DNA of 64,000 nucleotides from an uncultured Methylococcaceae bacterium. Lineage in GTDB: Bacteria > Pseudomonadota > Gammaproteobacteria > Methylococcales > Methylomonadaceae. A program made the position numbers and the translations under genes. The stretch is taken from NCBI GenBank assembly GCA_903928685.1, contig CAIYRS010000032.1, positions 414-64,413 of the forward strand, given 5' to 3'. Of the stretch, positions 1 to 64,000 are shown piece by piece (position 1 is the first letter of the stretch; each line of letters starts with the position of its first letter). The notes beneath the pieces were generated by a model. The model was not told where the DNA came from. It searched no databases and saw only the letters and a program-made list of their open reading frames with translations.

Positions 1-2
1 AC

Positions 3-578
3 ACCATCATTCCTCGGTTTAATTATGAGTTGGATGGTGTGGTGGTCAGTTACCACAACGCCGATGCAATTGACGATATTTGGCATCACGGGGAATGGCA
101 GGATTTTATTAACCTGCGGGATTTGTGCGTTATCTGGGGCGAAAACGTGGCAACAGGCGTGTATAAACGTATCGATTTCCACAATGACAGTTGGACTTGC
201 TGGGCAGCCTGGCCGGATCGGGAAACGGGCGAGCTATTTAAAATGACGGATTTATCCAACAACCATTTGTTGGCGGATAATAAAACCGTGATTGCCGCTT
301 TGATGGCAGCAGAACCTGGCGACCATATCCGCCTGCGCGGCATGTTGGCGGAATACAGTAATCCAGCGGCAAATTTCCATCGCGGTACCAGCACCGTGCG
401 TACTGATACCGGCAATGGCGCGTGTGAGACTATTTATTTGGATGAGTTTAGTGTTATCACCAAAGCCAACGCCAATCTCCGCCGTGTTTATTCGTTTTCA
501 AAATGGCTGGCGATTATTTCGGCGATAGGTTTTGTGGTGATGTTTGTGATTGCGCCAGTTAGGGTAAATCGTGATTAA
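3..578 (+). CDS. hypothetical protein with a C-terminal membrane anchor; 5' end probably lies outside the window
   Basis: The reading frame is open from nt 3 (TIIPRFNYELDGVV...) with no upstream stop, so the ATG at 30 may not be the true start. Hydrophobic C-terminal helix WLAIISAIGFVVMFVIAPV. No family recognised. Confidence 0.5.
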   Translation, partial: TIIPRFNYELDGVVVSYHNADAIDDIWHHGEWQDFINLRDLCVIWGENVATGVYKRIDFHNDSWTCWAAWPDRETGELFKMTDLSNNHLLADNKTVIAALMAAEPGDHIRLRGMLAEYSNPAANFHRGTSTVRTDTGNGACETIYLDEFSVITKANANLRRVYSFSKWLAIISAIGFVVMFVIAPVRVNRD

Positions 579-751
579 TGGGAAAACGGTTGTTGGTAAT
601 CGGCTTAGCAAAAAAACTAGGCTAGTTGATTGCATCAGTCCCTTGAAATAATAGCGAAGCAAGGTAAACTAATGGTGTCGACCCACTATTTTGTGTTGGC
701 AAATAATAATTACTAAGTCGTTTTTGACAAATTAATCATGAGGAAAGAATA

Positions 752-1087
752 ATGAAAAAATCAGCATCACTTTTTGCAGGCTTATTGTTAACTTTGAGCT
801 CTGCTGTTGCCATTTCCGAAGATCAAGTCAGTGCTGCTTTAAGCCATGCCAATGCCGCAGTGGAACATGGCAAATTAGGGCATGCGCCTGTGTTGTTTGA
901 ACATGCAAAATTGGCTTTAGATAATGCTTTAGCGGGTTCTTTGGTTGCGAAAGGCAAATCCAAAAATCATTTAGATGCTGCGGCTAAATCACTTCAGGTC
1001 GCTATCGACCATTCTGCATTAGGCCATGCTGAGGTTGCCACTAAAGCCGCAGAAGAAGCGGTTGAACATATTAAAGCAAGCAAGTAA
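752..1087 (+). CDS. small periplasmic histidine-rich protein, SmbP-like (small metal-binding protein family)
   Basis: Signal peptide MKKSASLFAGLLLTLSSAVA. Internally duplicated helical motifs VEHGKLGHAPVLFEHAKLAL and IDHSALGHAEVATKAAEEAVEHIKAS resemble the HGKxGH...KHAxEAxxHxK repeats of Nitrosomonas SmbP. RBS aggaaag lies upstream. Confidence 0.6.
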   Translation: MKKSASLFAGLLLTLSSAVAISEDQVSAALSHANAAVEHGKLGHAPVLFEHAKLALDNALAGSLVAKGKSKNHLDAAAKSLQVAIDHSALGHAEVATKAAEEAVEHIKASK

Positions 1088-1112
1088 TTAGCTACGAGTA
1101 GGTTTTACAAAT

Positions 1113-1142
1113 AAGGGCGGATTTTCCGCCCTTATTTTTTTA
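1113..1142. terminator. bidirectional rho-independent terminator between convergent genes
   Basis: Perfect stem AAGGGCGG / CCGCCCTT with loop ATTTT, followed by a T-run (atttttttt) and preceded by an A-rich stretch. Sits between the stop at 1087 (+) and the stop at 1147 (-). Confidence 0.8.
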
Positions 1143-1146
1143 ATAT

Positions 1147-1362
1147 TTAAGCCGCAGGACGGGCTTTCAACAATTTTTTGGTGATGCTTTTACCAATGGC
1201 TTCGCCAAATTCCTCGACGTTTTCATAACCTTGTTGTTGGGCAAATTCCACTGCCGCCTTCACCAGTTTTTTAGTGTCGGCGATTTCTTGGTGCGATCTG
1301 CCACAGCCTTCGCAGTGGGTATCTTTATAAGTGCATTTGTCTTGGCAGGGGACGAATTTCAT
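1147..1362 (-). CDS. small cysteine-rich protein (DUF1289/YdhL-like C-x3-C-x6-C-x2-C motif)
   Basis: N-terminus VPCQDKCTYKDTHCEGCGRSHQEI follows the PC-x3-C-x6/7-C-x2-C-x-R-x3-E pattern of DUF1289 proteins. The C-terminal half is helical and charged. Confidence 0.45.
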   Translation of the reverse strand: MKFVPCQDKCTYKDTHCEGCGRSHQEIADTKKLVKAAVEFAQQQGYENVEEFGEAIGKSITKKLLKARPAA

Positions 1363-1417
1363 AACGGATCCTTTGGGTAATGGCTAAATAATGTGCGCTA
1401 GCAAAAGCGGTTTTGGC

Positions 1418-1668
1418 TATCGTTCCCACGCTCTGGCATCACTGCCATTAAGTTAAGGAATTTTTTAAAATCAATTTGTTGATAAATCCATAAAACATCT
1501 TTTGTAGGGTGCAATAGGCGATAGCCGTATTGCACCGCATGATGTTGGCTTTCAAACATCCGGCGCATTACGCTATCGCTAATACGCCCTACAATATCTT
1601 TATCTTATTGAAATTAAAGCTACAAATACCTAACTTAATGGCAGTGACGCCAGAGCGTGGAAACTATA
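1418..1668. mobile_element. MITE-like non-autonomous element: 38-bp terminal inverted repeats enclosing two GTAG-headed REP hairpins
   Basis: Left arm 1418-1455 (tatcgttcccacgctctggcatcactgccattaagtta) matches the reverse complement of right arm 1631-1668 at 35 of 38 positions. The interior holds REP units at 1504-1536 and 1562-1592. It has no coding capacity. Confidence 0.5.
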
Positions 1669-1700
1669 AAACGCTCGTCAATGTTAAAAACTAGCTGATC

Positions 1701-2711
1701 TTAAGCTATCGGTGCAATGCCGACCGCCGCACGCAGTTCTTTAATGAACGGCACAGTAATCGCCCTGGCTTTTGCCGCGCCTTCCTGCAATTGCTGTTCA
1801 ATATGGGCAGGCGAGGCCATTAAGGCTTCGTAGCGTTCACGTGCAGGGGCGACGTGTTCGTTGATATGCTCAAACAACACTTGTTTCATTTCGCCCCAGC
1901 CAATACCTTCGGCGTAACGTTGGCGGATGTGGGCGACTTCTTCAGGGTTGGCGAACGCTTGGTAAATGCTGAATAAGGTGCAGCCTTCGGTGTCTTTGGG
2001 CTCGCCGGGCTCTAAGGAATTGGTTTTGATTTTATTGATGAGCTTGCGTAATTTTTTTTCTGGCTCAAATAACGGGATGGTGTTGTTGTAACTTTTGCTC
2101 ATTTTGCGCCCATCCAAGCCGGATAAGACGGCACCGTGTTCGGCAACCACGGCTTCCGGTAAGGCAAAATGTTCGCCATAAATATGGTTAAAACGTCCGG
2201 CGATGTCGCGCGCCATTTCAATGTGTTGGATTTGGTCTTTACCGACCGGGATTTTATTGGCTTTAAACATCAAAATATCGGCAGCCATCAGAATGGGGTA
2301 GCTGAACAAGCCCATGGTGATGCCTTTATCGGGGTCTTTTTCGCCGCCGTCTTCATTTTCGGCAACTGCCGCTTTATAAGCGTGGGCGCGGTTCATCAAA
2401 CCTTTGGCGGCGACGCAAGTCAGCATCCAAGAGAGTTCCATAATCTCCGGCACGTCAGATTGGCGATAAAACACTGCATTGTCGGTATCCAAGCCTAATG
2501 CCAGCCAAGTAGCGGCAATCTCTAAGCTGGATTGGCGGACTTTTGCTGGCTCGTGGCATTTAATTAACGCGTGGTAGTCGGCAAGAAAATAAAAGGGCAT
2601 GACATTGGCATCTTTACTGACGGCAATGGCGGGGCGAATGGCGCCGACGTAATTGCCTAAATGGGGTGTGCCGGTGGTGGTGATGCCGGTTAAGACGATG
2701 GCTTTACTCAT
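1701..2711 (-). CDS. trpS: tryptophan--tRNA ligase
   Basis: 336 aa. Class I signatures TPHLGNY (HIGH-type) and KMSKS are present, and length and overall sequence are typical of TrpRS. Confidence 0.95.
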
Positions 2712-2797
2712 GGGAAACTCAAAAATTCAGTGGTTGTTGATGTGAAGGTGCGACATATTACCTAAGTTACTGTGAATATTCAGCATTGGCGTTAGCT

Positions 2798-2873
2798 GTA
2801 GGGTGGGCTGACGCGAGGAAGCCCACCATTAGTCGCTTAGTTTGATGGGCTTCCTTCCGTCAGCCCATCCTAC
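2798..2873. repeat. REP pair (BIME-like): two inverted GTAGGRTGGGCTGACG..AGGAAGCCCAYC units
   Basis: Unit 2798-2827 (gtagggtgggctgacgcgaggaagcccacc) and unit 2844-2873 (reverse complement gtaggatgggctgacggaaggaagcccatc). Each has an internal GTGGGCT/AGCCCAC stem. Confidence 0.8.
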
Positions 2874-2940
2874 CTTTAGGTGTCGCAATATTAAATTTAA
2901 TATGATGATTTTAAATGGTTTGTTCTCGTAATGACGCTTA

Positions 2941-2992
2941 TGGAGCGCGGTCATCTTGACCGCAAATGGCGGGCAGGATGCCCGCGCTCCCG
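2941..2992. repeat. REP-like nested hairpin (GGAGCGCGG...GCGGGCAggaTGCCCGC...CCGCGCTCC)
   Basis: Outer 9-bp stem GGAGCGCGG/CCGCGCTCC encloses an inner 7-bp stem GCGGGCA/TGCCCGC. It lies in the rep leader region, where the ORF track's long N-terminal extension is a read-through of this repeat. Confidence 0.6.
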
Positions 2993-3095
2993 CTCAAAAA
3001 AACTGAAAACGCAATTATATGTCCCGGTTGGCTTGAACCATGCTTACAATAGTGCAATGCCAGCTGGCAATTACGGTTTACCCCAGAATTACCTT

Positions 3096-5099
3096 ATGTC
3101 CAAATTAAATCCCCAACAACAAGCCGCTGTAAAAGCTATTGACCATCCCTTATTGGTATTGGCGGGTGCAGGCAGTGGCAAAACCCGTGTGATCACCGAA
3201 AAAATCGCTTATTTGGTTAAGCAAGGCTTGCCTGCGCGGCATATTGCGGCGGTTACGTTTACCAATAAGGCTGCCAGAGAAATGCAAAGCCGGGTCAGCA
3301 AGTTGTTGGATAGCCAAGCCAGTCGCGGTTTGCGGGTGTCTACCTTCCATTCCTTGGGCTTGGATATTTTGCGTAAGGAACACAAAGTCTTAAGTTACAA
3401 AGCGGCGTTGACTTTATTTGATGAGCAAGATAAACAAACCCTGCTGAAAAATCTTATCAGCCACGATCCCAAACATTATGATGCCGAGCAGGCCGATCAG
3501 TATTCCTACCAAATTGGGACGTGGAAAAATGCTTTTGTCACGCCAGAGCAATCGGTCAGTTTGGCGACTGCCGAGCAACTTCCGGCAGCCAAGTTGTATG
3601 TCGATTATGTGCGGAGTTTGAAAGCTTACAATGCCGTGGATTTTGACGATTTAATCTTGATGCCCGTGTTGCTGTTCCAACAGCATCCGGCGGTGTTAGA
3701 AAAATGGCAGAATAAAATCCGTTATCTGTTGGTTGATGAATACCAAGATACCAACATCACCCAATACCAATTGGTGAAATTGCTGGCGGGCAAATTGGGG
3801 CGCTTTACTGTGGTAGGTGATGATGACCAATCGATTTACGCTTGGCGTGGCGCGCAGCCGGAAAATTTGGCGCAGTTGCAGAAAGATTTCGCCCGCTTGC
3901 AAGTTATCAAACTAGAGCAAAATTACCGTTCCACTGGGCGGATTTTAAAAGTCGCCAACCAGCTTATCGCCAATAATCCGCATGCGTTTGAGAAAAAACT
4001 CTGGAGTGAATTGGGCTATGGCGACCCGCTACGGGTGTTGAGCCATAAAGATGAAGTCAATGAAGCCCAGCAAGTGGTGTCGGAAATTATCCACCATAAA
4101 TTCCGCACTGGCAGCCGCTATCAAGATTACGCCATTTTGTACCGAGGCAACCACCAATCGCGTTTGTTTGAACGCGGTTTGCGGGAAAACAATATTCCGT
4201 ATTTCATCAGCGGCAGCACCTCGTTTTTTGCCTATAGCGAAATTAAAGATATTCTGGGGTATTTGCGTTTGCTGGTTAATCCCGATGATGACGCGGCGTT
4301 TTTACGCATTATCAACACGCCGCGCCGGGAAATTGGCCCGACGACTTTAGAAAAACTCGGTGATTATGCCAATCAGCGGCAAATTAGCTTGTTTTCCGCT
4401 TGCTCAGAATTAGGCTTGGCGCAAAAACTGTCAGAAAAAGCCGCGCATCGGCTAACGCATTTTCGCGATTGGGTTGTCGATACCGCCGACCGCGTTGCCC
4501 GTGGCGATACCTTTGCCGTGATTGAGCAAATGATTGAGCAAATCGGTTACTCGCAATGGTTGCGGGAAAATAGCAAAACCAAGGAATCGGCAGATCGGAA
4601 AATGGGCAATGTCTATGATTTGGTGGACTGGTTAAAACGCATTGCCGACAAGGACAGCAGTCAGCAAAAATCTTTGGCGGAGATTGTCGCCAGTATTATG
4701 TTGATGGATATTTTAGAGCGTAACCAGGAAGAAGAAGTCGCCGACCAAGTCAGTCTGATGACCTTACACGCAGCCAAAGGCTTGGAGTTTCCGCATGTGT
4801 TTTTGATTGGCATGGAAGAAAATATCTTGCCGCACCAAAACAGCATAGACACGGGCAATATTGAAGAAGAGCGCCGCTTAGCCTATGTGGGCATCACCCG
4901 CGCCCAGCGAACTTTAACCTTTAGTTACTGCACCCATCGGAAACGCTACGGGGAAATCGCCGAATGCGAGCCTAGCCGCTTTTTAAGTGAATTGCCCGCC
5001 GATGATTTGGAATGGGCCAATAAAAAACAGCTTGCGCCAGAGGTGCGTAAGGAACGCGTCAAGGCTAATTTGGCGCAATATAAAGAGCGGCTGGCTTGA
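3096..5099 (+). CDS. rep: ATP-dependent DNA helicase Rep (UvrD/Rep superfamily 1)
   Basis: Start moved to the ATG at 3096 (MSKLNPQQQAAVK...). Walker A AGAGSGKTRV and motif II LLVDEYQDTN are present. 667 aa matches Rep length. The upstream part of ORF 2931.. crosses a REP element. Confidence 0.9.
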   Translation: MSKLNPQQQAAVKAIDHPLLVLAGAGSGKTRVITEKIAYLVKQGLPARHIAAVTFTNKAAREMQSRVSKLLDSQASRGLRVSTFHSLGLDILRKEHKVLSYKAALTLFDEQDKQTLLKNLISHDPKHYDAEQADQYSYQIGTWKNAFVTPEQSVSLATAEQLPAAKLYVDYVRSLKAYNAVDFDDLILMPVLLFQQHPAVLEKWQNKIRYLLVDEYQDTNITQYQLVKLLAGKLGRFTVVGDDDQSIYAWRGAQPENLAQLQKDFARLQVIKLEQNYRSTGRILKVANQLIANNPHAFEKKLWSELGYGDPLRVLSHKDEVNEAQQVVSEIIHHKFRTGSRYQDYAILYRGNHQSRLFERGLRENNIPYFISGSTSFFAYSEIKDILGYLRLLVNPDDDAAFLRIINTPRREIGPTTLEKLGDYANQRQISLFSACSELGLAQKLSEKAAHRLTHFRDWVVDTADRVARGDTFAVIEQMIEQIGYSQWLRENSKTKESADRKMGNVYDLVDWLKRIADKDSSQQKSLAEIVASIMLMDILERNQEEEVADQVSLMTLHAAKGLEFPHVFLIGMEENILPHQNSIDTGNIEEERRLAYVGITRAQRTLTFSYCTHRKRYGEIAECEPSRFLSELPADDLEWANKKQLAPEVRKERVKANLAQYKERLA

Positions 5100-5149
5100 T
5101 GTTTGCTTATACAATTTTTTGTAATCCTCTATTTTTGAACTAACGATTT

Positions 5150-6397
5150 ATGGCTATAGCTGCTGCTTTGCAAATATGTGCTGAAAAACTGATTGCCTGC
5201 CTGCCGCCACCGAATGTGCGCTTGGAAAAACCAGCTATTTTGCAGCATGAAGATATATTGTGTATGCCGTTGACATCACTGGATTCACGTAAATTAAAAC
5301 TTCAAGGCGGTTTATATCATCGCCAAGGTGGCTATATCCCCAGTTCTGGCTTGATTACCAACAAACAAGTTGTGGTCGGTTATGGGCCGTTGCCATTACC
5401 CAGTTCTGCGCCAGTGTTATCGGGAAAAAGCCTGTATATGGGGCTTTGTCATTCACATTTTGGACACTTTTTAATTGAAACGCTGTCCCGCTTATGGTTT
5501 TTGCAGGCGCAGCAAATTCAAGATTTTGACCATATTATCCTGTTGCCGATTAATGGTTGTGTGCCAGAGTTTGTGGTGGATTTGTTTAAATTGTTGGGGG
5601 TTGATGAGCGGCTAAAAATTATCGATGCGCCTATTTTTTTAGAGAACGTCTGTATTCCTTCGCCAGCCATTGAGTACCCTTGGAAAGTCCACCAAGTCAT
5701 CAATACTCTCCAGCAATTATTTGCCGATAGCATTGCCGTCGAGCCAACTGAGCAACCGATTTTTTTATCGCGCAATCAATTAGTGCCTGGGCATTTCCGC
5801 ATGATTATTGGCGAAGACCGCTTGGAGCAAGCCTTAGAAAGCCAAGGGGTTTATATTTACCATCCTGAAAATTATTCCATTCATCACCAAATTAGCACCT
5901 TGTCCCGTCATAAAACCATTATCAGTTTTGCAGGCAGCGCGTTACACACGATGTTGCTTTCGGGCGGCAACAAAAATGTCGTGGCTTATAGCGCCAGAAG
6001 AATTCCGTTGGTTTTTCCGTTATTGGATAAAGCCTTAAATAATAAAAGCGATTATGTGCAATCCAGGCGTTTATCGGTAAATGGTTTGGCATCGTTAGCC
6101 GTTGGCTTTAAGCCACAACTTATTGACCCTAGAATTGTTCTCAGGCGCTTGAAGCAACGCCAGTTGATCGCCAGTGAAGTGGTATCTGGCTATGGCACGG
6201 CTGCGGCGGATTTGCGTGAATGCAATCGCTATAACACGGCGATGTTATTGCAGTGGGTGCGTGAGGCGAGTCAGGTAGAGGAAAAAATGCTTTGTCTGGA
6301 GAAAATCCAGCAATTCGCCAGCAAATATCCCTTGGATGAAGAGATGTTGGCGCAAGCGAGGTTGGGAAGTGCTTTGTTGCGTGGGTATTTTCCTTAA
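5150..6397 (+). CDS. glycosyltransferase family 61 (DUF563) protein
   Basis: Carries the diagnostic HFGHFLIETLSRLW motif of GT61/DUF563. The start is uncertain; an internal Met (MPLTSLD) is also possible. Confidence 0.65.
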   Translation: MAIAAALQICAEKLIACLPPPNVRLEKPAILQHEDILCMPLTSLDSRKLKLQGGLYHRQGGYIPSSGLITNKQVVVGYGPLPLPSSAPVLSGKSLYMGLCHSHFGHFLIETLSRLWFLQAQQIQDFDHIILLPINGCVPEFVVDLFKLLGVDERLKIIDAPIFLENVCIPSPAIEYPWKVHQVINTLQQLFADSIAVEPTEQPIFLSRNQLVPGHFRMIIGEDRLEQALESQGVYIYHPENYSIHHQISTLSRHKTIISFAGSALHTMLLSGGNKNVVAYSARRIPLVFPLLDKALNNKSDYVQSRRLSVNGLASLAVGFKPQLIDPRIVLRRLKQRQLIASEVVSGYGTAAADLRECNRYNTAMLLQWVREASQVEEKMLCLEKIQQFASKYPLDEEMLAQARLGSALLRGYFP

Positions 6398-6404
6398 AAT
6401 ACCT

Positions 6405-6430
6405 GCTTGAAATTGGAGTCCAAAACCTGT
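6405..6430. repeat. palindromic element GGAGTCCAAAAC-ct-GTTTTGGACTCC (terminator-like, between convergent genes)
   Basis: Perfect 12-bp arms starting 8 nt after the GT61 stop codon. A longer copy of the same palindrome occurs at 50987-51024. Confidence 0.7.
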
Positions 6431-6493
6431 TTTGGACTCCAGTACTACAAACTACCTAGCCAAGTAAGCATCGATACAGTTCAAACGTCAAAA

Positions 6494-7804
6494 CTACAAA
6501 ATATTCGAGTAGTCTTGTTCCAATTGCTGGAAGTTAAGCGAAGTCATAAATCGGCTGAAGCTCATCCACGCAGATAATCCCATCAAATCTTTAAACTGGG
6601 GCGGTAAGAAGTGCGGCGGTATTACCGTGCCTTCTTCAACCAGATCGTGTAACACTTTCATGTCTTCAATCATGGTTTTGCCGCAGAACAGCAACGGGAT
6701 GCGGTCTGGCTTACCTTTACTTACCGCTAGTCGGATGAAGTTATAGGTGAGCACAAAGCCTTTGATATAAGTTAGGTCTTTGGTGAACGGCATGCCTGTA
6801 GCACTGCTGCCCCTAAAGACGCGGGTGCTGAGGGTGTAGCTGTCTTCTTCATCTAAGCCTTTGCTACGGAAAAACTTAAAAATTTCCAAGAAATCCGCAC
6901 CTTCTTCGACCATGGTGATGGCGCGCACCCGGTTAATTAAAGTCATCAGCCTGTGCGGTGTGGAGCTGAAAGTCAGGATTTCCATCAATACCGCCAAGCC
7001 TTCTTGGGTGATGGTTGCTGATGGTGGCCCTTTGCCAAGAAAGGTGCAATATGGCTGGGTCATGCCGTTTAAGGTGGTCCCTAGATGCACCCAAATTTCG
7101 TGGACTTCCAATACCCGTAAATCGCGCATATTGAAAAAGGCATCAGCACGTAATTTTACGTAATTGGTGCCTGCGGCAGCGTCCGAGACAATACCGTCGC
7201 TGAGCATGGCTTTGAGGCCGTCGCCAGGAAACAGGCTTTCGATTTTTTCATTAAGAATATCTACCGCATCGGCGGCTTTGATAGTTTTGGGTTCTTCAGA
7301 CAACAAATCCAATTGCACCAATTGCGATAAGGTGGCTTCCATCATACTGCCAAGTTCGGCGATGGTTGGATCGCCGACATGGAATACGTCTTGCGAAGAA
7401 CCGTACAGTTCTTGGGAGATATTAGAGAAGGTTTCTGTACCGCGCGATTCCAGCATCCATACCACATCCTGATATTCGCGGCAGATGCGGCGCATGATGA
7501 CGCTAAGCGGGTTTAGTTGCCCAAGTTTGCGGACTAAATCACGTTCGATTTCGTGAAATTCGCGTTTTTTTTCCTCAGGATCAAATCCTAAAGAACGGTT
7601 TTTATAATAGGCGGCATCAATCGCTGGTAGCTCTTTACAACCGCTTTTTAAAAACTGTTGTTTGATGTTGTCGTCCCATTTTAACGAGTCTAATACCCGT
7701 ATCGGTTGCTGGGCTTTGACAATGCGGTCAGAGAGGTTTTTTACTTCGGTAAGGTACGTTGATGGTTTTTGGTTTGTGGTACGCATGCAAGTCGTCCAAG
7801 TCAT
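6494..7804 (-). CDS. DUF1704 / QEGLA-motif protein (MATCAP-type putative metallocarboxypeptidase; annotated elsewhere as flavohemoglobin expression-modulating protein)
   Basis: Contains TQEGLAVLMEI (QEGLA motif) and an HEIWVH (HExxxH) putative zinc site. At 436 aa it fits the family size. Confidence 0.75.
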   Translation of the reverse strand: MTWTTCMRTTNQKPSTYLTEVKNLSDRIVKAQQPIRVLDSLKWDDNIKQQFLKSGCKELPAIDAAYYKNRSLGFDPEEKKREFHEIERDLVRKLGQLNPLSVIMRRICREYQDVVWMLESRGTETFSNISQELYGSSQDVFHVGDPTIAELGSMMEATLSQLVQLDLLSEEPKTIKAADAVDILNEKIESLFPGDGLKAMLSDGIVSDAAAGTNYVKLRADAFFNMRDLRVLEVHEIWVHLGTTLNGMTQPYCTFLGKGPPSATITQEGLAVLMEILTFSSTPHRLMTLINRVRAITMVEEGADFLEIFKFFRSKGLDEEDSYTLSTRVFRGSSATGMPFTKDLTYIKGFVLTYNFIRLAVSKGKPDRIPLLFCGKTMIEDMKVLHDLVEEGTVIPPHFLPPQFKDLMGLSAWMSFSRFMTSLNFQQLEQDYSNIL

Positions 7805-7837
7805 GTTGCGTTGATGGTGTCTTCAAGCCACTTACAC

Positions 7838-7933
7838 AAGGCTAAGAACGTGTTTTAAAAGCGGCTGGCGGGCTTGTTTGACAAGTTGCAGCCGATTGTG
7901 TTGGTTATGCTTTTAAAACACGTTCTAAGGCTT
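7838..7933. promoter_or_regulatory. 25-bp inverted repeat in a divergent promoter region
   Basis: The arm aaggctaagaacgtgttttaaaagc (7838-7862) pairs with gcttttaaaacacgttctaaggctt (7909-7933) across a 46-nt spacer. It lies between the divergent starts at 7804 (-) and 8101 (+). Confidence 0.4.
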
Positions 7934-8100
7934 TGTTGTACGTGGTTAAAGTACAGTTTTAGAAAGGCGGGTCTGAGTATAACAATAGATGCCGAATGTA
8001 AATAGCTACTATTTGTTGCTACTGTGTTTAATTCTTGACTTAAGGTTTGTTTAAGGCTGGCAAGTGCAAAATGGGATGAAGTCACTTAGCAAATAAATTT

Positions 8101-8700
8101 ATGAACAGGCAGCATTTAGCAAATCATAGCGTTGAAGAAGGCCGTTTACTTACATCAAGGCGGCGGTTTTTAAAGCAATTGGCGTGTGGGTCATTACTGG
8201 CGGTGGCTGGGCCGAAATTGGCTACAGCAGCGTTACGCGGGGGTAGCTATGGGCCGTCACATAAACTGATCGCTTTGGAAAATACCAATACTGGTGAAAA
8301 ACTGAAAGTGGCTTTCTTTGAGCGCGGACATTATGTTGACGATGCCTTGGCGGAAATCAGTTATTTGTTCCGCGATTTCCACACAGGGGATGTGCATCCG
8401 ATTGATCCATTTTTGCTGGATCAGCTGCATGAGATTCAACAAAGTTTAGGGATTGTTAAGCCGTTTGAAGTGATTTCCGGCTACCGCTCGCCTTATACCA
8501 ATGCCCATTTACGCAAGCAAAGCCATCGGGTTGCCAAGCACAGCTTACACATGGAAGGCCGGGCGATTGATATTCGCGTTGCTGGTGTGGAAAGCCGTTA
8601 TATCCGCGATGCTGCTGTCGCTATGCAGCGGGGTGGGGTGGGTTATTACCCGTATGCCAATTTCGTGCATTTGGATACGGGTGATATTCGGACTTGGTGA
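8101..8700 (+). CDS. mepK: DUF882 peptidase M15 family murein endopeptidase (YcbK/MepK-like), Tat-exported
   Basis: Twin-arginine signal SRRRFLKQLA. DUF882 core SGYRSPYTN...HSLHMEGRAIDIR...GGVGYYPYANFVHLDTGDIRTW. Confidence 0.85.
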   Translation: MNRQHLANHSVEEGRLLTSRRRFLKQLACGSLLAVAGPKLATAALRGGSYGPSHKLIALENTNTGEKLKVAFFERGHYVDDALAEISYLFRDFHTGDVHPIDPFLLDQLHEIQQSLGIVKPFEVISGYRSPYTNAHLRKQSHRVAKHSLHMEGRAIDIRVAGVESRYIRDAAVAMQRGGVGYYPYANFVHLDTGDIRTW

Positions 8701-8701
8701 G

Positions 8702-10561
8702 TTACTTAGCGGCTTCTAGGGTTTTCGGTTCTTCAGACTGGGAAATCACGGGCGCTGGCGTTGGCTCTGGGGTAGCAAACAAATTGTGGTCAGCAAGGTC
8801 TTCTGGGTTTTTTAAAGCCTCAGCAAGTACCACATCATGCCCGTAAATATCAGGATAAAAAATCAGTTGGTTATCTTGGTCAAAAAAAGCGGTGACATAA
8901 AAAAACAACACGGGGATAGGTTTTTTCAAAATCACCCGCTGCATTTTTTCTGAAGCCATTGCCGCTTTTATTTTTTCTTCATCCCAACCTTTTTGGTTTT
9001 TCAAGGCAAATTCTGCCAATTTTTCCGGATCCGCCACTCTCACGCAGCCGTGGCTAAAATCCCGGCGCGAACGGCTGAACAGCGAGCCGGAAGGGGTGTC
9101 ATGCAAATAGACATCGTCTTTATTCGGGAATAAAAACTTCACTTTCCCCAAGGCGTTTTTATGGCCTGGGCGTTGCCTTACCCTTACAGAACCTTGTTTT
9201 AATTGGCTGATGGTGTTGGCAGAAAAGCTGGTAACGCCAGTGTTTGAAACCAGCTCCATGTTTTCTTTATCCAAAAACCCTGGGTTTTGCAGTAATTTTG
9301 GGATTATTTCGCCCTTGACGATGTTGTAAGGCACGTTCCAATAGGGCATGAAATCAATATAACTCATGTCCGCCATTAATATTGGTGTCTGATTTTTTAA
9401 GGCTTTGCCGACCACCACGCGCATATTGCCGACGGTGGGTTGCAGGGCGTTGATATTGTCGAACGTCCATAGCTGGAAGGCAGGAATGTTGACAATAATC
9501 GATGGCTCGCTGCTTAATTCGGGTAGCCAACGCAAGCGTTCCATCGCCATTTCAATCTGGCTAACCCGCTGGGAAATCGGCGTGTTCAGCTCAACTACGG
9601 TGGATTTACCAATAACGCCATCACCTGCTAAACCGTGGCGATGTTGGAATTTTTTCATCGCCGCCACTAATTTATCCGCATAACGGTTACCAGTGCTTTT
9701 GTCATTGCTGGGCGTTTGTTCCAAGTCCCCAGTTGCTATGAAAAAACGTTTTAAATCTTGGGCTTGGGCAATGCTTTCGCCAGGCCGGACGGAGTGGTCA
9801 AAAGTAAACTGAACCGAAGGGGCTTGGCGGGCTATTTGCCGATAATCCGCCAATATGGTTTTAAGCCGTTGGTATTGTTTTAGTTTTGGCTCAACCAGTG
9901 ATGGTAATTGCGGGATTGATGCTTGGTCGATGCCGCTTTTTATCAGTGCAGGCAGGTCTAACAGGCGTTTTTCCCGCAATTTAAGGTTGAAATTGATGCC
10001 TTGCGGATTAACCCGCCCATAATGCAAATCATGCAAAAACCGCAGTAACGATATGCTCAAGGCGGTATCGTAATTGACTTGTTCGTTGATGTTGCCGGAA
10101 GCCAAAACGTTGGGCAGTTTTTGTTGCAGCGATTGGACATCGTAATTAGCGGCATTTAGGCCATTAGCGTCGGCACTTGCTAACAGCGTCAGTAAATCTT
10201 GGATGTTTTTTTCACTATTGCCATTGGCTAACCAAATTAATTGATAACCGCCCAATTGGTATAAGGCATCTAGGTCATCACTACGGTTGGCAAAATTGGC
10301 AGATTGCAGGAATGGATGTTGTTTGCTGTTAATTACCGCGACAATTTCCACGGCGGTTGGCGACAGTTGGCTTTCAGTGGCTTCTTCGGCGAACCCGGTT
10401 TGCCAGCCCAAAAACACATACAACAAAGCCAGTAAGCGTAAAAAATAAGGTGTCTGCCAAGTTTTTGGATAAGCGGCGTGGTTATGTTTGTGGCTTACAG
10501 CGCAATAGCTGTTAGCTGTTTGGTTATCATGCGCGTATTTTGGGGAAATAGTGATTTGCAT
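8702..10561 (-). CDS. ldtD: L,D-transpeptidase, YcbB/LdtD family, with peptidoglycan-binding domain
   Basis: 619 aa. PG_binding_1-like segment FQHRHGLAGDGVIGKSTV and YkuD catalytic motif SHGCVRV. Convergent with mepK, with stop codons 1 nt apart. Confidence 0.85.
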   Translation of the reverse strand: MQITISPKYAHDNQTANSYCAVSHKHNHAAYPKTWQTPYFLRLLALLYVFLGWQTGFAEEATESQLSPTAVEIVAVINSKQHPFLQSANFANRSDDLDALYQLGGYQLIWLANGNSEKNIQDLLTLLASADANGLNAANYDVQSLQQKLPNVLASGNINEQVNYDTALSISLLRFLHDLHYGRVNPQGINFNLKLREKRLLDLPALIKSGIDQASIPQLPSLVEPKLKQYQRLKTILADYRQIARQAPSVQFTFDHSVRPGESIAQAQDLKRFFIATGDLEQTPSNDKSTGNRYADKLVAAMKKFQHRHGLAGDGVIGKSTVVELNTPISQRVSQIEMAMERLRWLPELSSEPSIIVNIPAFQLWTFDNINALQPTVGNMRVVVGKALKNQTPILMADMSYIDFMPYWNVPYNIVKGEIIPKLLQNPGFLDKENMELVSNTGVTSFSANTISQLKQGSVRVRQRPGHKNALGKVKFLFPNKDDVYLHDTPSGSLFSRSRRDFSHGCVRVADPEKLAEFALKNQKGWDEEKIKAAMASEKMQRVILKKPIPVLFFYVTAFFDQDNQLIFYPDIYGHDVVLAEALKNPEDLADHNLFATPEPTPAPVISQSEEPKTLEAAK

Positions 10562-10865
10562 AACCTACACGTTATTTGAAAAGGCTTGTTTGGAAATAGG
10601 GTGTTTTCAGTCGGCGTAGGGTTCATTGCACTAAATTGTTGCCGTACCTGCATTTACAGCGTTTTTGGCAGTTAATCAGCTAAGGGCAAGAACCTTACTA
10701 TTTTTCATGGACTTAATGGCGATTATTCTACACTATCTTAGCTCAGAATACTGATGGCAAAATGCGTAAAAGTTTTTTACAGAGGATAGGATTTGGCTTG
10801 TACGGCGCTATTTTCACCGCCAAATAGCGGTTCGCAGCGATTTTTAAGAATGCGATAAAGCGGAG

Positions 10866-10891
10866 GCATTTGCCCCTGTTAGGGCAAATGC
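10866..10891 (-). terminator. hairpin overlapping the lpd stop codon (candidate suc operon terminator)
   Basis: On the minus strand GCATTTGCCC-taaca-GGGGCAAATGC forms a 10-bp stem that includes the TAA stop. The trailing T tract is weak. Confidence 0.4.
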
Positions 10892-12327
10892 AAAGTGCGT
10901 TTTTTTAAAGCCAAAGCGGCTTCGTGTAAGGTTTCAGATAAGGTGGGATGGACGTGGATAGTACGCGCTAAATCTTCACTGCTGGCGGAATATTCCATTG
11001 CCAGCACCGCTTCGGCAATCATTTCTGATGCGCCTGCGCCGATAATATGGACACCAAGAATGTTGTCGGTTTCGGCATCGGTGATGATTTTTACTAGGCC
11101 GTCAGTTTTGCCAATGGCTTGGGCGCGGGCAATGGCGCTAAAGGGAAATGATCCGGTTTTGATGGCGATACCCATCGCTTTCAACGCTTGTTCGGTTTGC
11201 CCAACCCAAGCAATTTCCGGATCGGTATAAATAACGCTGGGGATGGTGCCATAGTTAATGTCGCTATGCAGGCCAGCGATTTGTTCAGCCACGAACACAC
11301 CTTCTTCTATGCCTTTATGGGCAAGCATCGGCCCTAGCAAGGTCAGGTCGCCAATCGCGTAAACACTAGGCAAATTGGTGCGGCAATTTTCATCAACATG
11401 CACATAGCCCGTCTCATCCAATAAAAGATTGGCTTCTGGGGCGGCGAGGTTTTCGGTGTTGGGTTTGCGGCCTGATGCCACGATCAGTTTGTCTACCCGC
11501 AGGGTGTGCGTGCCTTCTTGATCTTGGTATTCAACCGCAACCCGTTTAGGGCCTTTTTTGGCGGCAATAACCCGTGCACCTAAGCGTAAATCAAAGCCTT
11601 GGCGGGTGAATATCCGATAAGCTTCTCTGGCGATTTGGTGGTCAGGTAAGGGCAAGAAGGTTTCTTGGGCATCCAATAAAATTGTTTCTGAGCCTAGGCG
11701 ATTCCAAATGCTCGCCAATTCCAAGCCGATAACACCCGCGCCGATGATGGCGATTTTTTTCGGTAACTCCGCCATGTTGAGGGCAGCAAAAGAATCAATA
11801 ATGTATTCATTGTCGATTTTCGCGCAGCTAAGTTGGATAGGCGAAGAGCCTGTCGCCAAGACGATATGTTTGGCGGTGAGGGTAGCGGGGATGTTGTCGG
11901 CATCGCTGGGGCTACTTGGGGTAAGTGCAATCTCTTTGTTTTTAAGCAGTTTGGCGCGGGCGCGGATATGGTCGATTTTATGGTGAGTGAACAACTCGCC
12001 AATTTTGTGGCTGAGTTTATTGATGATCTGGTCTTTGCGTCCGACCATTTGGGCAAGATCAACGCGGACATTGTCCGCGTAAATGCCATGTTGCTGGATT
12101 TCTTGTTGCAATGAATGGTAAAGCTTGGCGGATTCCAATAAGGTCAGCGAGGCTACGCACCCGGCATTAAGATGCGCGCCACCCAACGGCGTTAGCCCTT
12201 GGCTGTTTCGCCAATTGTCGATGCAAGCGGTTTTTAGGCCTAATTGCGCGGAACGGATGGCGCAAGAGTAACCTGCTGGGCCTGCGCCGATAATGATGAC
12301 ATCATACTGGGTGGTTTTTTTTGTCAT
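10879..12327 (-). CDS. lpd: dihydrolipoyl dehydrogenase homologue (E3, LpdG type) with a non-canonical active-site segment
   Basis: FAD motif GAGPAGY, NAD motif IGAGVIGLE and the C-terminal HPTLSE His-Glu dyad are conserved. The redox-disulfide segment reads GGAHLNAGCVASLTLL instead of GGTCLNVGCIPSKALL. It lies last in the sucA-sucB operon. Confidence 0.85.
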   Translation of the reverse strand: MTKKTTQYDVIIIGAGPAGYSCAIRSAQLGLKTACIDNWRNSQGLTPLGGAHLNAGCVASLTLLESAKLYHSLQQEIQQHGIYADNVRVDLAQMVGRKDQIINKLSHKIGELFTHHKIDHIRARAKLLKNKEIALTPSSPSDADNIPATLTAKHIVLATGSSPIQLSCAKIDNEYIIDSFAALNMAELPKKIAIIGAGVIGLELASIWNRLGSETILLDAQETFLPLPDHQIAREAYRIFTRQGFDLRLGARVIAAKKGPKRVAVEYQDQEGTHTLRVDKLIVASGRKPNTENLAAPEANLLLDETGYVHVDENCRTNLPSVYAIGDLTLLGPMLAHKGIEEGVFVAEQIAGLHSDINYGTIPSVIYTDPEIAWVGQTEQALKAMGIAIKTGSFPFSAIARAQAIGKTDGLVKIITDAETDNILGVHIIGAGASEMIAEAVLAMEYSASSEDLARTIHVHPTLSETLHEAALALKKRTLHLP

Positions 12328-12329
12328 GA

Positions 12330-13562
12330 TTAAATATTAAGAAGAAGGTGAGCGGGTGCTTCCAAGCATTCTTTAATAGTGACCAAAAATTGTACCGCTT
12401 CACGTCCGTCTACTAAGCGATGGTCGTAAGATAAGGCCAGATACATAATCGGGCGGATGACGATTTGTCCGTTTTCTACCACGGCTCGTTCTTTTATGGC
12501 GTGCATCCCTAAAATGGCGCATTGCGGTGGGTTTAAGATGGGTGTTGATAACATCGAACCAAACACGCCGCCATTGGTGATGGTAAACGTGCCGCCTTTT
12601 AAATCGTCATAATTTAACGTGCCAGCGCGGGCTTTTTCGCCGTAATTGACGATGCTTTTTTCGATGCCAGCAAAATCCAATTGGTCGGCATCTTGGATGA
12701 CAGGCACGATTAGGCCGCGCGGTGTGCTGACGGCAATGCCTAAATCGTAATAGCCGTGATAAATAATGTCGTTGCCGTCAATGGAGGCGTTGATGGCAGG
12801 GAATTTTTTTAATGCTTCGATGGAGGCTTTAACAAAAAACGACATAAACCCCAGTTTGACGGCGTGTTTTTGTTCAAAACGGGTTTTGTATTGGTTACGC
12901 AAATCCATGACGTTTTGCATGTTGACTTCGTTAAAGGTGGTCAACATCGCGGCATTTTGTTGCGCTTGCAGTAATCGCTCGGCAACTTTTGCCCGTAAGC
13001 GTGTCATTGGTACACGTTGTTCGGGGCGCAAATTAGAAGCCGCAGCCGCCACTGTGCTGGTGGCAATGGCTATCGGGGCAATCGCTTCAGGTACGGCTTC
13101 TTTGCTTGGTGTAACAACGGCAGCTGCTTCAGCTGCTGGGGCTTGTTTGCTGAGGTGATCCAGCACATCGGTTTTAGTTAGTCGACCGCTTTTGCCAGTA
13201 CCGGTAATTTCCGCTGGGTTTAGGGTGTTTTCACTAATCAAACGCCGTACTGACGGGCTTAATGGCATGTCAGCGGTATTTTCTGCCGCAACTTCGGCAG
13301 GTGTGCTGGCTGCTACGGCAGTGCCTGCGGCGGCTAAGACGGCTAATAATTCGCCGCTGGTAACCACGGTGCCGTTGTCTTTTAGTATCTGGGTAAGTAT
13401 GCCGGATTCTGGTGCGGTGACTTCCAAAACCACTTTGTCCGTTTCCAAATCGACCAAATTATCGTTTTTGTTGACGCTATCGCCGACTTGCTTGTGCCAA
13501 GTGATTAGCGTGGCATCGGCAACGGATTCGGGGAGGTTGGGGACTAAAACTTCAATGCTCAT
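12330..13562 (-). CDS. sucB: dihydrolipoamide succinyltransferase (E2 of 2-oxoglutarate dehydrogenase)
   Basis: Single lipoyl domain with [10 protein letters not shown], an Ala/Pro-rich linker and the catalytic motif [12 protein letters not shown]. Its ATG overlaps the sucA stop (ATGA). Confidence 0.93.
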
Positions 13563-16390
13563 GGTTGGTTTCCTGAAGGTTTTCCGTATAAGGCGGAGTG
13601 TACGACAGCTTTTTGTTGGTCGATATGGACGTGAAAATTGCCTACAGCGGGTGACGCCGATGGCGGTCTGCCTGCGTAGGTTACTTTAATGGTTGGCGGC
13701 AGGTTATCGCTAAAATGATGGCTGGAGTTATACCAAGCACCTTGATTTTTAGGTTCTTCCTGACACCAGATAAATTCTTGCAAATTAGGGTATTTGGCGA
13801 TTTCTGCTTTGAACGCTTCCAAAGGGAATGGATACAACTGTTCAATGCGGGCAATCGCGACATGTTTTAGATCGTCTTCGCGGCGGGCTTCCAGTAAGTC
13901 GTAATAGACTTTGCCCGCGCAAAATACTAGTCGTGTGATTTTTTTGTTACTGACTTTATCTACCTCGCCAATAATGGTTTGGAATTGTCCGTTGCTTAAG
14001 TCTTCCAAGGTTGAAATCGCCAGTTTATGGCGTAACAAACTTTTGGGGCTCATGATAATTAACGGTTTGCGATAAGGGCGCAACACTTGGCGGCGCAACA
14101 AATGGAAAATTTGCGCGGGCGTGGTTGGATAGCACACTTGCATATTGTGTTCGGCACACAATTGCAGATAACGCTCTAATCGGGCGGAAGAATGTTCTGG
14201 GCCTTGGCCTTCAAAACCATGTGGCAATAACATCACCAAGCCGCATAACCGTCCCCATTTGGTTTCCCCGGAGCTGATGAATTGGTCGATCAGCACTTGT
14301 GCGCCGTTGGCGAAATCACCAAATTGCGCTTCCCAAATCACCAAAGTGTTTGGCGTGGTGGTGCTGTAGCCGTATTCAAAGCCCAGTACACCTGCTTCGG
14401 AAAGTAAGGAATCGAAAATCTGCGCTTGGCCTTGGTCTTTATCCAGGTGCTTTAATGGTGTGTAGGTTTTGTTGTTGATTTGGTTATGCAGTACCGCATG
14501 GCGATGCACAAAAGTACCGCGACCGACATCTTGTCCGGTGATGCGGATGTGGTGTTTTTCTAGCACTAAGGTGCCGTAGGCCATGTTTTCGGCAAATCCC
14601 CAGTCCAAAGGCATTGCCCCAGCCGCCATTTTGCGGCGGTTATCCATGACTTTAGCAACCCGTGGGTGCAATTCAAAGCCCGTCGGCAGGCGTAACATGC
14701 GGTCATTGCAGAACCTTAGCCGATCTAGCGTCACCGAGGTGTTGCATGGCGTAGTCCAACTTTTATTGAGGAATTGCTGCCATTGGCTGTTGTAGGTGTA
14801 GTTTTCGTTTTCCAATACCGGACGCGAGACGATTTCACCCGCTTCCAACAGATTTTGGTAATCTTGCTGCATAGCGGCGCATTGCTCGGTGGTCATGACG
14901 CCTTCAGCAACCAATTGTTCCGCGTAAAGTTTGCGCGTGGTTTTGTGCTTGCGGATTTTTTTGTACATCGCTGGCTGGGTCGCCGCTGGCTCATCCGCTT
15001 CGTTGTGACCTAGCCTGCGGTAACAGATCAGGTCAATCACCACGTCTTGGTGGAAATTCATTCGGTAATCTACCGCTAATTGGGTGACGAACAGCACCGC
15101 TTCTGGATCATCGCCGTTAACGTGGAATACCGGTGCTTGGATCATTCTGGCGACATCGGTGCAGTAGGGTGTGGAGCGGGCATCGAGCGGATTGCTGGTA
15201 GTGAAGCCAATTTGATTGTTGATGACCACGTGAATCGTGCCGCCCGTAGAAAAGGCGCGGGTTTGTGACATATTCAGGGTTTCCATGACGATGCCTTGGC
15301 CTGAAAATGCCGCATCACCGTGGATAAGAATCGGTACGACGGTGTTTTTGCCGTTTTCTCCCGCGCGGTCTTGACGGGCTTTTACCGAGCCTTCCACTAC
15401 TGGATTGATGATTTCCAAGTGCGACGGGTTAAAGGCCAGTGCCAAATGCACTGGGCCGCCCGGAGTGTTTAAGTTGGAAGAAAAGCCCATGTGGTATTTG
15501 ACGTCGCCGGAACGCATCCCCGGTGCTAGGGTGTAATTGCCTGCGAATTCATCAAACAAGCTGGCGGGGCTTTTGCCTAAAATATTGACCAAGACATTTA
15601 AGCGACCGCGATGCGCCATGCCGATAACCATTTCTTTTACGCCTTTTTCGCCGGAACGCTGGATCAGCTCATCCAAGATCGGGATTAGCGATTCCCCGCC
15701 TTCTAAAGAAAAGCGTTTTTGCCCGACAAACTTGTTTTGCAAATGAGTTTCTATGCCTTCTGCCGCCGTCAGCAATTTTAATGTCCAGCGTTTCTGTTCG
15801 GGGCTGAGTGCCAATTTGGCTTTGCTGCTTTCCAAGCGGTTAATCAGCCAGCGACGGGTGGGCGTATCGTCAATGTGCATGTATTCCGCACCGATACTGC
15901 CGCAATAGATAGTCCGCAGGTTCGCCAAGATTTGCCGTAACGGCAAGCGGTCTTGTCCGTGCATTAAGCCCGTATCGAATAGCGTGTCCATGTCCGGTTC
16001 TGACAAACCATAGTAAGACGGTTCCATGTCCGGCGGCGGCGGGGTGGTTTTGCCCAGCGGGTTGTTATTGGCAATTTGATGGCCACGCACCCGATAATGG
16101 TTAATCAATCGGGCTACTGCCGATTGTTTTTTAACGCTTTCCTCGGTAAAACCTTGCAGTTGCGCTAATCGGCCTGGCGATTGGCTAGCAAGTTCGCTAA
16201 AGCGGGCAACGATCGGGCTATGTGGGGTGTCGGCGGTGGCTTGCGGGCGCAAAGCTTTAAAATGTTGTTGCCAACTTACGTCAACGGATTCCGGGTTTTC
16301 CAGATAGCGTTCGTAAAGGTCTTCAATAAAAGTGGCATTGCTGCCGTAGAAAGAGGAGGAGTCTTGGAATTGTTTTAGCAGATTACTCAT
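13559..16390 (-). CDS. sucA: 2-oxoglutarate dehydrogenase E1 component
   Basis: 943 aa from the ATG at 16390 ([16 protein letters not shown]...). ThDP-region motif [18 protein letters not shown]. The ORF-track start at 16420 adds 10 unlikely residues. Confidence 0.93.
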
Positions 16391-16446
16391 TAGGTTTATC
16401 CGGATGATACGCACGGACACTATAGTACCAATCTATAGCGGCTAGG

Positions 16447-16477
16447 TTCATTAAAAATATGGGATATTTTTAATGAA
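16447..16477. promoter_or_regulatory. perfect 14-bp inverted repeat (candidate operator) upstream of sucA
   Basis: TTCATTAAAAATAT-ggg-ATATTTTTAATGAA. It sits 57-87 nt upstream of the sucA start, in the sucA/adk divergent region. Confidence 0.35.
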
Positions 16478-16755
16478 AGGCAAGGAGAATGAGAAAAAGC
16501 TGGCGTTTGGGTAAAGTGGTATTGGCGCACTGAATTAAGCGAGGCTGTAGTAAATTGCCAAAAAACAAAATTTTGTACATTTTTTCAAACAGTTTCCCTA
16601 TGAACTGTTATAGAATATCTACCTATTTTTCAGCAATATAAAGGGCTATGCTGCGGTAATCGCCGAGTTTTTTAACCGGAAGTTAGAAGCTAGGTTTTTA
16701 TAAAATTTTGCCCATACAACTATAAAATCAAAAAGTTATACAACGGAGTTAGTAA

Positions 16756-17391
<636 letters not shown>

Positions 17392-17395
17392 GAAA

Positions 17396-18799
17396 ATGGC
17401 TGGCAAAACCTTATACGACAAATTATGGGAAGACCACATCGTCCATACGGAAGAGGATGGTTCAACGTTAATTTATATTGACCGCCATTTGTTGCATGAA
17501 GTCACTTCGCCACAAGCCTTTGAGGGATTGCGTATAGCTGGGCGTGGCGTTTGGCAGGCGGCGAGGAATCTTGCGGTTGCTGACCATAATGTCCCTACGG
17601 CAGATCGGGATCAGGGTATTGCTGATCCGGTTTCCCGCTTGCAGGTTGAAACCTTGGATAAAAATTGCACTGAATTTGGCATTACCGAATTTGATATGAA
17701 TGATGCCCGCCAAGGTATTGTGCATGTGATTGGCCCAGAGCAAGGCGCAACTTTGCCGGGTATGACTGTCGTTTGTGGGGATTCCCACACTTCCACCCAC
17801 GGTGCATCAGGCGCGTTAGCTTTCGGCATCGGCACATCGGAAGTGGAGCATGTTTTGGCAACCCAATGCTTGGTTGCAAAAAAAGCTAAGAATATGTTGG
17901 TTAAGGTCAACGGTGATGTCGGTTTTGGCGTCACAGCTAAAGACATCGTTTTGGCAATCATTGGTAAAATCGGCACGGCTGGTGGCAATGGTTACACCAT
18001 AGAATTTGCGGGTTCGGCAATCAGTGCGCTGTCTATGGAAGGCCGGATGACAGTTTGCAATATGGCAATCGAGGCAGGTGCGCGAGCTGGCTTGGTGGCA
18101 GTGGATGACATCACTATCCAGTATTACCAAGGCCGTCCGTATTCACCCAAAGGTGACGATTGGTATATGGCGGAACGCTTGTGGCAAGATTTGCACTCCG
18201 ATGCCGACGCGGTGTTTGATAACGTTGTTGAGTTAGATGCTGCTAGTATCAAGCCACAAGTAACCTGGGGAACATCGCCAGAATTGGTGGTGGCGATTGA
18301 TGACAATGTCCCCGATCCGGCTTTGGAAATTGACCCAGTCAAACAACAAAGCATGCAGCGGGCATTGGCGTATATGGGCCTGCAAGCTGGTCAAGCAATT
18401 ACCGATATTGCTGTTGATAAGGTCTTTATTGGTTCTTGTACTAATTCTCGCATTGAAGATTTACGCGCGGCAGCTGCTGTTGCTGAAGGTAAAAAAGTCG
18501 CCGCCACGATTAAGCAAGCTTTAGTTGTGCCTGGTTCTGGCTTGGTGAAGCAGCAAGCAGAAGCAGAGGGCTTGGATAAGATTTTCTTAGCCGCCGGATT
18601 TGAATGGCGTGAGCCAGGTTGCTCCATGTGTTTGGCAATGAATGCTGACCGATTGGAAGCGGGTGAGCGTTGTGCTTCCACGTCCAACCGCAATTTTGAA
18701 GGCCGTCAAGGCTATGGCGGCAGAACCCATTTGGTAAGCCCTGCTATGGCGGCAGCGGCAGCAATTGCTGGGCATTTTGCCGATGTGCGTTATTTATAA
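17396..18799 (+). CDS. leuC: 3-isopropylmalate dehydratase large subunit
   Basis: Aconitase-family Fe-S ligand motifs [11 protein letters not shown] and CSMCLAMN. 467 aa. Confidence 0.95.
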
Positions 18800-18824
18800 A
18801 ACCATTGCTTAAAAGGGAATAACT

Positions 18825-18938
18825 TTGAATGCTCGTATAATTTTGATATTAGTGTTTCTTGCGCTTGCTGGCTGCAATACCTTGCATGGTATTGGCAAAG
18901 ATATTCAAAAAGTCGGCGAAGTTATTCAAAAATCTTAA
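18825..18938 (+). CDS. entericidin EcnA/B-family small lipoprotein (37 aa, absent from the ORF track)
   Basis: TTG start 7 nt after the RBS aaggga. Translation is MNARIILILVFLALAGCNTLHGIGKDIQKVGEVIQKS, with lipobox LAGC followed by the NT-x2-G-x-GKD pattern typical of entericidins. Confidence 0.6.
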   Translation: MNARIILILVFLALAGCNTLHGIGKDIQKVGEVIQKS

Positions 18939-18986
18939 CTGCAACTTTCTTATGCCAGTGATAACTGGCCCAATCACTAAAACACT

Positions 18987-19625
18987 ATGCAAGCTTTTAC
19001 CATATTGACCGGATTGGTAGCGCCCTTAGATAGGGCAAATGTCGATACCGATGCCATTATTCCCAAACAATTTCTAAAATCGATTAAAAGGGCGGGTTTT
19101 GGCCCGTATCTATTTGATGAGTGGCGCTATCTGGATCATGGTGAACCGGATATGGATTGTACAAACAGGCCGCTTAATCCGGATTTTGTCCTTAACAAAC
19201 CTGCCTATCAAGGCGCAAAAATCTTGTTGACGCGAGAAAACTTCGGCTGTGGCTCATCACGGGAACATGCACCTTGGGCGTTAGAAGATTTTGGTTTTCG
19301 CGCTATTATTGCTACCAGTTTTGCTGATATTTTTTACAACAACTGTTTTAAAAATGGCTTGTTGCCCATTACTCTTGCCAGCGATGTCATCGATGGATTG
19401 TTTCAAGATTTGCAGCCAGAATATCAATTGACTATTGATTTGTTGGCGCAAAAAATTATCACGCCAACAGGCGTCGCCATTGACTTTGATATTGATGGTG
19501 CACGCAAATACCGATTATTGAATGGCTTGGATGATATAGGCTTATCATTGCAACACGCCGCAGCGATAAAAGCCTATGAATCAGCAAGGAAAACACGCGC
19601 CCCTTGGTTATTTGCGGATTGTTAA
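18987..19625 (+). CDS. leuD: 3-isopropylmalate dehydratase small subunit
   Basis: 212 aa with typical LeuD sequence ([15 protein letters not shown]). Follows leuC. Confidence 0.95.
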
Positions 19626-19689
19626 ATTATTAAAAAGGCTTTGCTTATTGTTTCGGCAAAACCACTTTTGAAAAGTAAAAAGGTTTTAA

Positions 19690-20775
19690 ATGACAAAAAA
19701 AATTGCAGTTTTACCCGGTGATGGCATTGGCCCTGAAATCGTCACTGAGGCCGTAAAAGTTCTTGAATGTTTAAATTCACAAATGGCATTAGGCATTGAG
19801 TTTGAACACGGTTTGATTGGCGGCGCGGCTTATGATGAATACGGTACGCCGTTTCCAGAACAAACCCTAAGCTTGGCAAAAGCTGCTGATGCGGTGTTTC
19901 TTGGCGCAGTTGGCGGACCTAAATGGGAATCTTTGGATATTTCTTTGCGTCCAGAAAAAGGTTTGTTAGGGTTACGTTCGGAATTGCAATTGTTTTCCAA
20001 TTTACGCCCTGCCATTTTATATCCGCAATTAGTATATGCCTCAACCTTAAAACCTGAAGTCGTTTCTGGTTTAGATATTATGATTGTCCGCGAACTTACT
20101 GGCGGCATTTACTTTGGCAAACCGCGTGGTGTCAGAGTATTGGAAAATGGTGAACGTCAAGGATTCAATACCTTGGTCTATTCCGAGTCAGAAATCCGCC
20201 GTATCGCCCATTCTGCCTTACAAATAGCGCAAAAAAGAAACCGTCGCCTGTGTTCTGTAGACAAAGCCAATGTGTTGGAATGCACCGAGCTTTGGCGTGA
20301 AATCGTCACTGATACCGCTAAGCTTTATCCGGATGTGCAACTAAGCCATATGTATGTTGATAATGCCGCGATGCAATTAGTCCGCGCACCTAAGCAATTT
20401 GATGTGATGGTGACCAGTAATATGTTTGGCGATATTTTATCGGATGCCGCTGCCATGTTGACAGGCTCTATCGGCATGTTGCCATCCGCTTCTTTGGACG
20501 CAAACAATAAAGGTATGTACGAACCCATCCACGGTTCAGCCCCTGATATTGCGGGTAAGGGCATTGCCAATCCATTAGCGACTATTTTGTCTGCCGCCAT
20601 GATGTTGCGTTATACCTTTAATGAAATTGAAGCTGCTGACCGTATTGAGCAGGCTGTCAATAATGCCTTAGATGCCAATGTCCGCACTGCGGATATTTAT
20701 TCTGAAGGTATGCAAAAAGTCAGCACTTCAGAAATGGGTGATACAGTGGTTGCAGAATTGAAAAAAGGCATTTGA
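19690..20775 (+). CDS. leuB: 3-isopropylmalate dehydrogenase
   Basis: [16 protein letters not shown] and NMFGDILSD motifs. 361 aa. Confidence 0.95.
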
Positions 20776-20776
20776 T

Positions 20777-21799
20777 ATGACTAAGGTTTATAACGTCGCT
20801 GTTGTCGGGGCTACCGGTGCGGTAGGTGAGGCCATGTTGGCCATTCTTGAAGAGCGTAAATTTCCGGTTGGTGAAGTTTATGCGTTGGCTAGCAGCAAAT
20901 CCGCAGGTAAACGCATCCCTTTTAATGGCGGCTATTTACGCGTTGAAGATTTAGCTGAATTTGATTTTTCTAAGGCGCAAATCGGCTTATTTTCACCTGG
21001 CGCGTCAGTTTCGGCGGAATATGCGCCAAAAGCGGCGGCTGCGGGTTGTATAGTTATCGATAACACGTCACAATTTCGCTACGATGAGGATATTCCTTTA
21101 GTTGTTCCTGAAGTCAATCCTGAAAAAATCATCGAGTATAAAAATCGCGGCATTATTGCCAATCCTAATTGTTCAACCATCCAAATGTTAGTGGCGTTAA
21201 AACCCATTTATGATGCGGTCGGTATTACTCGTATTAATGTTTGTACTTATCAAGCGGTTTCTGGCACAGGCAAAGAAGCTATAGAAGAATTGGCTATGCA
21301 AACTGCACAGTTGCTTAATGCCAAAACCATCACCACGAATGTCTATCCTAAACAAATTGCCTTTAATGTTTTGCCGCAGATAGACGTTTTTATGGACAAT
21401 GGTTACACCAAAGAAGAAATGAAAATGGTTTGGGAAACCCGAAAAATTATGGGTGACGAGAGCATTTTGGTGAATCCTACAGCAGTTCGTGTGCCTGTTT
21501 TCTATGGACATTCGGAAGCGGTTCATATTGAAACCCGTGAGAAAATCTCTGCTGAGAAAGTGCGAGAACTGTTACAAAATGCGCCGGGCGTTACGGTTAT
21601 TGATGAACGTAAAGACGGCGGCTACCCTACGGCAGTAACCGATTCGTCAGGTCGTGATGACGTGTTTGTTGGTCGTATCCGTGAAGATATATCGCATCCA
21701 AATGGTATTAATCTTTGGGTGGTTTCTGATAATGTCCGTAAAGGCGCGGCATTAAATAGTGTACAGATTGCTGAAGAACTGGTAAAAAATCATATCTAG
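20777..21799 (+). CDS. asd: aspartate-semialdehyde dehydrogenase (short, ~340 aa class)
   Basis: N-terminal VVGATGAVGE. The active-site Cys is retained in IANPNCSTIQ, which separates it from the Cys-less USG-1 paralogues. Confidence 0.85.
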   Translation: MTKVYNVAVVGATGAVGEAMLAILEERKFPVGEVYALASSKSAGKRIPFNGGYLRVEDLAEFDFSKAQIGLFSPGASVSAEYAPKAAAAGCIVIDNTSQFRYDEDIPLVVPEVNPEKIIEYKNRGIIANPNCSTIQMLVALKPIYDAVGITRINVCTYQAVSGTGKEAIEELAMQTAQLLNAKTITTNVYPKQIAFNVLPQIDVFMDNGYTKEEMKMVWETRKIMGDESILVNPTAVRVPVFYGHSEAVHIETREKISAEKVRELLQNAPGVTVIDERKDGGYPTAVTDSSGRDDVFVGRIREDISHPNGINLWVVSDNVRKGAALNSVQIAEELVKNHI

Positions 21800-21864
21800 T
21801 CTAAGCTTTGTTATTTGACTATTGGCGTTAAGATACTGTGGAAACTATTTTGAAGGAGAGAGGC

Positions 21865-24318
21865 GTGCGCAATCTAACCAAGACTTTAGCGATAGTATCG
21901 TTATTGGTACCTGCTAGTGCTTATCCTTTAGGTGTGGGTGAAATTACATTACATTCTGCTCTTAATCAAAACCTTAGTGCTGAGATTGCTTTAGTTTTGG
22001 CTCCAGGTGAGAAAGCGGCAGATATAAAAGTTAATTTAGCCCCGCCCGATAAGTTTGATCAAACTGGCGTACCGTGGACGTACTTTTTATCTAAACTCAA
22101 GTTTCAGACAATTGCATCACCGAATGGCGCTATCGTAAAAATTACTTCTAATGAAGAATTAAAAGAGCCATTCCTTGATTTTTTGCTTGAAGTAACTTGG
22201 CCTAAAGGCAGCTTGTACAGAGAATTTACCGTCTTGGTCGATCCGCCTGATGTGTATCAACAAGCTGTCGTTCCTGTCATTACCCCGATAGAAAGCGAAC
22301 AACCTCTGCAAACGCCAGAGTTGCCTATCCGTCGGCGTACCCCTTCTGCTTCAAAACCAAAAGCCCCTAAGGTACAAAGAATTCAAGCACCGGTTGTTGC
22401 CAGTGTCGGTCAATATGGGCCTACAGTTAAGAATGATAATTTATGGCGAGTTGCCGAAAGGGTGAGTTCCAGTTCTGGGGTTTCCGTTGAGCAAACTATG
22501 ATCGGTTTGTATCAAGCCAATCCACAAGCGTTTTACAAACAGAACATCAATGCTTTGATGGCGGGTAAACGCTTAAATATTCCAGAACGTAATGCGTTGT
22601 TGAAATTGACCAGGCAACAAGCCTTGGATGAGTTCGACAGGCAAAACAAAGCTTGGCGTAACCGTTCGGTAGAGCCAATTCCTTCTGTTGTGGTTGAAGA
22701 GTCAGCGACAGAAAACCAACTTACCTTAGAAGCGCCCAAACAAGATACTGTCCGGGAATCGACGACAGCAGCTTCTATAGACATTGGTAATCCAACTGCC
22801 AATAAAACCGTTACCGAAAAAGCTGCCGATAATGCGGCTGCAACAACGGCTCAAACCGTAGCTGAACCTAGCAAAACCCAACAAGCAGCAAATGCTGGCA
22901 CGCCTTCATCATCGGATGAAGAGATAAAATCGAAGATTGCTGCGCTAGAGAAACAGCTGGCAGTGATGCAAGATATTATCACCTTAAAAGACCAGCAATT
23001 GGCAACGCTGCAAGGCCAGCCACCAAAAACACCTGCTGCAACAGAGCAGCAAAAGTCAGTGCCTACAGTTGAGAAAAAAGTAGAGCCGCCAGTTGCATCG
23101 GTAAAAACTGAAGAGGTAAAACCAGTTGCAAAGCCTGTGGTTGTTCCACCGCCTGCACCTGTTGTTGAACAAGAACCAGAAACAGACTGGGTATATTTGT
23201 TTGCTGGTGGCACAGGTTTTGGTTTGTTGGGCTATATTGCTTGGGTCATGTTGCGCAGAAGAAACCAAAACCAATTCGACATTGAGTCGATGTATGGTTA
23301 CACAGATACTGACAGCGCCTCTAAGCCAATTACCAGTAATGTTTTTCAAGGATCAATTCTTGAAGAAGTTTCCGTTGATAGTTTGGATAACGGCGATAAT
23401 TTATTCAGTAGTGACCTTACTAGCAATGATTTTGACATGTTTGATATGGATCAGGGTGAAATTGATCCTATTTCAGAAGCTGATGTTTATTTGGCATATG
23501 GTCGTTATCAACAAGCTGAAGAGCTAATGCGCCACGCCATTCAGGATCAGCCTGCTCGCGATGACTTCAAGCTTAAGTTGTTAGAAATTTATTATGCCAA
23601 TGAAAAAAATCAAGAATTTGATCGCTATGCCAATGAGTTGTTCGATATGGGCAAAAATAGTGACAATGTTTTTTGGGCAAAAGTCGTTGAGATGGGCAGT
23701 GAGATTTGCCCAGATTCAGTGTTATTTAGCGGGCAAAACGGTCGTGTTGAGTTAAGAAAAAAACCAGCTGTTGAAGATGGAAAGCTTGCTGCTTCCAATT
23801 CAGATCAGTTACTCGATGAGATGGATTTTAATCTCGCGTCGTTTGAGGAGTTGTTTGGCGGTAGTACTTTAGGTTCAGAGAAGGAAAATCCAGTCAGCTT
23901 GGGTAAACCCAATGATGACTTGTTTAGTCCTGAGCTACTGGGTGCAGCGGAAGAGCCAAAAGCCAATAATGAAGCGATTGATTTTGATTTTGATCTATTT
24001 GCCTCAGAACTTGATAATGAGCCCAAAACACCAAAGACTGAAACTAAAAGTGACAGTACGCTAGAAACGGTTGAATTTGCTAGCCCTAGCCCTAGCCAAG
24101 GTAAAGATTTGGCCGACCCGTTTTTTGACATCAGTTCTTTTGGGACATCTAATTTGGCCGATATGGATGAAATGGAGACTAAATTGGACTTAGCTATTGC
24201 TTATGTCGATATGGGTGATAATGAAGCAGCCAAAGGTATCGCAGCAGAAGTTTTAAAAAATGGCAACAAAGAGCAGCAAATGGTTGCCAAATCATTGCTT
24301 GATAGTTTGCTTTTATAA
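21865..24318 (+). CDS. fimV: FimV-like peptidoglycan-binding pilus assembly/scaffold protein
   Basis: FimV N-terminal motif LGVGEITLHSALNQNLSAEI, LysM-like segment (NLWRVAER...GKRLNIP), one TM helix and the FimV C-terminal motif LDLAIAYVDMGDNEAAKGIAAEVL. I prefer the GTG at 21865, which follows the RBS aaggagag. The ORF track uses the GTG at 21838. Confidence 0.85.
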   Translation: MRNLTKTLAIVSLLVPASAYPLGVGEITLHSALNQNLSAEIALVLAPGEKAADIKVNLAPPDKFDQTGVPWTYFLSKLKFQTIASPNGAIVKITSNEELKEPFLDFLLEVTWPKGSLYREFTVLVDPPDVYQQAVVPVITPIESEQPLQTPELPIRRRTPSASKPKAPKVQRIQAPVVASVGQYGPTVKNDNLWRVAERVSSSSGVSVEQTMIGLYQANPQAFYKQNINALMAGKRLNIPERNALLKLTRQQALDEFDRQNKAWRNRSVEPIPSVVVEESATENQLTLEAPKQDTVRESTTAASIDIGNPTANKTVTEKAADNAAATTAQTVAEPSKTQQAANAGTPSSSDEEIKSKIAALEKQLAVMQDIITLKDQQLATLQGQPPKTPAATEQQKSVPTVEKKVEPPVASVKTEEVKPVAKPVVVPPPAPVVEQEPETDWVYLFAGGTGFGLLGYIAWVMLRRRNQNQFDIESMYGYTDTDSASKPITSNVFQGSILEEVSVDSLDNGDNLFSSDLTSNDFDMFDMDQGEIDPISEADVYLAYGRYQQAEELMRHAIQDQPARDDFKLKLLEIYYANEKNQEFDRYANELFDMGKNSDNVFWAKVVEMGSEICPDSVLFSGQNGRVELRKKPAVEDGKLAASNSDQLLDEMDFNLASFEELFGGSTLGSEKENPVSLGKPNDDLFSPELLGAAEEPKANNEAIDFDFDLFASELDNEPKTPKTETKSDSTLETVEFASPSPSQGKDLADPFFDISSFGTSNLADMDEMETKLDLAIAYVDMGDNEAAKGIAAEVLKNGNKEQQMVAKSLLDSLLL

Positions 24319-24327
24319 TTTCAAATA

Positions 24328-24363
24328 AGACACAGTAAGTCTGTTTTTGGGCTTACTGTGTCT
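24328..24363 (+). terminator. stem-loop after fimV
   Basis: The arm AGACACAGTAAG (24328-24339) pairs with CTTACTGTGTCT (24352-24363) around a T-rich loop. There is no clear 3' U-tract. Confidence 0.4.
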
Positions 24364-24758
24364 ATCATTAGTCTTTTGGCTAATTTTAACTATTAGCCAG
24401 CATCGATAACGGTTGAATTGAACAGGCTTAAATCATTAAGCTGTCGCTTTGAGCGAATGGTTTGTGCCGTACAATCCGTTAATTTACAATCATTGTCACC
24501 AGAATCTAAAAGTAGAATTTATTGTTTTTCAAGAGTAAATTTTTACTAAAAAATCAAAATGTAGCCCGTTTTTAAAGTGATTATTGCGTCGTGTTTTTTA
24601 TAGAAAACGATAAAGCAAGTAGGGCATCGCCATAAAATTTGTGAGCCTCGATGAGGAAAACTTAAGCTAGAATACGCCGTAATAGTTTTAGAACTCTGTT
24701 AGAATCCAATATTTATCCAAATATATCCGTATTTAAACCATTCCAGTGGGCTATTAAG

Positions 24759-27191
24759 ATGCTTGATAAAGGTTGTAGAAATAAAACTAAATTAATCACT
24801 TCAGTGTTGGTTGTTTTAACGTTATTGCAAGCTTGCAACAAAGAAGAAGATGCCCAAGAGCATCTGCAAAAAGGCGTCGAGTATCTTAATAACGGGGAAT
24901 ATGAAAAAGCCCAGTTGGAATTAAAAACCTCAAACCAAGCCAACAAAGATACCGCTGATACCTATTACTATTTAGCGTTGCTAGATGAAAAGACTCGCAA
25001 CTTTAAAGTCATGAAAGAAAATTTGCTCAAAGCGATTGAGCTGTCTTCGGATCATGTTAAAGCCAGGGTGAAATTGGGTAATTTGTATATTTTATTGGGT
25101 GATATTGATAGCGCAAACCAACAGGCCGAAGCGGTTTTAGCCATCGCCAATCAAAATGAAGAAGCATTATTACTGAAAGCATCGGTAGAAATTGGCCTAA
25201 AAAAATATAACGAAGCGGTTGCTGTTATTGATGGCGTACTGAAAACAAACCCCAAAAGTGGTGATGCTATCGCTTTGAAATCCTTGCTGTATTCCCAGCA
25301 GGGCGATACGGTTAAAGCGCTTGCCTTAATTGATGATGCTTTGAAATTAGATGCCAAAAATGTTGCATGGCATATCTTTAAAATCCAGTTGCATTCAAAT
25401 GCCAAAGAGCAGGATGCTGTAATCAATGATTTTAATAACTTAATTGCTGCATTCCCAGACAATCAAGAATATAAAATCATGTTGGTTAAAGAATATGCCC
25501 GTAATGGGGATGACAAACAGGCCGAGGCTTTAATCACTAAAATAATTGCCGCCGCACCTAAGGATGTCAGGCCAAAATTATTGTTGTTAGATCTTATTGT
25601 CACAGGTGAAGAAAACAAGGGTTCTGATAAGTTAACCAAGCAATTCAATGAGTTTGTAGAGCAATATAAAACGGACGCACAATCCCTGCTTACCTTTGCC
25701 GATTGGATGTCAAAAAGAAGAGATTTTGATGAAGCGAATTCGGTGCTTAACCGGATATTGGCGATAGAAAAAAAATCGGAAATGGGTTATGTCGCAAAAA
25801 TCAAGTTAGCCCGTAACGCTTTAGATAATAATGAAGTTGAAAAAGCGGCTACTTATATCAATGAGGTACTTACAGCCAATCCAGATCTGGATGCGGCTAA
25901 AATTGTCCAATCCCGCATTTTGATTTCTAAAAAACAATTTGATGAAGCCCTTGGCCTGTTGAATAAAATTGATTGGAGCACACCAAATTCTGACGAAATT
26001 AAGTTTTTGTTTGGTCAAGCTTATTTGGGCAAAGGCGATGATGAAAAAGCACAGGCGCATTTTGCTAAAGCTCTGGAATTAAACCCGAGCAATTTGGATG
26101 CTTTCGGATTTGTTTACAACAGTGCTATGGCAAGAAAAGATGTTAAATACGCCAAAGACTTATTAGAAAAAACCCTAAAATATTTGCCATCCAATCTAAT
26201 TTTACTGCAACAATTGGGGCAACTTAATGTAATGAACAAAGATTGGAATGGTTCCCAATCGGTTGTTCGTGCTATTGCTAATGTTGAAAATCCTTTAGCG
26301 AAAGATTTGTCCAGATATTTACAGGCACAAGTCTACCAAGCCCAAGAAAACTACCCCAAAGCCATTGAGATATATAAGCAGTTATTAGATAAGTTTCCTG
26401 AGAATACCGATGCTTTAAACAATATGGCGACTTGTTATGAGAAATTGAATAAGCGTCAAGATATGGTGGCTTACTTAAATGGGGTTTTGCAGAAAGAACC
26501 TGACAACATATCCGCGGCTGTAATCGTTATCCGCTATTTTGTTCAAGATAAGGAATTCGATAAAGCTGCCGCTTTGCTATCCCAAGCGATTAAAGCCGAT
26601 CCAAAAAATGCCAAGCTATATAGCTATTTAGCGAGTGTCAAATTATCGCAAGGTGATAGTAAAGGCATGATAGCTACTTATCAGGAAGGCATTAAAAACA
26701 ACCCCAAGGACATTGAGTTGCCCTTGTTATTGGCAAGTGGGTATGAATCACAAAATAACTTTACTTCGGCAATTGAAATTTATGAAAAGTTATTAGTGGA
26801 AAATCCAAAGCTTGAAATTGCCATAAATAATTTAGCCAGCATATTGGCGGATCAATTTACTGATAAGGACAAAATTGACAGGGCAGTACTATTGTCGAAA
26901 GTTTTTAAAAACGCATCACAACCCACACTTAAAGATACCTACGGATGGGCTTTAATCAAACAAGGAAATATAGACGAAGGCTTGGTTGTTTTAAAAGAAG
27001 TGGTTACCAGTGCGCCTGATGTGCCAGTATTTAAATATCATTTAGCGACGGCTTTGTATAAAAAAGGCGATTTAGCCGCTGCAAAATCTGAAATAAAGCA
27101 AGCAATCGATCAAGCTATATTGAGAAAACTGCCTGATGAGCAGAAAAATGCCGAACTGTTGTTAAAAGAATTGGAAAAGTCTGAAAAATAA
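24759..27191 (+). CDS. prsT: PEP-CTERM system TPR-repeat lipoprotein (PrsT-like)
   Basis: Lipobox LLQAC at the N-terminus. The 810-aa protein is composed almost entirely of TPR repeats and sits at the head of the XrtA-type EPS gene set. Confidence 0.75.
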   Translation: MLDKGCRNKTKLITSVLVVLTLLQACNKEEDAQEHLQKGVEYLNNGEYEKAQLELKTSNQANKDTADTYYYLALLDEKTRNFKVMKENLLKAIELSSDHVKARVKLGNLYILLGDIDSANQQAEAVLAIANQNEEALLLKASVEIGLKKYNEAVAVIDGVLKTNPKSGDAIALKSLLYSQQGDTVKALALIDDALKLDAKNVAWHIFKIQLHSNAKEQDAVINDFNNLIAAFPDNQEYKIMLVKEYARNGDDKQAEALITKIIAAAPKDVRPKLLLLDLIVTGEENKGSDKLTKQFNEFVEQYKTDAQSLLTFADWMSKRRDFDEANSVLNRILAIEKKSEMGYVAKIKLARNALDNNEVEKAATYINEVLTANPDLDAAKIVQSRILISKKQFDEALGLLNKIDWSTPNSDEIKFLFGQAYLGKGDDEKAQAHFAKALELNPSNLDAFGFVYNSAMARKDVKYAKDLLEKTLKYLPSNLILLQQLGQLNVMNKDWNGSQSVVRAIANVENPLAKDLSRYLQAQVYQAQENYPKAIEIYKQLLDKFPENTDALNNMATCYEKLNKRQDMVAYLNGVLQKEPDNISAAVIVIRYFVQDKEFDKAAALLSQAIKADPKNAKLYSYLASVKLSQGDSKGMIATYQEGIKNNPKDIELPLLLASGYESQNNFTSAIEIYEKLLVENPKLEIAINNLASILADQFTDKDKIDRAVLLSKVFKNASQPTLKDTYGWALIKQGNIDEGLVVLKEVVTSAPDVPVFKYHLATALYKKGDLAAAKSEIKQAIDQAILRKLPDEQKNAELLLKELEKSEK

Positions 27192-27241
27192 CCAGCCAAT
27201 TAATGTTTAAAATTCCATTTTATTAATTTTCGGAGACAGTT

Positions 27242-28252
27242 TTGAAGATATTGGTAACAGGGGCAGCTGGGTTTATTGGCTCCACCCTGAGCATTAAATT
27301 GCTGGAAAGGGGAGATGAAGTTGTTGGTATCGATAATTTAAACGATTACTACGACGTAAACTTGAAGTTAGCCCGATTAGAAAGGTTAAAAACATATCAA
27401 CAATTTAAGTTTATTAAAGTTGATATTGCCGACAGAGTGGCAATCGAAGCACTTTTTAAGGCCGAAAAATTTGACAGGGTCATGCACTTAGCTGCACAAG
27501 CGGGTGTTAGGTATTCATTGACCAACCCACATGCGTATATCGATGCCAATATTGTTGGTTTTACCAATATTTTGGAAGGATGTCGCCATAACGAGGTTGA
27601 GCATTTAGTTTACGCCTCATCCAGTTCGGTTTATGGCGCGAATACCAATATGCCGTTCTCTATCCATGATAACGTCGACCATCCGGTTTCGTTATACGCC
27701 GCCAGTAAAAAAGCCAATGAGTTGATGGCGCATACCTATAGCCATTTGTATCGCTTGCCAACTTCAGGATTGCGGTTTTTTACCGTCTATGGGCCATGGG
27801 GCAGGCCGGATATGTCGTTGTTTATGTTTACCCAAAATATTTTAGAAGGTAAACCGATAGATGTATTTAATTTCGGCAACCATCGTCGCGATTTTACTTA
27901 TATTGATGATATTGTCGAAGGCGTCGTTAGGGTAATAGACCAACCGGCAACCTCGAATCCCAATTGGCAAGGTGATAATCCTGATCCAGGCACCAGTTTG
28001 GCGCCTTACCGGGTTTACAATATTGGTAATAATAACCCGGTACATTTATTGACCTTTATTGAAACCTTAGAAAATTGTCTGGGTAAAAAAGCCATTAAAA
28101 ACCTGTTGCCTCTGCAACTGGGTGATGTGCCGGATACTTATGCCGATGTCAGTGATTTGGTCAATGATTTTAACTATAAACCAGCCACATTATTAGTAGA
28201 TGGCGTGAGCAAATTTGTTGCTTGGTATAAAGATTTTTATAAGGTCGCCTAA
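27242..28252 (+). CDS. NAD-dependent nucleotide-sugar 4-epimerase (UDP-glucuronate/UDP-GlcNAcA 4-epimerase family)
   Basis: TTG start after RBS ggaga. Rossmann motif [10 protein letters not shown] and SDR catalytic YAASKKANE. Strong resemblance to the Cap1J/LpsL/WbnF family. Confidence 0.85.
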
Positions 28253-29544
28253 TGTCCGATCACAAAAGAAAAATAGCAGTTGTCGGCTTAGGTTATGTCG
28301 GATTACCTGTCGCCGTTGAATTTGGAAAAAGCCAACAAGTTGTTGGCTTTGATATAAACCAAGAGCGAATCGATGAATTGCAACAGGGCATTGAGCGCAC
28401 TAGGGAAGTGGCGGCAGCCGATTTAGCGGCAGCGAATATTTTGTATACTTGTGATGCCAACGATTTAAAAAAAGCCGATTTTCATATAATCGCCGTACCA
28501 ACCCCGATAAACCACGCCAAACAACCTGATTTATCGCCGGTTATCAATGCCTCAATAACCGTCGGAAGGCAGCTTAAAAAAGGCGATATAGTCGTCTATG
28601 AATCCACTGTTTATCCCGGTGCAACTGAAGAAGACTGTATTCCGGTACTAGAACGCGAATCTGGATTGCGTTGGTTGGAAGACTTCAATGTCGGTTACTC
28701 CCCTGAACGCATCAACCCGGGCGATAAAGTCCACACCTTTAAAACCATCACTAAAGTGGTATCGGGCGATACTCCCGCTACCTTGGATATAGTCGCAGCC
28801 GTCTATCAATCCGTTGTTACCGCAGGCGTACATAAAGCCCCTAGCATTAAAGTCGCTGAAGCCGCCAAAGTCATTGAAAATACCCAAAGGGATTTGAATA
28901 TCTCCCTAATGAATGAGCTGGCCTTAATTTTCAATAAAATGGCTATTGATACCCGTGACGTATTAACGGCGGCATCCTCAAAATGGAATTTTTTGCCGTT
29001 TGAACCAGGCTTGGTTGGCGGTCATTGCATCGGGGTTGACCCTTATTATCTGACGTATAAAGCCGCTGTTTTAGGCTATTCCCCGCAAGTAATACTGGCA
29101 GGCAGAAGCATTAATGACAGCATGGGCGGTTTTATAGCCAGCCAAACCATTAAAGAATTGATTAAAGCAGGCGTTAACGTCAAAGGCAGTGTGGTCACTA
29201 TCTTAGGCTTTAGCTTTAAAGAAAATGTCCCAGATACCCGAAATACCCGGGTAATTGATATAGTCTTAGAGCTTGCCGAATATGGCATTGACGTCCAAGT
29301 CTTCGAGCCAATGGCGGATGCCCACGAAATACAAGCAGAATACGGTCTTGCTGTTACCACAGAAGAAGCGCTGTTAAAGCCGGCCAATGCCGTCATTTTG
29401 GCGGTAGCGCACCAATATTTTATGGATAAAAGTTGGCCTTATATGGCGCAACTGTTGATAGATCAGGCTGGTATCGTCATTGATGTTAAAGGCAAGCTGG
29501 ATAGGGATACCATACCCGATAATATCCGTTTTTGGCGGTTGTAG
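28252..29544 (+). CDS. UDP-N-acetyl-D-glucosamine (or related) 6-dehydrogenase, TviB/WbpO family
   Basis: Near-colinear with TviB as I recall it: VGLGYVGLPVAVEFGK, VVYESTVYPGATEE, YSPERINPGDK, KVAEAAKVIENTQRDLNI and GLVGGHCIGVDPYYL (catalytic Cys). The start overlaps the epimerase stop (TAATG). Confidence 0.88.
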   Translation: MSDHKRKIAVVGLGYVGLPVAVEFGKSQQVVGFDINQERIDELQQGIERTREVAAADLAAANILYTCDANDLKKADFHIIAVPTPINHAKQPDLSPVINASITVGRQLKKGDIVVYESTVYPGATEEDCIPVLERESGLRWLEDFNVGYSPERINPGDKVHTFKTITKVVSGDTPATLDIVAAVYQSVVTAGVHKAPSIKVAEAAKVIENTQRDLNISLMNELALIFNKMAIDTRDVLTAASSKWNFLPFEPGLVGGHCIGVDPYYLTYKAAVLGYSPQVILAGRSINDSMGGFIASQTIKELIKAGVNVKGSVVTILGFSFKENVPDTRNTRVIDIVLELAEYGIDVQVFEPMADAHEIQAEYGLAVTTEEALLKPANAVILAVAHQYFMDKSWPYMAQLLIDQAGIVIDVKGKLDRDTIPDNIRFWRL

Positions 29545-29754
29545 AAAATCGCTAAAAATTTATTTTAAACAGGCTATGCTACGCAATTGCGGTCTTGTTC
29601 GGTATTTGAAATCCTCATGTGTATCCATACACCCCAGTTTTTCCTTTCTGTTCAACCTGCAATATAACGGTACGCAACGGTTTAAATCGGTTTTTAAGTC
29701 AAAGAGTTTTTCATAAATATTGGCATCAGTGTTTAAAAATAAGGTGATACTGAG

Positions 29755-30489
29755 ATGTTTCTAAGAAAATTTTATTGGATATTGGCTGTATTGGTTTTAT
29801 GCCTTTCAGCGTGTTCGCGCCCGCCGCAATTAGCTGATGAAGATATAGTCGTGCCATCAGACTACACTTACGTTATTGGCCCTGGCGATAGTTTGAACAT
29901 CTTTGTTTGGGGCAATCCAGACCTATCCACTAATGCCACGGTTAGGCCAGATGGGAAAATTACCATTCCCCTTGCAGAAGACTTATTGGCGACCGGTAAA
30001 ACCCCAGCCCAACTAGCGCGGGTAATGGAAAAAATCTTATCCAAATATGTCCGTGATCCGCAAATTGTTATCATGGTGCAGGGATTTCAAGGTACATATA
30101 GCCAGCAAGTCCGTATCATCGGGCAATTGAGTGGCGGCAGCAGCGGTGGCGGAAGCAGTCTCGGCAGTGCAGGATCATTAGGATCGGGATCGTCTGGGCT
30201 AGGATCATCATCCGGTGGCGGCGGTTCTGGATTTGGCGGTGGTAGCGCAGGCTTCTCGGCAAAATCTTTTCCGTATAAAAAAGATATGACCTTATTGGAT
30301 TTAATGATTCAAATCGGTGGCTTAGGCCAATATGCTGATGGTAACCGCGCCAGTATTTTACGGAATATCGGTGGTGAGCAGCACCGTTTTGGTATTAGGA
30401 TAAATGATTTGATTGAAGAAGCGGATTTAACGGCAAATGTAAAAATAATGCCGGGCGACATCATTATTATCCCCGAATCCTTCTTTTAA
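29755..30489 (+). CDS. XrtA/PEP-CTERM-type polysaccharide export lipoprotein (Wza-like Poly_export + SLBB) with a Gly/Ser-rich insert
   Basis: Lipobox LSAC. The Poly_export-like segment YVIGPGDSLNIFVWGNPDLS...VRPDGKITIPL is followed by a ~43-residue G/S linker and then an SLBB-like C-terminus. Confidence 0.8.
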   Translation: MFLRKFYWILAVLVLCLSACSRPPQLADEDIVVPSDYTYVIGPGDSLNIFVWGNPDLSTNATVRPDGKITIPLAEDLLATGKTPAQLARVMEKILSKYVRDPQIVIMVQGFQGTYSQQVRIIGQLSGGSSGGGSSLGSAGSLGSGSSGLGSSSGGGGSGFGGGSAGFSAKSFPYKKDMTLLDLMIQIGGLGQYADGNRASILRNIGGEQHRFGIRINDLIEEADLTANVKIMPGDIIIIPESFF

Positions 30490-30578
30490 GTATTTGGACG
30501 CGTTGTTAAGGTAATTTTACAAAAACGGAATTGCCTTTAAATTAAATTAATAGGTTCTCCTAAGGCCAAACTTACACC

Positions 30579-32153
30579 ATGCAAGATCAGATAACGGAAA
30601 TCCTTGTTTATTTAAAAGGCACTTTAAAATATAAGTGGGTTGCGATTGCTATTGCTTGGATACTCTGCTTATCCGGTTGGATGGTGGTTATTAGCTTGCC
30701 GAATAAATACACTTCTGAAGCAAAAGTCCATGTGGAAACAAGGACAATGCTGTTACCGCTTTTGAAGAGCATGACCGTACAAACCGATGTCCGGGCGTTG
30801 CTCAGGGTCATGCAATTGCTGATGTTTACGCGAGGTAATCTTGAACAAATCATCGCCTTGTCTAATTTGGATAAAGATATAAAAACCCCAGATGAGCAAT
30901 CGAAACTGATAGAAAAGCTCAAAAAAGATATACAAATTATCGGCGGGGCAGATGATATATTCGCCATCAAATATGAGTCCAACGACCCATCCCAAGCTAA
31001 AAATGTCGTACAGTCAGTATTAACGGTTTTTTCTGAACAAACCCAACAATCTACGTTGGCAGGCGCGGATATGGCGCACCATTTTATTGACCAGCAAATT
31101 CAAGAGTATGAAACTCGGCTGAGAAATGCCGAAAAAGCCAAAGAAAATTTCAAACGTGCCAACTTAGGTTTGTTGCCGGATCAAGGTGTCGACCAAATTG
31201 GGCAAATCCAACAAATTAAAGCCACCTTGGAAGATGCCAAGCAATTGATGAAAGAAGCGGTGTCAAGAAGGGATGTACTCAAAGCCCAATTAGACGAAGC
31301 GCTGATTTCTGGCGATGAAAATTGGGCGGTATTGCCCGATGGTCAAGTGACTGATGAAGAAGGCAGGCTGGCAGAGTTAAAACAGAAAAAACAAGATTTG
31401 TTAATTAAATTCACTAGCAAGCATCCTGAAATCAAATACATCGACCAAACCATCAAGCAGCTGGAAAAAGTCAATGCCGAAAAGCGTGAAAAAATAACGC
31501 AACTCGGAGGCGTGGAAAGTTCAGTCATAACCAATCCATACATCCAATCCATTAAAGTGGAAATGAACACCGTGGATGCAAACATTGCTTCAATACGTTC
31601 ACGCGTTGAAATGTTTGAACAGCGTTTGACCAAATCCCAAGACGAGTTAAACACCCGCTTGTCGATTGAAACCCAAATCCAAAACCTTAACCGCGATTAT
31701 GACGCGATAAAACGCAACTATGACCAACTTTTGGCAAGCCGGGAACAAGCCAGCATGTCGAAAAAAGTTGACGACCAAGCCGAAGCCTTAAAATTTAAAA
31801 TCGCCGACGCGCCAAACGTGCCGTTAAAACCATCCTCACCCAATCGGGAATTATTGTTTTCGGTGGTGCTGGTCGCGGGTATCGGTATGGGCGTTGGTGT
31901 CGCCTTATTGATTTATATGTTGAGGCCAACGGTGATGTCGACCGCGCAATTACGGCAATTAACAGGATTACCAATACTAGGCACCATTTCCATGAAAATC
32001 AGTCCGGTTTTGGAGGAAAAGCACCGTCAAGATGTGCTGTTATTTAATTTAACCTTTCTAGGGTTGATTGTGGTGTATGCCTTGTTTATGGCTGTGTCTA
32101 TTATGGGTATTAAAGTCACCTTTTTATCGCGTTTGCTGCAAAGCATTCTCTAA
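30579..32153 (+). CDS. polysaccharide chain-length determinant protein (Wzz/PCP, PEP-CTERM locus subfamily)
   Basis: N-terminal and C-terminal TM helices flank a long coiled-coil periplasmic region. 524 aa. Its position before the tyrosine kinase is typical of a split PCP-2b pair. Confidence 0.8.
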   Translation: MQDQITEILVYLKGTLKYKWVAIAIAWILCLSGWMVVISLPNKYTSEAKVHVETRTMLLPLLKSMTVQTDVRALLRVMQLLMFTRGNLEQIIALSNLDKDIKTPDEQSKLIEKLKKDIQIIGGADDIFAIKYESNDPSQAKNVVQSVLTVFSEQTQQSTLAGADMAHHFIDQQIQEYETRLRNAEKAKENFKRANLGLLPDQGVDQIGQIQQIKATLEDAKQLMKEAVSRRDVLKAQLDEALISGDENWAVLPDGQVTDEEGRLAELKQKKQDLLIKFTSKHPEIKYIDQTIKQLEKVNAEKREKITQLGGVESSVITNPYIQSIKVEMNTVDANIASIRSRVEMFEQRLTKSQDELNTRLSIETQIQNLNRDYDAIKRNYDQLLASREQASMSKKVDDQAEALKFKIADAPNVPLKPSSPNRELLFSVVLVAGIGMGVGVALLIYMLRPTVMSTAQLRQLTGLPILGTISMKISPVLEEKHRQDVLLFNLTFLGLIVVYALFMAVSIMGIKVTFLSRLLQSIL

Positions 32154-32172
32154 GCGTTGTTTGGGGCATTAA

Positions 32173-33216
32173 ATGAGTATCATAGAAAAAGCACTAAGCA
32201 AAGCGGGTAGCGATAGCTTAATTTCGCAAGCACTTGAGGCCAATAGCCCAGAAGCTGAAGAGATTGTCGAAGTTGATGAAGAGCAAGATAAATTAATCGC
32301 CAAGATCAATAAAGCAGAAAGAGAAAGCAATTTATTCAAATCGTTTGAAGAAAACGAAGCCAGCGATGACGACGATGATGATGATAATTACTTCAACCCG
32401 CCGAAAGAGAAGGCCAAGGTAAAAGCCAAAGCCCCTGTTAAAAAGCGAACACAATCAATCGATACAACATCAAACCAATATGTGGAAATTGATTGGACAA
32501 GGCTTGAAGAAATGGGCTTTGTTTCTCCTGGCGATATTAATACCCAAGCTATAGAAGAGTACCGCAATTTAAAACGCCCATTGGTTGAAAATGCCTTTGG
32601 ACTTAACAGCGTCGGTATACCACGCGGCAATCTCATCTTGGTTACTAGCAGCGTTCCCGAAGAAGGTAAAACCTTTACTGCCATCAATTTGGCATTAAGT
32701 ATCGCCAATGAACGTGACAAACAAGTGTTATTGATTGATGCTGACGTTGCCAGACCATCGGTGTCAAAAACCCTCGGTATTGAATACCCGATAGGCTTAA
32801 TTGATTATCTGGAAAACGATGACATTGCCTATGCCGATATAGAAGTTAAAACCAATATGCCGGGTTTAACTCTGATTACCGCTGGTAAACTGCATAAACA
32901 TTCAACAGAATTGCTATCCAGCAATAAAATGGCCGCGTTTGCGGAAGAGTTAAGTAATCGCTATCCCGATAGAATTGTTATATTTGATTCACCACCGTTA
33001 TTAGCGGCAACGCAAGGTGATGTTTTAGCGAAATTGGTTGGGCAAATTGTGTTAGTGATTGAGGCGGAGCGCACTTTGCAAAGCATGGTAAAAGCCTCGG
33101 TTGATAAATTAGCCGCCTGTGAGGTGGTGTTAGCGGTTTTAAATAAAACTAAAATGGGTCTGGTAGATAGTTATTATGGCTATGGATACGGTTACGGTCG
33201 TTATGGGCATAAATAA
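32173..33216 (+). CDS. XrtA-associated chain-length-determinant tyrosine autokinase (BY-kinase)
   Basis: Walker A SSVPEEGKT, Walker A' LLIDADVARP, Walker B IVIFDSPP and a C-terminal tyrosine cluster SYYGYGYGYGRYG. The N-terminal region has a DDDDDDD run followed by a Lys-rich patch. Confidence 0.85.
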   Translation: MSIIEKALSKAGSDSLISQALEANSPEAEEIVEVDEEQDKLIAKINKAERESNLFKSFEENEASDDDDDDDNYFNPPKEKAKVKAKAPVKKRTQSIDTTSNQYVEIDWTRLEEMGFVSPGDINTQAIEEYRNLKRPLVENAFGLNSVGIPRGNLILVTSSVPEEGKTFTAINLALSIANERDKQVLLIDADVARPSVSKTLGIEYPIGLIDYLENDDIAYADIEVKTNMPGLTLITAGKLHKHSTELLSSNKMAAFAEELSNRYPDRIVIFDSPPLLAATQGDVLAKLVGQIVLVIEAERTLQSMVKASVDKLAACEVVLAVLNKTKMGLVDSYYGYGYGYGRYGHK

Positions 33217-33244
33217 TCGCACCCTACAAATCAACAAATAAGTC

Positions 33245-34768
33245 ATGAAACCATCATCAACCCTTGATTTTATAAAGCTTATCGGTGTATTGACAACCTG
33301 CTATAACACGCCCGTTTTTGCCATTAACTGGAGCGTTAACCCGTTTCTGCAAACCCAAGAAGTATATTCCGACAATATTAGGTTGACACCTCAAGATAGC
33401 CAGATAGGTGCGTTTGTCACCGACGTTAGTCCCAGTATTTCTGTGGTTGGGCAATCGGCAAAAACCACCATGAACTTAAATTACCGGATGCAAAACTTGT
33501 ACAACGCCAGGGGTGACGAGCAACTGTCAACCTTTAACCAACTACAGGCAAATGGTCGTTTGATATTAGTGCCAAACCGTTTTTTTTTGAATTCTAGCAG
33601 CTCCATAAGCCAGCAAAATATCAGCAACACCAACATTGCCAACGATAACATCAGTGGTTCTGGCAACCGCACCAATGTCAGCACCTTCTCGCTGTCGCCA
33701 ACATGGACACCCCGTCTAGGCAATTACGCCAATGCCAATATACAAGGCAGCTTCAATAGTATTAGCAACGACCAAGCCGCAGCCGTAGGTAGCGTTGGTT
33801 TATCAGATAGCATTAACACCGCAGAAAATATCCAGTTAACCAGCGGTAGAGAATTTAAGCGTATCACTTGGAACTTGGGTTTTAGTAACAATGAAAACAA
33901 CCGGACATCATCCAGTGCCAATGATGTTGTTTTTCAAAATACCAGTGGCACTATCAGAACCCATCTCAGCAAGCAGATTAATTTATTTGCCACTGGCGGT
34001 TACAGCAATAACAGTTTCCAAACAGCGTTTAACAACAATAATGGTTTTTCCTATACCTTAGGGGCGCAATGGCGGCCTAGCAATTACTACAATATTGAGG
34101 CGGGATACGGAAATAATCGTTATGTTTCGCTTAACTTAACGCCAACCCGTCGGCTAAGTTGGGCAACAACTTTCCGCGACAACCAAATTGGCTTAAATTC
34201 TGGGCAAACATGGCAGTCCGCGTTAAATTACAGTACTAGGAAATCTACCTGGTCACTCAGCCATGAAAATGACACCACCACTACCCAAGCCATTTTGCTT
34301 AGCCAACAGCAAGTTACCGTGGATGTAAATCCCGATCCGTTAATCAACCAGCCCGTGCAGTTTTTGGTGAATGTACCTACACTTACCAACGATGTTATCG
34401 TCAGAAAAATGTGGATATTTTCCGGCTCGTATTTTTCAGGGAAATCCACCGTCAGTGCCAGAGGTTTTTTTGAAGACAGGGAATTTCAAGTAGCAACCAC
34501 TAAAGAAAAAGTCAGTGGTGTTAGCGCTAACTGGAATTGGCGCTTTGCCACTAAAACCAGCGCGTATCTTGCTCCGCAATGGCAGCAGATTGATAGGGCA
34601 GCACCAACCAATGACAACCGCTATGATGTTGCCATTGGCTTAAATCGCCAAATCGCTAAACATATTAATGGACGTTTGGAATTTCGCCATTTAGAGCAGT
34701 CATCGGCAATAATTACCAACAATTATCAAGAAAATCGGGCAACCGCCAGCTTATTTATGAATTTTTAA
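33245..34768 (+). CDS. PEP-CTERM system-associated outer-membrane beta-barrel protein (TIGR03016-like)
   Basis: Signal peptide, N/S/T/Q-rich alternating beta-strand pattern and a terminal aromatic residue (ASLFMNF) typical of OMPs. Its position matches the conserved locus order. Confidence 0.65.
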   Translation: MKPSSTLDFIKLIGVLTTCYNTPVFAINWSVNPFLQTQEVYSDNIRLTPQDSQIGAFVTDVSPSISVVGQSAKTTMNLNYRMQNLYNARGDEQLSTFNQLQANGRLILVPNRFFLNSSSSISQQNISNTNIANDNISGSGNRTNVSTFSLSPTWTPRLGNYANANIQGSFNSISNDQAAAVGSVGLSDSINTAENIQLTSGREFKRITWNLGFSNNENNRTSSSANDVVFQNTSGTIRTHLSKQINLFATGGYSNNSFQTAFNNNNGFSYTLGAQWRPSNYYNIEAGYGNNRYVSLNLTPTRRLSWATTFRDNQIGLNSGQTWQSALNYSTRKSTWSLSHENDTTTTQAILLSQQQVTVDVNPDPLINQPVQFLVNVPTLTNDVIVRKMWIFSGSYFSGKSTVSARGFFEDREFQVATTKEKVSGVSANWNWRFATKTSAYLAPQWQQIDRAAPTNDNRYDVAIGLNRQIAKHINGRLEFRHLEQSSAIITNNYQENRATASLFMNF

Positions 34769-34770
34769 TT

Positions 34771-35724
34771 ATGTACGAAGACTTCTATCGCTTACGTAAA
34801 AAACCCTTTCAGCTAAATGCGGATATTGAATTTTTCTATAACAGTAAAATTCATCAAAAAGCCCTCACTTACATGCGCTATGGCATCACCAAAGGCGAAG
34901 GCTTTATCGTTATTACAGGCACACCGGGGACTGGTAAAACCTTATTGGTTAAGCAGTTGGTCAATAGCCTAAATAAAGAAAAAGTGGCTATGGGCGTGAT
35001 TGTGTCTTCCCAAGTTGGCGCCAATGATTTATTGGGTGTTATTGCCACTGCCTTTGGTATGCCCAAACGCAGCGAAAATAAAGCTGAATTATTAGCGAAT
35101 ATTGAGCGGTTTTTTATCGAACAAGTCATGTCCGGCAAAAAAGTGTTGTTGATTATCGACGAGGCGCAAAATCTGCCAAAAGACGCCTTGGAAGAATTAC
35201 GCATGTTGTCCAATTTTGAAAGGAATGGACGGCTTTTATTGCAGACATTTTTGGTCGGTCAAACGCAATTGACAGAAAAACTGGTATCGCCGGAAATGGA
35301 GCAATTCAGTCAACGTATCGTCGCCACCTGCCAATTAAAGCCATTTAATGAAGAAGAAACCAGAAACTACATCTTGTTCCGGCTTAAAAAAGTCGGCTGG
35401 CAGAAAAATCCAGAATTTACCGAAGAGGTTTTTTCCTTAGTCAGTGAATATTGCCAAGGTATTCCTAGGCGGATTAATAGCTTATGTGACCGCTTGTTTT
35501 TATTTGGTTATCTTGAAGAATTACGGCTATTTGATGGCGAGCAAGTAAGAAAAGTTATTGCCGATATTGAAGAAGAAGCCGCGCCGCTGAATGAAAGCTA
35601 TTTTGATATGAGTGATCCAGAGCTTGAAGAAAACGTAATGGTAAACGGCTCGCTAGAACAACGGGTGGCTGCACTAGAAAATACTATCGCTAAATTGCGT
35701 CAGGCCTTAGGGGTAAAAAGTTAA
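34771..35724 (+). CDS. XrtA/PEP-CTERM system-associated AAA ATPase (ExeA-like)
   Basis: Walker A GTPGTGKT and Walker B LLIIDEAQNL. The N-terminal FYRLRKKPF motif is typical of the ExeA/GspA-like family. Confidence 0.8.
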   Translation: MYEDFYRLRKKPFQLNADIEFFYNSKIHQKALTYMRYGITKGEGFIVITGTPGTGKTLLVKQLVNSLNKEKVAMGVIVSSQVGANDLLGVIATAFGMPKRSENKAELLANIERFFIEQVMSGKKVLLIIDEAQNLPKDALEELRMLSNFERNGRLLLQTFLVGQTQLTEKLVSPEMEQFSQRIVATCQLKPFNEEETRNYILFRLKKVGWQKNPEFTEEVFSLVSEYCQGIPRRINSLCDRLFLFGYLEELRLFDGEQVRKVIADIEEEAAPLNESYFDMSDPELEENVMVNGSLEQRVAALENTIAKLRQALGVKS

Positions 35725-36053
35725 GGAATCGATGAGCTACTTGATTCCGATCATGCTTCGACAGGCTCTCGGCAACTGCTCCATGCGTTGCTCTACCTCC
35801 TGCATCCATGCAGTCGAGCACGAACGGAATCAAGTAGTTACCGTTCGGCCTGAGCTTGTCGAAGGCTTTGTTCAGCGATTCCTTAAGTATCGTAAGGCGC
35901 ATTAGCGACAGCGTCATGCGCCGGATGCTTGAAATCCAACATGCGGTGCAATACGGCTATCGCCTATTGCACCCTACAGTAGGTGTTTTACGGATTTTTT
36001 AAACATTTGTTATATAAAGCGTAGGTTGGGTTAGCGGCAGCGTAACCCAACAC
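35725..36053. repeat. mosaic of at least four extragenic repeat modules splitting the EPS locus
   Basis: Modules found:
- Paired GGAATCAAGTAG hairpins.
- Module 35768-35818, whose reverse complement also occurs at 40545-40592.
- Module 35926-35977, whose reverse complement matches 1504-1568.
- GTAGGTTGGGTTAGCGGCAGCGTAACCCAAC at 36021-36053. Confidence 0.8.
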
Positions 36054-36142
36054 AGGTCGCAATAAATGCTGGATTACGCCACCGTTTCCATCCTTATTCA
36101 AATGCAATTGAACAAAACTTAGGCAACAACCTGGAAATCCCC

Positions 36143-36979
36143 ATGAAAATAACCAATGCCATGACGGTTGATGTCGAAGACTACTTTCAAGTATCGGCGT
36201 TTGAACCACATATCAGCAAACAACAATGGGATGTTTTACCGCATCGCGTAGCGGCAAACACCAACAGAATCCTCGATTTATTCGCCGCCCACGGCGTTAA
36301 AGCCACCTTTTTTACTCTTGGCTGGGTGGCAGAACGTTACCCTGAGCTCATCAAGCGCATTGTTGCAGAAGGCCACGAACTGGCTTGCCACGGCTACCAA
36401 CATATCCGCGTTACCGAACAAACCCCCGAACAATTCCGCGCCGATGTCATTAAAAGCAAAACTATCTTAGAAGACTTGGGTGGGGTAGCGGTTATCGGTT
36501 ACCGTGCCGCCAGTTATTCCATCAATACCAGCAATCTCTGGGCTTTAGATATTTTGCAACAACTCGATTTTGCCTACAGCTCCAGCATTTATCCGGTGCA
36601 ACACGATTTATACGGCATCCCCGATGCCCCGCGATTTATGTACCAGCCAATAGCAGGCCAAGATTTTAAAGAAATCCCTATTTCCACCTTACGCTTAGGC
36701 AACAAAAATCGCCCGTGCGGTGGTGGCGGATTTTTCCGCTTGTATCCCTATGCCATCTCCAAATTAGCCTTCCAGCATCTTAACCAACGCGAACAACAAG
36801 CCTGTATTTTTTACTGCCACCCGTGGGAAATAGATCCAGAGCAACCCCGGCAAACCGGATTAAGCCTTAAAACCCGTTTCCGGCATTATCTTAACCTCAA
36901 TAAAATGGAACAACGCATCACCCATTTATTGAACGATTTTGCTTGGGACACGATGGCAAATGTCTTCCTTAATAAATAA
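36143..36979 (+). CDS. XrtA-system polysaccharide deacetylase (NodB/CE4 fold, PEP-CTERM locus subfamily)
   Basis: N-terminal MTVDVEDYFQVSAFE signature, followed by FTLGWVAERYPEL and ELACHGYQH. Confidence 0.85.
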   Translation: MKITNAMTVDVEDYFQVSAFEPHISKQQWDVLPHRVAANTNRILDLFAAHGVKATFFTLGWVAERYPELIKRIVAEGHELACHGYQHIRVTEQTPEQFRADVIKSKTILEDLGGVAVIGYRAASYSINTSNLWALDILQQLDFAYSSSIYPVQHDLYGIPDAPRFMYQPIAGQDFKEIPISTLRLGNKNRPCGGGGFFRLYPYAISKLAFQHLNQREQQACIFYCHPWEIDPEQPRQTGLSLKTRFRHYLNLNKMEQRITHLLNDFAWDTMANVFLNK

Positions 36980-36991
36980 CCGAACAAGGCC

Positions 36992-38011
36992 ATGATAAAG
37001 CGACTTGATACAGCGGCATTTCCCCGTTGGGACAACTTTGTACAAAGCCACCCGGAGGCGACGTTTTTTCATCTATCCGGCTGGAAAACCGTTATCGAAA
37101 AAGCCTTTCGGCATCGCTGCTATTTTTTGTATAGCGAGCAAGATGGCGAAATCACAGGCGTGTTGCCTTTGGTGCATGTTAATAGTTTGTTGTTCGGCAA
37201 TAACCTTAGCTCAACCGCATTCTGTGTTTACGGCGGTATTGTCGCCAATGATGCAGACAGCTACGCGGCTTTGGATGCCGAAGCTTGTCGCTTGGCGGCA
37301 GAATTACAGGTCGATAGCCTAGAAATGCGTAACCGTCAGCGGCAAAATTCTGAGCGGCCTTTTAAAGAGTTGTATGTGACTTTCCGCAAACAATTGGATA
37401 GCGATGTTGAAAAAAACTTTTTGGCAATCCCCAGAAAACAACGGGCGATGGTCAGAAAAGGCATTGATGCGGGCTTAACCAGCACCATCGATAGCGGCGT
37501 CGGGCGATTACACCAAGCCTATTCCGAAAGCGTCCGCAATCTGGGTACGCCAGTGTTTTCCAAAAACTATTTCCAAACCTTAAAAGACGTATTTAAAGAC
37601 CAATGCGAAGTGCTGAGCGTTGAACATAACGGGCAACTTATCGCCAGCGTGATGAATTTTTATTTTAGGGATGAAGTTTTACCGTATTACGGCGGCGGCA
37701 CGGATTTGGCGCGCGAGCTGAAAGGCAACGATTTTATGTACTGGGAAGTGATGCGCCGCGCCGTGGAAAAAGGCGTGAAAGTTTTTGATTACGGGCGCAG
37801 CAAAATCGGTACCGGTTCTTACAGTTTTAAAAAGAATTGGGGCTTTACGCCTGAGCCGTTGTTTTATGAATTCCATTTGGTGAAAGCCACCGCCATGCCG
37901 GACATCAATCCGCTTAACCCTAAATACCAATTGTTCATCGCCGCTTGGAAGCGCTTGCCGCTGCCGATTAGCCAATTTATCGGCCCGTTCTTGTCCAAAG
38001 ACTTGGGATAA
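36992..38011 (+). CDS. FemAB-family XrtA/PEP-CTERM system-associated protein
   Basis: 339 aa with a GNAT-like FemAB fold pattern (FFHLSGW..., DFMYWEVMRRAVEKGVKVFDYGRS). It follows the deacetylase, as in the conserved set. Confidence 0.75.
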   Translation: MIKRLDTAAFPRWDNFVQSHPEATFFHLSGWKTVIEKAFRHRCYFLYSEQDGEITGVLPLVHVNSLLFGNNLSSTAFCVYGGIVANDADSYAALDAEACRLAAELQVDSLEMRNRQRQNSERPFKELYVTFRKQLDSDVEKNFLAIPRKQRAMVRKGIDAGLTSTIDSGVGRLHQAYSESVRNLGTPVFSKNYFQTLKDVFKDQCEVLSVEHNGQLIASVMNFYFRDEVLPYYGGGTDLARELKGNDFMYWEVMRRAVEKGVKVFDYGRSKIGTGSYSFKKNWGFTPEPLFYEFHLVKATAMPDINPLNPKYQLFIAAWKRLPLPISQFIGPFLSKDLG

Positions 38012-38014
38012 GCG

Positions 38015-39199
38015 ATGGAAAAGCTGCTGTTTCTTGCCCACCGCATCCCGTATCCGCCCAATAAAGGCGATAAAATCCGTTCTTACCATTTCTTAAAATA
38101 CTTGGCGGAGCGCTACCAAATATACCTGGGGACATTCATCGATGATGCCAATGACTGGCAATATACCGCCAATGTCGATGCCTTATGTGCCGCCAGTTTT
38201 TACCAAAAGCTTAACCCCCGCAACGCCAAAATAAAAAGCCTGCAAGGTTTGCTGACAGGCGACGCGCTCAGTTTGCCGTATTACCAAAACGCCGCCATGC
38301 AGGCTTGGGTGCAAACCACCGTAAAAACCCAAGGTATTAAGAAAATCTTGGTATTTTCTTCGGTGATGGCGCAATTCGTTGAATGCTTTGCCGATAGCGA
38401 TTTGGTGGTGGATTTTGTCGATGTCGATTCCGACAAATGGCGGCAATATGCAGAAAGCAAACACGGCATAGCCCGCTGGGTTTATGCTCGTGAAGCGAAA
38501 TATTTACTGGCCTACGAACAAAAAATTGCCCGATTAGCTAAAACCAGCCTATTTGTTTCTGCCCAAGAAGCCGAATTGTTCCGGCAATTGGCGCAAGTGG
38601 CTGGCGACAAAATCCAGCACGTTGATAACGGTGTTGATACCGATTATTTTTCCCCAGAACACAACTTTAGCTCACCCTACCAAACGGATGAACGTGTGCT
38701 GGTATTTACGGGCGCAATGGATTATTGGGCGAATGTCGATGCTGTCGTCTGGTTTGCCGAACAGGTGTTCCCGTTATTGGCGCAGCGTTATCCTCAGCTG
38801 AAGTTTTACATTGTCGGCGGTAAGCCCAGCAAAGCCGTGCAGGCCTTGGCGGCAAACGCCAATATCACCGTGATGGGCGGCGTTGTTGATGTGCGCCCGT
38901 ATATTGCCCATGCGGCAGTGTCGGTCGCGCCTTTGCGGATTGCCCGTGGTGTGCAGAATAAAGTCTTGGAAGCAATGGCAATGGGCAAAGCCATTGTTGC
39001 CACCAGCGCGGCAATGGAAGGCATTGCTTATCAAACGGATTTAGCCATCACCGTCAGCGATAGCGCTGTTGATTTTGCCGAACAATTGGCAAGTTTGTTG
39101 GCGAAGCCAGCAGTGGCGAATGGCAACCGAGAGTTTGTTAAAGCCCATTTCAGTTGGCAGCATAATGTCGCCAAGCTCGCAGCGTTTTTGCAAGGATAA
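38015..39199 (+). CDS. TIGR03087-type PEP-CTERM/XrtA system glycosyltransferase (GT4)
   Basis: Characteristic N-terminus LLFLAHRIPYPPNKGDKIRSYHFLKYLA, with a GT4 C-terminal domain (NKVLEAMAMGKAIVAT). Confidence 0.8.
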   Translation: MEKLLFLAHRIPYPPNKGDKIRSYHFLKYLAERYQIYLGTFIDDANDWQYTANVDALCAASFYQKLNPRNAKIKSLQGLLTGDALSLPYYQNAAMQAWVQTTVKTQGIKKILVFSSVMAQFVECFADSDLVVDFVDVDSDKWRQYAESKHGIARWVYAREAKYLLAYEQKIARLAKTSLFVSAQEAELFRQLAQVAGDKIQHVDNGVDTDYFSPEHNFSSPYQTDERVLVFTGAMDYWANVDAVVWFAEQVFPLLAQRYPQLKFYIVGGKPSKAVQALAANANITVMGGVVDVRPYIAHAAVSVAPLRIARGVQNKVLEAMAMGKAIVATSAAMEGIAYQTDLAITVSDSAVDFAEQLASLLAKPAVANGNREFVKAHFSWQHNVAKLAAFLQG

Positions 39200-39203
39200 C
39201 GCC

Positions 39204-40343
39204 ATGCCATCGCCGCCGCTGGTTGTGCATATCAATTACCGCTTAAGCATGGGCGGCTTGGAAAACGGTTTGGTTAACCTCATCAACACCATGCCCAAAG
39301 ATGCCTATCGCCACGCCATCGTCTGCCTAAAACCCGGCAATGACTTTACCCATAGGCTGCCCAGCGATGTCGCTGTTTATTGTCTTGATAAACAAGATGG
39401 TCAAGATTGGCCTTCATTCCTGCGGTTTTATCGGCTCTTAAAACAATTAAAACCCGCGATTGTGCATAGCCGCAATTTGGCGACGATTGAATACCAATTA
39501 TCCGCATGGGCGGCTGGCGTAAAGCAGCGTGTGCATGGCGAACATGGTTGGGATGTCTACGACCCAGACGGCAGCAACAAAAAATACCAGTGGCTGCGGC
39601 GGGGGTTAAAACTTTTTGTGTGTCGGTTTATCCCTTTATCCAAACATTTGGAAAGTTACTTATTGGATAAAATCCACGTTCCGCCCGCCAAAATCACCCG
39701 CATTATTAATGGTGTCGATACCGCGCATTTTTACCCTAGGGCAGGGCAGCGACTTGCCATAGCCGATTGCCCGTTAACGCTAGCCAGCGACGATTTTATT
39801 ATCGGCACCATAGGCCGTATGCACGGTGTTAAAGACCAGCTCACCTTAGTCAACGCCTTCATCCACTTGCACCAGCGAGCTGACCCCAAACTTCAGCCGC
39901 GCCTAAAACTCATCATTATTGGTGACGGCCCGTTGCGCGAACCTGCCTTGGCCTTATTGGCGCAACACAATTTACAAGCACAAGCCTGGTTGCCAGGCCA
40001 ACGTACCGATACCGCCGATCTGTTGCGGCTACTGGATTTGTTCGTGCTGCCATCGCAAGCCGAAGGCATTTCCAATACCATTTTGGAAGCGATGGCGACA
40101 GGCTTGCCCGTAGTTGCCACCGACGTAGGCGGCAATCCAGAGTTAGTCGCACATGGCGAAACTGGCCTGCTGACCCCGGTTGGCGATGTCCTCAGCATGG
40201 CAGCAAAATTAATGGCCTATGCCGACAATGCTACACAGTTGCAGCAACACGGTGCGAATGCCCGCCAACGGGTGCTGGCAGAATTCTCATTGACGGCAAT
40301 GGCGGCGCGTTATCAAAGCGTTTACGATGCGCTTTTGAACTGA
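39204..40343 (+). CDS. TIGR03088-type PEP-CTERM/XrtA system glycosyltransferase (GT4)
   Basis: Start set at the ATG at 39204, 4 nt after the preceding stop. The N-terminus VVHINYRLSMGGLENGLVNLIN is typical of the family, with the GT4 motif EGISNTILEAMATGLPVVATDVGGNPELV. The ORF-track start at 39069 overlaps the upstream gene. Confidence 0.8.
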   Translation: MPSPPLVVHINYRLSMGGLENGLVNLINTMPKDAYRHAIVCLKPGNDFTHRLPSDVAVYCLDKQDGQDWPSFLRFYRLLKQLKPAIVHSRNLATIEYQLSAWAAGVKQRVHGEHGWDVYDPDGSNKKYQWLRRGLKLFVCRFIPLSKHLESYLLDKIHVPPAKITRIINGVDTAHFYPRAGQRLAIADCPLTLASDDFIIGTIGRMHGVKDQLTLVNAFIHLHQRADPKLQPRLKLIIIGDGPLREPALALLAQHNLQAQAWLPGQRTDTADLLRLLDLFVLPSQAEGISNTILEAMATGLPVVATDVGGNPELVAHGETGLLTPVGDVLSMAAKLMAYADNATQLQQHGANARQRVLAEFSLTAMAARYQSVYDALLN

Positions 40344-40662
40344 CGTTACGCAGTAACGCGTTTTTCTCCCGTTTACCGCGTCGAGCACCGGAGTATTTGT
40401 CGGGAATAGCCCGTTAGGGGTGCGGCATGGATGCCGCACGGCGGCAGATGGGCAGGAAGCCCATTCTGCCGTCCCCCCGACAAATGCGAGGAGCGCAAGA
40501 CATGAGCGGTAATCGGGCCGCCTTTTCTTTGGTTACTTGCTTTTCGACTGCATGGATGCAGGAGGTAGAGCAACGCAGGAGCAGTTGCCGAGGCGGCGCA
40601 AAAGAAAGTAACTCGCCTTCGGGTGCGAGAACCCGATTTAAAAATCGTCGCGATAGCGACTC
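40341..40662 (+). repeat. composite extragenic repeat, copy A (~320 bp, chain of hairpin modules)
   Basis: Apart from a 48-nt insertion it aligns end to end, by my visual estimate at about 85-90 percent identity, with the reverse complement of 52055-52327. It starts at the stop codon of the preceding gene. Confidence 0.85.
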
Positions 40663-40727
40663 ATCATTTGTTTTTGTATCGCAGAAAATATCTGCGTAAC
40701 ATCAGTTTTGAACAAGGAATAACCACT

Positions 40728-42614
40728 ATGTGCGGGATTGTCGGCATTTTTGATTTGACAGGGCAACGCGAAATTAACCGCGAGTTATTGGCAACCATGA
40801 ACGAAAGCCAGTTCCATCGTGGCCCCGATGAAGGCGGTTTGCATCTGGAAGCGGGCTTGGGTTTAGGGCATCGCCGTTTGTCGATTATCGACTTAAGCAG
40901 CGGACAACAGCCAATGATTAGCCGCGATAACAATGTCATCTTGACCTTCAATGGTGAAATCTACAACTTCATGGACTTGCGTAAAGAATTGGAAGCCTTA
41001 GGTTACCAATTCAACACCCACTGCGACACCGAAGTGATCCTTTACGGCTGGCAAGCTTGGGGTGAAGCCTGTGTAGATAAGTTGCGCGGCATGTTTGCTT
41101 TCGCCATTTGGGATAGGGCGAAACAAACCCTGTTTTTAGCGCGTGACCGTTTAGGCGTTAAGCCGCTGTTTTACGCCACATTAGCCAACGGGCAATTTAT
41201 TTTTTCTTCGGAATTGAAAGCCTTAAAACTGCATCCAGACATGCCGCGCGAATTGGATGCCAGCGCTATAGAAGACTACTTTGGCTTTGGCTATGTGCCT
41301 GAACCAAAAACCATTTATAAAAATGTCTACAAACTGGAGCCGGGTTTTTGTTTAACGCTAAAACGCGGCGAAAGCAACGTCCGCCCGCGCCAGTATTGGG
41401 ATGTAAAATTTGCCGAACGACCTGCTCAAAGCGAAGCCGCCATCGCCGATGAATTAATCGAACGGCTGCGCGAAGCGGTGAAAATCCGTATGGTTGCCGA
41501 TGTGCCGCTAGGGGCATTCTTGTCTGGCGGGGTCGATTCCAGCGCGGTAGTGGCGATGATGGCAGAATTGTCCGCAGATCCGGTAAACACTTGTTCCATC
41601 TCCTTTGGTGATCCGGCTTTTAATGAAGCCAAGTTTGCCGCGCAAGTGGCAGCGCGTTACCACACCGCGCACCGAGTTGAGCAAGTCGATGCCGATGATT
41701 ACAGCCTGATTGGCAAACTCGCGGGTTTATACGATGAGCCTTACGCCGATAGCTCGGCATTGCCGACTTATCGGGTGTGCGAATTGGCGAAAAAACAAGT
41801 GACCGTGGTGCTATCCGGTGACGGCGGCGATGAAAACTTGGCGGGTTACCGTCGCCATCGTTGGCATTATTACGAAGAACAAATGCGCTCGTGGTTGCCA
41901 GACAGCATCAGACAGCCTGTTTTTGGTTTATTAGGCCGGGTTTATCCAAAAGCCGATTGGGCGCCAAAAATATTCCGCGCCAAATCCACCTTTGAATCCA
42001 TCGGTCGTGATTCCCTGCAAGGTTATTTCCATAGCGTCTCGGTATCGTCCAATGAATTGCGCGGCAAATTGTTCAGCGAGCAATTAAAACGCGATTTACA
42101 AGGCTACCAAGCGATAGAAGTGTTCCGTAAACACGCCGCCAATGCGCCGACGGAATCGCCGTTATCGTTAGTGCAATATTTGGACATCAAAACCTATTTG
42201 CCCGGCGACATTCTCACCAAAGTAGATCGTGCAAGTATGGCGCATGCTTTGGAAGTGCGGGTGCCGTTGTTGGATCACCAATTGGTGGAATGGATGGCAG
42301 GCATATCGCCAGATTTGAAATTGAAAGGCAAAGAAGGCAAATACATCTTTAAGAAATCGCTGGAAAATTATTTGTCCGACGACATTTTGTACCGCCCAAA
42401 AATGGGTTTTGGTGTGCCAATTAATGCTTGGTTTCGCGGGCCATTAAAAACCCAAGTGCGGGAAGCCTTGTTAGGCGACAGCATGATGCAATGCGGCTTG
42501 TTTAATCATGACTTCTTAACACAAATGGTCAATCAACAAGAAAGCGGCATGAGGGATTACAGTGCGCCGATTTGGTCACTGCTGATGTTTGAGGCGTTTT
42601 TGCAGAATGCTTAA
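40728..42614 (+). CDS. XrtA/PEP-CTERM system amidotransferase (asparagine synthase, glutamine-hydrolysing family)
   Basis: Start at MCGIVGIF (Ntn Cys2). PP-loop SGGVDSS. 628 aa. The upstream part of ORF 40623.. lies in the repeat element. Confidence 0.85.
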   Translation: MCGIVGIFDLTGQREINRELLATMNESQFHRGPDEGGLHLEAGLGLGHRRLSIIDLSSGQQPMISRDNNVILTFNGEIYNFMDLRKELEALGYQFNTHCDTEVILYGWQAWGEACVDKLRGMFAFAIWDRAKQTLFLARDRLGVKPLFYATLANGQFIFSSELKALKLHPDMPRELDASAIEDYFGFGYVPEPKTIYKNVYKLEPGFCLTLKRGESNVRPRQYWDVKFAERPAQSEAAIADELIERLREAVKIRMVADVPLGAFLSGGVDSSAVVAMMAELSADPVNTCSISFGDPAFNEAKFAAQVAARYHTAHRVEQVDADDYSLIGKLAGLYDEPYADSSALPTYRVCELAKKQVTVVLSGDGGDENLAGYRRHRWHYYEEQMRSWLPDSIRQPVFGLLGRVYPKADWAPKIFRAKSTFESIGRDSLQGYFHSVSVSSNELRGKLFSEQLKRDLQGYQAIEVFRKHAANAPTESPLSLVQYLDIKTYLPGDILTKVDRASMAHALEVRVPLLDHQLVEWMAGISPDLKLKGKEGKYIFKKSLENYLSDDILYRPKMGFGVPINAWFRGPLKTQVREALLGDSMMQCGLFNHDFLTQMVNQQESGMRDYSAPIWSLLMFEAFLQNA

Positions 42615-42634
42615 GGACGCGTAAAAGGGGCAGT

Positions 42635-42713
42635 CAAGTAGGGTACGCTGTGCGTACCTTTTTGCATCATCATTGTTGTAGCCGATGAAGGTACGCACAG
42701 CGTACCCTACTTG
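42635..42713. repeat. REP pair: perfect 25-bp inverted repeat, each arm itself a hairpin (GTAGGGTACGCTGTGCGTACC)
   Basis: The arm caagtagggtacgctgtgcgtacct (42635-42659) pairs with aggtacgcacagcgtaccctacttg (42689-42713). It lies between convergent genes and probably acts as a terminator. Confidence 0.85.
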
Positions 42714-42750
42714 GCTTGTTGGGCATCCTTCAATTTAAACCAATACAAGG

Positions 42751-43794
42751 CTAATTTTTCACGCAGAATGTATGACCTTGGTTTGCTGTTCCAATATACT
42801 TGCTACTATAACCCGTAGGGCAGTCAACAGATGGATCATGTCCCATACAAGTGGCACTGTAGGACGAATATGTGCCGTTGAAGTCATATCCGCCACCTTT
42901 GTCGCCGCATAACGCACCTGATGGAACTAACGTATTAATTTGGTTCTGTAAATTAGTGTTTATACCATTAACTTTAGTAGTTAAGCTATTTACGCTAGTC
43001 TGTTTAGCCAAAGGAGCAACCGCATTAGCAATGTCAGCTTTAATTTTATCAGCGGTCACGCGAGAAAAGTTACCAATGGCCGCCAAAGGCACAGTTAAGT
43101 TATCCGCGCTGGTAACAAAAACCAAGTCTTGGGCATCGGCCGTTAAATCTGCGCCAGTAGCCTGCATTTGCCGCGTGCAATTAATAGTGACTTTGCTTGC
43201 CGCCGTAAACTTGAATGGGGTGCTGGGGCCAATGGTTAAAGCCTTGCCATTGACGGTGCTAGAGCAGATGGATTGGCCTGAACCAAACTGGGTGACACCA
43301 CTGAACACAGCCGCAAGACCTGTTGGGGCAGTAATGGAAACGCTAACACCTTGCATGGTGCTTGATGGCTGAACGCTGAATACTAAGCCTTTATTTGCCA
43401 AGGCTTGACATTGATTCCAAGCATCCAATGCGCCTTGATAAATGGTTTTTGAATAATTAGAAGTCTGATTGCTGTATTTGCTGCTGTTAAAACCGGACGT
43501 GCATAACTGACTTTGCTTAGTAATAATTTCTTGGCGGCTTGCCGAACCTGATGCGCCACCGGAGAAGAGTCCGTAAGATGCTTCTATTGATGCTGCTTGG
43601 GAGCTGGAAATGGACGAATTGCTGTAGTCAGCAGAACAAAAAGTAGACATACCCAACGATTGCCCGTCAGCGACACTACTGCTTTGGGCAACGTTATAAA
43701 GCCCCAAGTTTAAAAGGGAGTTACAGGATTCCCCAGTTGCGTTGGCGGTTAATGGGGATACTAAGGCTAACGATATTAATGCTAATTTTTTCAT
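42751..43794 (-). CDS. orphan secreted protein, Ser/Thr/Ala/Asn-rich with 10 cysteines
   Basis: Signal peptide MKKLALISLALVSPLTANA. There are 10 Cys in the mature part. A Q/N/T-rich heptad-like stretch (VNSLTTKVNGINTNLQNQINTL) precedes a Cys-knotted C-terminal module (CGDKGGGYDFNGTYSSYSATCMGHDPSVDCPTGY...FCVKN). No family recognised. Confidence 0.6.
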   Translation of the reverse strand: MKKLALISLALVSPLTANATGESCNSLLNLGLYNVAQSSSVADGQSLGMSTFCSADYSNSSISSSQAASIEASYGLFSGGASGSASRQEIITKQSQLCTSGFNSSKYSNQTSNYSKTIYQGALDAWNQCQALANKGLVFSVQPSSTMQGVSVSITAPTGLAAVFSGVTQFGSGQSICSSTVNGKALTIGPSTPFKFTAASKVTINCTRQMQATGADLTADAQDLVFVTSADNLTVPLAAIGNFSRVTADKIKADIANAVAPLAKQTSVNSLTTKVNGINTNLQNQINTLVPSGALCGDKGGGYDFNGTYSSYSATCMGHDPSVDCPTGYSSKYIGTANQGHTFCVKN

Positions 43795-44232
43795 TTTAAT
43801 ACCTGTGGATACCGCTTAGTCAAAAAGTCAGAAGTTTCAATGCGGTTAATTTGAAAGCCCAACGTTAAGTATACACCTGTAAAGGTGTTCTGAATTGCAC
43901 ATAAAAAGGTGTATAACATACAGATATTTCTATGTTCGCCAATAACTTGCCGTGCGATTATATTGTTATCAAGCTTTTTATGTCAATGAGTTATACATCG
44001 ATTAATCGGCTTCCCAAGCGCTTGGATTAGGTGCGGTGACAGCTTTAAACTATCCGCACTGAAAAGCTTTATGTACAGTGGAGTAAGTGCTTTATTTTGC
44101 CTGTTGGCAAGCGGCACTCAGATGAAATGAAGGATATGAAGGAGGGGCAATGGTTGTCGCGGTTACCGACAGGGTCGAATTTGGCTAGTCTGCATTAGTA
44201 AGAGCGGCTGATATAAAAAAGCACCTGTTAGA

Positions 44233-44262
44233 ACCTAGCAGGATTTTAAAATCCCGCTAGGT
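44233..44262 (-). terminator. palindromic hairpin downstream of aspS
   Basis: ACCTAGCAGGATTTT/AAAATCCCGCTAGGT with one mismatch, 27 nt after the aspS stop. On the minus strand a T-run follows about 15 nt later. Confidence 0.4.
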
Positions 44263-44288
44263 CTCTGGCGTTTCAGAAATTGTAAAAA

Positions 44289-46076
44289 CTAAGCTTTGTC
44301 TTTCCCTGCTGGCTTAATCAATTTAATCCCCAATTCCTTCAATTGCTCATCGGTGACCACGGCTGGTGCACTTACTAACGGACATGCTGCTGATTGGGTT
44401 TTCGGGAAGGCAATCACGTCACGGATGGACGACGATCCGGTCATCAGCATCACCAAACGGTCTAAACCGAACGCCAAACCACCGTGTGGCGGCGCACCGT
44501 ATTTCAAGGCATCCAACAGGAAGCCAAATTTTTCTTGGGCTTCTTCTGCGCCGATGCCCAAAATGCCGAACACGGTTTGTTGCATGGCTGGGCGGTTGAT
44601 ACGGATAGAACCGCCGCCAACTTCGGTGCCGTTCAATACTAAATCGTAAGCGCGTGACAAGGCCGCACCAGGATTTGCCACCAAGTCTTCAACCGAACAG
44701 CTTGGTGCGGTGAACGGATGGTGGATGGCGTTGTAGCGACCTGATTTTTCATCCCAATCAAACATCGGGAAATCAACAACCCAAACGGGTTTCCAATCGC
44801 CTTCAATCAAGCCCAAATCGTGGCCTAATTTGACGCGCAATGCGCCCATGGCTTCGTTGACGATGCTGGCTTTGTCAGCACCGAAGAATAACAAGTCGCC
44901 ATTTTGTGCGCCCGTTTTCGCCATGATGCTCGCCCACGCTTCGGCAGGGGCGAATTTGACGATAGGCGATTGTAAGCCTTCCAAGCCAGCTGCTAAGTCA
45001 TTGACTTTAATGTATGCCAAGCCTTTCGCGCCATAAATGCCGACGTATTTGGTCAATTCGTCGATGTCTTTACGGCTGAGTTTTTCACCTGCGCCCGGTA
45101 CGCGCATCGCGACCACGCGGCCTTTCGGATCGTTAGCTGGGCCGGAGAATACTTTAAAATCAACCTCTTTTAAATCTTCTGCAACATCCACCAATTCCAT
45201 CGGAATCCGCAAATCGGGGCGGTCGATACCAAAACGCGACATGGCTTCTTGGTAAGTCATGCGCGGGAATTGTTCAGGCAAGGCCACGTTGATGACTTTG
45301 GCGAACAGTTGGCGAATCATTTCTTCCATGATGTTCATGATTTCGTCTTCGGTCATGAACGAGGTTTCAATATCCAACTGGGTAAATTCGGGTTGGCGGT
45401 CAGCGCGTAAATCTTCGTCGCGGAAACAACGTACCACTTGGTAATAACGATCCATGCCCGCGACCATCAAAATCTGTTTGTACAGCTGTGGCGATTGCGG
45501 CAAGGCGAAAAACGAATTTTCGTGGGTACGGCTAGGCACGATGTAATCGCGCGCGCCTTCGGGTGTGGCTTTAGTGAGGTACGGCGTTTCGATTTCGAAA
45601 AACTCGTTGTCATCCAAGAAATTACGCAAGATGCGGGTGACATCACGGCGCACTTTCATTTTTTCTTGCATGGCGACGCGGCGCAAGTCGATGTAACGGT
45701 AACGCAAGCGCAGTTCTTCGTTGACTTCGATTTCGCTTTCGATAGGGAACGGCGGGGTTTCGGATTCGTTCAGCACTTCGATTTCTTTGGCTAAAATCTC
45801 AATGGCGCCAGAACGCATATTGGTGTTAACCGTGCCGCCAGGACGGCCTCTGACCAAGCCTGTAATTTTCAATACATATTCGCTACGCACATGCTCGGCG
45901 GCGGCGAATGCTGCTTCGGTATCAGGGTCGATAACCACTTGCACCAGACCTGCGCGGTCGCGCAAATCAATAAAAATTACGCCGCCGTGATCGCGTCGTC
46001 TATGTACCCAGCCGCAGATGGTTACGGTTTCGCCTAATTGTTGTGTGTCTAATTCCCCGCACTTGTGGGTACGCAT
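44289..46076 (-). CDS. aspS: aspartate--tRNA ligase
   Basis: 595 aa. Class II motif 2 region [18 protein letters not shown] and motif 3 [13 protein letters not shown]. Confidence 0.95.
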
Positions 46077-46125
46077 GATACTGTCCTGTTGTTCTTATGG
46101 TTTTGGTGATAATGAAGATGTGTTG

Positions 46126-46223
46126 GTAGGAGGGGCTGACTTAAGGAAGCTCATCAAAATAGGCTGTCATCAATCATGATGGGCTTTCTAGCGTCAGCCT
46201 TTATGCCCTTGGGTGCATCCTAC
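46126..46223. repeat. degenerate REP pair of the GTAGGRTGGGCTGACG family
   Basis: The unit gtaggaggggctgacttaaggaagctcatc (46126-46155) and the inverted unit 46178-46223, which ends ...gcatcctac. Confidence 0.55.
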
Positions 46224-46238
46224 GAATAGTTGGAATTT

Positions 46239-46502
46239 TTAGCTGCTTTTACTGCCACTTGTTGCTGCGCTAGCGGTTGGTGTGGAGGGAGCGGTATCTC
46301 CGGCGACATTCTTTTTTGCGCCGCTTTTAAAGTCAGTCTCATACCAACCGCCGCCTTTCAGACGGAAACCCGCAGCGGATATTTTTTTTATCAACTCAGG
46401 CTTACTGCAAGCGGGGCAAATTTTAAGTGGTTCAGCACTGAGTTTTTGCAACGCTTCATGTTCGTGACCGCAAGCTTGGCACTGGTATTCGTAAATTGGC
46501 AT
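46239..46502 (-). CDS. FmdB-family zinc-ribbon putative regulatory protein
   Basis: MPIYEYQCQACGHEHE...ICPACS, the CxxC...CxxC signature of the FmdB/CxxC_CxxC_SSSS family. 87 aa. Confidence 0.85.
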   Translation of the reverse strand: MPIYEYQCQACGHEHEALQKLSAEPLKICPACSKPELIKKISAAGFRLKGGGWYETDFKSGAKKNVAGDTAPSTPTASAATSGSKSS

Positions 46503-46606
46503 TGAGAACTCCTAAACAAAAATAATAGCTATAGTTAGGGCGTAACCTTAGTTTTTCAAGGTAGTTACTATAGAATACCGAGCATTTTACAGACTCGAAG
46601 CCTACA

Positions 46607-47638
46607 ATGAAAACATTAACCCTCACCCGTCCTGATGATTGGCATATTCATGTCCGCAATGGCGACGTTTTAAAAACCGTATTGCCCTACACCGCGCGGC
46701 AATTTGCCCGTGCGATTATCATGCCGAACCTAAAGCCGCCCGTGACCACGGTCGCTCAAGCTTCGGTCTATCGCGACGAAATTTTACAAGCGATTCCTGA
46801 AGGCATGGATTTTACGCCGTTAATGACCTTGTATTTGACTGCCGCAACCAGCGAAGCGGAAATCAAGCTGGCGGCAGAATCCGAATTTGTCCACGCCTTT
46901 AAATTGTATCCGGCTGGCGCGACCACCAATTCTGATGCAGGCGTCGGCAATATTCAGCAGATTTATCCCTTGCTGGCAGCTATGCAACGCTACGACATAC
47001 CTTTGCTGGTGCATGGCGAAGTTACCGACGACGATTGCGATATTTTTGATCGCGAACGGGTGTTTATCGAACGCCACTTGCAAGCCGTGGTAAACGATTT
47101 TCCTGATTTGCGCTTAGTGCTGGAACACGTCACCACCGCCGAAGCAGTGCAATTTGTTGAAGCTGCCAGCGCGAAGGTCGCCGCGACCATCACCCCGCAG
47201 CATTTGCTGCTCAACCGCAACGCCATTCTGGCAGGCGGCATCAGACCGCATCATTATTGTTTGCCTGTGTTAAAACGCGAACAGCATCGTCTGGCTTTAT
47301 TGAAAGCCGCCACCAGCGGTAATCCCAAGTTTTTCCTAGGCACAGACAGCGCACCGCATTTGACGCATTTAAAAGAAACGTCTTGCGGTTGCGCGGGTTG
47401 CTTTAGCGCACCTGCCGCTTTGGAATTGTATGCCGAAGCCTTTGAACAAGTCGGTGCGTTGGACAAGCTGGAAGGTTTCGCCAGTTTTTTTGGTGCGGAT
47501 TTTTACCGTTTGCCGCGCAACAGCGGGCAAGTGGTTTTAGAAAAACAGCAATGGCAGATGCCAGAAATTTGCACTAGCGGTGATGTTGCCATTACCCCGT
47601 TATTCGCAGGTAAGGACGTGACTTGGAAGTTGTTGTGA
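46607..47638 (+). CDS. pyrC: dihydroorotase (homodimeric type II)
   Basis: PDDWHIHVRNG metal-binding motif, 343 aa, colinear with E. coli-type PyrC. Confidence 0.92.
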   Translation: MKTLTLTRPDDWHIHVRNGDVLKTVLPYTARQFARAIIMPNLKPPVTTVAQASVYRDEILQAIPEGMDFTPLMTLYLTAATSEAEIKLAAESEFVHAFKLYPAGATTNSDAGVGNIQQIYPLLAAMQRYDIPLLVHGEVTDDDCDIFDRERVFIERHLQAVVNDFPDLRLVLEHVTTAEAVQFVEAASAKVAATITPQHLLLNRNAILAGGIRPHHYCLPVLKREQHRLALLKAATSGNPKFFLGTDSAPHLTHLKETSCGCAGCFSAPAALELYAEAFEQVGALDKLEGFASFFGADFYRLPRNSGQVVLEKQQWQMPEICTSGDVAITPLFAGKDVTWKLL

Positions 47639-47657
47639 TTGCTGGTAAAGCGATTTT

Positions 47658-47685
47658 CGTGGACACGCATCTTGCTGTGTCCACG
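47658..47685. terminator. hairpin between convergent pyrC and the lipoprotein gene
   Basis: CGTGGACAC-gcatcttgct-GTGTCCACG, a 9-bp perfect stem, preceded by ATTTT. Confidence 0.45.
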
Positions 47686-47696
47686 AACTGAGCAAT

Positions 47697-48140
47697 TTAT
47701 TGCGGATGGGAAAAGTCTGGCTCGTGTGGCGGGGCTTTTTCTTGCAAACAATGGTAGGCGGCATTTTCGTAGCGGATTCTTAATGATTGTGGGTTTTCAT
47801 GCTCACTAAGAAATTTATCCGCTTCTTGCGGTGTTAAGTCTTTCGCCATAAAACGGGCGATACAGTTGCAGGGTTTGGTAAAGCGTTCTTTGTCTTGTTC
47901 GTCGCCGTGAGCTTCGCGGGTGACACATTGTTCAGCAAAGGTTTTTTCAAAATGCTGCTTTTGGCTTTCAGTCACTTTGGGTTCGCCAGAATGATCCCAA
48001 GGATTCGGATTGTGGTCGGCTTTGGCGGTAGCTGCGGGTGTTTTTGGTTGGTCGTCGGAACAAGCGGTAACAAATAATGCCGCAGTGCTGCCGATGATTG
48101 CCGCCATCAGGAATTTTTTAGTAATTGTTAGTTTTTTCAT
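47697..48140 (-). CDS. hypothetical lipoprotein
   Basis: Signal peptide with lipobox VTAC. The mature part is charged, His/Glu-rich and contains 4 Cys. No family recognised. Confidence 0.6.
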   Translation of the reverse strand: MKKLTITKKFLMAAIIGSTAALFVTACSDDQPKTPAATAKADHNPNPWDHSGEPKVTESQKQHFEKTFAEQCVTREAHGDEQDKERFTKPCNCIARFMAKDLTPQEADKFLSEHENPQSLRIRYENAAYHCLQEKAPPHEPDFSHPQ

Positions 48141-48294
48141 GGTGTTATTTTATGGTTATTAAACGGCGCATGGTATTTGGGATTTGGTTGTCTGGCCTAA
48201 ACCCATAAAACCAACAATAAACGTTAAAACTAACTCGGTCAAGATGACGTGTGTTTTAGTGCTACATAAATCTGCTGCTCTGACCTTATAATAG

Positions 48295-49794
<1,500 letters not shown>

Positions 49795-49799
49795 CCGTT

Positions 49800-50942
49800 A
49801 TGGCTAAGCATTCGCCGACACTGATGATTAGTGCCGGAGAATCGTCCGGCGACCAACACGCCGCCAATTTGTTTACTGAGCTGAAAAAACAACGCCCTGA
49901 TATAAAAGCCATCGGCATGGGCGGGGCGGCTATGGCGGCGGCGGGCATTGATGTCCGTTATGATTCCAGTGCCATTGCTGTGATTGGTGTGGTTGAAGTC
50001 ATCAAGCATTATCCGGATATTTTGCGGATGCTAAAGCGGATGCAACAACTGCTTGCCAGCGAAAAACCGGATTTGCTGGTATGCGTCGATTACAAAGAAT
50101 TTAATTTTAAGCTTGCTGCCTATGCCAAAAAAATCGGCATTAAAGTCTTGTTTTATGTCAGCCCACAAGTGTGGGCATGGCGGGCAGGACGGGTAAAAAA
50201 ATACGGCAAAGTGATCGATATGATGGCGGTGATCTTTCCGTTTGAAACCGCCTATTACCAAGCCGAAAATGTCCCAGTACGTTACGTGGGCCATCCCTCA
50301 GTTGATAAAGTCCAGCCCTTATATAGCAAAGCCGAAAACTTACAACGTTTTGGGCTAGATGCCAGCAAGCCACTATTGGGCTTATTGCCCGGTAGTCGTG
50401 TCAATGAAATCAAACGTTTATTGCCAGTGATGCTGGCGGCGGCGGAACGGGTACAACAGCAGATGCCGACTGTGCAGTTTATTCTGCCGCAAGCCAATTC
50501 TATTGATGATGAGTTATTGGCAAGCTATCTGCAACAGACCACGTTGGACATTAAGCGCATAAAAAACCAACCTTACGATGTTATCCAGTGCTGCGATGCG
50601 GTCATTAGCTGTTCCGGTACGGCAACCTTGGAAAATGCTTTGTTGGGTGTGCCGATGTTGATTGTTTATAAATTGACCGAAATCACTTATTGGCTAGGAC
50701 GTTGGTTGGTAAAGACGAAGTTTATCGGCTTGCCAAATATTATTGCGGGCAAGGGCATTGTTAAAGAATTCATCCAGCATGATGCCACGGCAGAAAATTT
50801 AGCCGACGAGGCTTTGCGTTTGTTGGGCAATCAAGCCTATGCAGAAACTATGCGCGGCGATTTACAGCAAGTTAAACAGCAATTAGGGCAGGGCGGGGCA
50901 TCGAAGGTGATGGCGGATTTGGTTTTGGAAATGTTGGTTTAA
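49800..50942 (+). CDS. lpxB: lipid-A-disaccharide synthase
   Basis: N-terminal ISAGESSGDQHAANL. 380 aa with typical LpxB colinearity. Confidence 0.9.
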   Translation: MAKHSPTLMISAGESSGDQHAANLFTELKKQRPDIKAIGMGGAAMAAAGIDVRYDSSAIAVIGVVEVIKHYPDILRMLKRMQQLLASEKPDLLVCVDYKEFNFKLAAYAKKIGIKVLFYVSPQVWAWRAGRVKKYGKVIDMMAVIFPFETAYYQAENVPVRYVGHPSVDKVQPLYSKAENLQRFGLDASKPLLGLLPGSRVNEIKRLLPVMLAAAERVQQQMPTVQFILPQANSIDDELLASYLQQTTLDIKRIKNQPYDVIQCCDAVISCSGTATLENALLGVPMLIVYKLTEITYWLGRWLVKTKFIGLPNIIAGKGIVKEFIQHDATAENLADEALRLLGNQAYAETMRGDLQQVKQQLGQGGASKVMADLVLEMLV

Positions 50943-50986
50943 GGCTGTCGCGTTTAGTGGTAGATTTTTCTGGATCGATTCAGTTT

Positions 50987-51024
50987 GGTATAGGAGTCCA
51001 AAACATGTTTTGGACTCCTATACC
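50987..51024. repeat. perfect 18-bp-arm palindrome GGTATAGGAGTCCAAAAC-at-GTTTTGGACTCCTATACC
   Basis: It lies between convergent lpxB and the PfkB kinase gene. The core is identical to the palindrome at 6405-6430. Confidence 0.75.
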
Positions 51025-51105
51025 AATACCGCCAATATAAAATTGTCGTTCGAATTCTAAGTGCTTTTTTTCGTGCCTTTTCGTGAATTTCGTGGACAAA
51101 AAACC

Positions 51106-51996
51106 TTATCCGTCCAGCAACCAATCATCAATAAAGCTTTGGTAAAATTCCTTATCCTGCACCAGCGCACCTTGTAGGCCAACCACGGCGGAGGCAAATG
51201 TTTGCGCCCGCGCCATCATTACCGCTAACGACCAGTTTTTTAAGATACCCAGCATAATCACGGCGGCAAAAGCATCGCCTGCGCCAACGGTATCGACTAC
51301 GCTCACCGTACTTTCAGGCTGCACTTCAATACGTTCGCCCGCTTTGTCCATCGCCACTGCCCCTGCTTCACCACAGGTGATTATCAGCGTCTCTAGCTGA
51401 TATTGCCGTATCATCGCCGCCATTTGTTCGGTCATTGAGCCAGCATGTTCGGATAATAAAGCCAATTCATGATGGTTTAGTTTCAGCCAATCCGCTGTCG
51501 CCAGCAGTTGCTGGATTTGCGCTAACTGCCACCAAGGTGCGCGTAAATTGACATCAACAAACACTTTTCCGCTGTGCTTGGCGGTGAGTTGTTGCAATGC
51601 GCCAAGGTTTGCTTGATGCCTTAATGCCAAACTGCCGTGATAAACCAGCGCATACTCAGCTAGCCCCGTTAATGGCTCAGCATCAATAAAATCATAGGCT
51701 TGTTGGTCTAGGATGGCGTAGTCCGGCTCGCCATGATTGAAACTGACGGCGACTTTACCAGTCGGGTGGCTAGCATCGGTTTGCAGTTTGTCGGTAGCCA
51801 GTCCCCATTGCTGCATGGCTTTCCGGACGCTTGTGCCCAAGGCATCGTCGCCGACACGGCTGATAAAATCAGCGTTTACGCCAAAGGCTTGTAAATGCCA
51901 AGCGACATTAAACGGTGCGCCGCCCAGCAGGGCTTGCCCGTCAGGAAATTGGTCAAACAGGACTTCGCCAAAAATGGCGATGGCGGTTTTTTGCAT
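51106..51996 (-). CDS. PfkB-family carbohydrate kinase (fructokinase-like)
   Basis: GGAPFNVA N-terminal motif and DTVGAGDAF ATP-site motif. 296 aa. Confidence 0.8.
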   Translation of the reverse strand: MQKTAIAIFGEVLFDQFPDGQALLGGAPFNVAWHLQAFGVNADFISRVGDDALGTSVRKAMQQWGLATDKLQTDASHPTGKVAVSFNHGEPDYAILDQQAYDFIDAEPLTGLAEYALVYHGSLALRHQANLGALQQLTAKHSGKVFVDVNLRAPWWQLAQIQQLLATADWLKLNHHELALLSEHAGSMTEQMAAMIRQYQLETLIITCGEAGAVAMDKAGERIEVQPESTVSVVDTVGAGDAFAAVIMLGILKNWSLAVMMARAQTFASAVVGLQGALVQDKEFYQSFIDDWLLDG

Positions 51997-52054
51997 GGTT
52001 TTAGGTAACTGGTGTTAAGCAGATAATTTCTGCGGTTCGATATTAATTAAGCTG

Positions 52055-52327
52055 AGTCGCTATCGCGACAGTTTTTCTAATCGGGTACTCGCACCCGAAG
52101 GCGAGCTACTTTCTTTTGCGCCGCCAAAAGAAAGTAGCCAAAGAAAAGGCGGCCCGGTCGCCGCTCATGTCTTGCGCTCCTCGCATTTGACGGGGGACGG
52201 CAAAAGGGGCTTCCTGCCCCTTTGCCGCCGTGCGGCTTCCCTGCCGCACCCCTTCGGGCTATTCCCGACAAATGCTGCGGTGCTCGACGCGGCAAACGGG
52301 AGAAATTGCGTTACTGCGTAACGTCAA
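52055..52327 (-). repeat. composite extragenic repeat, copy B (inverted relative to copy A at 40341-40662)
   Basis: Its reverse complement aligns with copy A from tgacgttacgcagtaacgc to gtcgcgatagcgactc. It lacks the 48-nt module present in copy A. ORF 52077..52295 is a read-through of the repeat. Confidence 0.85.
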
Positions 52328-52339
52328 TTAGTAACGTAA

Positions 52340-53113
52340 TTACGCCAAGTTAAATAAAGTGCGGAAGTTTTGCGATGACAATTCGGCGATATGCTCTACG
52401 GTGGTTTCGCGTAATTGGGCGACACATTCGGCAACTTGTCGGACGTAAGTCGGGTAATTGGGTTTGCCGCGAAATGGTACGGGTGCTAAGTAAGGCGAAT
52501 CGGTTTCAATTAAAAAGCGCTCGGCAGGGACTTTTTGGGCGACTTCTTTAATCGTCGTGGCGTTGTTAAAGGTGACGATGCCGGAGAAAGAGATGTAAAA
52601 ATTCAGTGCCATGGCTTGTTGGGCGAATGCCCAGTCTTCGGTAAAGCAATGGATGATGCCGCCGATGCTATCTGCGCCTTCTTCTTTGAGGATGCGGATG
52701 GTGTCCTCGCGGGCTTCGCGGGTGTGGATAATCAAGGGTTTTTTGGTGATTTTGGCGGCTTGGATATGATTGCGGAAGCGTTGATGCTGCCAAGCCAAAT
52801 CGCCTTCGCTGCGGAAATAATCCAGCCCGGTTTCGCCAATGGCAATAATTTTTGGGTCATTGGCGAGGTTTACCAATTCTTCGGTAGTGGGGTCGTGTCC
52901 GTCGCGGACATTGGGATGGACGCCGACGCTGAGCGAAATTTCCGGATAATCGGCAACCAAGTTTTGCATGGCAGGAAAGGCTTCCAGATCAATGGCAATA
53001 CAGAGCAGGTGGTCAATTTGGCTGTTTCTGGCGTGTTGCATAAAGCAGCCAAAATCGTTTTGGAAAGGGGCTAGGTCAATACGGTCTAAATGGCAGTGCG
53101 AGTCTATGAGCAT
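52340..53113 (-). CDS. TatD-family metal-dependent hydrolase (YcfH-like)
   Basis: MLIDSHCHLD start motif. 257 aa. Terminal gene of the holB-pilZ cluster. Confidence 0.88.
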   Translation of the reverse strand: MLIDSHCHLDRIDLAPFQNDFGCFMQHARNSQIDHLLCIAIDLEAFPAMQNLVADYPEISLSVGVHPNVRDGHDPTTEELVNLANDPKIIAIGETGLDYFRSEGDLAWQHQRFRNHIQAAKITKKPLIIHTREAREDTIRILKEEGADSIGGIIHCFTEDWAFAQQAMALNFYISFSGIVTFNNATTIKEVAQKVPAERFLIETDSPYLAPVPFRGKPNYPTYVRQVAECVAQLRETTVEHIAELSSQNFRTLFNLA

Positions 53114-53117
53114 GGCG

Positions 53118-53465
53118 TTACATCGTGTAGGTTGGGCGTTCAGAACCTAATGCGCCCGCTAAATAGGTTTCAATTTTGTCTCTTGCTAGCAAGCCATCTT
53201 GATCCATAAATTGGATGCCGATGCCAACCGCTTGGTAATTTTCAGAAGAGCTGGGGGTTTTCCAGACAACTTTGCCGGGAATTGGTAATGGTGTTGGATC
53301 TTCAAGCAGCTTAAGTAAAACAAACACTTCCTGGCCAATATCAAAGGCTTTGCTGGTGGCAATAAATAAACCGCCATTGATGACAAAAGGCATGTATGAG
53401 GCATACAGGGTTTTTTTGTCTTTAATATGGATGGGTAAAATACTTGAGCGGGTGGGTTCGGTCAT
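53118..53465 (-). CDS. pilZ: type IV pilus assembly PilZ protein
   Basis: 115 aa. Similar to Pseudomonas PilZ (KTLYASYMPFVINGGLFI...GKVVW...GIGIQF). Conserved position after holB. Confidence 0.8.
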   Translation of the reverse strand: MTEPTRSSILPIHIKDKKTLYASYMPFVINGGLFIATSKAFDIGQEVFVLLKLLEDPTPLPIPGKVVWKTPSSSENYQAVGIGIQFMDQDGLLARDKIETYLAGALGSERPTYTM

Positions 53466-54478
53466 GGGGTTGGTAACTTAGTTTGTTGGTTAAGTTGGAC
53501 CCATTGGATTAACAAGGCTTCAAACAGCATTTGTTTATTAATCGGCGTATGGATTTGTTTTTGTTGCGCTAAAAGTTGGTCATAGAATTTGATGACAGCC
53601 GTTGCGCTGAGGGTTTGTGCTAATGGAAGCAAGTCGCTTGCCAAGTTTGGATTATACAGTGCCTGTGCTTCGGCGTGAAAGCGGCATTTGAGTAAATCTA
53701 GCAACCACAATGCCATCCAATTCAATAGCATGGCATTGGGTAGTTTGTGCCATTCTTCGGCAATCAATATCGGTTGGCTTTGTTGTTTTGCTAGGGCTAT
53801 CCAAGTTTTGAAGCAGCGGTTATAGAGCGTTAACACGTCGGTTTTTGCATAGCTTAATGCTAAATAAGGTGCGCCTTGCGCCAATTGCAAGAGATTTTGC
53901 CGTTGTTGGTCATCAAGGTTGGGTTGTTGTTGCTGTAACCATGCGCTGGCTAGGCTGGTATCTGGTTTGCTTAAGGTGAGTTGTTGGCAGCGGCTTAAGA
54001 TGGTTGCAGGCAGTTTGCTGGGTTTGTCGGTGATTAAAATTAATACGCTACGTTCGCTGGGTTCTTCTAAGCATTTTAACAAGGCGTTGGCGGCATTGCT
54101 GTTCATGCTATCAGCGGCTTGGAATAAGACTATTCGGTAGCCTGCGTATTGCGGTTTTAAACTTAACTGGCTGACCAGTTGCCGGATTTGCTCGACGCCG
54201 ATGCTGGTTTTGTCGACGGCACGGCTAACGGTGATGACATCCGGGTGGGTTTGGGCAAGGTAGAGGCGGCAATCATGGCATTGCCCGCAGGCCATGCCGT
54301 TGGCTTGCGGAGTATTGCAAAGCAGCGCGGCGGTAAATTGTTCTGCCAGTTGTTGTTTGCCTAAACCTTCGGCACCGACAATCAATAAGGCTTGGGGGAT
54401 GCGTTGTTGTTGCAGATAGGCTTGCAGTTGTTGCCAGTAAGGTTGATGCCAAGGCAGCAAAGCATTGATGTTGGTCAT
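53462..54478 (-). CDS. holB: DNA polymerase III subunit delta'
   Basis: Degenerate P-loop GAEGLGKQQLA and zinc module CGQCHDCRL. 338 aa. Overlaps tmk and pilZ by 4 nt each. Confidence 0.88.
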   Translation of the reverse strand: MTNINALLPWHQPYWQQLQAYLQQQRIPQALLIVGAEGLGKQQLAEQFTAALLCNTPQANGMACGQCHDCRLYLAQTHPDVITVSRAVDKTSIGVEQIRQLVSQLSLKPQYAGYRIVLFQAADSMNSNAANALLKCLEEPSERSVLILITDKPSKLPATILSRCQQLTLSKPDTSLASAWLQQQQPNLDDQQRQNLLQLAQGAPYLALSYAKTDVLTLYNRCFKTWIALAKQQSQPILIAEEWHKLPNAMLLNWMALWLLDLLKCRFHAEAQALYNPNLASDLLPLAQTLSATAVIKFYDQLLAQQKQIHTPINKQMLFEALLIQWVQLNQQTKLPTP

Positions 54479-55098
54479 CTTAAAAATACCCGTAAGGCGT
54501 CGGCGATGCTGCGTTGTACATCCGGCAAGTCTTGGTTGGCTTTAATGAGTTTGATGCGTTCGGGGTTAAGTTCCAGTTGTAATAAGTAGGCGCGACGGAC
54601 GCGTTCAAAAAACACTAGCCGCTCGGCTTCAAAGCGATCTAGTTTGCCGCGCTTTTGGGCGCGATCCATGCCAACTTCTATCGGCGCATCCAGCAATAAG
54701 GTTAAGTCTGGTCGTAATGGCCCTTGTATGGTGGTTTCTAGCCATTCGATAGTGCTGATTTTCATGTTGCGCCCGCCGCCTTGGTACGCATAAGTGGCAT
54801 CGGTGAAGCGGTCGCATAATACCCAGTTGCCTTGCGCCAGGGCGGGTTCAATCACATGTTTGATGTGTTGGGCGCGGGCGGCGAACACCAGTAATAATTC
54901 GGCGGTTTCGGTGATGGTTTCGCTGTCAGGGTCTAGCAGTAAATGGCGGATTTTTTCTGCCAGCAAAGTGCCGCCGGGTTCGCGGGTGATGACGGTGGGG
55001 ATTTTTCGATGTTCTAAAAAATCTTTTAAGAATAAAAGGTTGGTGCTTTTACCTACGCCTTCTGTGCCTTCTAGGGTAATAAATTTGCCGCGAATCAT
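54475..55098 (-). CDS. tmk: thymidylate kinase
   Basis: P-loop LEGTEGVGKST and the DRF motif CDRFTDATYAYQG. 207 aa. Confidence 0.93.
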   Translation of the reverse strand: MIRGKFITLEGTEGVGKSTNLLFLKDFLEHRKIPTVITREPGGTLLAEKIRHLLLDPDSETITETAELLLVFAARAQHIKHVIEPALAQGNWVLCDRFTDATYAYQGGGRNMKISTIEWLETTIQGPLRPDLTLLLDAPIEVGMDRAQKRGKLDRFEAERLVFFERVRRAYLLQLELNPERIKLIKANQDLPDVQRSIADALRVFLR

Positions 55099-56105
55099 GG
55101 TTTCTTTTGGTAGGTGTTTACCGCTTGGTTATGTTCTTCCAAGGTGGTGGAAAATTGGTGGCTGCCGTCACCTTTGGCGACAAAATAGAGTTTGTCGCTG
55201 TTATCTGGATGCAAAGCGGCGTTAATGGCGGCTTTACCAGGCATGGCGATAGGGGTTGGCGGCAAGCCTTTGATAACATAGGTGTTGTAAGGTGTGCTGG
55301 TGATTAAGTCTTGATGGCGAATGTTGCCTTGGTAACTTTCGCCCATGCCGTAAATGACGGTTGGGTCGGTTTGCAATAACATGCCTTGCTGCAAGCGGCG
55401 GATAAATACGCCAGCGATTTGTGGGCGTTCTTCGGCTTTGCCAGTTTCTTTTTCCACGATTGAGGCAAGAATTAAGGCTTCATAAGCGGATTTTATCGGC
55501 AAACCTTCGGCGCGATGTTGCCATGCTTCTTCAAGGGTGCTTTGCAGTTTGCGGTAAGCGCTGGTCAGCAGGGCAATATCGGAGGTGTGTTTTTCAAAAA
55601 AATAAGTGTCAGGGAAAAATAGGCCTTCAGGGTGTTGCCCGCTAGCACCGAGTTTTGCCATTAATTCTGAGGTGTCGGCATTTTTAATCTGGTGATCCAG
55701 CTTGGGGTTGTCACTCAGGCTTTGCAGCACTTGTTTTAGTGTCCAGCCTTCTGGAAAAGTGATGGCGTAACGTTTGGTTTTGCCCGAGCTAAATAGTGCC
55801 AAAATATCTGGCATGGTCATGCCGCTTTTTAGTTCGTATTCGCCTGCTTTCAATTTGTTGAAAGCCTGTTTTTCTATGGCTAACACCTTGAACCATAAGG
55901 GTTGGATAGGCAAGTTAAGCGTTGTCAGGGTTTTGGTGATTTGTTGGAAGCTGTCGCCTTTGTGGATTTCAACAATGACTGGTTCACCGAGGACGACAGG
56001 CATTTTTAAGGCGCATTGGTAGTTTTGCCATTCCCAGCCGCCTGCGAATAGCAGTGCTACGGCGCTTACGCCTAAAAACCTATTGCGAAGTTTGGTAAGT
56101 TTCAT
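55095..56105 (-). CDS. mltG: endolytic murein transglycosylase MltG (YceG)
   Basis: N-terminal TM anchor and a YceG-domain sequence (ILASIVEKETG..., NTYVIKGLPPTPI). 336 aa. Confidence 0.88.
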   Translation of the reverse strand: MKLTKLRNRFLGVSAVALLFAGGWEWQNYQCALKMPVVLGEPVIVEIHKGDSFQQITKTLTTLNLPIQPLWFKVLAIEKQAFNKLKAGEYELKSGMTMPDILALFSSGKTKRYAITFPEGWTLKQVLQSLSDNPKLDHQIKNADTSELMAKLGASGQHPEGLFFPDTYFFEKHTSDIALLTSAYRKLQSTLEEAWQHRAEGLPIKSAYEALILASIVEKETGKAEERPQIAGVFIRRLQQGMLLQTDPTVIYGMGESYQGNIRHQDLITSTPYNTYVIKGLPPTPIAMPGKAAINAALHPDNSDKLYFVAKGDGSHQFSTTLEEHNQAVNTYQKKP

Positions 56106-56913
56106 GTGCCAATTCGTCTAGCCAAGTTTGGATCTGTCGGGTTTTTGAGCCTATGGCAAAATCGTGGTCTGCTAAGCGTATGACTGGCCAAATGCCAATG
56201 ATGCTATTGCAAACAAATATTTCGTCGGCAGCCAGTAGTTGTGTTTGGGTGAGGTTTTGTTCTTGCACGCTCATACCGTGCTGGGATGATAGCATGATGA
56301 CCAGTTTACGGATAATGCCTGCAACGCCAGTGTTTATCAAAGCTGGCGTAAACAATTGTCCATTTTTAACCCAAAATAGGTTGCTCATAGTGCCTTCAAT
56401 GAGGTTGCCGTTGACATCTTGCATCAGGCCTTCTTGGATACCGTCATCTTGCCATTCTGCCCTAGCCATGACCTGCTCAAGTCGGTTTAGGTGTTTGATG
56501 CCTGCCAAAGCGGGGTTTATGCCTAAAGGAGTTTGGCAAAATCGGGCATGGATGCCATGGAGCGGATAGTTTTTTGGAAAAACTGGGAACGGGTGCAGGC
56601 TTAAGATACGGGTGGGGCTTAGGGTTTCTGGTTGTTTATAGCCACGTCCGCCACTGCCACGGGTGATGATGATTTTTAGTACCGCTTCGTTTTTATGCTG
56701 GCAAAGTTGTTGGGCTTCGCTGGATAAGACTTGTAGGTCTGGCGTGGGAATTTTTAACCGTGAGCAGCCTTCGGTTAATCGCTGTAGGTGTTCTTGGAAA
56801 AAAAGCGGGAAGTTGTTGCGGATGGCGATGGTTTCGAATAACCCATCGCCATACTGTAAGCCCCGGTCGCTGATGTCTACATTGGTTTGGTTTGCACCGT
56901 TGACTAGGAGCAT
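56080..56913 (-). CDS. pabC: aminodeoxychorismate lyase (class IV aminotransferase fold)
   Basis: Start set at the ATG at 56913 (MLLVNGANQT...), which avoids overlap with fabF. DRGLQYGDGLFET motif. Confidence 0.8.
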   Translation of the reverse strand: MLLVNGANQTNVDISDRGLQYGDGLFETIAIRNNFPLFFQEHLQRLTEGCSRLKIPTPDLQVLSSEAQQLCQHKNEAVLKIIITRGSGGRGYKQPETLSPTRILSLHPFPVFPKNYPLHGIHARFCQTPLGINPALAGIKHLNRLEQVMARAEWQDDGIQEGLMQDVNGNLIEGTMSNLFWVKNGQLFTPALINTGVAGIIRKLVIMLSSQHGMSVQEQNLTQTQLLAADEIFVCNSIIGIWPVIRLADHDFAIGSKTRQIQTWLDELAHETYQTSQ

Positions 56914-56935
56914 CGGCACGGATACTTGTCGACAG

Positions 56936-58180
56936 CTATTGGTAGCGTTTGAAAACCAACGTGCCGTTAGTGCCGCCGAAGCCGAAGGAGTTAGACATGG
57001 CAACGTCGATTTTCATATCTCTGGCGATATTAGGGACGTAATCTAAATCACATTCAGGATCAGGGTTTTCCAAATTGATGGTAGCAGGGGCAATTTGGTT
57101 TTTGATGCTGAGTGCGGTTAACACGGCTTCGATGCCACCTGCTGCACCGAGCAAATGCCCGATCATAGATTTGGTAGAGCTAATCGCTACGCGGTAAGCG
57201 TGGTCGCCTAATGCGGCTTTCATCGCATGGGTTTCGCCAAGGTCGCCTGCTGGGGTTGATGTGCCGTGGGCGTTGATGTAATCGACTTGGTCGGCATTTA
57301 AGCCTGCATCACGTAATGCGGCTTTCATACAACGTGCTGCACCTTCACCGCCTTCTGATGGGGTAGTGATGTGGTAAGCGTCGCCGCTCATGCCAAAACC
57401 GACTAGTTCCGCGTAGATTTTTGCGCCACGGGCTTTGGCGTGTTCTAGTTCTTCTAATACTACGACACCCGCGCCGTCACTCAATACGAAGCCATCGCGG
57501 TCTTTATCCCACGGACGGCTGGCGGTTTGTGGGCTGTCGTTGCGACGGGACATGGCCTTGGCAGAAGCAAAACCACCCATTGCTGTTGGTGAGGTAGTGC
57601 AGCGTTCTGCCCCGCCAGCCAGCATCACATCGGCATCGCCATACATGATTAAACGGGCGGCATCGCCGATATTATGGGTGCCAGTGGCACAAGCTGTGAC
57701 AATGGCGTAATTGGGGCCTTTCAATCCATATTTGATGGATAGGTTGCCAGAAATCATGTTGATGATGTTGCCTGGTACAAAAAATGGTGAAATCCGTCTT
57801 GGACCGCCTTTTTCGTAAGTGGCATAGCATTCTTCAATGCCAGTAATCCCACCGATACCAGAGCCGACAGCGACGCCGATCCGTTCGGCATTGGCTTCAG
57901 TCACCTCAATGCCTGAGTCTTCAAACGCTTGGCATCCCGCAGCTATGCCGTAATGGACAAAGCCATCCATGCGTTTAGCATCTTTTTCTGGGATGTATTG
58001 GCTGATGTCAAAATTTCTGATGACGCCGCCAAAAGTGGTGGCAAACGGGGAAATATTGAAGGAATCAATAGGCGTTATACCGCTTTTGCCATTGATAATG
58101 CCGTCCCATGTTTCCTGTACTGTGTTAGCCAATGGCGTAACAGCACCTAATCCAGTTATGACAACTCGACGTTTGCTCAA
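56936..58180 (-). CDS. fabF: 3-oxoacyl-ACP synthase II
   Basis: Active-site motifs ACATGTH, HGTSTPAGD and GHLLGAAG. 414 aa. Confidence 0.95.
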   Translation of the reverse strand: MSKRRVVITGLGAVTPLANTVQETWDGIINGKSGITPIDSFNISPFATTFGGVIRNFDISQYIPEKDAKRMDGFVHYGIAAGCQAFEDSGIEVTEANAERIGVAVGSGIGGITGIEECYATYEKGGPRRISPFFVPGNIINMISGNLSIKYGLKGPNYAIVTACATGTHNIGDAARLIMYGDADVMLAGGAERCTTSPTAMGGFASAKAMSRRNDSPQTASRPWDKDRDGFVLSDGAGVVVLEELEHAKARGAKIYAELVGFGMSGDAYHITTPSEGGEGAARCMKAALRDAGLNADQVDYINAHGTSTPAGDLGETHAMKAALGDHAYRVAISSTKSMIGHLLGAAGGIEAVLTALSIKNQIAPATINLENPDPECDLDYVPNIARDMKIDVAMSNSFGFGGTNGTLVFKRYQ

Positions 58181-58231
58181 TGTTATTTACCGTTAGAAAA
58201 TTCAGGAGAGGGATGTTGGTGTGGCTGTAGC

Positions 58232-58258
58232 TTAGTGGATGAGGATCCCATCCACTAA
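58232..58258 (-). terminator. acpP-fabF intergenic hairpin (attenuator/terminator candidate)
   Basis: TTAGTGGATG-aggatcc-CATCCACTAA, a 10-bp perfect stem, 8 nt after the acpP stop. There is no U-tract. Confidence 0.4.
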
Positions 58259-58265
58259 CATAGCC

Positions 58266-58496
58266 TTATAGGTGTTTTTCTACGTAGTCAATTGCTTGCT
58301 GTACGGTAGTAATTTTTTCAGCGTCTTCGTCTGGAATTTCACATTCAAATTCTTCTTCAAGAGCCATCACGAGTTCTACTGTATCCAGAGAATCAGCGCC
58401 AAGATCATCAACAAAAGATGCGTCAGTTGCGATGTCTTCTTTAACACCTAATTGCGCTGCAACAATCTTTTTTACTCGTTCTTCAATGTTACTCAT
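58266..58496 (-). CDS. acpP: acyl carrier protein
   Basis: Start at [12 protein letters not shown]. Phosphopantetheine site [12 protein letters not shown]. 76 aa. Confidence 0.95.
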
Positions 58497-58629
58497 AATT
58501 TTATCCTCAAACAATGCAGGCTTTGAATAGTTGCCTACAATGGTGTTGTTTATTGGTTTTACTGAAACCCGTCTCCGGTCATTCCAGACGGCGGGGAATT
58601 ATACTTTATATTACAACAATGTCACAATA

Positions 58630-59358
58630 CTAAGGCATAAACATGCCGCCGTTGACATGCAGGGTTTCCCCAGTAATGTAGGCGGCGCCTTCGGATGCTA
58701 AGAAAGCAACAGCGTGGGCAATTTCTTCGGCGGCACCTAAACGGCCTAGCGGAATACCCGTTAGTAAGGTGTTTTTTATATCGTCACTCAGTTCTTTAGT
58801 CATATCGGTATCGATAAAACCAGGGGCGACGGTGTTGACGGTAATATTGCGTGAGCCAACTTCTTTCGCCATGGATTTGGTGAAGCCAATGATGCCCGCT
58901 TTGGCGGCGGCGTAATTGCATTGGCCCGCATTGCCTGTTGAGCCGACCACGGAGGAGATGTTGATAATCCTGCCGCTTCTGGCTTTCATCATGCCGCGCA
59001 GTACCGCTTTGCTCATGCGGAACACCGAAGACAGGTTAGTGCTGATGATGTCATCCCACTCTTGGTCTTTCATCCGCATCAGTAGGTTGTCACGGGTGAT
59101 GCCTGCGTTGTTGACCAAAACCGCTGGCGTACCGTAGTTGTCGCTGATGGTAGCCATGACGGCTTCTATTGATTCAGGATTGGCGACATCTAAACACATG
59201 CCTAGGCCATCATCACCAAGATACGCTGAAATAGCGGCTGCACCATTGTCGGTAGTCGCTGTACCTATGACAAAAAAGCCATCCTTAGCAAAGCGTTCGG
59301 CAATGGCTTTGCCAATACCACGGCTGGCTCCGGTTACTAAAGCGATGGGTTTAGTCAT
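58630..59358 (-). CDS. fabG: 3-oxoacyl-ACP reductase
   Basis: TGASRGIGKAIA cofactor motif and the catalytic motif YAAAKAG. 242 aa. Confidence 0.95.
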   Translation of the reverse strand: MTKPIALVTGASRGIGKAIAERFAKDGFFVIGTATTDNGAAAISAYLGDDGLGMCLDVANPESIEAVMATISDNYGTPAVLVNNAGITRDNLLMRMKDQEWDDIISTNLSSVFRMSKAVLRGMMKARSGRIINISSVVGSTGNAGQCNYAAAKAGIIGFTKSMAKEVGSRNITVNTVAPGFIDTDMTKELSDDIKNTLLTGIPLGRLGAAEEIAHAVAFLASEGAAYITGETLHVNGGMFMP

Positions 59359-60298
59359 TTAATAGCTCCAATAAGTTTTCCAAAGTTTCTGGATCATAGA
59401 TGGCGGCATGTTCTGCTTTGGCGATACGTCTGTTTAAGCCGACCAGCACTTTGCCTGGTCCGCATTCCACGAATGTGGTCACGCCTTGTTTGTGCATGAA
59501 TTTAATGGTGTCAACCCAACGCACAGGTTTGTAGAGTTGTTTTTTTAGCACGTCACGAATAATGTCAGGCGAGTTGTGTGAAGCAACGTCGACATTGTGA
59601 ATAGAAGTGGTTTTTGGCGCGTCAATGGCAATGGACGACAAGTAATCTGCCAGTTGTTCAGCAGCTGGTTCCATTAAAGCGCAATGTGATGGCACGCTGA
59701 CTGGCAGTAGTAATACGCGTTTTGCCCCAGCAGTTTTTGCGGCAAGCATTGCCCGGTTGACCGCCTGTGCGTGTCCGGCAATGACGACTTGGCCTTGGCT
59801 GTTAAAGTTGACCGCAGAAACAATTTCTTCGCCAGCGGCTTCGGCACAGATTTTGATGACATCGTGGTCATCTAAGCCCAAGATTGCTGCCATTGCGCCT
59901 ATGCCGTCAGGTACGGCATTCTGCATCAATTGGCCGCGTGCAGCTACTAAGCGGATGCCGTCTTCAAATGACATGGCTTCTGAGCAAACCATTGCGGTGT
60001 ATTCGCCTAGGCTATGTCCTGCCATCCATGCGGGGCGCAAACTACTAAGCCGGCACCAAATTTCCCACACGGCAAAACCTGCTGCCAGCATAACGGGCTG
60101 GGTGTTTTGGGTTTGGTCTAGTTCGTTATTCGGGTTTTTGCTGACAATTGTCCATAAGTCTTTACCCAAGGCATCCGATGCCCGTTCGAAAACGCGTTTC
60201 ACTTCTGGATAAATCTTCTCAAGATTATCGAGCATTCCCACAGATTGTGAGCCCTGCCCAGGGAAGGTGAATGCTAAATTGCTGGCTTGTGTAATCAT
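59351..60298 (-). CDS. fabD: malonyl-CoA:ACP transacylase
   Basis: Active-site motif GHSLGEY. 315 aa. Confidence 0.95.
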   Translation of the reverse strand: MITQASNLAFTFPGQGSQSVGMLDNLEKIYPEVKRVFERASDALGKDLWTIVSKNPNNELDQTQNTQPVMLAAGFAVWEIWCRLSSLRPAWMAGHSLGEYTAMVCSEAMSFEDGIRLVAARGQLMQNAVPDGIGAMAAILGLDDHDVIKICAEAAGEEIVSAVNFNSQGQVVIAGHAQAVNRAMLAAKTAGAKRVLLLPVSVPSHCALMEPAAEQLADYLSSIAIDAPKTTSIHNVDVASHNSPDIIRDVLKKQLYKPVRWVDTIKFMHKQGVTTFVECGPGKVLVGLNRRIAKAEHAAIYDPETLENLLELLND

Positions 60299-60311
60299 TA
60301 TAATTATTATC

Positions 60312-61286
60312 CTAGTACTTAATTAATGCCGAACCCCAAGTGAAGCCTGCACCGAATGCCTCCATCAGCACCACTTGCCCTCTTTGTATACGCCCATCGC
60401 GTACCGCTTCATTAAACGCCAGTAGCACGGAGGCTGATGAGGTGTTGCCTTGTGTTTCTAAGGTAACAACGACTTGCTCCATGGGCATTTTTAATTTTTT
60501 TGCCGTGGCGGCGATGATGCGGATATTGGCTTGATGAGGCACTAGCCAGTCAATGGCGGTTTTTTCCAGGCCGTTGGCTTCCAAGGTTTCATCAACAATA
60601 CGCTCTAAAGTGTTGACTGCCACTTTAAATACTTCATTGCCGCGCATAGTGATACAGCCGCTATTGGCGGCATTTTCTGGGGCTTCTGCGGCGGCTTGTG
60701 GATTGCTACAGTACAGTAGATTTTCAAACTCGCCGTTAGAATGGATGTGTGTTGATAACACGCCAGCTTCTGCTGATGCTGTTAACAACATTGCGCCTGC
60801 GCCATCGCCAAATAGGATACAGGTGCCACGATCAGTCCAATCAACAATACGGGAACAGAGCTCGGAGCCAATAATCAGTACCGTGTTAGCCATGCCAGAT
60901 TTAATGTACTGGTCGGCGATGCTTAAGGCAAAAATTGCGCCTGAGCAGGCGGCTTGAATATCAAAGGCGACTCCCGTTTTTATGCCTAAACGGTGCTGCA
61001 ATAAACAGGCAGTGCTTGGATAAACGTTGTCTGGCGTGCCTGTGGCGACAATGATTAAATCAATTTGGCTAGCATCAATTTCGGCTGCGGCAATCGCTTG
61101 GCGCGCGGCGGTTTCTGCCATGCTGGCGGCTGATTCGTGGGCGGCGGCAATATGGCGGCTTTTTATGCCAGTGCGTTCAAATATCCATTCGTCGGAAGTA
61201 TCGACCAAGGTGGATATGTGTTCGTTGGAGTAGGTGGTTTCTGGTAAATAACCGCCAGTACCAATAATTTTGGTATGCCTAATCAT
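60312..61286 (-). CDS. fabH: 3-oxoacyl-ACP synthase III
   Basis: Cys-His-Asn triad context: AACSGAIFAL, HQANIRI and GNTSSAS. 324 aa. Confidence 0.95.
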   Translation of the reverse strand: MIRHTKIIGTGGYLPETTYSNEHISTLVDTSDEWIFERTGIKSRHIAAAHESAASMAETAARQAIAAAEIDASQIDLIIVATGTPDNVYPSTACLLQHRLGIKTGVAFDIQAACSGAIFALSIADQYIKSGMANTVLIIGSELCSRIVDWTDRGTCILFGDGAGAMLLTASAEAGVLSTHIHSNGEFENLLYCSNPQAAAEAPENAANSGCITMRGNEVFKVAVNTLERIVDETLEANGLEKTAIDWLVPHQANIRIIAATAKKLKMPMEQVVVTLETQGNTSSASVLLAFNEAVRDGRIQRGQVVLMEAFGAGFTWGSALIKY

Positions 61287-62329
61287 GCGCGGGTACTCTG
61301 GGCAAGGGCTTGTTCTACTTGTTCGCTAATTTTACGGATCACGTCTTGTTTGACTTCCAATTCGGCTAATTTTATTGCCGTTTTGAATGCCAATACATCA
61401 GCGCCGCCGTGGCTTTTAATCACCAAGCCGCGTAATCCTAAAAAGCTTGCGCCGTTGTAGAGTCTTGGGTCGATGCGGTTTTTAAACGACTTAAGCACCG
61501 GGTAAGCGATTAAGCCAGCCAATTTGGTAGCAAGGTTTTTGCCGAAGGCTTCTTTCAGGGAGCTGCCGATCATTTTTGCTGCGCCTTCTATGGATTTTAA
61601 GGCGACATTGCCAACAAAGCCGTCGGCGACAATCAAATCAACTTTTACATGGCCTGCGGTTAAAGAATCGCCTTCAACATAGCCGATGTAATTTAATGAG
61701 GAGTTTTCCAATAATTTGGCAGCGGCTTTAACTTGTTCGTTGCCTTTGACATCTTCTTCGCCAATATTGAGCAAGCCAACTTTCGGGTTGTCGATGTTTT
61801 CAACGGCTTTCACCAGTTCCGCGCCCATAATTGCGAATTGGAACAAGTTTTCTGCGCTGCAATCAACATTTGCCCCTAAATCTAAAGCGTGGGTGTGTCC
61901 ATAAATAGACGGCAAGCTTGAGATAATGGCGGGGCGATCAATACCGGGGATCATTTTTAAAACGAAACGCGCGGTCGCCATGAGTGCGCCAGTGTTACCA
62001 GCGCTCACACAAGCATCGGCGATGCCATCGCGAACTAAATTGATGGCAACCCGCATGGAAGAGTCTTTTTTATTTTTTAACGCTTTGGATGGGGATTCAT
62101 CCATGCCGACACATTCTGAGGCGTGATGTATGCTCAGGCGGCCTTGGAATTTGACAAGCGCAGTTGCCAATTCCGTTTCAAGTACGGATTGGTCGCCTAC
62201 CAAAATCAATTTTAAATTCGGGTTGTCTTCTAAACAGCCCAATGATGCAGGTATTGTGACTCGTGGGCCGAAATCACCGCCCATTGCATCAATCGAAATT
62301 GTTAAACTCACGCTGACCAATAACCCCAA
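61283..62329 (-). CDS. plsX: phosphate acyltransferase PlsX
   Basis: SIDAMGGDFGP N-terminal motif. The start may lie a few codons downstream of the ORF-track ATG. Confidence 0.92.
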   Translation of the reverse strand: MGLLVSVSLTISIDAMGGDFGPRVTIPASLGCLEDNPNLKLILVGDQSVLETELATALVKFQGRLSIHHASECVGMDESPSKALKNKKDSSMRVAINLVRDGIADACVSAGNTGALMATARFVLKMIPGIDRPAIISSLPSIYGHTHALDLGANVDCSAENLFQFAIMGAELVKAVENIDNPKVGLLNIGEEDVKGNEQVKAAAKLLENSSLNYIGYVEGDSLTAGHVKVDLIVADGFVGNVALKSIEGAAKMIGSSLKEAFGKNLATKLAGLIAYPVLKSFKNRIDPRLYNGASFLGLRGLVIKSHGGADVLAFKTAIKLAELEVKQDVIRKISEQVEQALAQSTRA

Positions 62330-62393
62330 GATTTATTGAAACAAGCTACGCTTACGGCAAACTAGGCCGCAGCATCACGCATGGAAGATGTGT

Positions 62394-62585
62394 TTATTCT
62401 TCGTCGTCTTCGAACACCATGCCAACGATTTGACGGCCTTTAAAAAAGCCATCTGGCGTCATATGGTGGCGTAAGTGCATTTCCCCAGTAATCGGGTCTT
62501 GTGATAAGGCTTTAGTTGTTAATGCGTCGTGTGAACGGCGTTGGCCACGGCGTGAGCGTGATACTTTACTTTTCTGTACGGCCAT
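62394..62585 (-). CDS. rpmF: 50S ribosomal protein L32
   Basis: [22 protein letters not shown] is the canonical L32 N-terminus. 63 aa. Confidence 0.95.
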
Positions 62586-63121
62586 TAGGGCTCTCCAATA
62601 TTTTTAAGATGGGCTAAGATAGAAAAAGGGTTTTCGGTAGTAGCGTCGGTTTTTGTTGTTGTCGGCAAAATGGTTTTATCAGCCAAGTATTCTGCTGGAT
62701 AACAAGCTTGTTGATGTTTTGGGATTGCCGGTAAGGCAAGTAGCAATTCATCTTCAATCAGCTCTCTCAGCAAGATTTTTTGTTCATCCCCGATTAGCAA
62801 AGGTTCGTATTCTTCAGGCAATCGGTCAGCTTGTTCTATCGAGTTGACAATGCCTAGCTTGAATTGCCCTTGAACAGGAAAGCTAATTGCTTGTAAACAA
62901 TTTTGGCATTTCAGCATCAAGCTAGTGGCGGCAAACTGCCCTTCAATTATCGGGTAACGGCCTTCACGGGCAAAAACAAGCTCAACAGCAACCACGCCTG
63001 AATCATCACAGAGTAAATCCCCTAGACGATCAAGCTTGCTTAAAAGTATTTGACCCTTTAATTCAGCGCGTTTATCAGCTAAATATAAAGGGTCGATGTA
63101 TTCGGGCAATCGCTCTACCAT
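62585..63121 (-). CDS. yceD: YceD (DUF177) large-ribosomal-subunit accumulation protein
   Basis: 178 aa, directly upstream of rpmF with a 1-nt overlap. CxxC...C pattern (LKCQNCLQ) and an acidic C-terminal half typical of DUF177. Confidence 0.85.
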
Positions 63122-63235
63122 AACCCCGAGATTCTATAGGGAAAGTTGGTATTCGTCAAATTGGTAGTGACAAAATCACAGCAATTCTATTTTGATCGGC
63201 AGGGTGTTTTTATGCAGGGAAATCTACAAACGGCA

Positions 63236-64000
63236 TTAATTAATCGCCAGCATGGCATCCAACGCTTTCTTTGCCAATTGTGCTTGTTGCGGCGCTACGG
63301 TAATTTTGTTGACGACATCACCTGCCACTAGATTATCTAAAATCCAGGCCAAATGCTGGGGATCGGTTCTGAACATGGTTGAACACATGCACAAGGTTGG
63401 CGACATAAAATGCACATTTTTGCCGTCAGCTTTGCATTCCTCGTGCAGTCGGTTGACTAGGTTCAATTCCGTGGCAACCAACCAGCGGCTATTGGCTTCG
63501 GCTTCGCGGATGGTTTTTAAAATGTACTCGGTAGAGCCGACGAAATCGGCTTTTTCGCAGACTTCAAAACAGGCTTCAGGGTGGGCGATAACCTGGGTTT
63601 CTGGATAACGGACGAGAAAATCATCAATTTGTTCGGGTTTGAATGCTTGATGCACAGAACAATGCCCATTCCAAAGGATGATTTTGGCGTCACGGATTTG
63701 AGTTTCGGTCAAGCCACCCATGGGTTTAGTGAAATCCCAAGTGACCATTTCTGCCATCGGGATGCCCATGCGGTAGCCAGTGTTGCGTCCCAAATGCTGG
63801 TCAGGGAAGAACAGGACTTTTTCGCGTTGGGCAAAGCTCCACTCCAAGATTTTTTGGGCATTAGATGACGTACAAACAATGCCTTCATGCTCGCCACAAA
63901 ACGCTTTCAAATCTGCCGCTGAATTGATGTAAGTGATTGGTGTTACAGCATTATCAACATCAATTATTTGCCCTAATTCCTGCCAGCACTGGCGCACTTT
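63236..64000 (-). CDS. nadA: quinolinate synthase NadA (3' part; 5' end beyond the window)
   Basis: The frame stays open to the window edge. The sequence ...VCTSSNA...FFPDQHLGRN...HPEC...STEYI...CSTM... is typical of NadA. Confidence 0.85.
   Translation of the reverse strand, partial: KVRQCWQELGQIIDVDNAVTPITYINSAADLKAFCGEHEGIVCTSSNAQKILEWSFAQREKVLFFPDQHLGRNTGYRMGIPMAEMVTWDFTKPMGGLTETQIRDAKIILWNGHCSVHQAFKPEQIDDFLVRYPETQVIAHPEACFEVCEKADFVGSTEYILKTIREAEANSRWLVATELNLVNRLHEECKADGKNVHFMSPTLCMCSTMFRTDPQHLAWILDNLVAGDVVNKITVAPQQAQLAKKALDAMLAIN

What the first reader, a model, noticed from the sequence alone, without database searches (positions are those of the whole stretch)
12136..12183. The E3 (Lpd) of the 2-oxoglutarate dehydrogenase operon has lost its redox-active disulfide
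I translated the minus strand myself. Residues 49-64 read GGAHLNAGCVASLTLL, where LpdG/LpdA-type E3 enzymes have GGTCLNVGCIPSKALL.
- The first (interchange) cysteine is a His codon (CAT at 12174-12172). TGY to CAT needs two base changes, so it is not a single-base slip.
- The second cysteine (TGC at 12159-12157) is kept.
- The conserved Lys of IPSK is replaced by Leu.
- Everything else looks like a functional E3: FAD and NAD GxGxxG motifs, the HPTLSE His-Glu dyad, and full length.
- sucA (ThDP motif) and sucB (lipoyl-Lys, DHRxxDG) also look intact.

In the flavoprotein disulfide reductase family the CxxxxC pair carries the dithiol-disulfide interchange. Members that have lost one Cys (SthA transhydrogenase, M. 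tuberculosis LpdA Rv3303c) have changed function.

Three outcomes are therefore possible. The complex may depend on another E3, it may be inactive, or this protein may have acquired a different chemistry while staying in the operon.
Basis: partly seen in the sequence, partly recalled or inferred. Interest (0 to 1): 0.7.

Follow-up and report, generated by a model that had tools for sequence, protein, structure and literature searches.

The report
Methanotroph OGDH operon encodes disabled E3
In a large group of methane-eating bacteria, the third gene of the 2-oxoglutarate dehydrogenase operon encodes a strongly conserved protein that keeps its cofactor sites but has lost the cysteine chemistry its textbook reaction needs, which gives a concrete lead on why these bacteria have long seemed to lack this TCA-cycle activity despite having the genes.

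Summary
ORF 10879-12327(-) is an LpdG-type E3, translationally coupled to sucA-sucB, and residues 49-64 read GGAHLNAGCVASLTLL against the canonical GGTCLNVGCIPSKALL, with no gaps. It is not an error or a strain quirk. The identical protein occurs on at least 17 independent metagenome contigs. All 303 cluster representatives of a monophyletic Methylococcales clade (Methylobacter, Methylovulum, Methylosoma, Crenothrix, Methyloprofundus-like, MAGs) lack Cys1 (Y/H/F/W) and the flavin Lys (I/M/V/L). All 54 non-methanotroph relatives are canonical. dN/dS is 0.035-0.10. The damage is selective. The lipoamide/dithiol half-site is dismantled: Cys1, Lys and the channel Gly-Gly are gone, and Cys2, His or Glu were lost again in several subclades. 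The FAD, NAD(H) and E2-docking residues are about 100% conserved, and SucB keeps its lipoyl-Lys, catalytic site and E3-binding domain. The most likely reading is an E3-shaped subunit that cannot oxidise dihydrolipoamide, so OGDH turnover would need the PDH-linked Lpd. This matches "genes present and expressed, activity undetectable" in type I methanotrophs. Its positive role (brake, scaffold or NADH diaphorase) is inferred. I could not establish its status in Methylococcus, Methylotuvimicrobium or true Methylomonas. I found no prior description.

The parts
10879..12327 (-). E3* gene: a 482-aa LpdG-type dihydrolipoyl-dehydrogenase homologue without the redox-active disulfide
   Evidence: ORF and translation. 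TIGR01350 482.2 bits vs cutoff 408.8. About 50% identity to PDB 5u8u/1lpf/3lad over the full length. dN/dS 0.035-0.10.
12136..12183 (-). Degenerate redox-centre helix, residues 49-64: GGAHLNAGCVASLTLL (canonical GGTCLNVGCIPSKALL)
   Evidence: In the clade: position 52 Y170/H67/F65/W1, position 61 I/M/V/L, position 59 Pro kept in only 48/303, position 55 never Val.
12172..12174 (-). His52 codon (CAT) at the interchange-cysteine position
   Evidence: The same codon is present in the independent contigs L081 and L082.
12157..12159 (-). Cys57 codon (TGC), the retained charge-transfer cysteine
   Evidence: Retained in 264/303 clade members and replaced by G/S/E/V in the rest.
12145..12147 (-). Leu61 codon (CTG) replacing the flavin-proximal Lys (human K54)
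   Evidence: 0/303 Lys in the clade vs 54/54 in canonical relatives. K54 is listed as a FAD-site residue in PMC9698468.
12004..12009 (-). His107-Lys108 replacing the Gly-Gly turn (human G101-G102) that lines the lipoamide channel
   Evidence: Position 108: canonical Gly 54/54; clade Q158/K85/H27/N14/R13, 0 Gly. G101 is assigned to the lipoamide channel in PMC9698468. The mapping is by motif offset (my inference).
10933..10950 (-). HPTLSE His460-Glu465 dyad, intact in the window protein
   Evidence: Across the clade His is kept in 253/303 (R34, Y7, S6) and Glu in 226/303 (K66, R6), while canonical relatives have 54/54 for both.
10972..10995 (-). Residues 445-452 (EYSASSED), equivalent to human E437/Y438/E443/D444, which dock the peripheral-subunit-binding domain
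   Evidence: E445 303/303, F/Y446 303/303, E451 303/303, D452 302/303. Residue roles are from PMC9698468 / PDB 2F5Z. Caveat: the same motif is also kept in E3-like proteins that are not suc-linked.
12271..12288 (-). FAD-binding GxGxxG (G14-G19)
   Evidence: 303/303 for each Gly. D37 and D327 (GD motif) are also 303/303.
11725..11742 (-). NAD-binding GxGxxG (G196-G201)
   Evidence: At least 302/303 for each Gly. The acidic ribose ligand at 219 is E251/D52. G286 is 303/303 and R287 is 302/303.
12330..13562 (-). sucB (E2o, 410 aa). Its stop codon is 2 nt from the E3* start codon.
   Evidence: NF004309 580.9 bits vs 449. Lipoyl-Lys43 (13434-13436), catalytic His381 (12420-12422) and the junction TAATCATG.
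13152..13265 (-). E3-binding (PSBD) domain of SucB, residues 100-137: [38 protein letters not shown]
   Evidence: At least 90% conserved at most positions in 14 Methylococcales loci, tighter than among canonical relatives. Pfam PF02817 E3_binding is recorded for this protein.
13559..16420 (-). sucA (E1o). Its stop overlaps the sucB start by 4 nt (ATGA).
   Evidence: NF006914 1357.8 bits vs 764. Junction. dN/dS 0.04-0.065.

Best explanation
The gene encodes an E3-shaped flavoprotein (E3*). It still folds, dimerises, and binds FAD and NAD(H). It is made in step with SucA and SucB and probably still docks on the E3-binding domain of SucB. It can no longer oxidise the dihydrolipoyl arm, because the dithiol-disulfide relay and the lipoamide channel have been dismantled. 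The SucAB complex of these methanotrophs therefore has no lipoamide dehydrogenase of its own. Any NAD-linked 2-oxoglutarate oxidation must borrow the canonical Lpd encoded with the pyruvate dehydrogenase genes, and that Lpd would compete with E3* for the same docking sites. The net effect would be a throttled or conditionally silent OGDH and a mainly biosynthetic, branched TCA cycle. Shown: loss of Cys1, the Lys and the Gly-Gly turn; clade-wide conservation; purifying selection; retention of the cofactor motifs; intact SucA and SucB; operon coupling. Inferred: lack of lipoamide activity (from the mechanism and from experimental precedents), docking to SucB, competition with the PDH-linked Lpd, and the physiological brake or scaffold role.
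For: (1) Selective pattern across 303 clade members vs 54 canonical relatives. Cys1 0%, Lys 0%, channel Gly108 0%. Cys2 87%, His 83%, Glu 75%, with different extra losses in at least six subclades (YCIHK, HGMRE/HEMRE, FCLSR, FCLHK, HCIYE, YSMHE). By contrast the FAD glycines, D37, D327, the NAD glycines, the acidic ribose ligand, G286 and R287 are about 100% kept. (2) Strong purifying selection: dN/dS 0.035 at dS 0.25 and 0.04-0.10 elsewhere, similar to sucA and sucB. The rate relative to SucA is raised 1.6-fold, against 0.9-1.1 in canonical lineages, as expected if one functional site was released. (3) The clade is monophyletic, 100/100 bootstraps with active-site columns removed. Every locus whose SucA is at least 65% identical to the window's carries E3* directly after sucB. 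(4) The junctions indicate translational coupling: a 4-nt overlap and a 2-nt gap. (5) SucB keeps its lipoyl-Lys, DHRxxDG and a very tightly conserved E3-binding domain. The residues equivalent to the human E3 docking residues are invariant in E3*. (6) Experimental precedent: yeast Irc15p, an Lpd paralogue without the Cys pair, binds FAD, is reduced by NADH and has zero activity on lipoic acid. M. tuberculosis LpdA, which lacks one Cys, likewise reduces no disulfides (PMC6296175). (7) Physiology: OGDH activity is not detectable while PDH is 120-290 nmol/min/mg in M. alcaliphilum 20ZR. M. capsulatus has all the TCA genes but no OGDH activity. OGDH genes are highly expressed in Methylomonas DH-1. 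(8) Another lpd exists in related genomes, next to the PDH genes in 20Z and at a distant locus in DH-1.
Against: No biochemical data exist for this protein. The docking-residue motif (E..ED) is also conserved in E3-like proteins that are not encoded next to sucAB (P0132, P0189, P0245). Its conservation may therefore reflect the dimer interface rather than PSBD binding. Conserved NAD(H)-site residues are not needed for a pure scaffold and hint at retained redox or sensing chemistry. Cys57, His460 and Glu465 are still kept in 75-87% of members, including the window protein. That is more than neutral drift would leave, so some thiol chemistry may persist in most lineages. 13C tracing in M. buryatense and an sdh mutant of Methylomonas DH-1 indicate real flux from 2-oxoglutarate to succinate, so OGDH is not simply dead in all type I methanotrophs. 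I could not show that the organisms used in those experiments (Methylococcus capsulatus, Methylotuvimicrobium, true Methylomonas) carry E3*; none appeared among the named hits. I did not see the sequence of the PDH-linked lpd from an E3*-bearing genome.
Confidence: 0.48

Rival explanations
1. E3* has taken on a new function as a flavin-only NADH:acceptor oxidoreductase (diaphorase, quinone, metal or other acceptor), like M. tuberculosis LpdA or yeast Irc15p. It would work largely independently of the OGDH complex, and its place in the operon would be only inherited co-regulation.
For: The FAD and NAD(H) binding residues are about 100% conserved while the dithiol site is gone. This is exactly the situation in Irc15p and LpdA, which show diaphorase and quinone-reductase activity and no disulfide reduction. 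Position 52 is always a ring side chain and position 61 is always aliphatic. That looks like a constrained new flavin environment rather than decay. The sister protein in Methylothermaceae has left the suc operon and is translationally coupled to a cupredoxin-like gene.
Against: The gene has stayed immediately downstream of sucB, with a 2-nt gap, in all 14 loci examined across deep divergence. SucB keeps a tightly conserved E3-binding domain. No candidate acceptor or partner gene is linked to it in the window. It scores below the curated cutoffs of the SthA, NAD(P)H-quinone dehydrogenase and RclA models.
Confidence: 0.27
2. E3* still carries out thiol chemistry through the single remaining Cys57 (flavin C4a adduct, mixed disulfide or sulfenate, as in CoA-disulfide reductase or NADH peroxidase). 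His/Tyr52 and the His-Glu dyad would act as acid-base groups. The substrate could be the dihydrolipoyl arm by a shortened relay, or another small thiol, persulfide or peroxide.
For: The window protein keeps Cys57, His460 and Glu465. Across the clade these are retained in 87%, 83% and 75% of members, more than a neutral site would be at saturated dS. Known single-Cys members of the superfamily pair the Cys with a His or Tyr (established knowledge of Npx and CoADR).
Against: 39/303 members lack Cys57 (G/S/E/V), 50/303 lack the His and 77/303 lack the Glu, yet they remain under the same purifying selection. 66/303 have Phe or Trp at position 52, which cannot act as acid or base. The Gly-Gly turn of the lipoamide channel is filled with Gln/Lys/His/Arg in all members. 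E. coli Lpd mutants lacking the interchange Cys lose lipoamide activity (established knowledge, Hopkins and Williams 1995, cited from memory).
Confidence: 0.13
3. The change is an artefact (sequencing or assembly error), or the gene is a decaying pseudogene.
For: None beyond the prior expectation that unusual active-site changes are sometimes errors.
Against: The identical protein is on at least 17 independently assembled contigs. The same CAT codon is flanked by synonymous differences in L081 and L082. 303 cluster representatives share the loss. The ORF is full length with dN/dS 0.035-0.10.
Confidence: 0.01

Closest known systems
LpdG-type dihydrolipoyl dehydrogenase (E3) of gammaproteobacterial sucAB-lpd operons (P. 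putida / A. vinelandii LpdG; PDB 1lpf, 3lad, 5u8u)
   Same: About 50% identity over the full length, the same domain order and the same operon position after sucB. The FAD and NAD motifs, the GD motif, the dimer-interface and docking residues are shared, as is the His-Glu dyad in the window protein. The tree shows descent from this type.
   Different: No CxxxxC disulfide (Cys1 to His). No flavin-proximal Lys. The Gly-Gly of the lipoamide channel is replaced. There is a 1-residue insertion after GD. 16 of 109 canonical-invariant columns are lost. It evolves 1.6 times faster relative to SucA.
Saccharomyces cerevisiae Irc15p (Lpd1p paralogue)
   Same: It is an E3 paralogue that lost the redox-active cysteines but keeps FAD, NAD(P)H reduction and the His-Glu dyad. 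It has been shown to have zero activity on lipoic acid and to have diaphorase and quinone-reductase activity (PMC6296175). It is the best experimental proxy for what E3* can and cannot do.
   Different: It has an independent, recent origin (yeast whole-genome duplication). It lost both Cys, is not encoded or assembled with a 2-oxoacid dehydrogenase, and is associated with microtubules. E3* keeps Cys2 in 87% of members and stays in the sucAB operon.
Mycobacterium tuberculosis LpdA (Rv3303c), NAD(P)H quinone reductase
   Same: The same pattern at the redox centre, with the first Cys lost and the second kept. It reduces no disulfides.
   Different: LpdA also lacks the His-Glu dyad in all cases and keeps the Lys (from memory). 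It is not in a 2-oxoacid dehydrogenase operon. The window protein scores 254.5 bits against the corresponding NCBIfam model, whose cutoff is 479, so it is not a member.
Soluble pyridine nucleotide transhydrogenase SthA/UdhA
   Same: It is a member of the flavoprotein disulfide reductase family that lacks one redox Cys and the catalytic His, and it uses only the flavin and nicotinamide sites.
   Different: SthA keeps Cys1 and loses Cys2, the opposite pattern (from memory of the E. coli sequence). It is only about 27% identical to Lpd. The window protein scores 306.9 bits against a cutoff of 465. The acidic NAD-ribose ligand is kept in E3*, which argues against dual NAD/NADP use.
E3-binding protein (E3BP/PDHX) of eukaryotic pyruvate dehydrogenase
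   Same: A conceptual parallel: a catalytically dead paralogue of a 2-oxoacid dehydrogenase subunit that is kept as a structural component of the complex (established knowledge).
   Different: E3BP is a dead E2, not a dead E3, and its structural role has been demonstrated. For E3*, membership of the complex is only inferred.

Membership tests
Dihydrolipoyl dehydrogenase (E3, EC 1.8.1.4; NCBIfam TIGR01350) | Whole-protein HMM score above the curated equivalog cutoff | tested here: met
   482.2 bits vs 408.8. This is why databases name it dihydrolipoyl dehydrogenase.
Dihydrolipoyl dehydrogenase (E3, EC 1.8.1.4; NCBIfam TIGR01350) | Redox-active CxxxxC disulfide next to the flavin | tested here: not met
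   HLNAGC: Cys1 is His52. 0/303 in the clade vs 54/54 in canonical relatives.
Dihydrolipoyl dehydrogenase (E3, EC 1.8.1.4; NCBIfam TIGR01350) | Conserved Lys of IPSK (human K54) at the flavin | tested here: not met
   Leu61. 0/303 Lys in the clade.
Dihydrolipoyl dehydrogenase (E3, EC 1.8.1.4; NCBIfam TIGR01350) | Open lipoamide channel (Gly-Gly turn, human G101-G102) | tested here: not met
   His107-Lys108. Position 108 is Gly in 54/54 canonical relatives and in 0/303 clade members. The mapping is by motif offset.
Dihydrolipoyl dehydrogenase (E3, EC 1.8.1.4; NCBIfam TIGR01350) | His-Glu catalytic dyad from the partner subunit | tested here: met
   H460 and E465 are present in the window protein. 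They are lost in 17% and 25% of clade members.
Dihydrolipoyl dehydrogenase (E3, EC 1.8.1.4; NCBIfam TIGR01350) | FAD and NAD(H) binding motifs | tested here: met
   Both GxGxxG motifs, D37, D327, the E/D219 ribose ligand, G286 and R287 are about 100% conserved.
Dihydrolipoyl dehydrogenase (E3, EC 1.8.1.4; NCBIfam TIGR01350) | Encoded with, and able to dock on, an E2 with a peripheral-subunit-binding domain | tested here: inconclusive
   The operon position and coupling are met. The docking residues and the SucB PSBD are conserved. However, the same residues are conserved in homologues that are not suc-linked, and physical binding was not tested.
Dihydrolipoyl dehydrogenase (E3, EC 1.8.1.4; NCBIfam TIGR01350) | NAD+-dependent oxidation of dihydrolipoamide | not testable with these tools
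   An enzyme assay is required. The precedents (Irc15p, LpdA) predict no activity.
Soluble transhydrogenase SthA (NF003585) | HMM score above the cutoff | tested here: not met
   306.9 vs 465 bits.
LpdA-type NAD(P)H-quinone dehydrogenase (NF005883) | HMM score above the cutoff, and loss of the His-Glu dyad | tested here: not met
   254.5 vs 479 bits. The dyad is present in the window protein.
Other flavoprotein disulfide reductases (MerA, GR, RclA, mycothione reductase) | HMM score above the curated cutoffs | tested here: not met
   All are below their cutoffs: MerA 310 vs 454, GR 266 vs 480, RclA 218 vs 740.
Methylococcales E3* clade (defined here) | Monophyly; aromatic or imidazole residue at position 52; aliphatic residue at 61; non-Gly at 108; position directly after sucB | tested here: met
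   100/100 NJ bootstraps. H52, L61 and K108. Operon position.

The most novel reading that the evidence does not exclude
E3* is a dedicated non-catalytic, NAD(H)-binding subunit that occupies the E3-docking sites of SucB and so keeps the OGDH complex conditionally silent. It would be the molecular reason why a major group of type I methanotrophs encode and express a complete-looking OGDH yet show no activity, and therefore a contributor to the branched TCA cycle long linked to obligate methanotrophy.
Probability: 0.2. Interest if true: 0.85.

Novelty: new variant of a known kind. Interest (0 to 1): 0.72.

Why it matters
[quoted passage not shown] Genome sequences then showed that the genes are present (Ward et al. 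2004), and recent papers still call the completeness of their TCA cycle an unsolved question. This finding gives that puzzle a specific, testable molecular handle. In a large clade that includes Methylobacter, Methylovulum, Crenothrix and Methyloprofundus-like organisms, the operon's own E3 cannot perform the E3 reaction by the known mechanism, yet selection keeps it. There is also a practical consequence. Annotation pipelines name these proteins dihydrolipoyl dehydrogenase because they pass the equivalog cutoff, so genome-scale models and metagenomic pathway calls that score OGDH as complete from these three genes may be wrong. More generally, it would be a bacterial example of a dead-enzyme subunit retained inside a 2-oxoacid dehydrogenase operon.

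Tried and rejected
(1) Sequencing error or pseudogene: rejected.

Only two clade-enriched Cys columns exist. Position 26 is Cys in 84% of members, but the window has Ser. Position 168 is Cys in 77%, and it aligns to the IPPAP segment at the start of the NAD domain. Neither is universal, and there is no C-terminal Cys extension. Rejected, although I could not measure 3-D distances.

(3) Structure prediction. AF2 on a 50-sequence clade alignment gave only mean pLDDT 67.9, and the tool returns no coordinates. I did not use the model and did not run a fold search. The 50% identity to solved E3s already fixes the fold.

(4) Finding the PDH-linked canonical lpd sequence in an E3*-bearing genome. I judged that a homologue search seeded from them would be swamped, so I relied on published gene tables.

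(5) Reaching Methylococcus, Methylotuvimicrobium or true Methylomonas. Three homologue searches from different branches and three cluster look-ups returned no such names. The loci labelled 'Methylomonas' (L011, L013, L015) are closest to proteins named Methyloprofundus.

(6) Promoter and terminator scans around the operon were at chance level.

(7) Neighbouring genes gave no functional clue.

(8) Five literature searches for a prior description of this Cys loss found none. The Bathymodiolus proteome paper was not informative.
Full report
**1. What is in the sequence**

The minus strand of the window carries a tight three-gene operon: sucA (13559-16420), sucB (12330-13562) and an E3 gene (10879-12327). 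The sucA stop overlaps the sucB start by 4 nt, and only 2 nt separate the sucB stop from the E3 start (TAATCATG). NCBIfam assigns all three above curated cutoffs: E1o 1357.8 vs 764 bits, E2o 580.9 vs 449, and dihydrolipoyl dehydrogenase TIGR01350 482.2 vs 408.8.

The E3 product aligns over its full length, at about 50% identity and E about 1e-144, to solved LpdG-type E3 structures (5u8u, 1lpf, 3lad). There are no gaps across the redox-centre helix. Residues 49-64 read GGAHLNAGCVASLTLL where canonical enzymes have GGTCLNVGCIPSKALL. The codons are His52 = CAT 12174-12172, Cys57 = TGC 12159-12157 and Leu61 = CTG 12147-12145. In this enzyme family the N-terminal Cys of the pair is the interchange thiol and the C-terminal Cys is the charge-transfer thiol (established knowledge).

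**2. It is real and conserved, not an error or a strain quirk**

- Two independent metagenome contigs, 98% and 88% identical at the protein level, carry the same CAT codon, with synonymous changes in the flanking codons.
- The identical 482-aa protein is recorded on at least 17 contigs from separate assemblies, always between sucB and the same L,D-transpeptidase gene.
- All 120 nearest database proteins (68-98% identity) lack Cys1 and the Lys. The named ones are Methylovulum miyakonense and M. psychrotolerans, Methylobacter tundripaludum and Methylosoma difficile.
- Searches seeded from the two most divergent branches added 183 more cluster representatives, including Methylobacter marinus and M. 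luteus, Methyloprofundus sp. and a sponge symbiont. All show the same losses.
- In a scan of one genome per GTDB species, every locus whose SucA is at least 65% identical to the window's has the variant directly after sucB. These are Methylovulum, Methylobacter, Crenothrix and Methylococcales MAGs. All other relatives (36-57% identity; Lysobacterales, Neisseria, Polynucleobacter, Spiribacter and others) have GGTCLNVGCIPSK and HPxxSE.
- Among the 150 nearest 50%-identity cluster representatives of a 1.84-billion-protein library, the whole variant clade collapses into one cluster (P0121). Nearly all the others have CxxxxC.
- The clade is monophyletic in 100/100 neighbour-joining bootstraps, even with the active-site columns removed.

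**3. It is under strong selection**

Pairwise dN/dS (NG86) is 0.035 for the closest pair (dS 0.25) and 0.04-0.10 for other pairs. The values for sucB are 0.01-0.08 and for sucA 0.04-0.065. Relative to SucA, the protein evolves 1.58 times as fast (IQR 1.50-1.68) within Methylococcales. Canonical lineages run at 0.93-1.10. Constraint has been partly released but remains strong.

**4. The damage is selective**

I compared 54 canonical relatives with 303 clade members, using window numbering. Human equivalents come from PMC9698468 / UniProt P09622 and were mapped by motif offsets.

| Site (window, human) | Canonical relatives | Cys-less clade |
|---|---|---|
| Cys1 (52, C45) | Cys 54/54 | Y170, H67, F65, W1; no Cys |
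| Flavin Lys (61, K54) | Lys 54/54 | I, M, V or L; no Lys |
| Channel turn, first residue (107, G101) | Gly/Ala/Ser | Gln/His/Arg/Lys/Asp |
| Channel turn, second residue (108, G102) | Gly 54/54 | Q158, K85, H27, N14, R13; no Gly |
| Val (55) | Val 53/54 | never Val |
| Pro (59) | Pro 54/54 | Pro kept in 48/303 |
| Cys2 (57, C50) | Cys 54/54 | kept in 264/303 |
| Dyad His (460, H452) | His 54/54 | kept in 253/303 |
| Dyad Glu (465, E457) | Glu 54/54 | kept in 226/303 |

The secondary losses come in different combinations in at least six subclades: YCIHK in the M. tundripaludum group, HGMRE/HEMRE, FCLSR, FCLHK, HCIYE and YSMHE.

The following are kept:

- **FAD site:** glycines 14, 16 and 19, D37 and D327 are each 303/303.
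- **NAD site:** glycines 196, 198 and 201, G286 and R287 are each at least 302/303. The acidic NAD-ribose ligand at 219 is E251/D52.
- **Docking residues:** the residues equivalent to human E437/Y438/E443/D444/D413, which dock the peripheral-subunit-binding domain, are E445 303/303, F/Y446 303/303, E451 303/303, D452 302/303 and D/E421 303/303.

Overall, 79 of 109 canonical-invariant columns are kept in at least 90% of the clade. The lost ones cluster on the redox helix and its surroundings.

No compensating cysteine is universal. Cys26 (84% of members) is Ser in the window, and Cys168 (77%) aligns to the start of the NAD domain.

**5. The partners are intact**

In all 14 Methylococcales loci, SucB keeps the lipoyl-Lys (ETDKV), the catalytic DHRxxDG and an E3-binding domain (PLSPSVRRL...[12 protein letters not shown]). 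That domain is more tightly conserved inside the clade than among canonical relatives. Pfam records E3_binding for it.

**6. What it most likely is**

The canonical E3 mechanism passes electrons from dihydrolipoamide to the Cys-Cys disulfide, then to FAD, then to NAD+. Without the interchange Cys, and with the channel turn filled by long side chains, that route is closed.

Experimental precedents agree. Yeast Irc15p is an Lpd1 paralogue without the Cys pair. It is a FAD-containing dimer, it is reduced by NADH, and it has zero activity on lipoic acid, glutathione or cystine, yet it has good diaphorase and quinone-reductase activity. M. tuberculosis LpdA, which lacks one Cys, also reduces no disulfides (PMC6296175).

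I therefore consider loss of lipoamide dehydrogenase activity very likely (about 0.85). The positive function is less certain. My best reading (0.48) is a subunit that is dead for lipoamide but still bound to the complex. The arguments are that it is made stoichiometrically with SucB, that it has held its operon position across deep divergence, and that both sides of the docking interface are conserved. On this reading OGDH turnover depends on the canonical Lpd encoded elsewhere, which must compete for the same sites.

The main rival (0.27) is an Irc15p/LpdA-like flavin-only oxidoreductase that merely remains co-transcribed. A residual single-Cys chemistry (0.13) cannot be excluded for the window protein itself, which keeps Cys57, His460 and Glu465. 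It is not a general property of the clade, however.

One caveat on the docking argument: the E..ED motif is also conserved in E3-like proteins that are not suc-linked, so it may reflect the dimer interface.

**7. Link to methanotroph physiology**

[quoted passage not shown] A 2021 paper restates this.
- In M. alcaliphilum 20ZR, PDH activity is 120-290 nmol/min/mg while OGDH is not detectable.
- In Methylomonas DH-1 the OGDH genes are highly expressed, and the completeness of the cycle is called an unsolved question.
- Published gene tables assign to OGDH an lpd that sits beside the PDH genes (MEALZ_1357 next to MEALZ_1358/1359, with sucAB at MEALZ_1579/1580) or at a distant locus (DH-1 RS00645, with sucAB at RS11995/12000). 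A second lpd therefore exists in relatives.
- 13C tracing in M. buryatense and the DH-1 sdh mutant indicate some flux from 2-oxoglutarate to succinate. This fits a borrowed E3 or bypass routes and argues against a simply dead pathway.

Important limit: none of these model organisms appeared among my named E3* hits. The link between E3* and those measurements is therefore by order-level relatedness only.

**8. Comparison with known families, and novelty**

By HMM score the protein is an E3. It fails three defining mechanistic features of E3: the disulfide, the Lys and the open channel. It is not SthA (306.9 vs 465 bits, and the opposite Cys pattern). It is not LpdA-type (254.5 vs 479 bits, and the dyad is present). 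It is not MerA, GR or RclA either.

It works most like Irc15p and LpdA at the active-site level, and like E3BP conceptually, as a dead paralogue kept in a 2-oxoacid dehydrogenase system. It is an independent, order-level bacterial lineage that stays inside the sucAB operon. Five literature searches found no description of it. I rate it a new variant of a known kind.

**9. What remains open**

- Biochemical activity of the protein.
- Physical binding to SucB.
- The sequence of the PDH-linked lpd in the same genomes.
- Whether Methylococcus, Methylotuvimicrobium and true Methylomonas carry E3*.
- Whether the sister protein in Methylothermaceae shares the same ancestral loss. That protein has Cys1 replaced by Ser, keeps the Lys, has the dyad YPSLSD, is coupled to a cupredoxin-like gene and is not next to sucAB. 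Support for the sister relationship is 65/100 bootstraps.

Noticed in passing
L083/L084 7618-9416 (Methylothermaceae bacterium B42, GCA_011321975.1 DROA01000027.1): A second methanotroph family has a single-Cys E3-like protein (P0132: GGTSLLNGCIPAKILL, dyad YPSLSD). It is not next to sucAB. It overlaps by 4 nt a 128-aa cupredoxin-like gene whose product has a signal peptide and an H..C..H..M pattern like a type-1 copper site. The same gene pair occurs on an independent contig. In the NJ tree it is sister to the E3* clade (65/100).
   Followed up: partly
proteins P0189 and P0245 (Logan contigs, organism unknown): Two further orphan E3-like clusters each lack one redox Cys: GGTSVHAGCIPCK, and GGTCLHEGVIAMR with dyad YPGGAD. 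They do not group with the methanotroph clade, so loss of the disulfide has happened more than once among close E3 relatives.
   Followed up: partly
window 10933-10950 (residues 460-465), and clade alignment: When the His-Glu dyad is lost in subclades, the replacement is repeatedly a basic residue: His460 to Arg in 34 sequences and Glu465 to Lys or Arg in 72. This recurrent gain of positive charge at the former dyad, in a protein that has lost Lys61, is unexplained.
   Followed up: no
window 11341-11343 (Thr329), and residues 26 and 168: The clade has specific gains. There is a one-residue insertion right after the FAD GD motif (T/S/N in about 94% of members, absent in all canonical relatives). 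Two Cys columns are enriched: position 26 (84%, Ser in the window) and position 168 (77%, Cys in the window).
   Followed up: partly
L085 (Logan DRR659520, protein P0128): In one tree the nearest canonical-type relative of the clade was P0128 (GGNCFSAGCIPSKT). It keeps both Cys and the Lys but already has Ala at position 55. It is not suc-linked and sits beside a divergently transcribed Fer4/CCG iron-sulfur protein gene. The sister placement did not hold when more sequences were added (7/100).
   Followed up: partly
L011, L013, L015 (GTDB records titled 'uncultured Methylomonas sp.'): The closest named database proteins to these loci (71-86% identity) are annotated Methyloprofundus sp., so the record titles may be misleading. 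No protein from a cultured Methylomonas appeared in any hit list.
   Followed up: partly
window 24759-42614 (+): A PEP-CTERM/exosortase-type exopolysaccharide cluster. It includes a PrsT-like TPR protein, an epimerase, a UDP-glucose dehydrogenase, a Poly_export protein, an AAA_22 ATPase, a DUF3473 polysaccharide deacetylase, a GNAT protein, two glycosyltransferases, an asparagine synthase, and three ORFs of 347-524 aa (30579-34768) with no Pfam hit at E <= 1e-10.
   Followed up: no
window 5150-6397 (+) and 6494-7804 (-): A 415-aa ORF has no NCBIfam hit at E <= 1e-5. It lies next to a 'flavohemoglobin expression-modulating QEGLA motif protein' (TIGR02421, 377.5 bits).
   Followed up: no
window 16390-16420 (-): The mechanical sucA ORF starts at GTG 16420. 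Alignments to orthologues begin at residues 4-11, and an ATG (Met11) lies 30 nt downstream, so the true start may be there.
   Followed up: no
published models and tables (PMC5802761 supplement; PMC6373157 Table S4): The metabolic model of M. alcaliphilum 20Z and the Methylomonas DH-1 transcriptome table both assign to OGDH an lpd that is not adjacent to sucAB. Neither lists a gene next to sucB. It remains open whether those genomes lack a suc-linked E3 or whether it was simply omitted.
   Followed up: partly
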